This document shows, in pieces, positions 1 to 64,000 of a stretch of DNA of 64,000 nucleotides; position 1 is the first letter of the stretch; each line of letters begins with the position of its first letter. Made by a program: the position numbers and the translations under genes. This stretch comes from Eledone cirrhosa. Its lineage: Eukaryota. The notes beneath the pieces were generated by a model. The model had not been told where the DNA came from. It was given only the letters and a program-made list of their open reading frames with translations, and did not search any database. Location: positions 7,068,001 to 7,132,000 of the forward strand of contig OZ024765.1 of the NCBI GenBank assembly GCA_964016885.1. The letters run 5' to 3'.

Positions 1-409
1 CTTTTGCCTAAGTAAGACATACTCACAGAATGTATCGATGTATATGTATGAATGTATATATATATATTAGTATATTTTATGTTTACAATAAAAATAGACA
101 AACAATTTAATGATAATATGAAATGAAATTATTATTATTTATTAATAATATTTTTATTGTTTTCACTGCATTAACTTGTGAGTGTGACTTTGTTTTTCTT
201 ACTATTTTCTACTGTAAATGGCGGCTTAATTGGATTATTACTAAGGTTTAATGGATTGTGGTGTTTCTTTATTGTTTTATATTTCAATCAGTGGACATCA
301 GGATAGCTTTCTATATACCTGGGATAAATGTAAAGAGTACTGACTTTCATCTGCAGTTCAATGGTGATGTCTTCTTATATTTTCATTTACTTCTGCAATA
401 CTGTATATT

Positions 410-900
410 GTAGTCTTTTCATTATTTTAAATATTTCTATCATGTCACTCGTTTGGTATATCTCCCCGAAAGATATAGTTATTCAGAGCTTTACATTGGA
501 ATAGTGTACTACTATTTAAATATTAGTCCTTTAAATATATATTTCTATCATGTGTCCCCCCCCCCCCCCCCACCTTCTTAGATTTATCTCCTCTAAATTT
601 GCAATCCCTAAAGTTTAACATCTTTCTTCAGAAGACAGATTTCTTAATAATTCTGGTGTTTTCTGTTTTGTTCTTTTCTGGATTCCTTCAATAGCTTCTC
701 CGTATTTTCTGAAGTCGTCTGACCATGCCCCAAAATAATATTCTAGGTCGTATCACACATATCATTCAACTAGTGTTTTAGACTTCTCGACATTTAGCTT
801 GGCAAAAGGAATGTTTTATTATTCCTATCATCTGAATTCCTTTTTTTTCTTCAACATGTTTAGCCATCTTTAAAATCATATTCATACATATTCACAATTC
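410..900 (-). pseudogene. Degenerate CR1/L2-type LINE RT C-terminal fragment
   Basis: Minus-strand remnants resemble HLEYC..AWSP..EGIQRR.TK and SDMIEIFKIMK, typical of the CR1/L2 ORF2 C-terminus. Confidence 0.65.
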
Positions 901-1834
901 CTCGTGGAGGGGTATAAGAGACATGTATAAATATAGCTGCATATTACTACAAAATAACTTGAACCATATCGCGAAACATTTTGTAAAGTATCTCTGTAAT
1001 TATTCTCATTTCGATTTTCTGGAGAATGTATTGACGTTTAAGATAGAGACAATTGCCCTTCTTCTAATAACCTCTTTGTCCATTCCATGTTTAGTCTCAC
1101 AAAATATTGTTAATGCAAGATTTTACTCTAATGTAATAAATGTTACTTTTAAAAGACCGAAGTTCTCAATTTTCTTCTTTCTCTTGTATATTGATATCTA
1201 AAGGATGACAACTGTATGAATTATGTGATAGGGAGGGGAAAAAAAAGCCACGACCTTCTTCTCTCGTTACAGAAGGCTAACTGACAACGTCTTTCGCAGG
1301 AGTGACTAGTACTACTGCCTTTTATATACCGTGACAACTGGAAAGACGTGACAAATAAGGATACACTCTGCTCTCCTTATCAACATTGTCCGAGTCTGAG
1401 GACCTTTCCTCCCTGGTTAAGGAGTGAGATAAAATATTAGGGATCAATCTCTAGCAATAATTTTTATCTAATTATTATCAAACAAAACAGATTTATATAT
1501 TGTCGCCGTTGTACGTTAACATCGCAAATATATTTATATACACACCAAGGATGGAGGGACGACGGAATTGAAAACAATTATTGCTGAGTACATCACGGCA
1601 AGATCTAATCTAATAGATACACACACTCTCCCGTATATATTTAATAATCAGCTATGACCATGAAGAAGGTCCCTGTAGATCATCTGGTTGTAGGATCTAA
1701 TGAACCCGAATGAAAGTGAAAATATATTTTATGAAAGCCCCAGAAGAATAAATGTAAACATTGACTCGATTATAGTAGAAATAAGAATGAGAAAGCCATG
1801 AACGCCATCACATCTATTTTGCTTGGAAATTGAA

Positions 1835-2562
1835 AGTAGGTTTATAAATATAAATTTTTTCTTATGTTCTTGTATCTGTTTCGTTGGCCTAATAGTAGGT
1901 GTTAGAGACTGATGTGGTGTTCAATCTCAGTCCGAATCTGTACTATATATTTAAAAATTTAAATTTTTCTCTAGTAAAGTAAAAAATGAAATTATTATCT
2001 ATAGACTTTGACTGAAATCGAAATCCAGAGCAGGTTCTCCACCGTCTCTAATACCTACCATTAGGCCACGGAGACCGATATAAAAACAGTGTGAAAATTA
2101 ATATTTATAAAGTTACTTTTTTATTTTTGTTTTATACTATAAAAGATATAATACGACACACTGCCAGTGATTGAACCCCGGACCTGGACCTCCACCGGCT
2201 ATTATACTTACCACTAAGCTAAAGGGACGGTTACAGAAACTTACTGAAAATTAATATTTATAAACCTACTTTTTCATTACTAGAAAAAACCGGAAGTGGA
2301 GAAAATTGAAAAACATCTTCTTTTTCTTCCTCTGATTTTTTTTTATCCAAAATTTGGATTTAAGTCAGAGACGAGTTATCGTTCGTGGCAAAAATCAGAG
2401 GAAGAAAAAGAAGAAGTTTTTCAATTTTCTCCACTTCCGGTTTTTTCTAGTATAGGTAAGTAAATATTAATTTTCAAAAAATTTTTGTAACCGTCCCTGT
2501 GGCCTAATGGTAAGCACTAGAGACGGTGGAGATCCTGATTTAGGGTTCGATTTCCGTTAGGT
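1835..2562. ncRNA. Array of four tRNA-like Pol III cassettes around a hairpin (copy A)
   Basis: Units at ~1835-1933(+), 2008-2120(-), 2160-2272(-), 2453-2562(+). Each has an A-box like TGGCCTAATGG, a B-box like GGTTCGAT and upstream AAGTAGGTTTATAAATATTAATTTTC-like sequence. No canonical cloverleaf. Confidence 0.55.
2280..2450. repeat. Inverted repeat/hairpin with ~60-bp arms
   Basis: CTAGAAAAAACCGGAAGTGGAGAAAATTGAAAAAC...GTTTTTCAATTTTCTCCACTTCCGGTTTTTTCTAG. Confidence 0.9.
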
Positions 2563-4909
2563 TTTATACTAATAACTGCGTATTTGTTTCTTTTATTAAG
2601 TAAGATTTGAACTAATAATGCTGTACTTTGTAGTAATGTCCCATATTATATTCAACATATTTTAATTAACATTTTTTTTTTTTATAAAAGAAAGAACAAA
2701 AAACCTTATTGAAATTAAGAAATAAATTTTATTCAGTAAAGTTGTTTTTATTTTGTTTTCACTTCATTAACTGCTGAATACGTCTTTTGTTTTTGTTTTT
2801 GATTCTTTCTAACCATTGTTTACTGTGAATGGTGACTGCAACGAACCTGGATTATTACCAAGTTTCACTGGATGATTGTATTATTTTGTTGTCAGTGGAC
2901 ATCTGGACATCTATCTAAATACCTGGAATAAACACAAGGTGTGTGTTTTACGTAACATTTCATTTTAATGTCTGATGTTCCTGTATTTCACATTTAAAAT
3001 GTAACCAAAAATAAACAAGACAGGGACGCTACATCAAAATAAACCACACAGACGAGGTACGAATAATCTAAAATTAATTTTAACAAACTATAAACGATGT
3101 TTAAAGAGAGACGAACATTAAAATAGGATTTCAAACAAACACGTAAACACAAAGACAATTACAGCCGCTATAATCTAATATCTGAAGATCAACATTTTTC
3201 ACGATAGAAATAAAACTAAATATGTAAAGTTTAGTGGCCCCTGATTTACTTGCTTTTAATTTCATTTTGATAATCTGTATTCTGTAGACATATATTTATG
3301 ATTTTAATGATGAAATTTCCTCTTGTCTTTAAAAGATTATTACTTATAAAAATTATAATAGTCACCTCCTCCTCTCGATTAATATATAGCATCATTCGAG
3401 GTAGCTTACCCACAGGGGTTCCTCAACTGGGCGGTTTCAACTGTTGGGTGGGCGATGAGCAGCTGAACAGAAAATTGAGGGCCATTGGAAACTTTGGTGG
3501 CCGATATAGAATTTTGAGATTTAAGAAGGTATGCTAGCCGAAAACCTATTCAAGGAATATATGCAAAGAACCTGAATAAAAATCAGGAAGCTAATTGGGA
3601 AAATTAAACCAGGAACAAACATTTACGAAACATATTTGGTATACTTTGGAATATTTACTATACAGGTGGCTGGTGGAACATTTTTTCATGTGAATGTGGG
3701 AAATGACGCCAAAATATTTGGCAACCCTTGGCTTACACCTTACTAAATGTTCTGGAGACAAGCCTCTTCGCTATATATCATAGTTCTTCAATCCTTCATC
3801 TTCCACAGTTGGTGAAGTATTTCGATTTGATATGACGATCGCAGAGTTAGATTTAGGACGTGGTGGCGTTCATGGGTTTCTTAGTGTTGTTACTAGAAAG
3901 GGTCGACTGTCTTTCACACTTCAGGTTTTTTCATGAATTAAATATCCATTTTCTTTCCTATCGGTCTAACAATGATTTGAACCTACAATGACTCCGTCTG
4001 TAATAATGTTCTCTTATTTGAAATATGCCATACCTAACTCCCGTGTCTGTGTGTGTGAAAAATATTCCAACTTAGAGCGACATGCCCGTAAATTGTTTAG
4101 CCTGATTCCTATATATAGATAATGTGTAATATTTCAACCTTCATGGAGGGTCTTTGCCGTAATTTCCCGTAACTCCGACTAGAAGTCATTATGTAGTTTT
4201 TTCGTCCGTTAAAAATAATGATTAAAACAATTCTATATCCACAGTTATATACACCTCTTCATCACATATATTATTTCCACCAATAACTACATTATATCCT
4301 TAAATATGACACCAAGACATATAATTTGTAAATAAAAGATAAAATATTAAAACCTCAATTTTTAAATAATTTTACTCCACCTTTGTGTTCTCAGTGTTTA
4401 GATTAACCCATAATTTTTATGATTTGGGAGCATATAACTTATAGTACCAGTCATGTACTGGGATCAATTTAACGGATTGGTTCCTCCCCGCAAATTACTT
4501 GACTTTTGCCTAAGTAAGACATACTCACAGAATGTATCGATGTATATGTATGAATGTATATATATATATTAGTATATTTTATGTTTACAATAAAAATAGA
4601 CAAACAATTTAATGATAATATGAAATGAAATTATTATTATTTATTAATAATATTTTTATTGTTTTCACTGCATTAACTTCTGAGTGTGACTTTGGTTTTC
4701 TTACTATTTTCTACTGTAAATGGCGGCTTAATTGGATTATTACTAAGGTTTACTGGATTGTGGTGTTTCTTTATTGTTTTATATTTCAATCAGTGGACAT
4801 CAGGATAGCTTTCTATATACCTGGGATAAATGTAAAGAGTACTGACTTTCATCTGCAGTTCAATGGTGATGTCTTCTTATATTTTCATTTACTTCTGCAA
4901 TACTGTATA

Positions 4910-6090
4910 TTGTAGTCTTTTCATTATTTTAAATATTTCTATCATGTCACTCGTTTGATATATCTCCCCGAAAGATATAGTTATTCAGAGCTTTACATTG
5001 GAATAGTGTACTACTATTTAAATATTAGTCCTTTAAATATATATTTCTATCATGTGTCCCCACCCTCTTAGATTTATCTCCTCTAAATTTCCAATCCCTA
5101 AAGTTTAACATCTTTCTTGAGAAGACAGATTTGTTAATAATTCTGGTGTTTTCTGTTTTGTTCTCTGGATTCCTTCAATAGCTTCTCCGTATTTTCTGAA
5201 GTCCTGTGACCATGCCCCAAAACAATATTCTAGGTGGTATCATACATATCATTCAACTATCATTTAGTATATTGTATTATACCGTTGAAAATGTTAATTG
5301 TCCTTCTGAAATAAATCAGTTTGTCTCCAAATGATTCGTATTGTTGTTTCCTCCATTCGACGTATCCCGTCACAAACTCTGACGTTTCTACAACATTTCC
5401 AAACATTAATACAACATTAGCTCTAATGAAATAGATGGGACTTTTTAAACACTGACATTTTCATTTGGCTTCTTTCTAATAGATATAAAAGTGTATGTGA
5501 TAGGAGAGAAAAACTACGATCTTCTTTCGACGTTGTAGGAGGTTTATATATATATTAATTTTCATTTTCTTGCCCAATTCTGTATTTTGAAGTCCTTTCA
5601 TTATTTTAAATATTTCTATCATGGCACTCGTTTGATTAATCTCCTCCAAAGTTGTAATTCTAAGTGTTTGTCCCTGGTATAGTGAACTAATGTTGATATT
5701 TTCAAGTCTTGACATTTCTATGGAATAGTGTACTAATATTTAAATAGTCTTCATATTTTTATCCTGTCTCCCCTAAGATTTATCTCCTAAATTTACAAAA
5801 GCTTCTCATTTCTTTCACAAGATAGATCTTTAAATAATTATAGTGTTTTCTGTTTTCTTCTCTGGGTTGCTTCAAGAGCCTCACCATTTTTTCGGATGTC
5901 GGTTGACCATGGCCCAAAACAATATTCTCAGTGGTATCACATATTCATGTAGAGTTTTAGATTTTTCAGCATTTAGCTAGGAAAAAGAATGTTTTATTAT
6001 TTCTATTATCCGTCTCGCTGTTTTGCTTCAACATGGTTAGCCATCTTTCAATTCATATTCATAGATATTCACAATTCTTCCGTGAGGGTA
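4910..6090 (-). pseudogene. Two tandem degenerate CR1/L2 LINE fragments
   Basis: Same motifs twice (~4910-5260 and ~5590-6090); ORF 5476..5715 contains SAMIEIFKIMKGL. Confidence 0.65.
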
Positions 6091-6188
6091 TAAGAAGCTC
6101 GTTATTTGCTCAACATTCGATACCAAAACATGCTTCGTATTCATAACTTCGTTGTACGAATATAATAATTAAAGTATATATACAAGCC

Positions 6189-6228
<40 letters not shown>

Positions 6229-7058
6229 GCTTATTAACTCTTTCCCGAAACATTTATTTCTTCAAAATAAGGTAAGATATATCCCGAAAAATATTATATG
6301 GTGTCTCAATAATTATTCCATTTCAATCAATTTCTCATTTCAGTTTTCTTTAGAAATGTCTTGGCGTTGAAGATACATACATTTGTCCTTCTCATAGTAA
6401 TTAGCTTGTCTCAAAATTGTTCGTATTGTTTCCATGTTTAGTGTCACAAACTATCGTTAATTCAAGATTTTCCTCTAATGTAATAAATGTTACTTTTAAA
6501 AGACCGAAGCTCTCAATTTTTTTCTTTCTCTTGTATATTGATATCTAAAGAATAACAAATGTATGTAATAGGAGAAAAAAACGACGGCCTTCTTCCCTCG
6601 CTATAGAAGGCTAACTGACAAGTACCCGGCAACGGTGAGCATCACGTGTTTAGTGATGGTCACCTATTACTTCCTTTTATATACCATGTTAACTGGAAAG
6701 ACTTGCCAAGTATGGATACCCTCTCTCCTTATCAATATTGCCCGAGTCCGAGGACATTTTCTCCTTGGTTAAGGAGTGAGATAAAATATTAGGGATCAAT
6801 CTCTAGCAATAATTTAATTAAATTATATTTAACCAAAACTGTTATGTCGTGTTTGTTGTTTTATTTTATAGTCGTGGTTTCAAGGTTTATCAGGGGTTGT
6901 AGAATTAGTTTCATCTAATTATTATCAAACAGAAATTATGTACATATTGTCGTTGTACGTTGAAATCACATATATACATTTATATACACACCTAGGATGG
7001 AGGGAAGACAGAATTGAAAACCATTATTGCTGAGCACAATATTGCAGGATCAAATCTA

Positions 7059-7089
<31 letters not shown>

Positions 7090-7264
7090 ATAATAATAAT
7101 CAGGTATGACCATTGATGAATGTCCCTGCAGATCATCAGGTTGTAGGATGAAATCAACCCTAGAGAAATGATAAATTATATGAAGGTATATTTTATGAAA
7201 GTGAACCATTTTGAAATCATTGGGAATGCGATAAACGCCACTACATCAATTTTTCTATAAAATA

Positions 7265-8098
7265 GAAAGTAGGTTTATAAATATTAATTTTGATAGTATT
7301 TTCGTATCTGTCTCTGTCGTCGTAGTGGTAGGTGTGGAGACAGTAGAGGGGCTGGTCTGGGGTTCAGTCTCAATCAAGAATCTCTCGAAAAATTTAATTT
7401 TTTTTATTTTTCATAAAATGAAGAAAAAAATAGCGGTGGAAGGAATCTGACTGAGATCGAACCCTAGACAAGGATCTCCACCGCCTCTAATAACTACCAC
7501 TAGTCCACGGAGACGGTTATAAAAGCTCATTGAAAATTAATATTTATAAACCTACTTTTTCAATTTTTTATAAAAACAAAATTTCTGTACAAGGTTTTTA
7601 GTGACAGAGATTGAACCCCTAACCAGTATCACCACTGTCTCTAGTATTTACCAGTACGCCACTGGGACGGTTACGAAATCGTAGTGAAAATTAATATTTA
7701 TAAACTTACTTTTTAATGGTTTTTATTTTAGAAGAAGTAAACTAAACATTAATAATACCCGTAGAACCTGACAGAGATCGAATCCAAGACCAAGATTTCA
7801 CCGTTTCTAATACATACCATTAGGCCAGAGGGACTGTACGAATTCGTAGCATATTTATTGTTGCTCTTTATGGAAAATACAGAAACCGGAAGTGAAAAAA
7901 TTGAAAATCTTTGGTCAAAATTCAGGCGAACTTTTTTTAAACAAAAGGATTTTTTTTGTAAATAAACTTGAAATTTTTGCCAAGAAACATAACTCTTGCC
8001 TGACTTAAACGCAAAAATTGATGCAAAAATTTTGCGTGTGCAACTTATAGGGACTGTACGAATTCGTTCTGAAAATTAATATTTATAAAACTACACTT
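7265..8098. ncRNA. Array of tRNA-like Pol III cassettes (copy B)
   Basis: Units at ~7265-7378(+), 7447-7558(-), 7601-7712(-), 7767-7858(-), plus a partial unit at ~8050-8098. Same A/B boxes and upstream element as copy A. Confidence 0.55.
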
Positions 8099-9530
8099 TG
8101 TTCGGTTGAAAACTCGGTGTAGTGGCGTTCATGGCTTTGTCGGGACGTCCTTGAATTCATCCCGACAGAGGAGAATTCATAAAGTAAATCTAGACTTTAT
8201 TTCTCATTGCTCTAGGCTTGATTTGAACCTACAACGACTCCGTCTGCAATAATGTCATACGGCATTCCAGCTTAGTACGTCCTACCCGTAAATTGTTAAA
8301 CGTGATTCCTATATATATACATGCAAGTAAGATTTGAACCTACAATGCTGTGCTTAATTTCTATTAATAAGTGTGTTTTATAAAAGAAAGTAAAGAAACA
8401 ATTTAATGAAAGTAAAAAAATTATTTTATTCAGTAATGTTTTTTCTTATATGTATTCACCTCATTAACTGCTGAATAGTTCTCTTGTTTGTTCTTAACAT
8501 TGTTTACTGTACATGGCGACTGTGACGAGACTGGATTATTACCAACTTTTACTGGATGATGGCATTTCCTTATTGTATTATTTTGTTGTCAGTGGACATC
8601 TCTCCAAATACCTGGAATAAACATATGGTGTGTCTTTTACGTAACATTTCATTTAATATCTGATGTTCCAATGGATCACTTTTAAAATAAAACCAATAAA
8701 CAGGACAAGTAGACTCCATAGAGATGAGATACGAATAATCTAAAATTAATTTTTTAAAAAAGATAATGTTTAAAGAAAGACAAACATTAAAAAAGGATTT
8801 CCAACAAACACGTAAAGACAAAGACGATCACATCCACAATTTAATATCTGAAGATCAACATTTTTCACGATATAAATAAAACTAAATATGTAAAGTTAAG
8901 TGACTTCTCATTTATTTGCTCTAACTTTATTTTACTAATCTGTATTCTGTAGACATATATTTTCGTTGGTGTACATTACGATTTCGTTGATGAAAGTTTT
9001 CACTCATCTTTAGATCTTTATTTCTTATAAAAGTTATAATACTCACCTCTTCCTGTTATATTTTCATATATACATATATATATTTACTTTTACCTGGAGT
9101 TTCGACCGACAGATAGTATTAGCAATTGGAAAGACCAATGGAAATATTGTTTCCTCGCTCCGATTTGACGAATGTCGATATATATATACATTCATATTTA
9201 CTCACTTCTATGTAAATATACATACATATATATTAAAAACACATACCATATACCATCATAAGAACGATTGACTAACCATCAGGACACATACTTGCTCATG
9301 TGAGAATTTTCACAGAGACACTTACGAAAACCGAACTTGCAACGCCACGTACACTTACATACACACATACGTACATACACATATAGAACGGGTATGACTT
9401 ATATAGGTACATCAAAGTTTAGGTTTCGCTAGTGTACCATTTGAGGTAGTTAGAAAGAAGTACCAGTGTAGTACTGGGGTCGATTCTTCTATATCTCTTT
9501 TTCAATTCCTTTCTAACAATATATTTAAGA

Positions 9531-11130
9531 AATGAAGGTAAAGAGATATGTTTACATTAATATAGATGTATGATACTTTCATATTTAATACGTAAGATGT
9601 GACAATATGTTGAATTGTCAGAACTTAAGACAAACTGGACAATGAATGACAGCTTCAAGACATCTAGCTGTTAAAACAAACGTTGATTAATGTTTCTAGC
9701 TTAAATATAATAATGTTGTTTCTGCATCTTTACACAGGTAATCAGTAATGAATTTATCACAATAAAGACCAGTTATAAATTATAATCGACCATTTAACAG
9801 ACCCGTGTACGAAACAATGGCTGACATTGAACAACTTTGTGTTTAACACTATTTCAGGGGAAATAACTCTATTTTTGTTGACCGTATATACTTACTCTAT
9901 TTTTAATATATTTTCTTTTATCTGTGATGTTAAAATTTCATTCGGATTAAAAAATGATTACAAACTGTTCACAATTCCATCAGAATGAAAATATAAACGC
10001 ATACAGCAAATACAATTAACCATTGCTAGGAACCTCACCAAAATACACGATGAGAGTGAAAGAAAGAGAAATGAAAATTAAAAAAAGTGGAGTGATAAAA
10101 ACAAAATCTACCATCAATTCACTGCCAAATGCGACAATCTATCCCACATCACAAGTGTCAAAGGAAATGTTTAAAGTAAGCCAATATGCTGGCAGCATTA
10201 GCACAGGTGATGGCGTGGCTAAGGCGCTAGAACAACCCAGCACCTTCAAAGGCATCAACTGACACAACAGTAAGTCAAGGCTAAGGGGCAGGAACAATTC
10301 GTTACCCTCAATGGTATTACCTGACACCTTGGTAAGGCAAGGCTAAGGTGCAAGAACAACTCAGCGCCCTCATGGGTATCACCTGACACGTTGAGCGACC
10401 AGCAATGACAAGTATTTCGCCGTCAGCAGCCCAGCTCCTCAAAACGTATTAAATACCACAGGCTGGAAGAAATAATTGTCCAATAGTTCCCAGTAATTTA
10501 GGATTTTATTCCATTAGGCAACGGAAGCAGTGACCCTTACATTTACCACAGCACCCATGATGTGGGATGGAGCAAAAATATCAGACTGTAGCGCCCCAGA
10601 TAAGACACCTGCCTCTTACCCAGGGACATAGTGTAAGGCCATCTGGTCTCTTCTCATCATTTCTGGATAATGCAGCCAGCTCCAGAACAGAGGGGATATT
10701 TACCCGAGCTAGTGCCTATATAATAATCAGACAAAGCAACCTGCCTTCAGGTGGCAAGACAAAGCTTGGTGGCTCAGCACCATAAAAACTGACTTTAGAC
10801 CTTTTTTTTTAGCACATAATTGCTTGCCACTTTCATGTTAATTTCATAAGCAGGCTGTTCTGTTGATCAAACAACTGGGATACTTGATGAAACTGGTATA
10901 GGTCCATACTCCTGCTACATTGATATGGTTTGGGAGTGTGAAGGTGAAAGAAACCTCTTACAGCATCATCATACTTTTTGTCTACCTTTCCATGATTAAA
11001 TACATTGGACAGGTCTTTTCCAGCACTTCTTTCCTGCTACTGCATTCCTTTGTTAGGTTCAGTATTTCAGGTTCAACTTCCACCAGTTCTGCCCAGGTCT
11101 TCCTCTACTGTAGCTTCCTTTCACTGCGAA
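9531..11130 (-). mobile_element. CRE-clade-like non-LTR retrotransposon 3' fragment (RLE endonuclease) plus shared downstream flank, copy 1
   Basis: Minus strand ~10420-10960 reads ..[44 protein letters not shown].., the RPDG restriction-like endonuclease motif of CRE-type elements. The block recurs at ~17827-19350. Confidence 0.65.
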
Positions 11131-11961
11131 ATCACAACATATAACATACTCTAATATCTATTAAAATTCTTCTTGTAAACAAATATTACTTTCATTTCTT
11201 TAAATCTTGACTGTATTTCGATACAAAGATAAGGAAAACCAACAAAAACAAAATATGAAAAACCAACACAGAATAATACAGATTCTTATAAATTTTAACA
11301 ATATTTAATTTTCAAAAACCTCACAAGGTACTTGGTGGGGTTTTACTCTTGAAATAACTATCAACACTTCAAGCAAGAAATTAAAGAAAAAACTGTTCAT
11401 TTTAAAAAAGTTAATTTTTTCTTTGCTTTCTTTTCTCCAGATAAATTTTAATAAAATAACGTTCAGCAGAATTGATTGAAGTAGGAGAAAGAGAGGGGGA
11501 CAGGTAAAGACAGGAGAGTGAGAGGGGAGATAAGTTGAATAGGAAGGGGGAGGGACAGACAGGAAGGTGAGTGGTAGCGGGAGAAGAGGAAGTGGATGGC
11601 AGGAGGAGTTTGATAATCTTCTACAAGTTATAGATCACCAAAATCTTAATCATCAACATTTCATGTCTAATTTCCCTGCTAGCAAGAGTTGGACGGGTTT
11701 TCAGACAAACTCAGTACTAACGTGGACCTACTGACTTCCCAGATTGGCCAGGGATCAGCATCTCACTTATATAGGTTACAAAATTTTACTGAGTGTATTT
11801 TTTTGTGTCAGCATCATGAGAGAGGTTGTAATGTCTTTGAAATAACTGAAGGATCCTCTTTGTTTGACCAGCTTTCTACAACTGGATTCACTTTGTATCA
11901 ACAAGTTTAAAGCATGTAGTGGCTGCATTTATCAAGTACATGACAAACGTTAGAAAGGCTG

Positions 11962-12933
11962 TCACGCTGTTGAGTCAACTGGAGTATTCCCTCTTGTATA
12001 AATACATTTGTGAACAGTAAATTCACTACTCCGAGAGAATGATTTACCACAGATATCACAGTGATATGGTATTTCCCCTGTATGTATATGTGTGTGAACA
12101 GTCAAGTCTTTACTTACAGAGAATGATTTACCACATATATCACAGTGATATGGTTTCTCTCCTGTATGTGTACGTGTGTGACGAGTCAATTCAGCACTTC
12201 GAGAGAATGATTTATCACAAATATCACAATGATATGGTTTCTCTCCTGTATGTGTACGTATATGAACAGTCAATTCACCACTTTGAGAGAATGATTTACA
12301 ACAGATGTCACAGTGATATGGTTTCTCTCCTGTATGTGTACGTGAATGAATAATCAAGTTATTACTTGTAGAGAATGATTTACTGCAGATATCACAGTGA
12401 TATGGTCTCTCTCCTGTATGTGTACGTGTGTGAACAGTCAATTTATTACTTGTAGAGAATGATTTACCGCAGATATCACAGTGATATGGTTTCTCTCCTG
12501 TATGTATACGTTTATGAGTAGTTAAGTGACTATTTTCACAGAATGATTTACTACAGATATCACAGTGATATGGTTTCTCTCCTGTATGAATACGTTTATG
12601 AGTATTTAAATTCCTATTTTCAGAGAATGATTTACCACAGATATCACAGTGATATGGTTTCACTCCTGTATGAATGCGCAGATGAGCATTGAAGTTACTT
12701 CTTTTAGAAAATGATTTATCACAGATATCACAATGATATGGTGTCTCTCCTGTGTGTGTACGTGTATGAGAAGTCAGGTTAGCTCTTCCAGAGAATGATT
12801 TACCACAGATATCAAAGCGATATGGTTTCTCTTCTGTATTAACACACTTGTGAAGAGTTAAGTTATGTTTTTTAGAGAATGACTTTTTACAGATATTGCA
12901 GTAGTATGGTGATTTCTCTTGTCCATTTGCCAT
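11962..12933 (-). CDS. Tandem C2H2 zinc-finger protein (11 repeats, 8 with intact C2H2 ligands)
   Basis: 323-aa ORF of YHCDICxKSFS...HxRxHTGEKP repeats. Possible splice acceptors upstream (~12942, ~13313), so the true start is uncertain. Confidence 0.9.
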
Positions 12934-13638
12934 CTCCTCACCTAAAATGTATTCAGGTAAGTCTTAAATTCTTTTGTACCAACATTACCTCTTTTTTATA
13001 ATTTATTCTTAAGAAATATCCTTTCTGCTATATTTCCATCAACTTTGATCTTGATGTCAAAAGATGTTACAAACTCCTTTGTAATTTATCCAAGTTTAGT
13101 CACAATACAAAGTCAACTTCAACACATTCCAGACAGTAAAGTAGAGAAATGTTGGAATTAATCTCAGTTGAAATGAAATAGTTCACAGTAATTTACAGAT
13201 TTAATAAATCGACAAGGTCATATGTGTTCTGTATAGTCTTTAAAACATGAGAAATAAATATTGATGTTTTTGGTATAGAAAATACTTTAATGTTGATGTC
13301 ATCTAATATTCTGAAATAATAGAGAAACAGTATAAGATATTCAGGATATTTAAAGCTGGTTTAAAGTGTTTATGTTTATCTAACATATAAAATAGTGGTT
13401 ATCAACCTTATTTTACCTATGGACCTCTTTGATTCTTATTTTACTATGGTGGACCCCCATAGTAATTTGATGTTTAAAAAATCCTGTTTAAAGTGTTTAT
13501 ATTTATCTAACATATAGAAGATATATAAAATATAGTGATTCAAACTTGAGATTTTTACTATATTTCTACATTAATAAATTGTAGATATAAATGAACAATT
13601 GAACTAATCCAATTCAATCTTCCAAGACATATATGCAG

Positions 13639-15875
13639 TAGCACTGCCAATGACTGTACGTTCGTACAAAACTGTACGTTTTGCTCAAAATTTTGATGTG
13701 CTGTACATTCGGACGAATTTGCTGAACTTTTTAGTGATCTTGCCATCGGTTTATAAAATTCATGTTTTGACGCATTGATTGAGTGCATTTTCACATAAAT
13801 AAAAGCACGTGAGAATGCAGACGAGGCTTGTGCATGCAAGCGCGCGTTGACTTATGAGGTCAAGTGCGTCTGTAAATTTGGGGGAAGTATATGCCCAGTT
13901 TACCACGCCATATCTGTCATAACGCAGGAATTTTTCTCACAAACTGGTGTAAAAGGTGCGTGAATTTTTTTTCAAAAGTTTGATAGATTAGATTTAATTT
14001 TACAGCGCTAATAATTTATACAACCACGCCGTATCAGTCTGAACACAAAAGCAGAATTCTTATACATGTAAACGGTATGTGATGTTTTTAATAGTTTAAT
14101 TAATTCAAATAAATCTGATAGAACTAACTTGAACCAGATATGAGTGATAGAACTGTGAAACGAGAACATTCTTCAGATAACGAACATAAAGCAGCAGATA
14201 AGAAGGGTAGATGGGCATCGTATGAAAGGAAGCTTCCGTCCAAATTGTTGTACGATGAAAAGTTTTCTTCTTGGTTGGAAGTGGGCAAGAACGATACAAC
14301 TAAAGGCAAATGCATATTTTGCAAATGTGAAATTGCCGGCAGTTTGAGTCAAATTTTACGACATGAGTAGACAGAAAAGCACCGCAAGAATGCAAAAGAA
14401 GCGAATAAAGCAACGAGATTGAACAAATTTTAGCCAAGCCTCTTTGTTTTCTTCACATTCCAGGAAAGTAGTATCTGCTGAATTAAAGTACTGTGCATTT
14501 GTTGCTGAGCATAATCTACCCATCTCTATTTTGGACCAGTTGCCTGGCCTTGTTGTAAACGCCTGTCCTGATTCTAAAATTGCCCAGGATGTGAAGTGTG
14601 CCAGAACAAAAGGCACATCCATATTTTCAAAAGTCATCGGACCCTATGGCTTCAACACTTTATTAAAGAAGCTTCATTCGACAAAATTCTCCCTCATCAT
14701 CGATGAAACAACTGATGTTTCAATACTTAAACAACTCATCCTTGTATCCAGATATTACGACGTTGAAATTCAAAAGACTGTCAACGATTTTCTAACGCTT
14801 ATAGAAATAAATGATCACCCAAGCAACATTAGAGGATGGGTGTCCATCTACGGCTCGAAGAATTCTCACTTAAATGAAGAATCCTCTTACAAAGATGTAT
14901 TTTGCATTTCTATCTTTTATTTTAAACGACGTCAACAAACTTAATCTGGAATTCCAGGCCGAAAGCTATCGGATGCATCAACTCAAAAGAGCAATCAACG
15001 CTGGAATGAAGGGCATTTTGAGCAATTTCATTAAACCTGATTTACTTTCTGTCATCAATGTTTGTGAGATTAATGTCAACAATTCAATGGCACACCAACC
15101 ATTAGATCGTATCTACTTTGGTGCTGTAGCTGAGAGCATTTTACACGACAATTCTACCACCATTGCCCTTGATGAATTGCTGACCTTCCAACAGAATATA
15201 CTACGATTCTTTGTTTGTCTTTCAAACCAAATGCTAATGCGGAACAATTTGGAACTACTTGAGGCGTTAGACCCAACCAATGTCATGGAGGGAAGGCCGA
15301 GGTCAATAATTCCACTTGTTATGCGATTTCCAAGTCTTTGTGATGAGAAAGATTACGAAGAGATAAATCAGGAATGGCGGCACCTGACGATTCAAGGTTC
15401 TTCCTTCATCCCGCACAACGATCCAGAAAAATTGTAGTTTGCTGTCTCACAAGAGAAGTGTGGCGATGAAAACCGTTACCCTCTGCTGTCATCTCTTATG
15501 CTTAGTCTTCTTTCTTTACCCCACTCCTCCACAGCGGCTGAAAGAATTTTCTCTGTTCTCCACTCTATTAAATCAAAGAATCGAAATTGTTTGAAAACTT
15601 CCACTCTTAACGCTCTTGTTAGGTCAAAATATTTGTTACGACATGCCGACTGCACGAAGTGGGAGCCCGATGAACATCTTTGCAAAGCATTATTTGAAAA
15701 AAATTGGTACAACAGAGAATCTGCTCAGGAAGATGACGTTTCTTTTTGATGCACTTATGTTTAAATTGTCAATAAATGTTAACTTAAAAGATATGTATAA
15801 AAAGAGTGTTTTTGATTGTAATTGGGGGATTTAGTAAAATTCTGTACATTTTGAAAAAAACTTTTGGCAGCGCTG
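13639..15875 (+). mobile_element. hAT DNA transposon with disrupted transposase
   Basis: 8-bp TSD ATATGCAG at 13631-13638 and 15876-15883; TIRs TAGCACTGCCAA / TTGGCAGCGCTG. Confidence 0.92.
14140..15749 (+). pseudogene. hAT transposase pseudogene
   Basis: BED-finger-like CIFC..H..H, catalytic FSLIIDETTD and C-terminal LPHSSTAAERIFS dimerisation motif, split over four ORFs by stops, frameshifts and an internal deletion. Confidence 0.9.
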
Positions 15876-16399
15876 ATATGCAGTATAATATTTGCTTTCA
15901 TATTTAGCAGAGACTTTCTGGCTGGATACCCTTCCTATCACAAACACTTTGCAGTGTGGATTGGGTGTGTTCTTGGTGCCACCAACATTCGAGATGTTGT
16001 CAGACCTAACTCAAGGGCCCTCTCCACCCTGTATTAGTTTTTATTCAGAGTCACTGTTCTCCTAGACAAGCTGACATCCCAGTGGCTTATGCAGCCCCCA
16101 TCTATCCAGTTCGTGCAAAGATAGGAAGGTGGCGTCTACCCAATGAAGCCATTGAGTCTGTTAGAATGAGAGAAAGGTAGACAGACAGATAGGAAGGGGG
16201 TGGAGTAAATCTCTCGGACAGCCCAGACAGTTGACTTGTTTATTGTGGTCATGGCTTTTGTGGGACCATTCACACCATTTGCTGCAAATATGCCATGGGA
16301 CTGATGAACAGCAGACCTCAGGCTTTCTGTTCAAAGTTTTCTACCTTATGAGGTGACCTATTATATGCCAGACACTGGTATTTTAATTATACCTCGAGT

Positions 16400-17040
16400 T
16401 GCCAGTGTGTGATCCATTGCTGCATTGTGTCCAGGATCTGTCCTTTTTATCTCAAGGTACAGCTTGATGTCATCTGCATATTTCAGCACTGTGGCATACT
16501 TTAAGTTGGCCTCTATGTCATTAATATATGCAACAAACAAAAGGGGACCAAGAACAGATCCGTTGTACACCAGATGACATCTCATAGGGTGAAGAATGCT
16601 GTCCTAGAACCGTGACTACCTCTTTTCGACTGAGAATGAAGGACATCAACCAGTGAAAAAGATCATCCCTCACACCCATTGCAGAGAGTTTTGCCATAAG
16701 TCTTTTGTGTGGCACAGAATTGAAAGCTTTACCAAAGTCAAGGTAAACAACATCCACCCGCGAGCCGCCATCAGTGATCCAGGTTATGTCTTCAAGAATC
16801 TCGAAAGTTCATCACAGCAGCTGGAGTTAGGGATAAATCCGAATTGCGAGTGCCGGATAAGACTGTGAGAGTTGCAGAAGTTCCAGAGTGTTTCTCTTAC
16901 ACAGGATTCCATCAGTTTGGCAATGCAGCTAGTAACACTGACTGGACGATAGTTCACAGGCGCCGTGCGGTCACCTTTTTTGAACAGAGGAATGACAAAG
17001 GCAGTTTTCCACTGCTCTGGGATAACACCATTGTTAAGAC
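16400..17040 (-). pseudogene. CR1-like LINE reverse transcriptase fragment
   Basis: PEQWKTAFVIPLFKKG..NYRPVS, DFGKAFNSVPH, GSVLGPLLF and KYADDIKLY across frameshifted ORFs. Confidence 0.88.
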
Positions 17041-17081
<41 letters not shown>

Positions 17082-17826
17082 GTGTGTGTGTGTGTGTGTG
17101 TGTGTGAACCAGCGTCGTTCAAATCGGAGACGCTGGTCGCGGAACACGATCATCGCTAACACTGGACGCGCAGAGAGTCCCTTCTGGTTGATTCCCAGCC
17201 TGCTAGAAATAGCAGTCAGCTTGGTTAACATACACGGGATGTTTATCTTATTTGATGTTATAAAGTTATAAAATAAAAAATATATGTTGACACTCTCGAA
17301 TTGAATTGGTTGAGGCATTTGGGAATGCATAAGAAAAACCAGATAGACAGAAAGACAAAGAATTATGTATATATATATAGTAGAGATAAAGTCTTACGCC
17401 GGCTTATGTACATATATATATAAAGACAGTATATGTTGCTGATTAAATCTGTTTAATCGATAATTTCAGACCAGGTGGTAGAGTGGAGAATTAATATCGA
17501 TGTCTAATTAGCAACACTAAAACCTATCACATGGTAGAAATATAAGTAAATACAGCCTAAATAAGACGGGTTTAAAAATACAAACCTTTTCTTTCTGTCG
17601 ATGTTAAGTTGTAAGAAATAACAAAGACTGGAATGGAGTGATGAGTGGAAAACGAAGATTTGAAATATTAAAACAGCATCATTACTTTCGTAAAGTTTCT
17701 TCTTCTTCTTTATCTCACTGAACATATCAAAATATAAAGGTGAAGGTAAAGAGATATGTTTGCAATAAAATAAAAATATAATACTTTACATATTTAATAC
17801 GGAAGATGTAACAATATATTGAAGAT

Positions 17827-19350
17827 ATGAAGGTAAAGAGATTTGTTTACATTAATATAGATGTATGATACTTTCATATTTAATACGTAAGATGTGACAA
17901 TATGTTTGCAATAATATAGATATATGATCCTTTCATATTTAATACGTAAGATGTGACAATATGTTGAATTGTCAGAATTTAAGACAAACTGGAAAATGAA
18001 TGACTGCTTCAAGACATCTAGATGTTAAAACAAACGTTGATTAATTTTTCTAAACATAATAATGCTGTATCTGTATTTTTATGCATTTAATTAGTAATCA
18101 ATTCAATTTAATTAGATCACAGTAAACATCAATCATAAAATATAATTAACCAAGTAACAGAGATATGTACGAAAAAATGGCTGACATTTAAAAAAATTGT
18201 ATTTAACAATATTTCAGGGGAAATAACTCTTTATATATATTTTTATCTGTGAAGTTAAAATTTTATTCGGTTTAAAAGATTAGTTACAAACTGTTCACAA
18301 TTCCTTCAGAATTAAAATATAAATACATATAACAAATACAATTAACCATTGCTAGGAACCTCACAAATACAACGCACCAAAATACACGATCAGAGCGAAA
18401 GAAAGAGGAATGGAAATTTAAAAAAAGTGGAGTGATAAAAACAAAAACTACCATCAATCCATTCGCAAGTGCGACAATCTATCCCACAGCAGATCACAAG
18501 TGTCAAAGGAAATGCTTAAAGTAAGACAATACGCTGGCAGCATTAGCACGGGTGATGGCGTGGCTAAGGCGCTAGAACAACCCAGTACCTTCAAGGGTAT
18601 AAATTGACACCATAGTAATGCAAGGTTAAGGTGCAGGAACAATTCGTTACCCTCAATGGTATTACCTGACACCTTGGTAAGGCAAGGTTAAGGTGCAGGA
18701 ACAACTCGACGCCCTCACGAGTATCAACTGACACCTTGGTAACATGAGCGACCAGCTATGACAAGAATTTCGCCCTCAGCATCCCAAATCCACCAAACGT
18801 CTTGAAGGCCACAGCCTGGAAGAAATAATTGTCCAATAGTTCCCAGTTATCTAGGATTTCATTCCATTCGGCAACGGAAGTAGTGACCCTTTTATTTACC
18901 ACAGCATCCAAATATGCGGGAAGGAGCAAAAATGTCACTGACTGTGGCGTCCCAGATGAGACATCTGCCTCTTACCCAAGGACAAAGTGTAAGGCCATCT
19001 GGTCTCTTCTCATCACTTCTGGATAATGCTGCTAGCTCCAGAACTGAGGGGATATTTACCCGTGCTAGTGCCCATATAATAATCAGGCAAAGTGACCTGC
19101 ATTCAGGTGGCAGGACAAACCGTGAAGGCTTAGCACCACAAAAACTGGGAGAAACACTGGCCTTTGCCTCCCGGCTTCAGACAGACTTTAGACCTTTTTT
19201 TTAGCACATGACTGCTTGCCACTTCCATACTAATTTCATAAGCAGGCTGTTCTGTTGATCAAACAACTGGAATACTTGTTGAAACTGATGTAGGTCCATA
19301 CTACTACATTGATATGGTTTTGGAATGTAAAGATGAAAGAAACCTCTTAC
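17827..19350 (-). mobile_element. CRE-clade-like retroelement fragment plus flank, copy 2
   Basis: Direct repeat of ~9531-10970; [27 protein letters not shown] and FQAVAFKTFGGFG; truncated by the mariner relic. Confidence 0.65.
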
Positions 19351-19351
19351 A

Positions 19352-20177
19352 GCATCCTCAGCATATGAGTGGGTGGATTGTCATGATGGAAGACAACACG
19401 CTGATGCAGCTTCCCGGGCGTTTTTATGTGATTTTCTTGGCCATTTTTTTCAAAACATCTTCATAATATGCAGCTCTCATTGTTCCCTTGTTCTCGAGGA
19501 AGTCAAGCAGTAACATTCCCTCTACATCCTAGAAGACTGTGACAATGTCCTTCACTTTTGAACGCTCCAATTTTGCCTTGACTGGGCAGCCACTGCTTTC
19601 ATTGAGATTTGTCCTCAGGATTGTACTGTTAGAGCCACGTTTAACCCCGGTAACAATTCCCTGCAGAAAAGCTTCAATGTCTTCATCTCTACTTGTTCAA
19701 AATTTCCATCGAAAAATCTGCCCTTGTTTGCTGCTGATCTGGGCGCAACAGCTTTGGGACCCATTGAGCAAAAGGCTTGCTCAGCCCTAAATTCAGCATG
19801 GTTTTTTTTTACACACAGCCTGACATGGACGGCTTGCTATCTTCCACTTCTAAAACAACTTAACCATTTATTTCTTTGGGGCATTATCCCCATAAACTTA
19901 CTCCAGAACATCAAGGTTTTGGCTGCTCTTCCACCCTAGCTTCACCGTGTATTTGATGTTTGACCTGGCCTCAATTTTGATTAAAAAAAAGCCATGTTGC
20001 TCAAGTAGGTGCTGAATTCCGTCTGGTGGCACCGCGTTGCAGCATGCATTTAAGGGTTCATATTAGAACATATCATGACACATTAGTACAAGAACCTACA
20101 GGTGCATTGAGATCAAATTCCCTGCATATGATTATTGGTTCTGTACTTTTTCCACTAACATTTTGAAATCCCTTCGT
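19352..20177 (-). mobile_element. Degenerate mariner element
   Basis: Minus-strand VVFHHDNPPTH (mariner HHDNAPAH-like) and a TA-CGAAGGGATTTCAAAA terminus near 20177. Confidence 0.65.
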
Positions 20178-20439
20178 ATATATATGAATGGCATTGATCA
20201 ACATTGACCTTATTTGCTTACTGAGTGGGGTGGAACTCGTCACATTAGACCAAGGAAACAATGCTACCATTAGTCTTTCCATTGCTATTACTATCTACCA
20301 CAACTCCTGACTGAATTGCTTACATAAATATTTAGTTATATTCCAGAAATATACAGAAATTACTATAAAAATGACAGACTAGTACAATTGTGAAACCATT
20401 CAGTAACTTTTAATAATAATGAACTTACATATATAAAGT

Positions 20440-20670
20440 GTGATGTTGTGTCACCTAGTGGTTAGGATGTTTGACATACAATCATAATGGTGTGGGTTCG
20501 ATTCCTGGACAGGCTGCTGCTTCATTTCACTGAGAAGGAGTACCAGCAGTAGCTGGGGGTTTAACCCTGTGATGGACTGGCATCATGTCCAGGGAGAGTC
20601 TTGTATTCTCAGTCACTTAACACCATGGAAACCAGAGATAACCACCAGCTTGATGAGCCTCCAGACTCAA
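20440..20670 (+). mobile_element. tRNA-derived SINE with V-domain-like core
   Basis: A/B boxes (CCTAGTGGTTAG, GGTTCGATTCC) and AACCCTGTGATGGACTGGCATC..TCCAGGG; related copies at ~28965-29200 and ~44380-44545. Confidence 0.7.
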
Positions 20671-20939
20671 GCCAGACTTTAACACTACAATTGACTGACA
20701 TCCAGTCAAGGGGGAAGTCTTGTACTCTCAGCTCACCCCTCTGTAGGTTTAGCTGGCTCTCCAACTGGGTTGAATCTCATAGGTTTCTTGGATGTTTTAA
20801 TGATAGGGGCCACAGCTATGTTATAGCTCACACCTATGTAGGTTTAGCTGGCCTTCAACAGGATTGCATCTCATAGATTTCTCAGGCTTTTTAATGGCAG
20901 GGGGCTCCAGTTCCATTACACTGTTGTTATTACAGTTCA

Positions 20940-21310
20940 CAGCTATACAGCTTTAGCTGGCCTCATAAGATGTTGCTTCTCAGTAGAGGTTTCTCAGGTG
21001 TTTTAACAATAGGGACTGCAGTCCTATCATGTAAGTGTTATTACAGCTCAGAGCTATACAGGTTTAGCTGGCCTCATAAGAGGTTTCTCAGGTGTTTTAA
21101 CAATAGGGACTGCAGTCCTATCATGTAAGTGTTATTACAGCTCAGAGCTATACAGGTTTAGCTGGCCTCATAAGAGGTTTCTCAGGTGTTTTAACAATAG
21201 GGACTGCAGTCCTATCATGTAAGTGTTATGACAGCTCACAGCTAGACAGGTTTAACTGGCCTCGTCCAAGGTTGAATATCAGAAGAGGTTTCCCCGAGTG
21301 TTTTAACAAT
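20940..21310. repeat. 94-bp tandem repeat (~3-4 copies)
   Basis: TTTTAACAATAGGGACTGCAGTCC recurs at 21001, 21095 and 21189. Confidence 0.9.
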
Positions 21311-21689
21311 CGGGTTTCATTGTCTTAACATAAAAAGCAATGTGAAGTGAAGTGCCTCGCTCAGGAACACAACATGCTTCTCTGGCAGTCCAACAATTAA
21401 ACCCCTGAGCTACATGCCCTTGGCTAAACATAGATTCCAAACACAGAGGTTACAGGTTCAAATATTGGCAGGTCCATGGGTGGTGGGGTTTGTTGATAAA
21501 ACATCACAACTCAAATATTTAAATATTGTTCGTTCTTTTGTGGAGAAGAGGGCCTGGGTTCATGTTTAATCTTCAATGAATTGCTTCCCTTGACACTGTA
21601 TTATGTATTAAGGGGAAATAACTCTATCGGCGACTTAATGTGCCTGGAGACCTCAGAAGATTAAATATTTTTTGTATAGAGAGAAAACA

Positions 21690-21732
<43 letters not shown>

Positions 21733-21789
21733 AATATAGGAATATATATATATATATATATGTATATACACACACACACAAATATAGGA

Positions 21790-21867
<78 letters not shown>

Positions 21868-21987
21868 AATATAGGAATATATATATATATATATATACAT
21901 GGAAAGTTATATTTAAAATTGTTGGGTTACAACTAGTAAATATTTATAACTGATATAAAAGCACTCGACAAATATTTGGAGTATATT

Positions 21988-22358
21988 TACAATATTAAAT
22001 AAATGGAAACTATATTTATAAAACCATATTTATTTCATTATATATATTTCGGGGATATCATATTAACAATATGCTATGCCTTCCTCAGACAAAATACAAT
22101 ATAAACAGTTTTATAGATAAATAGATTCGACATACCGTAATAACATTGACTTGCATTTGCAGAGGTTAAACTGGCAGTTTAACCTCTGCAAATACAAGTC
22201 GATGTTATTACGGTATGTCGAATCTATTTATCTATAAAACTGTTTATATTGTATTTTGTCTGAGGAAGGCATAGCATATTGTTAATATGATATCCCCGAA
22301 ATATATATAATGAAATAAATATGGTTTTATAAATATAGTTTCCATTTATTTAATATTG

Positions 22359-22360
<2 letters not shown>
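21988..22360. repeat. Near-perfect 373-bp palindrome (centre 22174) abutting (TA)n
   Basis: Arms are reverse-complementary with about two transition mismatches and a 1-nt centre. Confidence 0.95.
22252..22317 (+). ncRNA. Type I hammerhead-like motif (mirror copy on - at 22031-22096)
   Basis: TATTTTGT-CTGAGGA-[stem II with CATATT/AATATG]-GAAA-TATATA-TA-ATGAAATA; the stem II closing pair is mismatched. Confidence 0.55.
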
Positions 22361-22394
<34 letters not shown>

Positions 22395-22542
22395 AATATA
22401 GGAATATATATATATACACACACACACAAATATAGGAATATATATATATACACACACACACATATGTAGATACACTCACATATGCACATAGACACATATA
22501 CATAAACACAAGCACACGTTTGTAGCTATATACATATATATA

Positions 22543-22883
22543 CGAGGGTCAGCTGAAAAGTACCTAGGCTGACTTTGAAGGAGTGATGCTAGTGCTGTAA
22601 AATCTTGCATGCATTAATTTCAACTCTTTTTATTAATAACTGCATTGTTTCTTTCCAAGGACTATGTTGACAAATAAACCTCATTTGGTCATTCCATGAG
22701 AGTATCTTGGTCAGCCTATGAAGAGGTGATGCTAGAGCTGTGAAATCTTGCATGCATTAATTTCAACTCTTCTTATTAATAACTGGATTGTTTCTTTCCA
22801 GGGACTATGTTGACAAATAAACCTCATTTGGTCATTCCATGAGAGTATCTTGGTCAGCCTATGAACTTTTCAGCTGACCCTTG
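22543..22883. mobile_element. Mariner-type MITE with internal tandem duplication
   Basis: TA|CGAGGGTCAGCTGAAAAGT...ACTTTTCAGCTGACCCTTG|TA; related copies at ~46107-46280 and ~52690-52870. Confidence 0.85.
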
Positions 22884-22950
22884 TACATAGACACACACAC
22901 ATATATACATATATACACACACATACATATACATTGAGCGAGAGAAAGAA

Positions 22951-23181
22951 TTAGAGTGAGTTGTTGTGTATGGGGGCATTTTGTGAAAAAGTGTTTGAGC
23001 TGGTTGTGAGGAAAGATGGTGGCGGAACTAGGTGGGTGGAAAAGGATGAGAAGTACTCCGCAGCAAATTGCACCACATCGTCAGGTTTCCGTAGCAACAG
23101 GAACTGGAGAAAATCTGCAAGTAGGGACCGAATATCGGGTTTTTGTTGCAGGTAAATGGAGAAGTCATTCATGAATTTATC
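22951..23181 (-). CDS. CATIP: CATIP terminal coding exon (RIIa-like dimerisation/docking helix pair)
   Basis: TTTCCAG|DKFMNDFSIYLQQKPDIRSLLADFLQFLLLRKPDDVVQFAAEYFSSF...TAA. Confidence 0.92.
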   Translation of the reverse strand, partial: DKFMNDFSIYLQQKPDIRSLLADFLQFLLLRKPDDVVQFAAEYFSSFSTHLVPPPSFLTTSSNTFSQNAPIHNNSL

Positions 23182-26100
23182 CTGGAAACCAGAAAAAAGA
23201 AATAAGGGCGGTGAATTGGCAGTATTGGTAGAGGGTCGGACATGTTTTCCAGCATAGTTACGTCCCTTTACGATCTGAGTTCAAATCCCGCCGAAGTTAA
23301 CTTTGCTTTTCATCCTTATGGGGTTATGGGGGGTCTATCTCCAAAACCATAGGAGGAGTTCGTGAACAAACAGACAAGAACTACAACTTTATATATATAG
23401 ATATATAGGAAAAGAGTCAGGACCCCGACGGCTGAGCTCCGGCTGTTTCGACAGCTAGATCTGAACTCACTTTGGATCTAGCTGTCAAAACGGCTGGAGC
23501 TCAGTCATTGGGGTCCTGACTTTTTTCCTATTACCCACTCTACTACCCTAAGTATTGAGTACTCTGGTGCATTATGGTCCACCTGGTGTCTTACCGCACC
23601 CTCTTTGTTTTATATATATATATATATAACAAAGGAAGTGCGGTAAGGAACCAGGTGGACCATAATGCACCAGAGTACTCAATACTTAGGGTAGTAGAGT
23701 GGGTAATAGGAAAAGAGTCAGGACCCCGATGTTCAGATCTAGCTGTCGAAACAGCGGAGCTCAGCTGTCAGGGTCCTGACACTTTTCCTATATATATATA
23801 GACAATTATTAAATATATTAATAGATAAATAAATGACATTGTTAAATAATAAATAAATCAACTAATACCTTAACACTTCACACAAAGTAAAACATTTCGT
23901 TTTAATCATTTTCTAACCCAGAAAAAAGAGAGAGAGAAATAAAAAAAAGGGAAAAAAAAAAAATTTTTCTTCCTAATAATCATCTCTTTCTCCCTGTTTT
24001 CATATATATATATATATATATATGACCCCGACGGCAGAGCTCAAGCCGTTTCGACAGCTATTTCTGGACTGGCGTCCAGAAATAGCTGTCGGGGTCATAC
24101 ATTTTCATATTATCCACTCTACTACCCCAAGTATTGAGTACTCTGGTTCGTTATGGTCCATCTGGTTCTTTACCACATCTCCTTTGTTATATATATACAT
24201 ATATATATATATACAATATATTTAGAAACACACAGATACATGCGGACACACACATATATACATGAATGCATCCGCACCCAACTGTGAGTTAAGGGTGCCA
24301 ACTTCACCGATGTTGCTCAATGAATGACCGGGACAGACCAATTCAGTTGAACTAGACTGAACCAGTATCAGAGTTAAAAGTACATTATGAAGAGAGAAGA
24401 AACATTTAGATATAATTAGTAATAAAATGTATCATACCTAAACTGCCCCTAAATTCCTCGACTACGTAGTTTCGTGGCATAAACAAAAACAATATATCAT
24501 AAAGACATAGAGTCCCTGCGAGGTCTGCCGACTTATCAAGAGGATACCTCATTTTACTAGTCTCAAGAACGCGTCTACACGACGTGAGAAAGAATCCCAA
24601 AAGGCGGAGGGGGAGATAGTCACGCGATATAACGGTCGAGAAACGGTCGAGGCTTAGCTCTGTTTCTCGACCGTTATATCGCGTGACTATCTCCCCCTCC
24701 GCCTTTTGGGATTCTTTCTCACGTCGTGTAGACGCGTTCTTGAGACTAGTAAAATGAGGTATCCTCTTGATAAGTCGGCAGACCTCGCAGGGACTCTATG
24801 TCTTTATGATATATTGTTTTTGTTTATGCCACGAAACTACGTAGTCGAGGAATTTAGGGGCAGTTTAGGTATGATACATTTTATTACTAATTATATCTAA
24901 ATGTTTCTTCTCTCTTCATAATGTACTTATATATATATATATATATATATACATACATATATAACCAGGAGACAAAGTGAACTGACCAACCCAGTAAAAA
25001 AGGGGAACAATGGAACAAGTGGGTATAGGAAATCAATAAACAGGTGAAAAGGGAAGTAAATATGATGAATACATGAAAAAAAGGGGACACATTTGGTATC
25101 CCTTCAGTAACAAAAGAACTGACCTTTTTGTCAATAAACTTGCTCTTCATTTCCATGTCTGTGTCCACATCCAGGGGTTGTTTCTTAAATATTGGTTTCT
25201 TCTCACGTTCTTTGGAATAAGATATAATAATAATGGTTTCATTTCTAGGCCAGAAGGGCCAACGTATAGGGGACAATACAGAGACAGTGGTGGTGGGAGG
25301 GGGCAGTTTACAATAGAATCGAGGGAAAATACATACACAATAACAAAAACAACAATGAAAAAATATAAAAATATAAAATATATAAAAATATAACAAAATA
25401 AATTCCCAAATAGGGGGAGAGGGGGGGCAACCCATGGGTAACTCAGGTAACCCACCAATCATGAACCACCCAACGATTCGAGTGCATCCGCAAGAACACC
25501 CGTCGCCCCCCAAAAAAATTAACCGGCCTACAGACATGATCAAAGACCAATTTTTGCCACATTCACCCACCTTTTTTTTTGGGGGGGGGGGGGGGGGGGA
25601 TCCCCCCCCCCCCCCCCCCCCCCCCCCACCTTCCTTTTAAAATGATATTTAAAGAAAAAATGATGAGTTGTCGGGAGAGGGGGTGTTTGACCCCAGTCTT
25701 TATAATCTCGTCCACCATATCACTTCTTTCGCCATAGTCACCAGACAGAAAAACTGCCTCTCCTTCGGTGTTAAATGAAACTGGCAGGGTAATCCTCACG
25801 ATGGACTCGGATGACAACTGGATTCATCCTATGTGTGACAGTAACTGGCCAACATGATCCCACAGGTCGGAAACTCCAGGGCACTGAACAATTGCATGCA
25901 GAACGATTTCGACGTTCTGCTCACATCTTGCCTGCGTCCTTTTGGCAGGATCCCTGCCAGGGCATCCATACCTGTAGATTTTGTCTTGAACTGGTACAGC
26001 TTCTCGGTAACACTGCCAGGCCAGGCACCTCTGGAAATTATCCATAGGCCCTTGACCTAAAGTCCTCTGGAATAGACTGGCCAATTCATCCTCTTCGATG

Positions 26101-28201
26101 CCCAGAGTCTCCCTCAGAACGTCATCGCATTTATCCTCCTGGTGGTGTTTGTGTTGTTGGTGGTGGTGGTGTTTGTGGTGTTGGTGGTGTTTGTGGTGTT
26201 GGTGGTGGTGTTGGTGGTGGTGTTGGTGGTGTTTGTGGTGGTGGTGGTGGTGGTGTTTGTGGTGGTGGTGGTGGTGTTGTTGGTGGTGTTTGTGGTGTTT
26301 GTGGTGTTGTTGGTGGTGTTGGTGGTGTTTGTGGTGGTGGTGGTGTTGGTGGTGTTGGTGGTGTTTGTGGTGGTGGTGGTGTTGGTGGTATTTATGGTGG
26401 TTGTGTTTGTGGTGTTTGTGGTGTTGGTGGTGTTTGTGGTGGTGGTGTTGGTGTTTATGGTGGTGGTGGTGTTGGTGGTGTTTGTGGTGGTGGTGTTGGT
26501 GTTGGTGGTGTTTGTGGTGGTGGTGTTGGTGGTTGGTGTGTGTATGTTTTCTGTGGGTGTTGTTTTTGTGTTTTTCCTGTCATTTTTTTTTTTTTGCCTC
26601 TTTGATTTTTGGGGTGCCTCTTCATCCTCGCTTGGAGATGTAGAGGTTCCTGTGTCTTGGGTAGATGGCAGGGGTATGTTGTGTGGTGGAGTATTTGTAC
26701 AGGTGTTTAGGGGGCAAGGGAGAGCTTCTCAGGTAGATAGATAGGTAGGTAGGTAGTAGGTAGATGGATAGGTAGATACATGGACTGACAGATAGATATG
26801 TTTCTTTATTAGCCAGAAGGGCACAAAAGAAGGGGACAAATACAAAGGGGGAAGTTTACATACAATAAAAACGTGTAAAATGTTCACAAATGCAATTTAA
26901 AAATTAATCGATTTTCCCCAATAGGGGGAGACATTACATATGGGTAACACATACCCCCGAAAAAATGTGCAACCCTCATCTCCAGGAGTACGAAGAGTTT
27001 GTACTCCTTTCCTCTCCTCCTCCTTTTCCTCAACCTACAGGCTGATGTAGAGAGAAGGCCCATTCACTCGGGCCATTCTCGCCACTTTCACCCACCTTTC
27101 ATAAAACTTGCTGGGGTACAGCACCTCTCTCTCCATCCTGGGGTACAGCACCTCTCTCTCCATCCTGATTCTTCTTCCAAAGATAGATAGGTAGATAGAC
27201 ATATAGACAGAACATGTAGTAAAACTCACCTAAGGGTGGAAGTATGTGGATTGGAAGTTCAGTAGCCCTCATCCTTACATGGGAACCAATTTGAATTCGA
27301 CTTAAAAGATGTCTGCAATATATAAATTATAAACATAATTTATATATATATATATATACATAATTTATATATCCATATATATATATGGAAAAGAATGAAA
27401 TGAAATTTCATTTCACACTCTTAGTACGGCTTATACTTAAATATAAGTATGTATACGTACATACATATATGTATACAGACGTACAGTAGTATATATATAT
27501 ATATATACATACATGCACACATATATATATGTACGTATGGGTTTACCGAACATTTATTATAATGCTCGGTGTGTTTGTAAACAAACATCCCGAATTAAGC
27601 CGTACAGTATTCGGCAACCATCGTTGCCCTTTTGTTCAACACTGACAAACAAACCGAGCATTATAATAAATGTTCGGTAAATCCATACGTACATATATAT
27701 GTGTGTGCATGTATGTATATATACATACATACTAGTGTACGTCTGTATACATATATGTATGCACGTATACATACTTATATTTAAGTATCAGCCGTACTAA
27801 GAGTGGGAAATGAAATTTCATTTTTTTCCATTTATCGTTTTCGGTACACCCGGCCGATTAACCCACTCGATATGCAAATTGGGCTACTCAGCCGTTAATA
27901 TGCATAAGGAAAGTATATACTTTCAAACGTTCAATCATCTGACAGGAAGGTATACGATGCTGACAATAGCTAATAAGCTTGAAACTAGTTCATCGTTCCT
28001 TTGTCAGTGTCGAACAAAAGGGCAATGATGGTTGCCGAACACTGTACGGCTTAATTCGGAATGTTTGTCTACAAACACACCGAGCATTATAATAAATGTT
28101 CGGTAAACCCATACGTACATATATATATGTGTGCATGTATGTATATACATACTACTGTACATCTGTATATATATATGTATGTATGTATACATACTTATAT
28201 T

Positions 28202-28278
<77 letters not shown>

Positions 28279-29256
28279 ATAATAATAATATTTATACTTA
28301 TATATGTTTAATATACAATTATAAATATGGAGGGTATTTCTAAGTACTCGCCAGTTACTGGTAGGATAAATTATCAAGTGTATTACAATTGTTTCTTCTA
28401 GAGGGCTGTCTGGATCATCAGAGCATAGGGGATGTTTTAAACATATATATATATATATATAATCATCATCATTGTTTAACAGCTATTTTTCCACACTAGC
28501 ATGGGTTAGACGGGTTGTCCAGTTGTGGGCAATGCCAGGTCAGGTGACCATGTCTTGGACATTCAGAACTGTTTCTGGCTTGGTTTCTACAGCTGGATGC
28601 CCTTCCTAATACCAACTGCATTTACAGTGTGTACAGGGTGCATTTTGATGTGACACTTACATGAACACTTTACAGGGTGGACTGGGTGCATTTTGATGTG
28701 ACACCTACATGACCACTTTACAGGGTGGCCTGGGTGCTTTTGCTATGTCACCAACACTAGGAAGGTTGTCATGTCTTTGACACAACTGAAGGGTCCTCCC
28801 AACCCTTTCACTAACAAGTTCTCTACATAATAAAGATAATAATTTATATATTTTATACACTAAAAAATATCGAAATACATAATTTCTCATAGCAGCCAAT
28901 GGCACCTTCTTTGTCCATCTTTTAAGGGTCTTCAACTTATTTTATAAGCTATTTTATAGCATCTATGTGCTAAGGGTGTTGGACTTATGATAGTAATGTT
29001 GTAGGTTCAATTCCAGGATTGGGTTGCGTGTTGTGTTCTTGAGCAAAAGCATTTCATTCCATGTTGTTCCAGTATATTCAGCTGAAAATGAGTACCAGCA
29101 ATAGCTGGGGGTTTAACCCTGCGATGGACTGGTGTTTTAACCAGGGGAAAGTCTTGTACTCTCAGTCACTCTTCACGCCATGAAACCGGGATAAGCACCG
29201 GCTCAACATGCTGCTTGCAGCAGATGAGGGCATGCATGTGCCTGAGCACATCATCC

Positions 29257-29320
<64 letters not shown>

Positions 29321-29694
29321 GAGGCACACCGGGTGATGTGTTGTTTCCTTGAGCAAGACACTTTATTTCACATTGCTCCAGTTTACTCAGCTGTAGAAAT
29401 GAGATGATAGGACTGGGGTCCCTATCATTCCACTGCAAAGTGGTCGTGGAGGTGCCACAGCAAAAAAGCACCAAGCCCACACTGTAAAGTGGACGTGTAG
29501 GTGCCACGGAAAAAAGCACCCAGCACTAACAGTAAATGAGGTCGGTGTTAGGAAGGGCAACCACAGCTGTAGAAATCAAGCTGGAATCAGTTCCCGTCCC
29601 ACCCTTGCAAGCAAGGAAAAGCGGACATAAAATGATGATATATATCTAGTAATAATAAATGTAAAGACTAAAATCTGAAGAGGGCTCAATAAGG

Positions 29695-29752
<58 letters not shown>

Positions 29753-32700
29753 ATATCAATATAAAAACCCGTAGAGCAAATATTTATTATAAGAACAGAT
29801 TAACGTTTAAGCAAAAAAATCACTGCTTTCACCCTTAACGGGATCTTCGGAAACTGAAAAAATATATATATATTGTTATATTTGGGGAGGTTCATATTGC
29901 CAGAAATATATAATAAAACACACTCACTGTTTGTGTTGGGTTGGGTTGGTTTTCGCTTCCATATATTTTATATCCCTATAATTAATTTAGCTGGCAATCA
30001 ATGTTTATCATTGATTGACTAACAGTTAAAAATATAGATATAAATATATAAATATATATATAATAGTATATGTAGAAATAAACACAGTAAATTCTGTGTC
30101 TAAAATTACGAGGGTAGAGAATGCCATAAATGTTTTATATATTTAATCTTAAACATGCAGTAGGATAATTCTATACTAATTATCCTACTGTATGTTTAAG
30201 ATTAAATATCTAAAACATTTGTGGCATTCTCTACCCTCGTAATTTTAGACACGGAATTTACTGTGTTTATTTCTACATATACTATTATATAATTGTTTCC
30301 ACTTTTGGCACAAGGCCATCAATTACCCAGTACATTACTGGTACTTTATTTTATCGACCCCGTAAGGATGAAAGACAAAGTTAACCTCGATGGGATTTGA
30401 ACTCAGAATGGCAAAGGACGTAACTATGCTGGAAAGCATGGCGTCCGACCCTCTACCGATACTGCCAATCCAGTGCCCTTATACTATTATATAATTGTTT
30501 CTACTTTAGGCACAAGGCCAGCAATTACCCAGTGCATTACTGGTACTTTATTTTATCGACCCCGTAAGGATGAAAGGCAAAGTCAACCTTGGCGGGATTT
30601 GAACTCAGATCGTAAAGGGACGTAACTATGCTGGAAAGCATGGCGTCCGACCCTCTCCTGATACTGCCAATCCACCGCACTTATACTATTATATAATGCT
30701 CAGTATTTATACTTTGAGCTTGTTAATTGCAGGGTATCTATATGAGTTAATAACTCTGTATTTTATTTGTATATATGTATATATATATATGAGGTTAATA
30801 TCCCCACAGGTACTAAGTACCTACGGAAATATAAAGGGTGTCTCTCCGGTTGCAACGTTTTTTTGAAATATCCAGTTCTGCGTTTACAGATTGACTTTGT
30901 TAGTTTCAGAAGATCCCGTTAAGGGTGAAAGCAGCGATTCTTTGCTTAAACTTTAATCTGTTATTTTAATAAATATTTGCTCTACGGTTCTTATATATTT
31001 GATATATATTTATCCTTATCGAGCCCTCTTTGGATTTTAGTCTTCAAATTTATTATTATTACTATATATATATATATATATATCTATATATATATATAGT
31101 AGCTCAGAGGTGTTTTGTCACACACCTGTGACATCATCAGTGATACTATTATGTTTCCTCCAGTCGTATTGTTGTAATGTTTACTTATTCTATTATTCAT
31201 TTATTTATATATATATATTTTTTTTTTCAGCACTTAAAAAGCTGAAAATTCAGCTTACATACATAATAATTATATATAATAGAATAACTAATGGGTTAAG
31301 AACTTTTCAGTCCTGAATGACCATAGGATTTGTACCTAGACAGTTCTCCTCCAAGGCACAAGTCCAGGCAAGGTTGTTTGTGGAAGACCAGCAGTCACCC
31401 ATGCATACCAGCCTCCCCTCTCCATGTCACCAATGTTGTCCAAGGGAAAGATAATGGCCAATACAACTTGATGATGACTGACAAGTTCTATACAACATCC
31501 ACAAATACATAAAGTCTAAAGCCTGTTTCAACCCTTTAGTATTTACATTACTCTAGATATACTATTGTATTTTCACAGTAAAGGCTTTACCTCACATAAT
31601 ATCTCACATAACATTTACATTACTCTATATATACTATTGTATTTTCACAGTAAAGGCTTCACCTCACATAATTACCTTAGATAATATTGAATTTATGAGA
31701 TTTTGATATCACTTATTTTGAGAACAATACCTTAACATCAGTATGAGTGGCTAGTTACAGCCAGTTTGAACAGAAAGAGGAGAAAGGATTCTGACTGGAT
31801 ATGGCTGGTTTACATGCTAAAGGATTCACCTGGTCAATGCTTATCTTGGTTTCCATGTCGGTAAGCGACTGACAGTACATAACTCCCTCCTGGATAAGAC
31901 GCCAGTCCATCACAGGGTTAATTTCCCCAGCTATTGCTGGTACTCATTTTCAGCTGTGTATACCGGTTTCTCTAGGTCACTAGATTAAGGACCCAACCCT
32001 TCCTAGGTGGGTGAGATGTCGACACAATGACACAACCAGTACAATATAGAATACAGGAGAGGTTTATCTAGGTCACTAGATTAAGGACCCAACCCTTCCT
32101 AGGTGGGTGAGATGTCGACACAATGACACAACCAGTACAATATAGAATACAGGAGAGGTTTCTCTAGGTCACTAGATTAAGGACCCAACCCTTCCTAGGT
32201 GGGTGAGATGTCGACACAATGACACAACCAGTACAATATAGAATACAGGAGAGGTTTATCTGGGTCACTCTTGTGGGTGAAATATCAACACAAGGACACA
32301 GCCAATACAATATAGAATACAAGAGGTTTCTCCAAGACAATGAAATATCCTTTACCCATCCTCAATAAATTGGTAATTCCATGATATTGGAGAATCAATC
32401 TTGGAGAATATTGTCCTCTGAAGACTTATTGTGTTAATGTCTTCATTGTTGATAACCATTTTCTTCTCACCAAGACTTTTCTGCAAAATTAACAAAAGTA
32501 CAAATAAATTCATTTCGTAGACTGACACAATTATATATATATATTTTTATCTTCCTGTCACCCAGCTTGTGAAGTGTATTGTTGTTGATCATTAGCCCTT
32601 GGTCTCTGTCCTCTGAGGCATTTTTGCCCATCGCTGTCTTTGACAGTATTTAGCTGTTTTAACGACTGTTCTAGCGATGAGTTTTCTCATTTATATATAT

Positions 32701-32992
32701 ATATATACATATATATATAGTATAAAAGAGAAAACACAGGTAAGCATTAAGAGAAGGATTTTATCCAAGTATGTACGACCGTTTCATTCGTAAGTGCAAC
32801 CTTATATTGCTATACTGCAAATAGCAGCCACTCAATTATAATTGTTGTTCACAGTCCAAATTTTCAAAATAGTAAGTTACTCTTGAAATAATTCTTAATA
32901 TATAGAGAAAAACATGGAGTTACCCCTAACCGTACGTTGAAACCATCCATGAAACTGGATCACAATAAGCAGTTTTTTGCTTCTCTAACTAC

Positions 32993-33046
<54 letters not shown>

Positions 33047-33732
33047 TAAATAATATTTCATACACTTAACATGTATGAGCACCACTCGTTTCAGTGTGTC
33101 ATGACAAAAACACCCAGCCTACACTGTAAAGTGGTCGTGATGGCAACACACCAAAAAGCACCCAGTACACACAGTAAAGTGGTCGTGTGGGAGTCACGGC
33201 AAAAAGCACCCAGTACACACAGTAAAGTGGTCGCGTGGGAGTCACGGCAAAAAGCATCCACCCCACACTGTAAAGTGGTCGCGTGGGAGTCACGGCAAAA
33301 AGCACCCAGTACACACAGTAAAGTGGTCGCGTGGGAGTCACGGCAAAAAGCACCCACCCCACACTGTAAATTGTTCGTGTAGATCATCTGCAGAAGTTCC
33401 CATGGGCATCCAGTCTTAAATTCCTGTTACAGCCTGCAAAACGATAATAAGCAGGAGTGGGCTAAGAACAGAGCCCTGGTGCACGCCAACTTGTACGCTA
33501 AATTCCTCACTATAGTCATTGTTAATCCTAACTTTGCTGACTGCTCCCCTATAGATGGCTTCTACTCCTAGTTTTCTAAGACCCTAGCAGATTATGGCAT
33601 GGGGCACTCCAGATCAACAAGTGTAGAGCGGCTTGCTTTTAGCTAGGTACTTTTTCTGTAACTGTGTCACAAGGAAGAGGGCAGCAGCGGTGTTTTTGCC
33701 TGGTACAAATCCAAACTGCATCTCATCTAGTA

Positions 33733-33765
<33 letters not shown>

Positions 33766-36700
33766 TGCTGTGTTATTTCTGTTCACCTTTTATATACATA
33801 TATATATAGCTATAGTTGATGAAGGAAACAAAACAAACACAGGGATCCAAAAATACAGTTATATTAGTTTCACACTTGGAGGAAATGGAAGAGGGTTTGA
33901 CAGTGGAGGGCATGGTACTTACAAAGTCACTATTACAAAGGTAACCATCAGAGTCCTGGGTTGGTACAATAAAGTCCTTCAATAGAGTCCCTTTACTAAC
34001 AAGTGCCCTCAGAAGTAAAGTGTTCGATCCTGGCAAATAAAATATCAAAACAAAGATTGAAATATAAACGATTTTATCAACCCCAGCATATTACCAGTAC
34101 TAGAATTTATCAGGCAAAATAATATCAAGGTAGAGAAAGTAAAAATATATATACTGTCTAACACAGGGTAGCGTGGAAGATGGACGTTAAACGATGATGA
34201 TGATATAAAGTGTGTCAGGAAAGAAACAGGACTATGGTAGCTAAAAAATATTTCAAATCCAAACTACAAGTTTTCCTCTTCGAAATAATCCCCACTGGGG
34301 TCTATTATACATTCTTATCCTTCTCTGCCACACTTCCTAGGATTCTTCCAGGATTCTTCACAGCTCCATCTTCATGGCCCTCTTGGTGGATTCCTTGTCC
34401 AGGAAACGGGTTGTACTCTAAAATCCATGACTCATCAATGGTGATGATTCTCCCCAGCAAGTCTGGTTCGTTTTCAAGACACTCAAGGATGTCCTGACAC
34501 ACCTGCATGTGCTGCTCTTTCTGGCCATTGTTCAGCAGCTTCGGTAACATCTTCGCACAAATTTTCCGCATGACCAAGTCTTCGATGATAATCTTCCAAA
34601 TGCCGTTGTGGTTCATGCCCAACTCACTTGCAATCAGTCTAACAACCAGCTGATGATCGCCACATACCACCTGCTTCACATCTTCACTGTTGGCTTCAGT
34701 CTTGCTTGTTGAAAGCCTTCCACTCCTGGAGTCCTCTTTCATCTTTTGTGCCACTTGAAAACCCAGGAACATGACATCATCTCATCTCTGTACACTTGCT
34801 GCAGTATTCCGAATGCTTCTGGCGGAGTTTTCTCAAGCCAGACCAGAAGCTTCAGGTTGGTTCGTTGCTCTGTGTCCATCGCTCGATGGACTAAAATTGA
34901 GGAGCTGTGAACAAAATCACGTGAATAAAAACATAGAATGGCTGTAGAGAGCTGAGATCATAGTGTAGCAAGCAATAGTGCTACTTTATCGTGGTGGAGT
35001 AATTTGGTCGTGCTTGGTCAGTTGCCAGCCCTTAGGGTTGGTGGCGTAGGAATACTAAAAATGACTTCCGTCCAGCAGTCGATTTCGCACTAATTATCAA
35101 TTCTCCCGCAGTTACATTCGGGATCTTCTACTGAGCAGCACCGTGTAACTTGCTTCCTGATCTTTCCTGATCTTCCCTTCTAAAGCCGAAGGTAATCTCG
35201 ATATATAACTCTGCGGAGAATTATCGTTCAACTTGACTATGCGATATGTTTGCAGTTCTTCACTCGCCTTGTATTTGTATTAATATGAAGAAGAAAATAA
35301 ATCTTTATTAGGTTTTAAAATATGCCTTCTGAACTTTTCCGCCACCATGGAATATGAACTTCATTATTACGGTGGATTGGCAGTATCGGTGGAGGGTTGA
35401 ACGGGGTCGATAAAATAAAGTACCAGTAATGCACTGGGTATTTGCTGGCCTTGTGCCTAGAGTAGAAACAATTATTACATCTGTGTTTTCCTGAAGTAGT
35501 AATCTCTACTAACCTTTCAGTCCAACATCTAATTGCTACCTTTATCAATTGTACCATTGTGAATCTCTCTTGAACACCTCTCTGCTACCATTACAACAAA
35601 AGTACTTATTACTAAAATAGAATTACTAATTACAGCACACGACCAAAGCCGTCAGCCCTCCCCATCAGAAAACACCAGAAGTACATAATGAAGCAGATCA
35701 TAGTAAGCAACTGCAGAATATGTGGTGGAGGTGGGTAAGAAACTACCACATAATCTCTAGCTGCCCAGTCTTAGCCAGACATGATAGAGTAAGGACCTAG
35801 ATACACTGGAAATTATGCCAACATTATGAAATACTAACAGAAAACAGATGGTACAGATGCACACCAGACAGACAGATCAAAGCCAACCATCCACATATCA
35901 TAAAAGAATGTCTTCTAATTGATGTAACCCCACAGACGACAGTATGTCTACCTAGGAAATGGTGAAATTATCCAAATATAAAGATCTAGTGATAGAAATA
36001 GCCCGGATGTGGATGAAAGGCAAAGCTGACAGGATTTGAACTCAGAACATAAAGGGACGTAACTCTATGCTGCAAATTATTTTTTCCGATGCTCTACCGA
36101 TACTGTCAATCCACCACCTTAATAATAATAATTGTTTCTACTTTTGGCACAAGGCCAGCAATTACCCCAGTGCATTACTGGTTCTTTATTTTATCGACCC
36201 CGTAAGGATGAAAGGCAAAGTTAACCTCGGCGGGACTTGAACTCAGATCATAAAGGGACGTAACTCTATGCTACAAAGCATGCCACCTTAATAATAATAT
36301 TGGTTTCTGATTTAGGTACAAGACCAACAACTTTGGGGGGGGGGGAGGGGAATCAATTAAATTGACCCCAGTTTGCGTTACAGGTACTTTATTTTATCGA
36401 CCCCGTAAAAATGAAAGGCAAAGCTCACCTCAGCAGGATTTGAACTCTGAATGTAAAGGGCAATAATAATAATAATAATGATGATAATTATAATAATAAG
36501 AGTGCAAGAGAAGGAGAAGGAGAAAATTAACCGATACCAGGATTTAAAGTGGGAATCAAAAAGGGTTTGGGACTGTCATGAGATCAAGGTCATCCAGGTT
36601 GTCATAGGAGCACTAGGTACTATCTCAAAGAGTTTCCAGGGATGGTTAAAGAACATTAGTCCAGACCCCTTTTTTGGAACACTTCAAAAGGCATGCTTGC

Positions 36701-39700
36701 TGGGAACAGCAAGAACCCTCCGATACGTCCTGAATATCTGAGGCTGTAGGGAGTGGCTTGATATTCATTTCAACAAACTTTCCAGTTAAATAACATCAAT
36801 GACTGAGACTCCAAGAATAATAATAATTGTTTCTATTTTTGGCACAAGGCCAGCAATTACCTCAGGGTATTACTGGTACTTTATTTTATCGACCCCATAA
36901 GGATGAAAGGCAAAGTTATAATAATAGTTTCTTTATTTTAATAATAATAATAAAATACCTTCTAATATTAAAATTGGCAGATCTTTGACATTCCATCCTT
37001 TCTGAATTTGGTAAGTTTCCTAAGAGAAAAAAAAAAGGATAAAAAATTGAAAAGATTAGAGTAACACCAGCTCTAACTGTTCCTGGGTCTAGGGATCAAA
37101 ACTGCTTATTTTAAAATATTTATATTTATGTAACAGTTAGGTCAGGCTTCTGTCTGCTACTGGTACCATCTAACTCAGTACAACCTGCTTCATGATCAAG
37201 TGGTTGGTGACTAAACCAGCTCCTTCATCAGATCCTGGTCAGGTCAGGCTTCTGTCTGCTACTGGTACCATGTAACCCAGTACAACCTGCTTCATGGTCA
37301 AGTGGTTGGCGACTAAACCAGCTCCTTCATCAGATCCTGGTCAGGTCAGGTCAGGCTTCTGTCTGCTACTGGTACCATGTAACCCAGTACAACCTGCTTC
37401 ATGGTCAAGTGGTTGGCGACTAAACCAGCTCCTTCATCAGATCCTGGTCAGGTCAGGTCAGGCTTCTGTCTGCTACTGGTACCATGTAACCCAGTACAAC
37501 CTGCTTCATGGTCAAGTGGTTGGCGACTAAACCAGCTCCTTCATCAGATCCTGGTCAGGTCAGGTCAGGCTTCTGTCTGCTACTGGTACCATGTAACCCA
37601 GTACAACCTGCTTCATGGTCAAGTGGTTGGCGACTAAACCAGCTCCTTCATCAGATCCTGGTCAGGTCAGGCTTCTGTCTGCTACTGGTACCATGTAACC
37701 CAGTACAACCGGCTTCATGGTCAAGTGGTTGGCGACTAAACCAGCTCCTTCATCAGATCCTGGTCAGGTCAGGCTTCTGTCTGCTACTGGTACCATGTAA
37801 CCCAGTACAACCTGCTTCATGGTCAAGTGGTTGGCGACTAAACCAGCTCCCTCATCAGATCCTGGTCTGGTGAGGAGTGTAAGTGGAACCCCTACAGCAC
37901 TAAGTAGTGGTGAGTACAGCTACACTCCTGAAGACATGACCAAAACCAAACAGAAAGCAGTGGAGGTCAACCAAAGAGGGGTTCCTACAAGAGGTGTGAG
38001 AAGGACTGGACTGGGCAGTTATCTAGCAATCCTCCATCATGTTCTTGTGTTCTTGATAGATTTAAAAATTATTTGAAAACTTTAGGCAATGTCTTTTATG
38101 ATAAATATTGTAACAAAAGGGTGAAAATGTCAAGTGGTAGTGTTATTTCCATGGTAAATTACACCCAGTACACTCTGTAAAGTAATATAGGTGCCATGGT
38201 AAAATGCTGCTGATAGTGTTGATGGTGGTGATGATGATAGTGGTGTTGGTGATGGTGATAAATTGATGATAATGATGATGATGATGGTGGTGATGATAAT
38301 GATGATGGTGGTAATGGTGATGGTGATAATGGTGGTGGTGATGATGGTGGTGGTGATGATGGTGGTGGTGGTGATGATGGTGATGGTGATAATGGTGGTG
38401 GTGATGATGGTGATAATAATGATTTCCACTATAGGCTAGCAATTTTGGGGGAGGGGGAAGTCGATTAAATTGACCCCAGTGCATTACTGGTGCTTTATTT
38501 TATGATGATAATAATGATGATGGTGATGGTGATAATGATGGTGGTGATGATGATGGTGATAATGATGGTGATGGTGATAATAATGATGATGATGGTGATG
38601 ATGATGGTGGTGGTGATGATGGTGGTGATGATGGTGGTGGTGATGATGGTGGTGGTGATGGTGGTGGTGATGATGATGGTGGTGATGGTGGTGGTGGTGA
38701 TGGTGGTGGTGATGATGATGGTGATGATGGTGGTGGTGATGGTGGTGGTGGTGGTGGTGATGGTGGTGGTGATGATGATGGTGGTGGTGATGGTGATGAT
38801 GGTGGTGATGGTGGTGGTGGTGGTGGTGGTGGTGATGGTGGTGGTGGTGGTGATGATGGTGATGATGGTGGTGGTGATGGTGGTGGTGGTGGTGGTGGTG
38901 ATGATGGTGGTGGTGGTGATGATGATGATGGTGGTGGTGATGGTGGTGGTGATGATGGTGGTGGTGGTGGTGGTGGTGGTGGTGATGGTGGTGGTGGTGG
39001 TGATGATGGTGATGATGGTGGTGGTGATGGTGGTGGTGATGATGGTGGTGGTGATGGTGGTGATGATGGTGGTGGTGATGGTGGTGGTGGTGGTGGTGAT
39101 GATGGTGGTGGTGGTGGTGATGATGGTGGTGGTGGTGATGGTGGTGATGATGGTGGTGGTGATGGTGGTGATGATGGTGGTGGTGATGGTGGTGGTGGTG
39201 GTGGTGATGGTGATGGTGGTGGTGGTGGTGATGGTGATGGTGGTGGTGATGGTGGTGGTGGTGGTGGTGATGATGGTGGTGATGGTGGTGGTGATGGTGA
39301 TGGTGGTGGTGGTGGTGATGATGGTGGTGGTACGCTTACCTGTCCTTCAGTAACAGTTTTGATGAATACATACATCCCGTTTTTTCGTGTAATTAAGGTT
39401 TTCCGATCAAGAGGGTACGGCTTCAACTACAACAACAACAACAACAACAAGGGTTTCTGATTCAGGTACAAGGCCAACAATTTAGGGGGAGGGGACAGCC
39501 AATGGCCAACTTTGAATGGTATTTTATTTTATCGACTTTGGAAGGATGAAAGACAAAGTTGATCTTCACCAGATTTAAACTCAAAACATACAGAGCTTGT
39601 ACAGATGAAGAATAATGATTTCTACTATAGGCACATCATCATCATCATCATCATCATCATTTTACGTCCGCTTTTCCCTGCTTGCAAGGGTGAGACGGGT

Positions 39701-42700
39701 CCTATTCAGCACAGCATCTCTCCATTTGTCACGGTCCCTCGTCATCTCCACCGTGAGCTTCAGCGATCTGAGGTCTGCTCTCACAACCTCCGCCCATGTT
39801 TTTCGTGGCCTACCTTTACCACGTCTTCCTTCAACTGGCATTTCTTGGCACTTCTTCACCCATCGGTCATCCTCCATGTGCATCACATGTCCATACCACT
39901 CTCAGTCTCCTCTCCCGTACACTACATTCTATCCCTCTCACACAGTTTCTCTCTCAACACATCACATGTCCATACCACCTCAGTCTCCTCTCCCGTACAC
40001 TACATTCTATCCCTCTCAGACACAGTTTCTCTCTCAACACATCACATGTCCATACCACCTCAGTCTCCTCTCCCGTACACTACATTCTATCCCTCTCAGA
40101 CACAGTTTCTCTCTCAACACATCACATGTCCATACCACCGCAGTCTCCTCTCCCGTACACTACATTCTATCCCTCTCAGACACAGTTTCTCTCTCAACAC
40201 ATCACATGTCCATACCACCTCAGTCTCCTCTCCCGTACACTACATTCTATCCCTCTCAGACACAGTTTCTCTCTCAACACATCCATGTTGGGTCGTTCAC
40301 ACACATTTACACTGCACATCCAACGGAGCATGCTTGCCTCATTTCTCTCCAGCTGCCGCGTATCCTCTGCAGTTGCTGCCCATGTCTCACTACCATGCAG
40401 CATCACGCTCAAGGTCAGCAATTTGGGGAGAGGGGCAAGTTGATTAAATCAACCCCAGTGCATTACTGGTACTTTATTTTATCGACCCCCGTAAGGATGA
40501 AAGGCAAAGCTAACCTCGGCGGGATTTGAACTCAGAATGTAAGAGGCCACTAAGCATGGTGTCCAACGCTCTACCAATTCTGCCAATCCACCGCCCTAAT
40601 AATAATGGTTTCTTATACAGGCGCAAGGTCAGCAATTCGGGAGGAGGGGAAAGTCGATTAAATCGCCCCCAGTGCGTGACTGGTACTTTATTTTATTGAC
40701 CCCATAAGGATGAAAGGCAAAGCTAACCATAGCGGGATTTGAACCCAGAAAGTAAATGACTATAACTCTATGCTGCAAAGCATGGTGTCTGACGCTCTAC
40801 CGATTCTGCTGACTGTGAATAAAGACTACTACCTTGAAAGGGTGAAATTGTGAAGTTGTTAGAGAAAAGTGGATGTATGCTGTGTACAAGAGGTGAGATG
40901 GAGGGGTGCGTCAGTGAGACTAGTCACAGGCAAACTTTACTGGGCAGGAAATGATGATGAGGTAAGAGGTGTACATGTAGTTAGAGTGACAGAATTATCA
41001 GGCTGAACATAGCTGTAGGAAATAAAATGGTGACAATTATATCAACCTATGCTCCAGAGGCAGGACTAAGTAAAGAACAAAAAGACAGGTTCTATGAGGA
41101 ACTTTTACAGATAACTTTAAGTATTGATGACTTCATCATCTTGGCAGGTGACTTCAATGGATGTGTGGGACAGTACCAGGAAGGATTTAGGGGAGTTCAT
41201 GGTGGCTATGGATATGGGAAGTGAGGCACCTGGAATTCTGTGATACAAATGAACTAACCTTTGCAACACAAATTTCAGGAAACCATCTAGCAATCTGATC
41301 ACATATCTATCTGGCAAATACACAAGCCAGATAGACTTCTTACTTGTAAGACATAATAGAAAGACTGTAATAAATACTAAGGCCTTCTCTTGGGAAGAAT
41401 GCCCCACCCACCACAAGTTAGTTATTAGTGACATCAGAATAAACATAAGACAGAACAAGACATGCAGGAAAACATGGAGATGGAGGGTTTGGAAGCTAAA
41501 GGACCTTTCGGTTAAATATAGGCTTAGATAGGCCCTATGGGATGCATTATCATAAACAACAACGTAAAATGAAACATCTTGCTCAAGACCACAATGTACT
41601 ACCTGGTTGAGGGAGGATCAAACACACAACCTTATAATATAATCGTGATGAGAACAACACGGGGACCAGTAAGCCATCAGCCAACTTACCTCCACGTATT
41701 CATGGTGTCGTTGTTCCAAGGTCTGTAGTTTCTTATCGACATAAGCCACAAGGGAAGTTCCGCAGAGAATCCCATCAATGTTGCCAACACTTTTTGCTGT
41801 GATGCTGTAACACTCTTCATCCTGGAAAGTACACTTTTTAATAGATATAAGGAACTCTCCAAGGTCTCCATCATTAGAGGTAGTAATGAGGCTGTCATCA
41901 AACGCCAGCTGCTCCAAATCTGTCTCTTCTGAAATTATTAAACAAAGCATTTTCTTTTTTCTTTTTGTTTTGTATTTTTATTATTTTATTAACTTCCTTT
42001 CATTTTCATATAAAAAGCCATGATAAAAAGCACCCAGTCCACCCTGTAAAGTGTGTCGTACTGGGGACATGATGAAAAAAGAACCCAGTCCACCCTGTAA
42101 AGTGTGTCGTACTGGGGGCATGATAAAAAGCACCCAGTCCACCCTGTAAAGTGTGTCGTACTGGGGACATGATAAAAAGCACCCAGTTCACCCTGTAAAG
42201 TGTGTCGTACTGGGGACATGATAAAAAGCACCCAGTCCACCCTGAAAAGTGTGTCGTACTGGGGACATGATGAAAAAAGAACCCAGTCCACCCTGTAAAG
42301 TGTGTCGTACTGGGGGCATGATAAAAAGCACCCAGTCCACCCTGTAAAGTGTGTCGTACTGGGGACATGATGAAAAAAGAACCCAGTCCACCCTGTAAAG
42401 TGTGTCGTACTGGGGGCATGATAAAAAGCACCCAGTCCACCCTGTAAAGTGTGTCGTACTGGGGACATGATAAAAAGCACCCAGTTCACCCTGTAAAGTG
42501 TGTCGTACTGGGGGCATGATAAAAAGCACCCAGTCCACCCTGTAAAGTGTGTCGTACTGGGGACATGATAAAAAGCACCCAGTTCACCCTGTAAAGTGTG
42601 TCGTACTGGGGACATGATAAAAAGCACCCAGTCCACCCTGAAAAGTGTGACGTACTGGGGACATGATGAAAAGCATCCAGTCCACCCTGTAAAGTGTGTC

Positions 42701-45454
42701 GTACTGGGGACATGATGAAAAAAGAACCCAGTCCACCCTGTAAAGTGTGTCGTACTGGGGGCATGATAAAAAGCACCCAGTCCACCCTGTAAAGTGTGTC
42801 GTACTGGGGACATGATTAAAAGTACCCAGTCAACACTATAAAGTGATCGTGTTGGTGTAACAATAAGAAGCATCCAGTCCAGACTGTAAAGTGGTGGTCG
42901 TTTTGGAGACATGATAAAAAGTATCCAGTCTACACTGTAAATTGTTTGTGTTAGTGCCCTGACAAAAAGCACCCAGTCAACACTATAAGGTGGTCGTGTT
43001 GTGCCATGACAAAAAGCACCCAGTCAACACTATAAGGTGGTTGTGTTGGTGCCATGACAAAAAGCTTTCAGTCCACACTGTGAAGTGGTCGTGCTGGTGA
43101 CACGATAAAAACCATCCAATCCACACTGTAAAGTCATGTTGGTGAAATGACAAAAAACACCCAGTCAACACTGTCAAGTGGTGTTTTGGTGTCATGATAA
43201 AGAGTGCTCAGTCCACCATGTAAAATGGTAATTTTGGTTCCATGACAAAAACCAGTCAATCCAACAATATAGGAATAAGGTGTGACCAATGTAAACTAAG
43301 TAGATACAAACCCATGCAAGCGTGGAAGATGGACGTTAAACGATGATGATGATGATGATGATGATGATAAGACAGGAATATAGGAATATGGCGTCTTCTT
43401 CTTCACCAACTTTTTCCTGAGATCCCCAAGTGTGACCAGCCAAGCTCATGGGTGTTCTCCAACCATCTCTCAATTATTCGATAAAAGCAGCTAACTGACA
43501 GCTAATTAGCAGAATCATTAGTACATCAGATAGAATGCTTTGCAGTATTCATTCCAGCTCTCTGTCTCTGAGTCCAAACCCCATTGAGGTCAACTTTACC
43601 TTTCATCCATTTAACATTTTAGCATTTAAACCGGCCATATCCAGCCAGAATTCTCTCACCTCTTTCTCTTTAAACTAGCCTTAACCAGTAGTACATACTG
43701 ATATTAAGGTATTTTTCCTCAAAATAAATAATATCAAAATCTCACAGATTCAATATTATGTGAGATAATTGTGTGAGGTAAAGCCTTTACCGTGAAAATA
43801 CAATAGTAAATACGAGGGCAATCCCAAAAGTAAGGTCTCCTTCCGATATTGCAACTTTTCTGTTAAAATCCTGTGGATGGTGCTTCGGGAAACCCCAGGA
43901 ACCAAAATGCAGAGAGCATCCAGAGTGATCCGCCGATCTTTACGCATGTTTTCCTCAGAAGGAGACCTTATTTTTGGGATTGCCCTCGTATATAATAACT
44001 GCGCGAAATTCACACTTGGCGGTAGCGTTCAACGGGAGCTCCATTCTCAACGGCTGCCAAGCCAAGATTGAGCATCCCAGCGAAGCGCGCGCATGCTTCT
44101 TTGGGAGTGAAGGAAGCCCCAATCACAACAGTGTTGCCAACAGCCGTACGAACAGTTTCTCTGCATCCCCATCGCTTTGGAGACCTTACTTTTGGGATTA
44201 CCCTCATATAAAGTAATGTAAATGCTAAAGGGTTAAGGTCAATATTACTGGGATCAATGCTCCCTCTATATCTCTTTCTCACTTCCTCTCTCTCACTCTG
44301 GAAGAAATCTGCTGTATTCAGACCTGGAGAGAGATGGACTCCACCAGGTTTTTTAAATGCTTAAGAATCACTGTATGTGAAGGCGCATGGCTTAGTGGTT
44401 AGAGCATTGGGCTTGCAATCAAAACTTTGTGGAGTTCAATTCTCGGACAGGGTGATGTGTTGTGCCTTTGAGCAAGACACTTTATTTCACATTGCTCCAG
44501 TTTACTCAGCTGTAGAAATGAGATAAGACTGGGGTCCCTATCATTAAATTACCCAAGACACCTCCAACGAGATATACCTTGGAGGAGGCCAGCTAAACCT
44601 GCATAGGTGTGAGCTGTCACACACACACACACACATAGGTGTGAGCTGTCACACACACACACACACACAGTGGTGCTACTTCGACTCCCTCAAGAGAAAT
44701 CTGCTGTATTCAAGCCTGGAGAGCGATAAGCTAATGTCTCTTCATCAGGAGTTACAGGACCATATTTACAAAGGGATGGGCTCTGCTAGGTTTAAAATGC
44801 CCTAGACACGCTGTATGTCACAACAGTGCCACTATGACTCCATCAGGAGTTACAGGACTAAACCAGATAGACACAGACTATAAAGATATGGAAATAAACA
44901 TCATACTTACTAAGAGAGTGGAAGAATGCCACGGCATCTGGACTGGCTACTGGAATGTTCTCCATCTCCGGAATGATTGATACTGGTTCCACCATTAGCT
45001 CTGACCGGGAAAATAGTTTGTTCTTGTCCCTCTCCTGAACAACAGGCACCATCTCTTTGTCCTCTTCTAGAGAGTCATGAGTGTCCTCCCTCTCCACAGA
45101 CTCGGTGGCATCTCCATAATAATCCCAGCTTGTAGCATCATCATCCTTTAATTGCCAAATGGAGTTCTTCCCAAAAGAATTATGGCGAAAATCTGTGTCA
45201 GATTCCCTACCCTCTTCCTCAGCAGAGCTCCCAGTACCATCGTCATCCCCTAGGCTTTCTCCAACTTGCCTCTCACTAATGTCTTCTTCGACAGGCTTCT
45301 CTGCCATCCTGTCAACTGCAGCTTCATCTGTGGGGATATTTTCTGAATCCTCCTGCTGGTCCATATCAAATCTGACATTGCCAGATTTCGCATCTGTTGT
45401 GTTATTGACCTCTTCTTTTTCTCTTTCCTGGTTTTCCAAGTTTACATTAGACAT
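22951..45454 (-). CDS. CATIP: Ciliogenesis-associated TTC17-interacting protein orthologue (spliced, 9 coding exons, ~520 aa)
   Basis: Exons 45454-44911, 41928-41690, 39426-39340, 37019-36959, 34029-33923, 32480-32356, 27312-27230, 25209-25124, 23181-22951. All GT-AG, phases compatible, total 1563 nt. Motifs ASPDAVAFFHSL, CGTSLVAYV..LQTLEQ, GHLLSRIQIGS, PIFKKQPL..DMEMKSKFIDKK and LLADFLQFLLLRKPDDVVQFAAEYF match CATIP/C2orf62 as I recall it. Confidence 0.9.
23400..24200. mobile_element. TA-flanked hairpin-rich short element family (inverted pair plus third copy)
   Basis: GACCCCGACGGC..GAGCTC..GTTTCGACAGCTA and TTACCCACTCTACTACCCTAAGTATTGAGTACTC modules; more copies at ~48900-49170 and ~49370-49580. 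Confidence 0.75.
24378..24928. repeat. Palindrome with 267-bp arms and 17-bp spacer, abutting (TA)n
   Basis: The ORF track gives identical 64-aa translations on both strands (24406..24600- and 24706..24900+); arms 24378-24644 and 24662-24928. Confidence 0.97.
24762..24851 (+). ncRNA. Type I hammerhead ribozyme, U3-A8 core variant (mirror copy on - at 24455-24544)
   Basis: TCCTC-TTGATAA-GT(C)GGCA...TGCCAC-GAAAC-TACGTA-GTC-GAGGA; GUC cleavage triplet ends at 24846; palindromic stem III. Confidence 0.75.
25124..25209 (-). CDS. CATIP: CATIP coding exon 8
   Basis: TTCCAAAG|..REKKPIFKKQPLDVDTDMEMKSKFIDKK|GTCAGT. Confidence 0.88.
25340..26130 (-). mobile_element. Tx1/L1-like LINE 3' fragment
   Basis: DNFQRCLAWQCYREAVPVQDKIYR..LHAIVQC is homologous to 54651-55900; a further piece lies at ~26860-27180. 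Confidence 0.75.
26140..26540. repeat. (GGT/GTT)n simple repeat
   Basis: Direct inspection. Confidence 0.95.
27230..27312 (-). CDS. CATIP: CATIP coding exon 7
   Basis: TTGCAG|A-HLLSRIQIGSHVRMRATELPIHILPPL-G|GTGAGT. Confidence 0.88.
27395..28200. repeat. Nested inverted-repeat element flanked by TA/GA microsatellites
   Basis: ~27395-27583 is inverted at ~27647-27822; ~27440-27645 is inverted again at ~28005-28200; an HHR-like motif lies at 27954-27996. Confidence 0.85.
29648..31065. mobile_element. TA-flanked element with ~200-bp inverted termini and an internal palindrome
   Basis: ~29648-29856 is inverted at ~30901-31065; internal palindrome ~30057-30292; two SINEs inserted at ~30290-30680; related terminal sequence at ~59900-60040. 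Confidence 0.8.
31965..32330. repeat. 96-bp tandem repeat (~3.5 copies)
   Basis: CTAGGTCACTAGATTAAGG at 31972, 32068 and 32164. Confidence 0.92.
32356..32480 (-). CDS. CATIP: CATIP coding exon 6
   Basis: TTTGCAG|KSLGEKKMVINNEDINTISLQRTIFSKIDSPISWNYQFIED-GG|GTAAAG. Confidence 0.88.
33380..33730 (-). pseudogene. RTE LINE RT fragment
   Basis: LDEMQFGFVPG.., VGVHQGSVLSPLL, FKTGCPWELL..ADDL. Confidence 0.75.
33923..34029 (-). CDS. CATIP: CATIP coding exon 5
   Basis: TTGCCAG|..SNTLLLRALVSKG...DSDGYLCNSDF|GTAAGT. Confidence 0.88.
34207..35160 (-). mobile_element. Degenerate mariner element
   Basis: MDTEQRTNLKLL.., RKICAKMLPKLL, RIITIDESWILEY; TIR remnants GTGTCAGGAAAG / CTTCCTGA. Confidence 0.8.
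35620..36010 (+). pseudogene. R4/Dong-like non-LTR fragment (CCHC + RLE)
   Basis: CRICG..SSCPVLA..RHDRV..HWKLCQHY..LLIDV..KLSKYKDL.IEIARMW remnants. Confidence 0.65.
36497..36830 (+). mobile_element. R4/Dong-like non-LTR 3' end inserted in (TAA)n
   Basis: EKEKINRYQDLKWE..VVIGALGTI..LQKACLLGTARTLRYVL; (TAA)n on both sides. Confidence 0.8.
36959..37019 (-). CDS. CATIP: CATIP coding exon 4
   Basis: CTCTTAG|ETYQIQKGWNVKDLPILILE-G|GTATTT. Confidence 0.8.
37137..37866. repeat. 102/107-bp tandem repeat (~7 copies)
   Basis: Repeating ORF starts at 37294, 37401 and 37508. Confidence 0.95.
38220..39330. repeat. (GGT/GAT)n trinucleotide repeat
   Basis: Direct inspection; ends ~10 nt from the CATIP exon 3 donor. 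Confidence 0.95.
39340..39426 (-). CDS. CATIP: CATIP coding exon 3
   Basis: TTGTAG|LKPYPLDRKTLITRKNGMYVFIKTVTEGQ|GTAAGC. Confidence 0.88.
39635..40410 (-). mobile_element. RTE LINE 3' end with (GAT)n tail and internal 80-bp tandem amplification
   Basis: MLHGSETWA..MLRWMCSV..RLRWYGHV..GRRGKGRPRKTW; unit recurs at 39971, 40051, 40131 and 40211. Confidence 0.88.
40810..41520 (+). pseudogene. RTE LINE AP-endonuclease fragment
   Basis: VCCVQEVRW, IISTYAP, ILAGDFNG, SQIDFLL, HHKLVISD. Confidence 0.82.
41690..41928 (-). CDS. CATIP: CATIP coding exon 2
   Basis: TTTCAG|..ETDLEQLAF...RHHEYVE|GTAAGT. Confidence 0.9.
42018..43250. repeat. 56-59-bp minisatellite derived from a SINE-internal motif
   Basis: AAAAAGCACCCAGTCCACCCTGTAAAGTGTGTCGTACTGGGGACATGAT x~14, decaying distally; related unit at ~33100-33370 and ~29430-29540. 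Confidence 0.92.
43612..44236. mobile_element. TTAA (piggyBac-type) MITE carrying a nested mariner-derived element with three TIR copies
   Basis: TTAA..TTTAGCATT / AATGCTAAAGGGTTAA; inner TA|CGAGGGCAATCCCAAAAGTAAGGTCTCC at 43811 with reverse TIRs ending ~43990 and ~44207; mariner HTH remnant DRRITLDAL..VSRSTIHRIL. Confidence 0.8.
44911..45454 (-). CDS. CATIP: CATIP coding exon 1 (acidic N-terminus)
   Basis: ATG at 45454; acceptor TTCCTGTTCCAG just upstream (~45471); donor GTAAGT after HSL-A (phase 1). Confidence 0.85.
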
Positions 45455-45497
45455 GGTTCTACAGAGAAATCTGGAACAGGAACAAAGAAAATGTTAA

Positions 45498-45717
45498 CCC
45501 TTTAGCATTAAAACCGGCCATAACCGGCCAGAATTTTCTTACCTCTTTCTGTTCAAACTGGCTGTAATTAGCCACTTGTACTGTTGTAAAGGTATTGTTC
45601 TCAAAATACATAATATCAAAATCTCATAGATTCGATATTAAATAAAGTATTATGCGAGGTAAAGACTTTACCGTGAAAATATACTAGTATATATAGAATA
45701 ACGTAAATGCTAAAGGG
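45498..45717. mobile_element. piggyBac-type MITE
   Basis: TTAA|CCCTTTAGCATT...AATGCTAAAGGG|TTAA; other copies at 56237-56447 and ~31531-31825. Confidence 0.88.
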
Positions 45718-46381
45718 TTAAACACTAAGCAACACAACATCCAGTCCAAACTAATGAGGTCGTGTAGATGTCACAACAAAAAAACACACATTCCACGCTG
45801 TAATGTGGCCGTGTAGGTAACACGATAAAAAGCTCCCAGTCCACACTGTAAATGTTGTTGGTGTTAGGAAGGGCATCCAGCCGTAGAAAACCTGCCAGAC
45901 AGTCCTATATGAGTGAGACACGGTCACCCAACCAATCTTGCCTCAAGTGTGACAACTCCCGTCTAACCCATGCTAGTGTGGAAGATAGACGCTAAACGAT
46001 GATGATGATGATGATAAATATATACATAGTTATATATATATATATATGCATATATATACATATTAATCATAACAGAGGCACCTATATTGTTGATGGTTGG
46101 ATATAGTAGGGTCAGCTGAAAAGTTCATGGGCTGACTATGAAAGACAGATGCTAGAGCTGTGATATCTTGCATGATTAATTTCAGTCTTCTTAATAAATG
46201 CATTGTTTCTTTCCAGGGACTATGTTGAAAAATAAACCTCATTTGGTCATTTCATGAGAGTATCTTGGTCAGACCATGAACATTTTAGCCAACCCTTATA
46301 ATAAATGGTATGAATTCCAGTAATAGTGCCCCGTCCCCACCCCTCAAAAAATTAATAATAAGGAAAATATAATAAACTCAC

Positions 46382-46424
<43 letters not shown>

Positions 46425-47041
46425 AATATATATATATATATATCGTGGCTGCCAACTCGTTTTCGAGTACGGCCACTACTTTATATCCATGTAGGAGAAC
46501 CCCTACCGATGCGCTGAACGAGTGTGACTTTTTAGTCCAGCCAGCGACTTGAAAACTCTGGTACAAACACTACACTTGTGACAATTACTGACACATAGTG
46601 CTGGGCCCATGGTACCATGTGACGACAAGTGCAGAGAGATCTCCAGATATAAAGCAATGCCTGTGCCGTGAAGCTTTCATAGAGAGCAAAGGCACTGCAC
46701 AAAGCCAGTCCCACTCTCTTAACCAAGATGATATTTACCAAAAAGAAGAACAAGTCAACATCATTGGATACCATCAGGGTTGCAGGTGTTATATCAGAGT
46801 TTTCCTTCTCCTAGAATTCTGCCTTGACAAAGGCTAAGGGGTCATCTCTCCCAGTGATTTTGGATGACCATTGACTCTTAAGAGCTCCTTTGCCCTTTGA
46901 CAGGTTTTGTTTTTAGTCCTGCAGGATGTCCAAAGTCACCCTCCTCACCAAGAAACCTTGGTGGGGTTGCCAGTTTAGTCGCCAACGACCCGACCATGAG
47001 ACAGGTTGTACTGGGATACATGTTACCAGTAGCACCAACTG

Positions 47042-47189
47042 GTATGTATGTATATATATATACACACATATATATATACATACATACATATATACACACA
47101 CATATATATATATATATATATACATATATACACACACATATATATATATATATATACATATATATACGTACATATATATATATATATAT

Positions 47190-47275
<86 letters not shown>

Positions 47276-47760
47276 ATACATACATACATATATATATATA
47301 CATATATACAGATATATATATATACATATATACACATATATATATATATACATATATACACATATATATATATATACATATATACACATATATATATATA
47401 TACATATATACAGATATATATATATACATATATACACATATATATATATATACATACATACATACATACATATATACACATATATATATATATATACATA
47501 CATATATATACACACATATATATACACACATACATACATATATATACACACATACATATATACACATACATATATATACACACATACATATATATACATA
47601 TACATACATACATATATATATACACATATATATATACATATATATATACACAATATATACACATATATATATATACATACATATATATACACATACATAT
47701 ATATATACACACATACATATATACATATACACACATACATATATATACACACAACACATA

Positions 47761-47792
<32 letters not shown>

Positions 47793-47915
47793 AATATACA
47801 TACATACATATATACATATATACATATACATACATATATACATACATATATACACACATACATACATATATACATACATACATATATACATACACACACA
47901 CACACACACATATAT
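47042..47915. repeat. (TA/CA)n compound microsatellite
   Basis: Direct inspection. Confidence 0.97.
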
Positions 47916-48004
47916 ATTATTTCAATTCCACACGATGTTTGACTTGCTTGCTTTTAATTTCCCCTCTGGTATATTTTAGCAGTGGGTCTTAGTTAACGTG
48001 TTGA

Positions 48005-48085
48005 GCACTACTGAGGAACGACTCCAACCGTGACTAACCCCGCTGAAAAGTTTCGTGAAATAGTCTTTTTAAGGCTATATAGTGC
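48005..48085 (+). ncRNA. Type I hammerhead ribozyme with canonical core
   Basis: GCACTA-CTGAGGA-ACGA...TCGT-GAA-ATAGTCTT/TTT/AAGGCTAT-A-TAGTGC; three stems pair; AUA cleavage triplet ends at 48079. Confidence 0.75.
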
Positions 48086-49247
48086 ATTTGTAGATTTTCC
48101 CAAATTGACGGATAACTATCTCATCTTGATTTTATTTTGAGTTAAGATTCTATTAGTTTTTTCCCCTGATTACACAAAGTCTGAGGATAAAATTTTTCTC
48201 TTTGACTTGTTTCGAATTAAGATTCATTTATTTCCCCATATCTTACGTTAAATATTTTTCATCTTGACGTTATTGTCACTTATATGTCTGAATTACTGTT
48301 GGCTTCTTGCTTACATTAATTTCTCTATTTTCATTTATATATATCATCATCATCATCATCATCGTTAAACGTCCATCTTCCATGCTTGCATGGGTTTGGA
48401 CGGGAGTTTTCCCACTTGAGGCAAGAGTGGTTGTCTTGCTCGCATAGGACTGTCTGGCGGGTTTTCTACGGCTGGATGCCCTTCCTAACACCAACCACAT
48501 TTACAGTTTGGAACTGGGAGGTTTTTACCGTGTTACCTACACGGCCACATTACAGCGTGGACTGTGTGTTTTTTTGTCGTGACACCTACACGGCCTCATT
48601 TGTTTCGGACTGGATGTTGTGGTACCAACATAACTTTACATTGAAAGGGGTGGTGTGGATGGGGTGGGGGTAGTGGGACGGGGGTGTATTTTTGTTATAT
48701 ATATATACATATATATATACACATATATATATACATACATACATATATATATATACATATATATACATACATATATATATATACACATATATACATACAC
48801 ATATATACATACATATATATATACACACACACATATATATATACATACACACACATATATATATACATACACACACACACACACATATAAATATATATAT
48901 CAGGATGGATTCAGTTAGAAACTGGTCAGAACATTACTCACCAGAGTACTCAATACTTGGGGTAGCTGAGTATGGTTATAGAACGAGTCAGGACCCCAAC
49001 GGCAAGAGCTCAGCTGTCGGGGTCCTGACTCATTCATATAATCATATATATATATAACGAAGGAGGTGTGGTAAAGAACCAGATGGACCATAACGCACCA
49101 GAGTACTCAATACTTAGGGTAATAGCCGTCGAAACGGCTTGAGCTCTGCCATCGGGGTCAAACATTTTCCTATATATATATGTATACTGCCAATACTGGA
49201 ATTGAACCATCAAGACCGTTGAGGTATGTCATACATCAATTCATGTA

Positions 49248-49310
49248 TTTTATCTGATGAGGACATACTGAAAAAACAGCACAGTACCTTCGAAATATAT
49301 ATAATAAAAC
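49248..49310 (+). ncRNA. Minimal type I hammerhead-like motif
   Basis: TTTTAT-CTGATGA-GGACATACTG..CAGTACCTTC-GAAA-TATATA-TA-ATAAAA; same layout as 22252-22317. Confidence 0.6.
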
Positions 49311-49593
49311 ATATATTTTGATTATGTGAATGTCTTCATTTATTAATATTTTGAATAATATATATATATATAGGAACAAGTATGACCCCGATGGCAGAGC
49401 TCAAGCCGTTTTGACGGCTAATTCTGGACTAAAAACTTTTAGTCCAGAATTAGCCGTCGAAACGGCTTGAGCTCTGCCATTGGGGTCATACTTGTTCCTA
49501 TTACCCACTCTACTACCCTAAGTATTGAGTACTTTGGTGCGTTATGGTCCATCTGGTTCCTTACCACATTTCCTTCGTTATATATATGTATAT

Positions 49594-49627
<34 letters not shown>

Positions 49628-50445
49628 CACACATTAAACACAACAAAAGGCTTGACTGAAGATTTAGTTAAGAATTTTGATTATGACAATACACTATATA
49701 TATTTCAGGATACGACATCTACGATGGTTAATTTACATAAGGACAAATGCTTTAATTTATTGTATCATCATTTACTAACCAGAATTACCAGTTGGTATAC
49801 AACCTCACATAAATGGTATCATCATCATCATCTTCGTTTAATGTCCATCTTCCACACTACCATGGGTTAGACAGGAGTTGTGCCACTTGAGTCAAGGTTG
49901 GTCGGGTGACCGTGTCTCACTCATATAGGACTATCTGGCAGGTTTTCTACGGCTGGATGCCCTTCCTAAACCCAACCACATTTACAGTGTGGAACTGGGA
50001 ACTTTTTACCGTGTTACCTACACGGCCACATTACAGCGTGGACTGTGTTTTTTTTTGTCGTGACACCTACATGATCTCGATCTCATTTTCTCATGCTGTT
50101 GGTGGGAGTGGGAGGATAGGGTAGGGGTAGTAGATTGGGGTATATATATATATATAGTGAAACAAAGTCATTGGATAGGACCGAAATACCTTTGATCGCC
50201 TTCCCACTCACTATATATATATGTGTTTGTACATGTGTGTGCTTTCTCTGATTCAAGCAGGGTTTTTCTGGTTGGATGCCCTTCCCATCGCCAACCACTT
50301 TACAGCAAGGAGTGGGTGCATTATTTGTGCCACCAGAACTAGTGAGGTTGTCTTACTGGACTCAAGTATCCTCTTCATCCTGTATCAGTTCTTATTTAGG
50401 GTGTCTAGATTTATGACTGCAAACTCATGCTAAGAGTATATATTT

Positions 50446-51070
50446 CTAGGGTGGGTAAAATTCCTGAGATCCATGGACGAGTTCTCTCCAGCGGTCTCTG
50501 TCCCTCATTATCGCTGCCATGTCCTGCGTCTCCAACAGACCAGTGCCTGTCCTTAGGGCATCAACATACGTTAACCTTGGTCTTCCTCTTCCAGGGTGTC
50601 CATGTAGGGGCTCCCACAAGAGCACTGAGTGCAATGTCAACTCTGGATGTCGGTAAGCATGTCCAGCTAACCTCAGTCTCCTCTGTGTCACTTTTGAGCT
50701 GTCTTTTGGGAGGCTCCCATACAGCTATGAGTTTTTCATCCTCAGTGTATACTGATTAATGTTCAGAGCCATCCTCAGCATTCTCGTGTAGCACCCATCC
50801 ACCATCTGGTAGAGAATGTTGAGAAGCCAGAGGGGATCACTAATGTAGGCGGGAAGCCGCTAGAATTGGTTGAGGACTTCCTGTATTTGGGAGCAAAGAT
50901 TGGGAATACGGATGATGATGTGGTTGAGAGGAAGAGCAAAGCTTGGGCGGTGTGCCACAGCTTGAGATCGTGTGGAAGTCGGACCTTCGTGAAGACCTGA
51001 AAATCCGCCTCTTTATTGCTGTAGTGGAGTCTGTGCTGCTGTACGGGTCTGAGACTTGGACACTGACCAA
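50446..51070. mobile_element. RTE-like LINE 3' fragment with inverted 5' portion
   Basis: Minus ~50810->50446: DGCYTRMLRMAL..QRRLRLAGH..GRPRLTY. Plus ~50840->51070: VEDFLYLG..VESVLLYGSETWTLTK. Confidence 0.8.
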
Positions 51071-51639
51071 GTATTGCAATTGCTTGTCAAATTCACATGC
51101 GTGACGCTCAGATATGGCTTTTCAAGCCTGCTAAAGACTTGCACTTCCTGGTACATTGACGACAACTATAGATCTCCTTGGTCTCAGGGCTTGCATCAGG
51201 TTGCCTGTGAACCATCACATGCCGCTTCAGTCGTGCTATAGATCAACATTCTTTGCCACATTCATTTCATTTTTCAATACCTTGGAGATCATAATTCCCT
51301 GGTTATCTCTGAATATGGCTGTGACTGTGGCTCCTGAGACCAGATTTGCTCAAGCACATCTTTCCACACTCAGGACACACCAATTCAATGGAGACACCGA
51401 TTGTTTCATGAGATACACCAGGGCATTTCTTACGCACATCCAGTTTGATTTTCTCACGTTCTATGCGTCTGTTCTCAAAATTATGGACGCCATCATTCAA
51501 TCATTCTACGTCAAATTTCTCTTTCAAGAGCTTCTATCTCCCAGTCAGCCACCATCAAACCATTTTTTTTTCAATAACTCTATATATATATATAATCCAT
51601 TTTCGTATAATTTTTATATGTCATCACACAGCCAACTTA

Positions 51640-51860
51640 AGTGGCTTTCGAAACGTTTGGGGGAGTCGGGCTGCTGACTGCGAGTTTCCTCTCTTCAATG
51701 GCGGCTCGCCTAATAGAGGTAACTGGCGAATCTCGCGAGGGCGCTTGGTTGTTCCAGCGCATCAGCCTCGCCATCACCCGAGGCAACGTTGCTTGCCTCA
51801 AAAATCATTAGAGAGGTTGTCACATTACTCCCCGCGACGCTGTTGTCCACCCCTTCCTTT
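51640..51860. promoter_or_regulatory. CpG-rich candidate promoter
   Basis: Local CpG/GC-rich patch with TCTCGCGAG (51731-51739) and X-box-like ATCACCCGAGGCAAC (51773-51787), upstream of CATIP. Confidence 0.35.
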
Positions 51861-53571
51861 ATATATTCTTTAATATTTCAACGTTAAAGGCATATATCCT
51901 TCTGAAAGAATCGCGAGCAATTTATAATGTTATCTAAGCATTTGTAATGTTATTTAAAACATATTTGTTATGTTACCCCCCAGTAAAGGAATACAAGCAT
52001 ACTAAAACACGAAGACGGAGAAGAAATACTCACTCACGCATATATCTATATATACATACTTATTGTCATATACACACATACTGACATACATACATACATA
52101 AATATTGACATACACATACATATACTCATTCATACATACACACGAATATATATATACATACACAAAAGCCAAACGCTAAAGGTGTTAATATATATAAAAG
52201 GACAGCTTACCAGAGATACCGAAGAAAACAAAAAAATAAACACTAAGAGGTGTTTAACAGTTCCCAAGTGATATATCCATATGTATGTATGTGTGTGTAT
52301 ATATGTGTGTGTATGTGTGTGTGTTTAACGTGGGTAGGTGTGTGGTTGTGCGTAGGTGTGTATGGTCGGAAAACAGCGGAAGGATTCTTCACCAAAACTC
52401 TACAGGTTTAACTCGCTCCGTTCTAACAATGGTAAACTTTGTCTATCTCTCTATCTGTCTGTCTTGTTAAACTCCAAATATTTATGTTATGTAATTAAAT
52501 AGCCAAACCTTGGTCACTATAGCAATGATGTTAGCGTCACTAACCGGTGTAGACGGAAAAGGAACTCCGAAATTTAAAAAAAAACGCGTTTTCAACACTT
52601 CAGGATTATCTCCCCTATCGAAGAAACTAAAAAAAAAAACTAACACATTGTTTTTTTTTCCGTTTCTTTTTCTACATCAAGATTTATTTTACGAAGCGTT
52701 CATAGGCTCCATGAAGAAGTTATGCTAGAGCTGTGAAATCTTAATTTCAATTCTTCTTATTAATAACTGCATTATTTCTTTCCAGGGACTATGTTACAAA
52801 ATAAATCTCATTTCGTCATTCCATGAGAGTATCTTGGTCAGTTTATGAACTTTTCAGCCGAGTCACGTATATATCATCATCTTGGCAGTATCGGTAGAGG
52901 GTCGGACGCCATGCTTTGAAGCATAGAGTTACCCCCCTTTATAATCTGAGTTCAAATCCCGCCGAGGTTAACTTTGCCTTTCATCCTTACGGGGTCGATA
53001 AAATAAAGTACCAGTCAGGCACTGGCGTAATTGCTGGCCTTGTGCCAAAAGTAGAAACAATTATTTTAATGTCCGATTCCAGCTTAACCCCAAAGTCCTC
53101 CATGTCTTAACTTTAGACACCTTTACTGTCTCTGCTGCGATTCTTCATGCCTGCTTCTACCTCAAGTATGAGAAGGAGGACATATTTCCATGCTAAACTT
53201 TGTAGGCCTCCTTCTTTGCTCATGATTGAACCAAGGGGTTCCTCTGCCATTTGGTGCCAAACGAAGACTCTTTCGCACGCAGCATTTAATAACTGAAGCA
53301 GAAACTGCTAAATTGAACAATCTCTGAATTTGGTTGCAATAGTATCTGCATAGCTAATCTTTACTTCCTTATTTACCAACGGTTCCCACTTTATCCGGTA
53401 AGTCAACATGGATCTGCTAGTTTTGTGGGCTTCTTTGACTTGAGGTAGACTCAAGTTGCAGATAACTAGATGCATATATATTTATCTATGTGCACACACA
53501 CACACACACACACACACACAGTGAAAGAGTGAAGAATAACATGGTCGGCTGTACAAAAAGGGTTTTATTTA

Positions 53572-53686
53572 CAGTATTAACAATTGTTTCATTGATCAGG
53601 TGAGTCTAAAGGCCGCTAATCACTCGAAGTTGCGTCACTCGACCTTAAATACAGTGTATGTCTCTGATCAAATCATCGGAATACTG
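53572..53686 (-). ncRNA. Type I hammerhead motif, CCGAUGA core variant
   Basis: CAGTATT-CCGATGA-T-TTGATCAG...CTGATCAA-T-GAAAC-AATT-GTT-AATACTG, followed by AATAAA. Confidence 0.7.
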
Positions 53687-54650
53687 GAGGGTGTAACACA
53701 GGGCACTGGTATCTATAGATACATCGGAGAATCAAGTGAATGAAAACAATAACACCAATAATAAAAGATAGTAAACAATAATAAAAGTATAAAGAAGTAA
53801 AAATTAAAAAGTTAACCTCGGCGGGATTTAAACTCAGACCATAAAGGGACGAAGCTCTATGCCGTAAAGCATAGCGTCCGACCCTCTACTGATACTGTCA
53901 AATAATGGTTTCTTATGTAGGCACAATTATGTGCCAGTAATTTGGGGGAGGGGAAAGTCGATTAAATCGACCCCAGTGCCTGACTGGTACTTTATTTCAT
54001 CGACCCCTTAATGATGAAAGGTAAAATTAACATCGGCAGGATTTTAACTCAGACCGTAAAGGGACGTAACTCTATGCGTCAAAGCATGGCGTCCGACCCT
54101 CTACCCTCTCTGCCAAATAATAATAATAATAAAATTATATATATATATATATATACACACACGCACACACACATATCTATATACACATATCTATATACAC
54201 ATATACACATACCCCCCACACACACACGCTTATTTATACATGCAAACAATAACAATTAACGGTGCTGCGATGGAATGTGGTTTTTTAGCCCAGCCAATGA
54301 TCTAAAATATCTTGCACAGAGTTGGCAACCAAAACATTCACTGGCTGTGGTTGGAGTTCATATACAATATATACATACATATTTACATACATATATGAAT
54401 ATATACATATATATATATATACATATATATATATAAACATATATATATATGTATGTTTTATAAACATCTAAAATAAATTTTCCATGCAGTAAAGTGTCAA
54501 ACATATCTTTCAAAGACGATTTAAAATGTCATAAACAAATTAAATTTTCTCCGAATTTTTTCAATTAATATTTTGTATTCATAGTAAAACTACAATTATT
54601 TAGTTTTTTAAATCTCATCAATGCTCATTTGTATTGTCCTTAATGTTATA

Positions 54651-55905
54651 CTTTGTGTCAACCCTTGCTCTTTCGCTTTTTGTGGAAGGGACGCGCTCCG
54701 ATGGTTAGGCGGTCCATCTGCTGTCAACACCCGCTACGTGGAGGGCTGGGCATGCCGTGGCTGATGATGCGCAGACACGCGCTCAGGCTACGACATCTCC
54801 ACCTCTTCCTCGACGCGACGGTGATCAGGTGTGGTCGGCGTTTGCTTGACGCGTGTTTCCCCAGCTCGTCTCCTTGACGGAGCTGCAGTCCTGGGTCAAG
54901 CGAAGACCGAGAGGGAGCGCTTAGAGACTGGAATGTCTTCAGGCAGCGCTCACAGCCCTCGACCAGTCGGGCAATGTGATCAGTGGAAACTCTACCTCGG
55001 CGTTCTACAGAGGATTAGTGGAGGAGAAGAGCGACGACGTACTTGGGGAAACTCTAGGCGTCGACGAAAATCAACTAGCCAATCTCTTCGGAAGAACTTT
55101 CGGGCCGGGGCCTATGGCCAACTTCCAGAAACCCCTGGCCTGGCAGTGCTACCGACGAGTTTTGCCAGTTCGGGATAAACTCTACAGGCATGGAAGTGCC
55201 GTCAGCCGGGCATGTCCGAGAAGCGCGCAGGGCGACGAAACCGTCCTGCACGCACTTGTCCAGTGTCTGAGCATTGCTGACTTGTGGGTTTATGTCGAAC
55301 ACCTGCTGTCGCGTGTAGAACGGATCCGGCTATCAGCTGAGTCCATCGTGAGGATTGCCCCACCCCTCTTCTTTTAGCCGGGAAGGGCAGGCAGTTTTTA
55401 TCTGTCTGGTGGCCATGGCGAAAGAGATAGTATGGTGGATGCATTTGAAAGGGCTGAAGACGAACACTTACCTCTTCGGTGATGTCCTGATTAACTTTTT
55501 CAAATTTCATTTGAAAAGGAAAATCAGGGTAGAGAGGGAAGTACTCTCTTCCCAGTATTTTGTTGAAAGATGGGTGAGAGAGGCAAGAATGGCCCGAGTG
55601 AATGGGCCTACTCTGAGTATGTGCCTGTAAATTGAAAGTGGAAAACTGGGAGAGGGCACTTGCCCTGGTGGTCAGGGTCACCGTGGCTTTTTTAATGGGC
55701 TTTCTCCACGAATGTCCCTCGGAAGTCTCCCCCCCCCCTATTGGGGAATTTTTCATTGTTTCTCTTTTGTTACATCCTGTTTTTTTTTTGTTTTGGTTTT
55801 TTTTACACGCAGAAATGTCCATTTGTACCATCCTGTACTGTCCTTAATGTCTTACTTTGTGTAAACCCTTGTGGTTAATAAAGACATTTTATTATTATTA
55901 TTATT
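54651..55905 (+). mobile_element. Tx1/L1-like LINE 3' portion (frameshifted ORF2 end, zf-RVT-like knuckle, AATAAA, (ATT)n tail)
   Basis: LFRFLWKG..GGLGMP; LPVRDKL..ACPRS..ETVLHALVQC; AATAAA at ~55877 then ATT repeats. Confidence 0.85.
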
Positions 55906-55912
55906 GCTATAT

Positions 55913-56103
55913 AGGCGGTGGATTGGCAGTATTGGTAGAGTGTCGGATGCCATGCTTTGGCGCATAGAGTTACGGCCCTTGCCATTCTGAGTTCAAATCC
56001 CGCCGAGGTTAACTTTGCCTTTCATCCTTACGGGGTCGATAAAATAAAGTACCAGTAATACACTAGGTAATTGCTGGCCTTGTTCCTAACGTAGAAACAA
56101 TTA
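55913..56103 (+). mobile_element. Abundant tRNA-derived SINE (representative copy)
   Basis: GGCGGTGGATTGGCAG..GAGTTCAAATCCCGCCGAGG..GCCTTTCATCCTTACGGGGTCGATAAAATAAAGTACCAG..; more than ten copies, e.g. ~23207, 30290-30680, 36010-36460, 40415-40810, 52882, 53810-54115, 58630-59000. Confidence 0.88.
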
Positions 56104-56899
56104 TTATTGCTATTATGTCTTCTTCAGAATGAATTCACACAAAACACTATCTGTTTGGTCGATCCTCTACTGGTTATGTCAGTTTTACTGGCGCCTTCAA
56201 TGCTCTACCGACTATAAATATATTCTGACACTTTAACCCTTTAGCATTCATATTACTCTATATATACTATTGTATTTTCGTAGTAAAGGCTTTATCTCAC
56301 ATAATTATCTCACATAATATCGAATCTATGAGATTTTGATATTATTTATTTTGAGAACATTACGTTAACATAAGTATGAGTGGCTGGTTTGAACAGAAAG
56401 TGGTGGAAGAATTCTGGTAGAATACGGCTGGTTTAAATGCTAAAGGGTTAAACAGCAGTACCAATTAGCCAGCCACCAATACTCTGACGCTCTGCCGACC
56501 GTATCAATTAGCCAGCGAATTGATTAGAAAGTGTAACGAAATACAGAAGTAAAATTGAAAAGATACATTGTGCAGTGGTTGACACCAGAGGTAAATTGTG
56601 GTGTTGTCAGACATGTCTGATGAGGGGCAGACAGAAGAAGGCAAAGAAGAAGAACTTTATTTATCGACCTTAGAAATCAAACGTAACACGCGCGCGTGCG
56701 CGTGCGTGTATGTGTGTGTGTTTCTTGTATGTATGTGTGTGTATGTATATGTGTATGGATGGATGTGTGTATATGTCTCGATGTATGTGAAGTGTGTGTA
56801 TGTCGTGAGTGAGTAAGAGAGATAGAGAGTGCGAGAGAAAAAGAGGAGAGATAGAGAGATGAGGGAGAGAGAGCGAGAGGAGATGGAGTGAGCGAGAGT

Positions 56900-56944
<45 letters not shown>

Positions 56945-57344
56945 AAGGAGAGAGAGAGGGAAGGAGAGAGAGCGTGAGGAAACAAGGAGAGAGAAGGAGA
57001 GAGAGAGTGTGTGTGTATCTGTGTGGCAGAGTGTATGTATGTGTATGGCAGAATGTATGTGTGTGTGTGTGTGTCAGCGCGTATGTATGTATGTGTCTGC
57101 ATGAAAGTGCATGTATGTGTATGTGTTTATTGTACAATGTAAACAAACCGTATTTAATTGCTGAAAGCTGGAGACCAACCGCTGCGCATGCTCAACAGAA
57201 CAACCTGATCGTGCACCTTGTGTGTGTGTCTGTGTGTATTTATATGTGTGTGTGTGTGTGTATGTGCATTTATATATATATATACACACATAAATATATA
57301 TAAAAACACATGCATACATAAATACATACACATACAAATATATA

Positions 57345-58435
57345 GGGATGTCTGCTCTGTCGAGGGCAGAAGCTAGCTATATAGCTACACACTACAACAG
57401 CAACGCTGCCGGGCCACCACTACAGAATCAGAGACTCTAGACTGGACGACTGAGGGCAGCAGAAGCTAGCTATATAGCTACACACTGCAGCAGTACTGCT
57501 GGGCCACGACCACAGAAAAAGCGACCCCACAGAGGACGATCGAGGGCAGAAGCTAGCTACATAGCTACACACCCCAGGAGCACATAAAAAAAGAGAGCCA
57601 CCCTACACATATTGCAGTCATCCTGAAGATGTCCAGCACGCACCCCCCACACAACAGCCAGATCTTGATGTCGAGGGATCACACAACACATACTAGTGCT
57701 GTACTCGAGCCTACATACGCAACAACAACAGCAAGCCTATTATAGAGCAGAAATTGTAGTTTTCTAAGGGCTCGCACAGCACGCATCAGAACTGTCCTGC
57801 GGCTTCGTACACAACTACGCAACAGCGATCGCAGTTATCCTAGGATTTACACAAAGCATATTAGAGCTGAATTGTGACTACACAGCACATACCAGTGCTG
57901 TCCTGGGACTTCATACACAACCACACAAGTCAACTACGCAACAGACATCGTGGTTATCCTAGGGCCCACACAATACAGACCAGAGCTGAATTGGGATTCC
58001 ACGGCACATATCAGTGCTATCCCAGGGCTACAGGCACACCGTTATCCTGGTCCTTACTCAGTACATATTAAACCTGAACTTGGGCTACACGATACAATAT
58101 CAGAGCAGTCCTGGAGCTCACGCTGTACAGAGCAGAGCTGAACTGGGGTTACACGATATAAACCAGCGCTGCCCTAGGACTACATACACACCACATACCT
58201 GAGCTACTTACACAACATATATTGCAGTTATCCTAGGGCTCACACAATGCAGAGCAGAGCTGAATTGGGGCTTCATACACAACGCATACCAGTGCTGTCC
58301 TGAGCCTTATACACAACGCATATCAGTGCTGTCCTAGGACTTCATACACAATCACACGAGCCAACTACGCAACAGAAGCCTCAGTTATCCTATGATTCAC
58401 ATCACATACCAGCGCTATCCTGGGGTTTCAAACAC
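57345..58435. repeat. Degenerate tandem repeats (~90-105 bp x3, then ~33-40 bp units)
   Basis: GAGGGCAG..AAGCTAGCTATATAGCTACACAC at ~57362, 57452 and 57542; CATAYCAGTGCTRTCCTRGG..ACACAA units downstream. Confidence 0.7.
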
Positions 58436-59375
58436 AACAACAACAACAAAATCAAGCTTTTACATTCCTAATATCACAGAAAACATCAAACGAGAGGAAT
58501 TAATCAGCAGAAGACGGCGATAACAACAACAAAAACGACACAACTAAATGAATTCAATTAATTAATTGAAATAAAATAATCATTATTTCTACATTTTATT
58601 TTAAAAAGGGAAGAAAATAACATTATCATTATTGGCAGTATTGGTTGAGGGTCAGACATGTTTTCCAGCGTAGTTACGTCCCTTTACGGACTGAGTTCAA
58701 ATCCCGCCGAGGCTAACTTTGCCTTTCACCCTTACAGGGGTCGATAAAATAAAGTACCAGTAATGTACTGGGTAATTGCTGGCCTTGTGCCTAAAGTAGA
58801 AACAATTATTACTATCATCAAGGGCGGTGGATTGGCAGTATAGGTAGAGGGTCGGACGCCATGCTTTCCAGCATAGTTACGTCCCTTTACGATCTGAGTT
58901 CAAATACCGCCGAGGTTAACTTTGCATTTAATCCTGACGTGATCGATAAAATAAAGTACCAGTAATGCACTGGACTTGTGCCTAAAGTAGAAACTATTAT
59001 TATCATCACCATCATCAACAACAGTAATAATAAATTAACAGATGATCAGCGAAGATGGTAAAAACGAAAGTGTCTTCGTTTTTCGTCAACGTTTTCCAGG
59101 GTTATTTTTTTCTTATTTACATCTGTTTGTGTTTGTATGAAAGACGTTCTGCCTATGTTCTTCTTGAAAAATTCTCAATCAGAGAAATTGCTTTAGAAAC
59201 TTTATATTGTTGTTGTTATAGTAGTTGGTCATCTTGTTAGTTGTTGTGAAGATGATGATGTCGGTATTATATTGTACACCCTTGTAGTAAGATAATGGTG
59301 CCAGTGATGACTTTCATTGAAATTTTGATTATTTGATAACCTCTCACATACTTAAACCACAACGAAAAATAACTT

Positions 59376-59423
<48 letters not shown>

Positions 59424-59450
59424 CATATACAAACACATACATATATACAC

Positions 59451-59527
<77 letters not shown>

Positions 59528-59753
59528 TGACGAAGGTCCAATCGCCATGGTGAAAGTGGAACTGTGCAGCCTTACCCCAATTCCCTCTAAATAACCCTCC
59601 CGGTCAAAGCCGCACGTAGTGTTATCTAGTGTCTGTGTGTGTCTACGATTTAGTAAGCAGCCAAAATTCTGCTTGCTTCAACCGACGCAATTGATCAACT
59701 CAAGATTCTATAACGCATGCACTGTATGCGTTGCATGCACGCACCCTTCGCCG

Positions 59754-59791
<38 letters not shown>

Positions 59792-60690
59792 TATACACAC
59801 ACACATATACGTCAGATCAACGGGAGAACTTTGATAACCCCACTACTATTTAAAGCCTCAAAGAAAAAAAAAATTTATTATATATATATATAGAGAAATA
59901 TATATAATAATAAATGTGAAGACTAAAATCCGAAGAGGGCTCAATAAGGATAATATATATATATAAAGACCAGGGAGCAAATTATCCCGTTTAGAGTGAA
60001 AGCAGCGATTCTTTCCTTCAACTTTAATCTGTTTTAATATATATATAAAGCATCGTACCAACTGGAGCACTTCTGTTAGTGTTTATTGTCAACTGTGCTT
60101 ACAACAGAGAGAGAGAAACCTGTGTCCCGACATATAGACAACATAATACCGTCTATATATTGTAAGTATATAATACATTTATATATGATTTCTTAATACA
60201 TATACCAACATTTTATTGCTATATAATAAATACAAATATATAAGATTGACCTGAAATACATATATATTTGTGTGTGTGTATATACATCATTTTTTCTATT
60301 GTTCGATTTCGGAGAGGAAATCCGGAATGTTTCATGTTTACATACCTAAATATCTAAATTAAATTGTTTTAGGAAACTAAGTGGTTGAGTTGTTATAAAT
60401 GTCGGATCGGATAGAGAAATACTTTGCAGTATTCGTTTCGTTTCTCTGCGCCCCGAGTTCGAATTACGCTTGTACTGTTCATGCTTTAGAGGTCGATGAA
60501 AACAAAGGATAAAAATATCAGTCTTGTACTAGAGTTCCACTCTTCTTTCTCTCTCTCAATTAATTTAAATAGCAAAATAATTATTATCATTAACAATAAT
60601 AAATTAGTAGATGATCATTTTTTTTCCTAATTCGATGTTCAAAATATTTTAGTTCTCCCCCCTCTCTCTCTCTCTCTATATATATATATA

Positions 60691-60764
60691 CAGGGTGTCC
60701 CAAAAATGTATACACACTTTTATTAGAATGCTATTGAAGTGTGTATACATTTTTGGGGACACTG
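60691..60764. mobile_element. 74-bp Tc1/mariner-type mini-MITE
   Basis: TA|CAGGGTGTCCCAAAAATGTATACACACTT...AAGTGTGTATACATTTTTGGGGACACTG|TA. Confidence 0.75.
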
Positions 60765-61009
60765 TATACGTATATCATCATCATCATCATCATCGTTTAA
60801 TGTCCATCTTCCATGCTAGCATGGGTTAGACAGTTGTGTTCCATTTGATGCGGGAATGGTCGGGAGACCATGTCTCGCTCGTACGGAAGTGTCTCTGGCA
60901 GGTTTTCTACAGCTGGATGCCCTTCCTAACACCAACCACATTTACAGTGTGGCCTGTTGTGTCATCGACACAGTGGACAGGGATGATGGGAGTAGGGTGT
61001 GCTTCCTTA

Positions 61010-62494
61010 ATGTCAACGGTTAAAGACTTAATTACTGATCCGTCTCCTGAGGCTACTTATAACAGTGTCAAAAAAGAAATTCTCCAACGTACTTCTCTCT
61101 CTGCTGAGAAGAAGTTCTGTAATTTGGTGAACGACGACATCTCGGCGATCGTAGGCCTACTCAGCTCTTATGTAAGCTGACAGAGCTCGCGGAAGACTCA
61201 CCAGCCGACAGTGTCATGATTAAACAGCTATTTTTCTCAAGGCTGCCTCCTAATGTGTAAGCCATTTTGGCACCAATGACGGAAACCAGTTCAGCGGATC
61301 AGTTGGCTTCATCTGCCGATAAGATCGTTGACTGCAGCATTTGGCCTTTGAAGCTTTTAAAAGAGAAACCTCCTCTCTCATGTTATCACTACAAGCTATC
61401 AACCATTCTGCTATCCTTACATATGGACAAATCTCTCGCTCTTTGGACCTGGATTTACGTAGAGATTTCTCTTGGATTTTTACCACAGCGGATTTGCCAT
61501 ATCCTATACTGGGTGCCGATTTTTTGCATCATTATAATCTAATGGTTGATATGTGGACACGTCGTTTATTAGACACAACTACGTGTCTAGACGTACTTCA
61601 GTAATCCAGTCTACCACTCCAGTCTTCTTCATCGCTGCTTAGGATGACCCTTATCATGCGCTTTTACATTCCTTTCCGGAATTAACTAATCTGAACTTTG
61701 CGATAGATACCCCTACTCACTCTACCAAGCATTTTATTGAGACTAAGGGTACTCCAATATTTTCACGCCCGCGTCTCCTTTCTCCAGTAAAATTGAAAGC
61801 GGCTAAGGCAGAGTTTAATCATATGCTGCAGTTGGGTATCGTTCGCCCTTCTTCCAATCCGTGGGCCTCGCCTTTGCATATGGTTCCAAAATGTTCGGGA
61901 GACTGGCGTCCAACTGGAGATTTTCGGAGATTAAATTTGATCAGTGTGCCTGACCATTATCCGATTCCTCATATCCAGGATTTTGCTTCTCCGTTTCATG
62001 GATGTACTATTTTTTTCTAAATTGGACTTGAACAGAGCCTATCATCAAATTCCTGCGAATCCTGTGGACATTCCTAAAACTGCTGTCAGTACACCTTTCG
62101 GTGCATTCGAGTTTTTAACAATGCCTTTTGTATTACGCAATGCTGCTAGTACCTTCCAGCGATTTATGGACGAAGCCGTCCGTGACCTAGACTTTGTATA
62201 TTGTTACATCAACGATATTCTCATCGCGAGTGCTTCACCGGAGGCCCATAGCTCGCACCTCTGCCAACTGTTTGGACAATTTAGGCAGTACCAAGTTTTA
62301 TATTAACCCTGCGAAGTGTATTTTCAGTGCTACTTCACTCGTGTTTTTGGGCCACGTGATTAACTCTGAGGAAATATTCCCACTTCCTGAGAAAGTGAAG
62401 GCTCTTCAGAAACTCCCTCCACCTACTTCCTTGCGGCAGTTCCTGGGCCTCCTAAATCATTATTGTTGGTTTATCCCGCATTGCACAGAACTCT
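61010..62494 (+). pseudogene. Ty3/Gypsy gag-pol remnant
   Basis: Gag-like DLITDP..YNSVKKEIL; PILGADFL; RT motifs [60 protein letters not shown]; many stops and frameshifts. Confidence 0.92.
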
Positions 62495-64000
62495 TACATA
62501 TACATATACACACACACACATAGACACACAGATAAATATACTACACAAACATATACATATACTACACAAACATATACACAGATAAATATACTACACAAAC
62601 ATATACATATACACACACTCACACAGACACAGATAAATATACTACACAAACATATACATATACACACACTCACACAGATAAATATATTACACAGACATAC
62701 ACACACAGATAAATATATTACACAAACATATACATATATATACACACACACAGACACACAGATAAATATATTACACAAACATATACACACACTCACACAG
62801 ACACACAGATAAATATACTACACACACACATATACATATACACACACACAGATACACAGATAAATATACTACACAAACATATACATACACTCACACATAC
62901 ACACACACATAAATATACTACACAAACATATACATATACACACACACAGATAAATATACTACACAAACATATACATATACACACACTCACACATACACAC
63001 ACAGATAAATATACTACACAAACATATACATATACACACACTCACACATACACACACAGATAAATATACTACACAAACATATACATATACACACACTCAC
63101 ACATACACACACAGATAAATATACTACACAAACATATACATATACACACACTCACACATACACACACAGATAAATATACTACACAAACATATACATATAC
63201 ACACACTCACACATACACACACAGATAAATATACTACACAAACATATACATATACACACACACAGACACAGATAAATATACTACATAAACATATACATAT
63301 ACACACACACAGACACACAGATAAATATATTACACAAACATATACATATACACACACTCAGACACACAGATAAATATACTACACAAACATACATATACAC
63401 ACACCCACACACATAAATATACTACACAAACATATACATAGACACACATATACATATACACACTCACACATACACACACAGATAAATATATTATACAAAC
63501 AGACATACACACACAGATAAATATACTACACAAACATATACATATACACACACACAGACACACAGATAAATATACTACATAAACATATACACACACACAG
63601 ACACACAGACAAATATATTACACAAACATATACATATACACACACTCAGACACACAGATAAATATACTACACAAACATACATATACACACACCCACACAC
63701 ATAAATATACTACACAAACATATACATAGACACACATATACATATACACACTCACACATACACACACAGATAAATATATTATACAAACAGACATACACAC
63801 ACACTCACACACAGATAAATATACTACACAAACATATACATATACACACACACAGACAAATATACTACATAAACATATACACACACACAGACACACAGAT
63901 AAATATACTACATAAACATATACATATACACACACACAGACACACAGATAAATATACTACATAAACATATACATATACACACACACAGACACACAGATAA
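62495..64000. repeat. CA-rich minisatellite (ACAGATAAATATACTACACAAACATATAC...)
   Basis: Unit of ~40-56 bp repeated to the window end. Confidence 0.95.

What the first reader, a model, noticed from the sequence alone, without database searches (positions are those of the whole stretch)
1797..8135. Arrays of non-tRNA, tRNA-like Pol III cassettes amplified together with their upstream TATA element
Seen: eight full units and one partial unit of ~110 bp in two clusters. Approximate consensus AAAGTAGGTTTATAAATATTAATTTTCA-N~15-CCGTCYCYGTGGCCTAATGGTAGGTATTAGAGACGGTGGAGATCCTGGTCTRGGGTTCGATCTCAGTCA, with T-runs shortly downstream. TATAAA sits ~34 nt before the tRNA-like start; A- and B-boxes are kept but no acceptor stem forms, and CCGTCTC can instead pair with GAGACGG. 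Established: retroposed SINEs do not carry their upstream flank, so these were amplified as DNA. Units lie in both orientations around a CCGGAAGT-containing hairpin, bounded by CCATGAACGCCA..C / G..TGGCGTTCATGG inverted motifs (1797, 3860, 7231, 8118). Inference: a novel small-RNA gene cassette, a TFIIIC insulator array beside a ZNF gene, or the subterminal structure of an unclassified DNA element.
Basis: partly seen in the sequence, partly recalled or inferred. Interest (0 to 1): 0.75.

Follow-up and report, generated by a model that had tools for sequence, protein, structure and literature searches.

The report
Tandem tRNA-derived small-RNA gene family
This genome, probably an octopus relative, carries a 4.5-kb repeat, likely in many tandem copies, holding several broken-down tRNA-like sequences that keep precisely spaced start and stop signals and would make roughly 90-base RNAs, a layout known from rodent and primate small-RNA families, though no RNA was available to show that they are made.

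Summary
The repeats are real: eight bodies, one truncated unit and no other copy in the window. The two clusters are a young and an old copy of a 4.5-kb repeat, which DNA runs suggest is a deep tandem array. The four 'boundary' motifs are not transposon ends. Three lie 78-79 bases upstream of a predicted start, all four have a second shared motif 81-106 bases further up, and the fourth has no unit behind it. Geometry fits RNA polymerase III: TATAAA at -30/-31 in 7 of 9, A box at +11/+12, B box near +56 (one consensus base missing in 8 of 8), first T4 at 88-93 nt in 6 of 8. Bodies keep the D-arm and a partial acceptor stem in tRNA register; anticodon and T arms are lost. Not tRNA, not vault RNA. 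Best reading: a lineage-specific, tRNA-gene-derived Pol III family organised like rodent 4.5SH. Transcription, function and the host's true snRNA promoter are untested. The scan had not noted it on other DNA.

The parts
1..4502 (.). One period of a 4.5-kb repeat holding cluster 1 (phase set by the window edge)
   Evidence: 1-772 matches 4503-5259 at 96%; near-identical contigs have word depth 777-1412 in X1-X3 (table 8)
4503..5259 (.). Start of the next period, broken off at 5259 in this assembly
   Evidence: deep contigs continue past 5259 into blocks homologous to the rest of the period (tables 5, 5c)
5260..9054 (.). Old, rearranged copy of the repeat holding cluster 2
   Evidence: blocks 72-76% identical with gaps, 77-85% without, to 379-4143
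1674..1694 (+). Distal shared motif (DSE-like by position), -200 from U1 start
1795..1811 (+). Proximal shared motif (PSE-like by position), -79 from U1 start
1832..1967 (+). Unit U1: TATA block, predicted start 1874, body with 11-nt deletion, T4
   Evidence: deletion absent from about half the depth
1983..2120 (-). Unit U2: TATA block, predicted start 2079, 93 nt to T4; convergent with U1
2141..2273 (-). Unit U3: TATA block, predicted start 2232, 88 nt to T4; head-to-tail with U2 (153 bp)
2278..2452 (.). 63-bp inverted repeat = duplicated upstream region of the divergent pair U3/U4, each arm with an ETS-like CCGGAAGT
   Evidence: 98% complementary; motif at -65 and -56; one arm only in cluster 2
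2453..2565 (+). Unit U4: AT block without TATAAA, predicted start 2489, 73 nt to T4
3860..3876 (-). PSE-like motif with no unit behind it in this copy
   Evidence: a contig joins it through 21 letters to a U2/U6-type TATA block (table 5c); nothing recognisable downstream
3982..4002 (-). DSE-like motif upstream of 3876
7127..7147 (+). DSE-like motif, -179 from U5 start
7228..7244 (+). PSE-like motif, -78 from U5 start
7265..7401 (+). Unit U5 (counterpart of U1), predicted start 7306, 92 nt to T4
7427..7559 (-). Unit U6 (counterpart of U2), predicted start 7518, 88 nt to T4
7578..7713 (-). Unit U7 (counterpart of U3), predicted start 7672, 91 nt to T4
7762..7895 (-). Unit U8 (counterpart of U4, inverted) with ETS-like motif at -56; no TATAAA, no T4 until 147 nt
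8049..8098 (-). Truncated unit U9: TATA block and first 8 bases of the body; shares 19 bases with the U8 start
8119..8135 (-). PSE-like motif, -78 from U9 start
8228..8248 (-). DSE-like motif, -191 from U9 start
11962..12963 (-). Neighbouring C2H2 zinc-finger reading frame (333 aa), pointing towards the array; context only

Best explanation
The units are likely descendants of one tRNA gene that lost its anticodon and T arms, kept the spacing of TATA box, start, A box, B-like box and T-run, and were multiplied as DNA inside a 4.5-kb repeat that is likely a high-copy tandem array, where RNA polymerase III would make RNAs of about 90 bases that cannot act as tRNAs. Shown in sequence: the signals, their spacing, the pre-tRNA layout (4-nt leader, 73-nt body, trailer, T4) and the duplication history. 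Inferred: TBP/TFIIIB loads on the TATA block, the A box and the TTCRA core help place it, and lead units (U1, U5, U9) gain from an upstream two-motif module placed like the DSE and PSE of snRNA-type promoters, while U3, U4 and U8 have an ETS-like site at the same place. Selection appears to have acted most on the transcription signals and weakly on the D-arm and acceptor pairing, so the RNA most likely works as an abundant, loosely folded tRNA-like molecule that binds tRNA-handling proteins (La, processing or modifying enzymes) rather than by a fixed fold of its own. That last step is untested.
For: Geometry: predicted start is the A of a TA in 9 of 9; TATAAA at -30/-31 in 7 of 9; T8 of the A box at +12 in 7 of 8 (+11 in U8); B box at +56 in 6 of 8 (+54 U8, +45 deleted U1). 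PMC7279448 (passages) gives TATA near -30, box A at +12 and box B at +54. Conservation across 21 pairs of U1-U7: TATA block 89%, body 72%, the spacer between them 60%, trailer 64%. Eleven box positions are 93% conserved against 82% for 57 other body columns, permutation p 0.011. No T4 before the B box in 8 of 8; first T4 22-27 nt behind it in 5 of 8, shuffle p 0.004. Proximal motif 29 nt from the TATA block in 3 of 3 cases that have one, with unlike spacers; distal motif upstream of 4 of 4; both absent from the other 54 kb and from 100 shuffles. D-arm plus acceptor in tRNA register: 66% of cells paired against 32-41% when slid, 5 pairs changed on both sides, 2 of 500 shuffles. Contigs 98-100% alike to the 4.5-kb period have depth 777-1412 in X1-X3, divergent ones 7-74.
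Against: No transcript was seen. The B box misses C61 in 8 of 8 and G53 in 2 of 8. Bodies of counterpart units are 77% identical, below the 80-85% of flanking blocks, so the body as a whole shows no purifying selection. RNAalifold finds no consensus fold and 6 of 7 cores fold no better than shuffles. The two-helix test was chosen after seeing the four-helix result, rests on 8 rows, and for the acceptor alone a slide of -1 scores as well on covariation. Counterpart units are not independent, which inflates all p values. The proximal motif lies 20-30 nt further upstream than the PSE position in PMC7279448 (-50 to -60) and was not compared with any host snRNA gene. U4, in the deep monomer, has no TATAAA. 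Depth is uncalibrated, all 4 runs are one study, and they hold only 35-45% of the sampled words.
Confidence: 0.6

Rival explanations
1. Dead relics: a once-active tRNA-derived family now silent and carried passively in a satellite; conservation reflects past selection and gene conversion.
For: Body identity below flank identity; deletion in U1, no TATAAA in U4 and U8, truncation of U9, orphan motif at 3876; no consensus fold; star-like tree with no supported fork.
Against: The TATA block is 94% identical between counterpart units whose adjacent spacer is 61%; start, box and T-run spacing survive in both the young and the old copy.
Confidence: 0.2
2. The DNA signals matter and the RNA does not: an array of TFIIIB/TFIIIC sites acting as a chromatin boundary or organiser, possibly for the neighbouring ZNF locus.
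For: Signals are conserved more than the body; tRNA genes and extra TFIIIC sites act as boundaries in yeast and mammals (recalled); a ZNF frame ends 3.8 kb away.
Against: The B box, the main TFIIIC site, is non-canonical in 8 of 8; initiator and terminator spacing are kept, which a binding-only site would not need; the ZNF lies beside one edge of what appears to be a long array, so the link may be positional.
Confidence: 0.1
3. These are the animal's vault RNA genes, diverged beyond recognition.
For: Size 73-101 nt, A and B boxes, upstream TATA/proximal/distal elements and clustering all occur in vault genes (PMC7058938 and PMC8824774, passages); fluke vault RNAs keep little of box B.
Against: No hit to Rfam's vault family at E up to 10 over 7 of the 8 bodies in short stretches and all 8 in the 7-kb scan, although that family holds a limpet sequence; the motif that follows box A in lophotrochozoan vault RNAs is absent; 5'-3' duplex no better than shuffles in 8 of 8; spacing between boxes is fixed at tRNA length.
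Confidence: 0.05
4. Ends of a mobile element: subterminal repeats of a DNA transposon, or LTRs of a Helenus-type TRIM with a tRNA-like promoter.
For: Inverted motifs flank both clusters and a near-perfect 63-bp inverted repeat is flanked by TA; animal Helenus carries a tRNA-like stretch in its LTR and can form tandem arrays.
Against: Motifs are at fixed promoter distance and paired with a second upstream motif; no duplication abuts them; the inverted repeat has a single-arm counterpart in cluster 2; sequences between head-to-tail units are unlike, not a shared internal part.
Confidence: 0.05

Closest known systems
Rodent 4.5SH and 4.5SI RNA genes (PMC7279448, passages; PMC10137851, start of abstract)
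   Same: Lineage-restricted Pol III RNAs near 100 nt with A and B boxes and a required TATA-like box at -31/-24; 4.5SH lies in hundreds of copies of a 4-5 kb tandem repeat; 4.5SI is of tRNA origin.
   Different: 4.5SH comes from 7SL via a SINE and the passages describe one gene per repeat; here four diverged genes per period face both ways, keep a pre-tRNA layout, a canonical TATA in a 29-bp block and two further upstream motifs. Expression is unknown here.
Primate snaR genes (PMC3045588, passages)
   Same: Pol III small-RNA family spread by segmental duplication into tandem arrays, with fast-diverging subsets.
   Different: Alu-derived, about 117 nt, highly structured, intragenic promoter; expression shown.
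Amphibian tRNA-like tandem repeats: Xenopus OAX, newt PolIII/TAN, Rana/polIII (PMC10702118, passages)
   Same: tRNA-like sequence in tandem DNA with no matching SINE; the newt repeat is transcribed in vitro.
   Different: Short units (about 250-360 bp for Rana and newt); no multi-gene period or upstream module in the passages seen.
Vault RNA genes (PMC7058938, PMC8824774, passages)
   Same: Hybrid promoter of internal boxes plus upstream elements; size range; clusters.
   Different: No panhandle, no post-A-box vault motif, no Rfam hit, fixed tRNA-length box spacing.
tRNA-Sec and other type-3 Pol III genes (PMC7279448, passages)
   Same: DSE-PSE-TATA order upstream of a tRNA-related body.
   Different: Body has ordinary 7-bp acceptor and 4-bp D-arm register with an intact A box and no cloverleaf; proximal motif lies further upstream.

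Membership tests
Functional tRNA gene | Cloverleaf with four stems | tested here: not met
   D-arm 81%, acceptor 57%, T 48%, anticodon 27% of cells paired; no ARAGORN or Rfam call
Functional tRNA gene | Invariant T8, A14, G18, G19, G53-C61, T54-A58 | tested here: not met
   T8, A14, G19, T54, T55, C56 in 8 of 8; G18 and A58 in 7; G53 in 6; C61 in 0
Type-2 Pol III unit | A box near +12 and B box near +54 from the start | tested here: met
   +11/+12 in 8 of 8, +54/+56 in 7 of 8; B box with one constant mismatch; the start is predicted, not mapped
Type-2 Pol III unit | T4 terminator behind the B box, none inside | tested here: met
   no internal T4 in 8 of 8; T4 within 35 nt in 7 of 8
Type-2 Pol III unit | Transcribed by Pol III | not testable with these tools
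   no RNA run was listed
Type-3 (snRNA-like) promoter | TATA near -30 | tested here: met
   7 of 9
Type-3 (snRNA-like) promoter | PSE at -50 to -60, matching the host's U6/7SK PSE | tested here: inconclusive
   fixed motif at -78/-79 to -62 in 3 of 9; host snRNA genes not available
Type-3 (snRNA-like) promoter | DSE with SPH or octamer near -210/-240 | tested here: inconclusive
   shared motif at -179 to -200; likeness to a Staf/ZNF143 site is recalled, not tested
Vault RNA | Panhandle joining 5' and 3' ends | tested here: not met
   duplex no better than shuffles in 8 of 8; only a partial 7-bp acceptor
Vault RNA | Conserved motif after box A; match to RF00006 | tested here: not met
Vault RNA | Association with the vault particle | not testable with these tools
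   needs pull-down
tRNA-derived SINE | Unrelated 5' flanks, target-site duplications, shared body and tail behind the head | tested here: not met
   shared upstream block 89% identical, trailers 64%; no dispersed copy in 64 kb
tRNA-derived SINE | Match to a catalogued octopus SINE head | not testable with these tools
   no repeat library held; Ohshima and Okada 1994 seen only as a reference title
Helenus TRIM | Two LTRs around a shared internal part with PBS and PPT, 4-bp TSD | tested here: inconclusive
   no shared internal part between head-to-tail units; PBS and PPT not searched; consensus supplement not read
DNA transposon / MITE | Terminal inverted repeats with abutting TSD, dispersed copies | tested here: not met
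   for the four motifs; for the 63-bp arms; dispersal outside the window not testable
4.5SH-like tandem Pol III family (organisation) | Gene within a multi-kb tandem repeat of high copy | tested here: met
   period 4502 bp; deep contigs run on head-to-tail; copy number uncalibrated
4.5SH-like tandem Pol III family (organisation) | Abundant discrete small RNA | not testable with these tools

The most novel reading that the evidence does not exclude
An octopod counterpart of 4.5SH, snaR and BC1: an abundant family of ~90-nt RNAs born directly from a tRNA gene, driven by a hybrid tRNA/snRNA promoter, amplified to hundreds of genes in several subfamilies and kept for a regulatory job in neurons or germ line; convergent pairs (U1/U2, U5/U6) could add long double-stranded RNA on read-through.
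Probability: 0.25. Interest if true: 0.75.

Novelty: new variant of a known kind. Interest (0 to 1): 0.5.

Why it matters
Lineage-specific Pol III RNAs of this size are known mostly from rodents, primates and amphibians. The cephalopod annotations read here relied on Rfam, tRNAscan and miRNA pipelines, and Rfam and ARAGORN call nothing here. The locus gives exact predicted starts, ends and promoter motifs, so one Northern blot or one re-mapping of existing total-RNA data can settle it. If the proximal motif is the host PSE, it also gives a usable cephalopod Pol III promoter. If silent, it is an ordinary satellite with decayed tRNA-like copies.

Tried and rejected
No whole genome is held, so copy number, dispersal and host U6/tRNA promoters were not examined. 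No RNA holder listed; this is no evidence on expression. Pattern scans found 0 matches in viral contigs and in metagenome contigs twice. Rfam at E up to 10 gave only hairpin-driven miRNA and leader hits far below gathering scores and nothing at E up to 1 in 2600-4520. The stretch behind the orphan motif (3380-3830, minus) folds like its shuffles, z 0.01, and has no long frame: no Pol II snRNA found there. The bacterial promoter scan is not relevant. My first reading of U9/U8 as one unit split by an insertion with a 19-bp duplication was dropped, because the intervening DNA is homologous to the upstream region of U4. CpG decay does not explain body divergence: 6 of 30 departures at CpG columns against 82 of 501 elsewhere. 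The tree of 8 bodies has no supported fork. The ZNF homologue search did not place the organism: listed hits were 34-63% identical across many animals; the octopod label rests on earlier AI notes and recalled repeat sequence. Paper searches listed no description of this family, of a cephalopod PSE or of a cephalopod vault RNA; several returned over 800 papers of which 10-20 were listed, and the library lacks most subscription papers. Scan look-ups by place, sequence and words found nothing alike.

Full report
Observation. The region holds eight tRNA-like bodies, U1-U4 at 1832-2565 and U5-U8 at 7265-7895, and a truncated ninth unit at 8049-8098. A profile built from the eight recovers them at E 1e-13 to 1e-22 and finds nothing else in 64 kb below E 4. 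The AT-rich block and the CCATGAACGCC motif are far above chance (7 and 4 matches against 0.00 and 0.09). ARAGORN and Rfam call nothing.

Larger frame. Window 1-772 recurs at 4503-5259 at 96%, and blocks of 379-4143 recur, rearranged, at 5558-9054 at 72-76%. U1/U5, U2/U6 and U3/U7 are counterparts in the same order; U4/U8 are counterparts in inverted orientation. Four runs of one study, none on record as RNA, hold 35-45% of the sampled words. Laid on 1400-8600 at 80% likeness, the 9 listed contigs of X1-X3 that are 98-100% alike to the first 4.5 kb have word depth 777-1412, whereas the 15 listed contigs over the old copy have 7-74 (table 8; only 32 of about 19,300 pieces are shown). Contigs of depth 1061-1393 leave the reference at 5259 and continue into blocks homologous to the rest of the period (tables 5, 5c). 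I infer a head-to-tail array of a 4.5-kb period whose edge, with an older diverged copy, lies in this window. Depth is not a copy number and was not calibrated; tens to a few hundred copies would fit. At many places in the old copy all laid depth shows another letter (table 3), so the runs hold related subfamilies rather than this exact copy.

The 'boundary' motifs. In U1, U5 and U9 the motif ends exactly 29 nt before the TATA block, while the spacer of U9 is unlike those of U1 and U5. A contig of depth 325-402 in X1 and X3 joins the fourth, orphan motif (3860-3876) to a U2/U6-type block through 21 other letters, which gives 30 nt (table 5c). All four motifs have a second shared motif 81-106 nt further upstream in the same relative orientation, and a weaker copy of it further still; neither occurs in the remaining 54 kb or in 100 shuffles. 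No target-site duplication abuts them. They are inverted because the units they precede face inwards. The 63-bp hairpin is an inverted duplication of the upstream region shared by the divergent pair U3/U4; cluster 2 has one arm. Its CCGGAAGT lies at -56 to -65, where lead units have the 3' half of the proximal motif.

Pol III geometry. Taking the A of a TA present in 9 of 9 units as start, TATAAA falls at -30/-31 in 7 of 9, the A box at +12 in 7 of 8 (+11 in U8), the B box at +56 in 6 of 8, the proximal motif at -78/-79, the distal motif at -179 to -200, and the first T4 at 88-93 nt in 6 of 8 (73 in U4, 147 in U8). PMC7279448 (passages) places TATA near -30, box A at +12 to +22, box B at +54 to +64, PSE at -50 to -60 and DSE at -210/-240. 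The start was chosen with this geometry in mind and is not mapped. Over 21 pairs of U1-U7 the TATA block is 89% identical, the spacer behind it 60%, the body 72%, the trailer 64%. Box positions are more conserved than the other body columns (0.93 against 0.82, p 0.011), but C61 is missing in all eight. The T4 lies 22-27 nt behind the B box in 5 of 8 (shuffle p 0.004; U1 35, U4 7, U8 none within 80). Counterpart units are related, so these p values are optimistic. Against the reading: counterpart bodies are 77% identical, less than the flanking blocks at 80-85%.

Structure. RNAalifold finds no consensus. In tRNA register, fixed by the boxes, the D-arm pairs 81%, the acceptor 57%, the T arm 48% and the anticodon arm 27%. 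D-arm plus acceptor alone pair 66% against 32-41% when slid, with five pairs changed on both sides (2 of 500 shuffles). This subset was picked, and the acceptor alone is weaker, so it is a hint. It implies descent from a whole tRNA gene, with 4-nt leader, 73-nt body, trailer and terminator, and perhaps a period of selection on pairing after amplification. A likeness of the 5' half to Arg or Asn tRNAs is recalled and untested.

Mechanism. Most likely (0.6) these are active or recently active Pol III genes: TFIIIB on the TATA block, the A box and TTCRA core assisting, upstream modules boosting lead units, termination at the first T4, giving RNAs near 90 nt that are not tRNAs and probably act, if at all, by binding tRNA-handling proteins. 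Signals, spacing and duplication are shown; binding, transcription and function are inferred. Rivals: silent relics (0.2), binding-site array or insulator (0.1), vault RNA (0.05), mobile-element ends (0.05).

Known kinds. It works like rodent 4.5SH in organisation: hundreds of genes, each in a 4-5 kb tandem repeat, with A/B boxes and a TATA-like box (PMC7279448, passages). snaR spreads by segmental duplication (PMC3045588, passages), and OAX, PolIII/TAN and Rana/polIII are tRNA-like tandem repeats without a matching SINE (PMC10702118, passages). It is not a member of any of these by descent as far as tested. Vault RNA shares the hybrid promoter (PMC7058938, passages) but the panhandle, the motif after box A and the Rfam match (PMC8824774, passages) all fail. 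Helenus TRIMs show that a tRNA-like sequence can retrotranspose with its flank (PMC10886601, passages); no LTR-internal-LTR pattern is evident, but PBS and PPT were not searched and its supplementary consensus file was not read. Mollusc SINE heads often come from tRNA-Arg (PMC4758252, passages); no repeat library was available to exclude a catalogued octopus element. The giant squid annotation used Rfam and tRNAscan and does not mention vault RNA (PMC6962438, passages); the octopus small-RNA survey has no hit for tRNA, polymerase III or vault in its main text (PMC9699675, passages).

Context. The C2H2 frame at 11962-12963 points towards the array and ends 3.8 kb from it; nothing ties the two beyond position. 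The octopod label comes from earlier AI notes on this genome and was not confirmed. Those notes also report retrozymes with snRNA-like promoter blocks and a tandem family of gutted rDNA units in the same genome; I could not compare their motifs.

Verdict. A real, apparently undescribed, tRNA-gene-derived Pol III-like family in a 4.5-kb tandem repeat: a new variant of a known kind. Interest 0.5; 0.75 if an abundant functional RNA is shown.

Noticed in passing
window 5537-5564: A lone TATA-block look-alike (2 mismatches) with no body behind it, in the old copy.
   Followed up: no
window 58-328, 2657-2932, 4560-4830, 8377-8621: A 250-290 bp block present twice per period at 66-71% identity, with short conserved motifs; no frame or Rfam hit; could be another cryptic element.
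   Followed up: partly
window 3374-3859: GC-richer stretch found only in the young period, directly behind the orphan proximal motif; covered by deep contigs; no fold, frame or Rfam match.
   Followed up: partly
window 1872-2082 and 7303-7521: Convergent unit pairs would fold into long imperfect hairpins (-73 and -88 kcal/mol) if read through; no control was run.
   Followed up: partly
window 2242 and 7529 (table 7): Loose ends show further body variants with other 5' ends behind the same TATA block, so more subfamilies exist in the genome.
   Followed up: no
window 14423-15749: Broken hAT-type transposase in three frames (Pfam dimerisation domain in the last piece), upstream of the ZNF exon.
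   Followed up: partly
window 9514-10900 and 17741-19360: A second local duplication, including a 62-bp tandem repeat (10217-10389, 18575-18742), flanks the ZNF exon on both sides.
   Followed up: no
window 22951-23280 (-) and 44858-45493 (-): Exons of other protein genes; the first has an RIIa-type dimerisation domain, the second no Pfam hit.
   Followed up: no

What the first reader, a model, noticed from the sequence alone, without database searches (positions are those of the whole stretch)
24378..24928. 551-bp palindrome with outward-facing U3-A8 variant hammerheads in the last CATIP intron
Seen: 267-bp arms with no mismatch I could find, each holding TCCTC-TTGATAA-...-GAAACTACGTAGTC-GAGGA. 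The core has a compensatory C3-G8 to U3-A8 swap, as expected if that tertiary pair is maintained. In either direction of transcription the antisense arm is made before the ribozyme arm. Inference: the fold-back would sequester the ribozyme in a long duplex, which could explain tolerance in the CATIP pre-mRNA and create an ADAR substrate ~200 nt from exon 8. Arm identity implies a young or gene-converted insertion.
Basis: partly seen in the sequence, partly recalled or inferred. Interest (0 to 1): 0.8.

Follow-up and report, generated by a model that had tools for sequence, protein, structure and literature searches.

The report
Octopus retrozyme insertion, Penelope-type palindrome
The palindrome is one young, two-armed insertion of a ribozyme-carrying mobile repeat with thousands of copies in this octopus genome, likely made when a Penelope-like retrotransposon enzyme copied one RNA from both cut DNA ends, so it is probably not a CATIP control element.

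Summary
Observation confirmed: 267-bp arms with no mismatch, two outward-facing U3-A8 hammerheads, last CATIP intron, 195 nt from exon 8. The feature is larger than reported (about 24214-24928). It is one insertion of a non-coding ~595-bp tandem repeat (a retrozyme) with 7,681 exact hammerhead copies in the genome.

Head-to-head arms, a 3' tail on one arm, (TA)n targets and U3-A8 cores are published Penelope-like-element (PLE) traits. A second hammerhead palindrome lies 2 kb away.

New here: arms end at +80 (A) or about +244 (B) after the cleavage site. Two-armed insertions carry one of each (28 of 30; held-out 10 of 13; the rest unresolved). In 15 of 28, each arm holds sequence the other lacks, which favours two priming events on one RNA over fold-back copying. 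Arm identity reflects youth, not conversion. Inherited variants are A-to-G biased on the ribozyme strand (22 vs 7), possibly an ADAR footprint.

Caging is not needed to explain tolerance. The CATIP-sense site is at 24460, not 24846. No cleavage, RNA or long-read data were obtained, and the mobilising PLE is inferred.

The parts
24214..24928 (.). Whole two-armed insertion of the ~595-bp retrozyme family, 3' ends pointing outward
   Evidence: BLAST to the unit taken from L028; ends and (TA)n flanks
24214..24644 (-). Long arm: unit positions 413-597 then 1 to about 246 (numbered from the hammerhead cut site); ends at site B
24645..24648 (.). Inversion junction: 4 extra bases that repeat the end of the left arm (short templated slip), followed by 3-nt microhomology
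   Evidence: sequence
24649..24928 (+). Short arm: unit positions 400-597 then 1 to about 80-83; ends at site A; holds 13 nt (400-412) that the long arm lacks
24378..24644 (-). Left 267-bp palindrome arm
24662..24928 (+). Right 267-bp palindrome arm
24762..24851 (+). Type I U3-A8 hammerhead, antisense to CATIP; predicted cut after 24846
24455..24544 (-). Type I U3-A8 hammerhead, sense in CATIP pre-mRNA; predicted cut 3' of 24460
   Evidence: gene strand
24188..24213 (.). (TA)n target, left part
24929..24963 (.). (TA)n target, right part
25124..25209 (-). CATIP coding exon 8 (host gene context)
22951..23181 (-). CATIP last coding exon, RIIa domain (host gene context)

Best explanation
This is one young, 5'-truncated, two-armed insertion of a non-coding ~595-bp hammerhead-bearing tandem repeat (a non-LTR retrozyme), likely mobilised by a Neptune-type Penelope-like retrotransposon protein, and its palindrome is likely a by-product of priming reverse transcription from both cut ends of a (TA)n target. 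Shown: the family, its copy number, the (TA)n targets, two fixed 3' ends (A at +80, B at about +244), one end of each kind per two-armed insertion, scattered 5' truncations, and conservation of the hammerhead. Inferred: source arrays are transcribed; tandem hammerheads cleave as dimers through the 10-bp palindromic helix III to give a monomer or circle; the PLE endonuclease cuts both strands of (TA)n; one end primes at A and the other at B on the same ribozyme-sense RNA (or identical copies of it); both cDNAs stop at random points and are joined head to head by microhomology. This copy has no full unit and one hammerhead per strand, so it is probably dead on arrival and neutral for CATIP, apart from forming a likely edited intronic duplex.
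For: 7,681 exact copies of the 19-nt 3' half of the hammerhead and 6,042 of the 5' half, control 0. Units of 585-598 bp in tandem. Of 68 non-redundant insertions from contig 1, 30 are two-armed and all have 3' ends outward; 28 of 30 are A+B, 0 are A+A or B+B, 2 are unresolved (P=4e-9 for 28:0); single arms are 20 A, 15 B, 3 unresolved; 90 of 93 A/B ends abut TA-rich sequence. Held-out set ascertained by an A end: 39 insertions, 13 two-armed, of which 10 A+B, 1 ambiguous and 2 running off the fetched stretch. In 15 of 28 simple two-armed insertions, including this one, neither arm is contained in the other. 20 of 30 insertion-private shared variants are seen on both arms. Older subfamilies (about 77% identical) keep the hammerhead halves at 96% and 93% against 67% for loop II, and use the same ends (17 A+B of 26 two-armed). 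An autonomous family in the same genome (938-aa RT + GIY-YIG frame) has a U3-A8 hammerhead, 10,520 exact motif copies, ends at +82 or +150 in (TA)n, and one of each in 7 of 8 inverted pairs. Published: inverted 5'-truncated copy with a tail at one end (PMC8557442; PMC3846280); a PLE protein cuts and extends both strands and starts at two internal sites that bound the tail (PMC11167929).
Against: No DNA homology between the unit and the Neptune family beyond microsatellite, and no family copy was found joined to a PLE reading frame (the one neighbour, L191, is a nested insertion). The partner is therefore inferred from anatomy only. Two of 19 resolved two-armed old copies look A+A. 13 of 28 two-armed insertions are also compatible with fold-back copying, two of them with both arms starting at the same base. 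Hammerhead helices are invariant rather than covarying: 0 pairs with changes on both sides. 5' truncations do not gather at the cut site (1 of 95 within 5 nt, about 1.8 expected), so in vivo cleavage is not shown. The samples were ascertained by exact motifs and favour young copies.
Confidence: 0.8

Rival explanations
1. Same family, but the second arm is made by fold-back (self-priming) of the first cDNA or of an antisense template, or the arms were homogenised later by gene conversion.
For: Proposed for rotifer Penelope elements from palindromes at the junctions (PMC3846280 passages). 13 of 28 two-armed insertions have one arm containable in the other; 6 of 27 have 5' points within 32 nt of each other (P=0.07).
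Against: 15 of 28, including this locus, have sequence unique to each arm. Inverted arms are no more alike than tandem units. The inherited A-to-G excess is on the ribozyme-sense strand, which fits a sense template if it is editing.
Confidence: 0.1
2. One reading: a hairpin-caged ribozyme and ADAR substrate that matters for CATIP processing and is tolerated because it is caged.
For: Perfect 267-bp duplex 195 nt from the exon 8 donor; antisense arm made first. Octopus has very high hyper-editing tied to long dsRNA (PMC5625713 passages).
Against: About 44% of this family's sampled insertions look like this; another family's hammerhead palindrome lies 2 kb away; the arms show no divergence, so there has been little time for selection; a lone hammerhead lacks a dimer partner anyway.
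Confidence: 0.05
3. Assembly fold-back artefact.
For: Perfect arms. No long read or contig spanned the locus in the four runs laid.
Against: The arms are unequal and end at two family-specific sites; the flanks are different unique sequences; the junction has a templated slip; 38 other loci show the same A+B plan with different junctions.
Confidence: 0.02
4. A MITE-like DNA transposon with long terminal inverted repeats.
For: Palindromic and flanked by TA.
Against: 38 of 68 insertions have a single arm; inner junctions are scattered; units occur in head-to-tail arrays; the two outer ends differ.
Confidence: 0.02

Closest known systems
Metazoan non-LTR retrozymes (PMC7229834, passages; bioRxiv 10.64898/2026.07.22.740005, part 1 of 5 and passages)
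   Same: Non-coding tandem repeat with one type I hammerhead per unit, GC 42%, strongly folded (z -5.5 as a circle), thousands of copies, monomers to arrays of at least 19 units, co-occurring with autonomous PLEs.
   Different: Unit of about 595 bp against 150-450 bp in PMC7229834; PLE-type U3-A8 core with long helix II; fixed dual 3' ends and head-to-head arms, which I did not see described for retrozymes in the passages read. Circular RNA not tested.
EN+ Penelope-like elements, Neptune clade (PMC8557442 and PMC3846280, passages; PMC11167929, parts 1-2 of 4)
   Same: Inverted 5'-truncated copy head to head, tail on one arm only, partial tandems, microsatellite target, hammerhead upstream of the 3' ends.
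   Different: No reading frame; tail of about 164 nt against 30-40 bp published (about 68 nt in the Neptune family of this genome); no sequence homology to the local Neptune pseudo-LTR.
PLE minimal/variant hammerheads, including the U3-A8 variant of Schistosoma Cercyon and the Drosophila virilis variant (PMC4209133, parts 1-2 of 4)
   Same: U3-A8 core, 5-bp helix I, bulged helix II, palindromic helix III suited to dimers.
   Different: Helix II carries a further ~45-nt hairpin; 10-nt palindrome in helix III. Activity untested.
L1 twin priming (recalled, from no call)
   Same: Both target ends prime on one RNA and give an inverted segment.
   Different: Two fixed internal start sites and a tandem or circular template make the arms overlap and form long palindromes.

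Membership tests
Non-LTR retrozyme | Head-to-tail tandem repeat with a complete type I hammerhead in at least two consecutive units | tested here: met
   Arrays of 2 to at least 19 units elsewhere in the genome; intact core in 89 of 91 copies of the segment. This locus itself is a truncated copy.
Non-LTR retrozyme | No protein-coding capacity, no LTR retrotransposon body | tested here: met
   Only short stop-to-stop frames over the locus; no PLE protein match continuous with any copy.
Non-LTR retrozyme | Unit size 150-450 bp | tested here: not met
   585-598 bp; range from PMC7229834.
Non-LTR retrozyme | Expressed as self-cleaved linear and circular monomers | not testable with these tools
   No RNA holder listed.
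PLE-type insertion | Inverted 5'-truncated copy head to head, with tail at one end only | tested here: met
   28 of 30 and 10 of 13 two-armed insertions.
PLE-type insertion | AT-rich or (TA)n target | tested here: met
   90 of 93 A/B ends.
Autonomous PLE (Neptune) | RT plus GIY-YIG reading frame between pseudo-LTRs | tested here: not met
   Absent from the unit; present in a separate family, L091.
Non-autonomous derivative of a given PLE family | Sequence homology to the partner's pseudo-LTR | tested here: not met
   None with the L091 family or the 42 GIY-YIG loci examined; about 10,600 GIY-YIG candidates exist, so most were not examined.
Type I hammerhead ribozyme | Core nucleotides, 3-8 pair, NUH triplet and three helices | tested here: met
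   constrained fold -22.1 against MFE -23.2 kcal/mol.
Type I hammerhead ribozyme | Covariation supporting the helices | tested here: inconclusive
   13 of 14 pairs in helices I-III never vary in 12 sequences; no compensatory change.
Type I hammerhead ribozyme | Self-cleavage | not testable with these tools
   Needs an assay.

The most novel reading that the evidence does not exclude
The family's RNA is edited by ADAR before reverse transcription, so editing is written back into the octopus genome and drives this retrozyme's sequence evolution (A-U pairs turning stepwise into G-U across subfamilies). The strand of that bias, together with the one-A-one-B rule, would show that Penelope-like elements integrate by two-site twin priming on a sense, probably circular, RNA.
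Probability: 0.3. Interest if true: 0.75.

Novelty: new variant of a known kind. Interest (0 to 1): 0.42.

Why it matters
The locus itself is ordinary repeat DNA. The family is a useful natural data set for two open points.

First, how PLEs make their tandem/inverted structures is called unresolved in PMC8557442, and PMC3846280 favours self-priming on an antisense template. Here thousands of near-identical young insertions give a countable rule (one A end plus one B end, arms often not nested) that matches the two-site, both-strand biochemistry of PMC11167929.

Second, PMC7229834 leaves RNA editing as one possible cause of retrozyme heterogeneity. The strand-specific, homoplasic A-to-G bias here makes that testable in an animal with very high editing.

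Roughly 1,600 such perfect hairpins from this family alone (extrapolated) may also add to the high dsRNA potential reported for octopus (PMC5625713).

Tried and rejected
Rfam: no hammerhead hit. The unconstrained fold of the arm fragment did not give the ribozyme and had z 0.37.

Search for the autonomous parent: 42 GIY-YIG loci, a sister family that proved to be an older non-coding subfamily, and a pattern for relatives with a shorter helix II, which gave 11 hits, mostly deletion copies. No parent with shared sequence was found.

Reads: no RNA holder listed. Four runs laid gave no record spanning the locus, so presence/absence and editing were not testable. Two runs labelled as other organisms hold one ~98% identical unit contig at low depth together with another high-copy repeat of this genome. 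I read this as trace DNA, not as evidence of horizontal transfer, and cannot settle it.

Enrichment of 5' truncations at the cut site: not seen. Gene conversion: rejected.

Results against the ADAR reading: insertion-private shared variants 5 A>G vs 5 T>C (P=0.33); sites newly recurrent after adding held-out copies 2 vs 4; 3'-G context not significant (P=0.15).

My first two pair-count calls had a wrong length and a wrong register; one search is the valid one. PMC5785218 (dimer cleavage of PLE hammerheads) is not held; only its title was seen. Two look-ups of earlier scan findings returned nothing. Supplements were not read and may hold octopus families.

Full report
OBSERVATION. The arms 24378-24644 and 24662-24928 are exact reverse complements (267/267). 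Each carries a type I hammerhead with core UUGAUAA (U3-A8), 5-bp helix I, a bulged 6-bp helix II extended by a further hairpin, and a 10-nt palindrome at helix III. The ribozyme-constrained fold is within 1.1 kcal/mol of the minimum. Helix III pairs form with only 6-8% probability in a monomer, while the intermolecular 10-bp form is -12.9 kcal/mol. Rfam does not detect it. CATIP lies on the minus strand: Pfam CATIP_N and RIIa, an Octopus bimaculoides homologue at 78% identity, nine coding exons by tblastn, exon 8 at 25209-25124 and the last exon from 23181. The host is therefore an octopod, by inference. The sense hammerhead in the pre-mRNA is the left arm (cut at 24460).

WHAT IT IS. The arm matches many places in the 3.0-Gb genome at 99%, often at 595-597-bp spacing. 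The 19-nt 3' half of the hammerhead occurs exactly 7,681 times and the 5' half 6,042 times, with controls at 0. The first 100 hits fall in 48 regions, which extrapolates to about 3,700 insertions. The unit is 585-598 bp, 42% GC, non-coding, and folds far better than shuffles (z -5.5, 40 shuffles). Numbered from the cut site, this locus is a minus-strand arm 413 to about 246 plus a plus-strand arm 400 to about 80, joined by a 4-nt templated slip, between (TA)n runs. The insertion thus spans about 24214-24928. The reported palindrome is only the overlap of two unequal arms. Neither arm has a full unit.

THE END RULE. I sampled 68 non-redundant insertions from the first 60 Mb of contig 1, ascertained by exact hammerhead motifs (one segmental duplicate dropped). 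30 are two-armed and all have 3' ends outward. 28 have one end at +80 (A) and one at +244 to +252 (B), none has two alike, and 2 are unresolved. The 38 single arms are 20 A, 15 B and 3 unresolved. 90 of 93 A/B ends abut TA-rich sequence. A held-out set of 39 insertions picked by an A end gave 13 two-armed: 10 A+B, 1 ambiguous (ends at +86 without TA), and 2 running off the stretch. Older subfamilies, 71-84% identical, gave 17 A+B, 2 apparent A+A and 7 unresolved of 26. In 15 of 28 simple two-armed cases, including this locus, each arm holds sequence the other lacks, so neither can be a fold-back copy of the other; 13 of 28 are compatible with fold-back. 5' truncations are spread over the unit, with 1 of 95 within 5 nt of the cut site.

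AGE AND TEMPLATE. Divergence over a 205-nt segment is 0.20% between inverted arms (41 pairs), 0.22% between tandem units of one insertion (45 pairs) and 2.1% between insertions (4,000 pairs). Variants private to one insertion are shared by all its copies, in 20 of 30 cases across both arms. One insertion with five full units shares five variants absent from the other 21. Both arms and all units therefore come from one template sequence. A circular monomer would give this; a homogeneous source array would too. Conversion is not needed.

RIBOZYME CONSERVATION. Against the older subfamilies the hammerhead halves are 96% and 93% conserved, the A motif 92%, loop II 67% and the unit 77%. Helices I-III are invariant rather than covarying. 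This indicates selection on the ribozyme at family level, not activity of this copy.

PARTNER. The genome holds many GIY-YIG elements (10,596 candidates, 150 scored), with the cysteine linker described for the Neptune and Nematis clades; I call them Neptune-type on that basis, without a tree. One family has a 938-aa RT plus GIY-YIG frame between two U3-A8 hammerheads and 10,520 exact motif copies. Its ends lie at +82 or +150 in (TA)n, with one of each in 7 of 8 inverted pairs among 30 loci. Its short end lies at nearly the same distance from the cut site as site A. It shares no alignable sequence with the unit, so it is a candidate only.

A-TO-G BIAS. Among variants found in two or more of 84 young insertions (positions 194-257 excluded as microsatellite-like), A>G is 24 and T>C is 7 on the ribozyme strand (P=2e-5), while singletons are symmetric at 12 and 20. 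The Neptune pseudo-LTR shows no such bias (0 and 2, few sites). Polarised by the older subfamilies: A>G 22, T>C 7, G>A 11, C>T 5. 19 of 22 have a 5' U or A (P=0.013), and the sites are mostly paired (0.84 vs 0.60). A/G sites are homoplasic on a poorly resolved tree (24 of 30, against 5 of 13 C/T sites). In the loop II hairpin a run of A opposite an unchanged U run turns stepwise into G from old to young copies. The held-out set repeats the bias (15 vs 5, P=0.001) but largely at the same sites; newly recurrent sites (2 vs 4) and private shared variants (5 vs 5) show none. These tests were post hoc. ADAR editing of the template is the simplest reading; selection for wobble pairs and polymerase error bias are not excluded.

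COMPARISON WITH WHAT IS KNOWN. U3-A8 cores, dimer architecture, opposite-strand pairs 100-700 bp apart and inactivity of single minimal motifs: PMC4209133 (parts 1-2 of 4 read). Inverted truncated copy, tail at one end, (TA)n bias: PMC8557442 (passages) and PMC3846280 (passages). Both-strand cutting, two internal start sites bounding the tail, protein-assisted hammerhead: PMC11167929 (parts 1-2 of 4). Retrozymes as tandem repeats giving circles, with editing raised as a possibility: PMC7229834 (passages). Retrozymes as non-autonomous PLEs, 42-44% intronic in Xenopus: bioRxiv 10.64898/2026.07.22.740005 (part 1 of 5 and passages). Review passages: PMC6765202. Octopus hyper-editing: PMC5625713 (passages). 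An O. vulgaris repeat annotation lists Penelope-like families and has no mention of ribozymes (PMC13282606, passages). Seven literature searches (listings only, beyond the papers named) showed no paper on an octopus retrozyme, on a counted one-end-of-each rule, or on an A-to-G footprint in retrozyme copies. The library lacks most subscription papers and I read no supplements.

VERDICT. The feature is real but is one of many copies of a mobile element with known PLE anatomy. A second, C3-G8 hammerhead palindrome of another family sits at 21982-22366. The CATIP-specific reading has little support. What is worth following is the family: a large-unit U3-A8 retrozyme with a 164-nt tail, a strict two-end rule that favours twin priming, and a possible editing footprint.

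Noticed in passing
window 21982-22366 and 49248: Second outward-facing hammerhead palindrome (192-bp arms, 98%) of a different family with a C3-G8 core and (TA) palindromic helix III; a related single motif at 49248.
   Followed up: partly
L091 (G000:C1:145868000-145877000), L096: Young autonomous Neptune-type PLE family with a U3-A8 hammerhead, 938-aa open frame and 10,520 exact motif copies; L096 is a two-armed copy with one short and one long end.
   Followed up: partly
L138-L140 (G000:C2:334.19-334.22 Mb): Array of at least 19 full 596-598-bp units, 0.45% divergent; a candidate source locus or nascent satellite.
   Followed up: partly
unit positions 353-361 (e.g. L028:1447-1455): TATA-like motif about 150 nt upstream of the hammerhead, largely kept in older subfamilies; absent from both arms of the window copy. 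Possible promoter, untested.
   Followed up: no
window 23400-23790, 24025-24190, 27393-28217: Other TA-flanked palindromic repeats. The 24025-24190 family is very abundant in reads, and its (TA)n tail is the target of the retrozyme insertion.
   Followed up: no
runs X5 and X9 laid on window 24227-24832: Runs labelled as other organisms hold a ~98% identical unit contig at low depth along with another high-copy repeat; probably trace DNA, horizontal transfer not excluded.
   Followed up: partly
window 11962-12963 (-): C2H2 zinc-finger array reading frame, 333 aa.
   Followed up: no
window 14128-15749 (+): Broken frames resembling a hAT-type transposase (by eye; no Pfam hit for the piece tested).
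   Followed up: no
window 30281-30625, 36121-36958, 39509-40765, 52882-58973: Many copies of a SINE-like repeat with a reverse B-box-like motif (label recalled).
   Followed up: no
L093, L094, L097, L101: Further Neptune-type families with their own hammerhead-like motifs and (TA)n ends.
   Followed up: no
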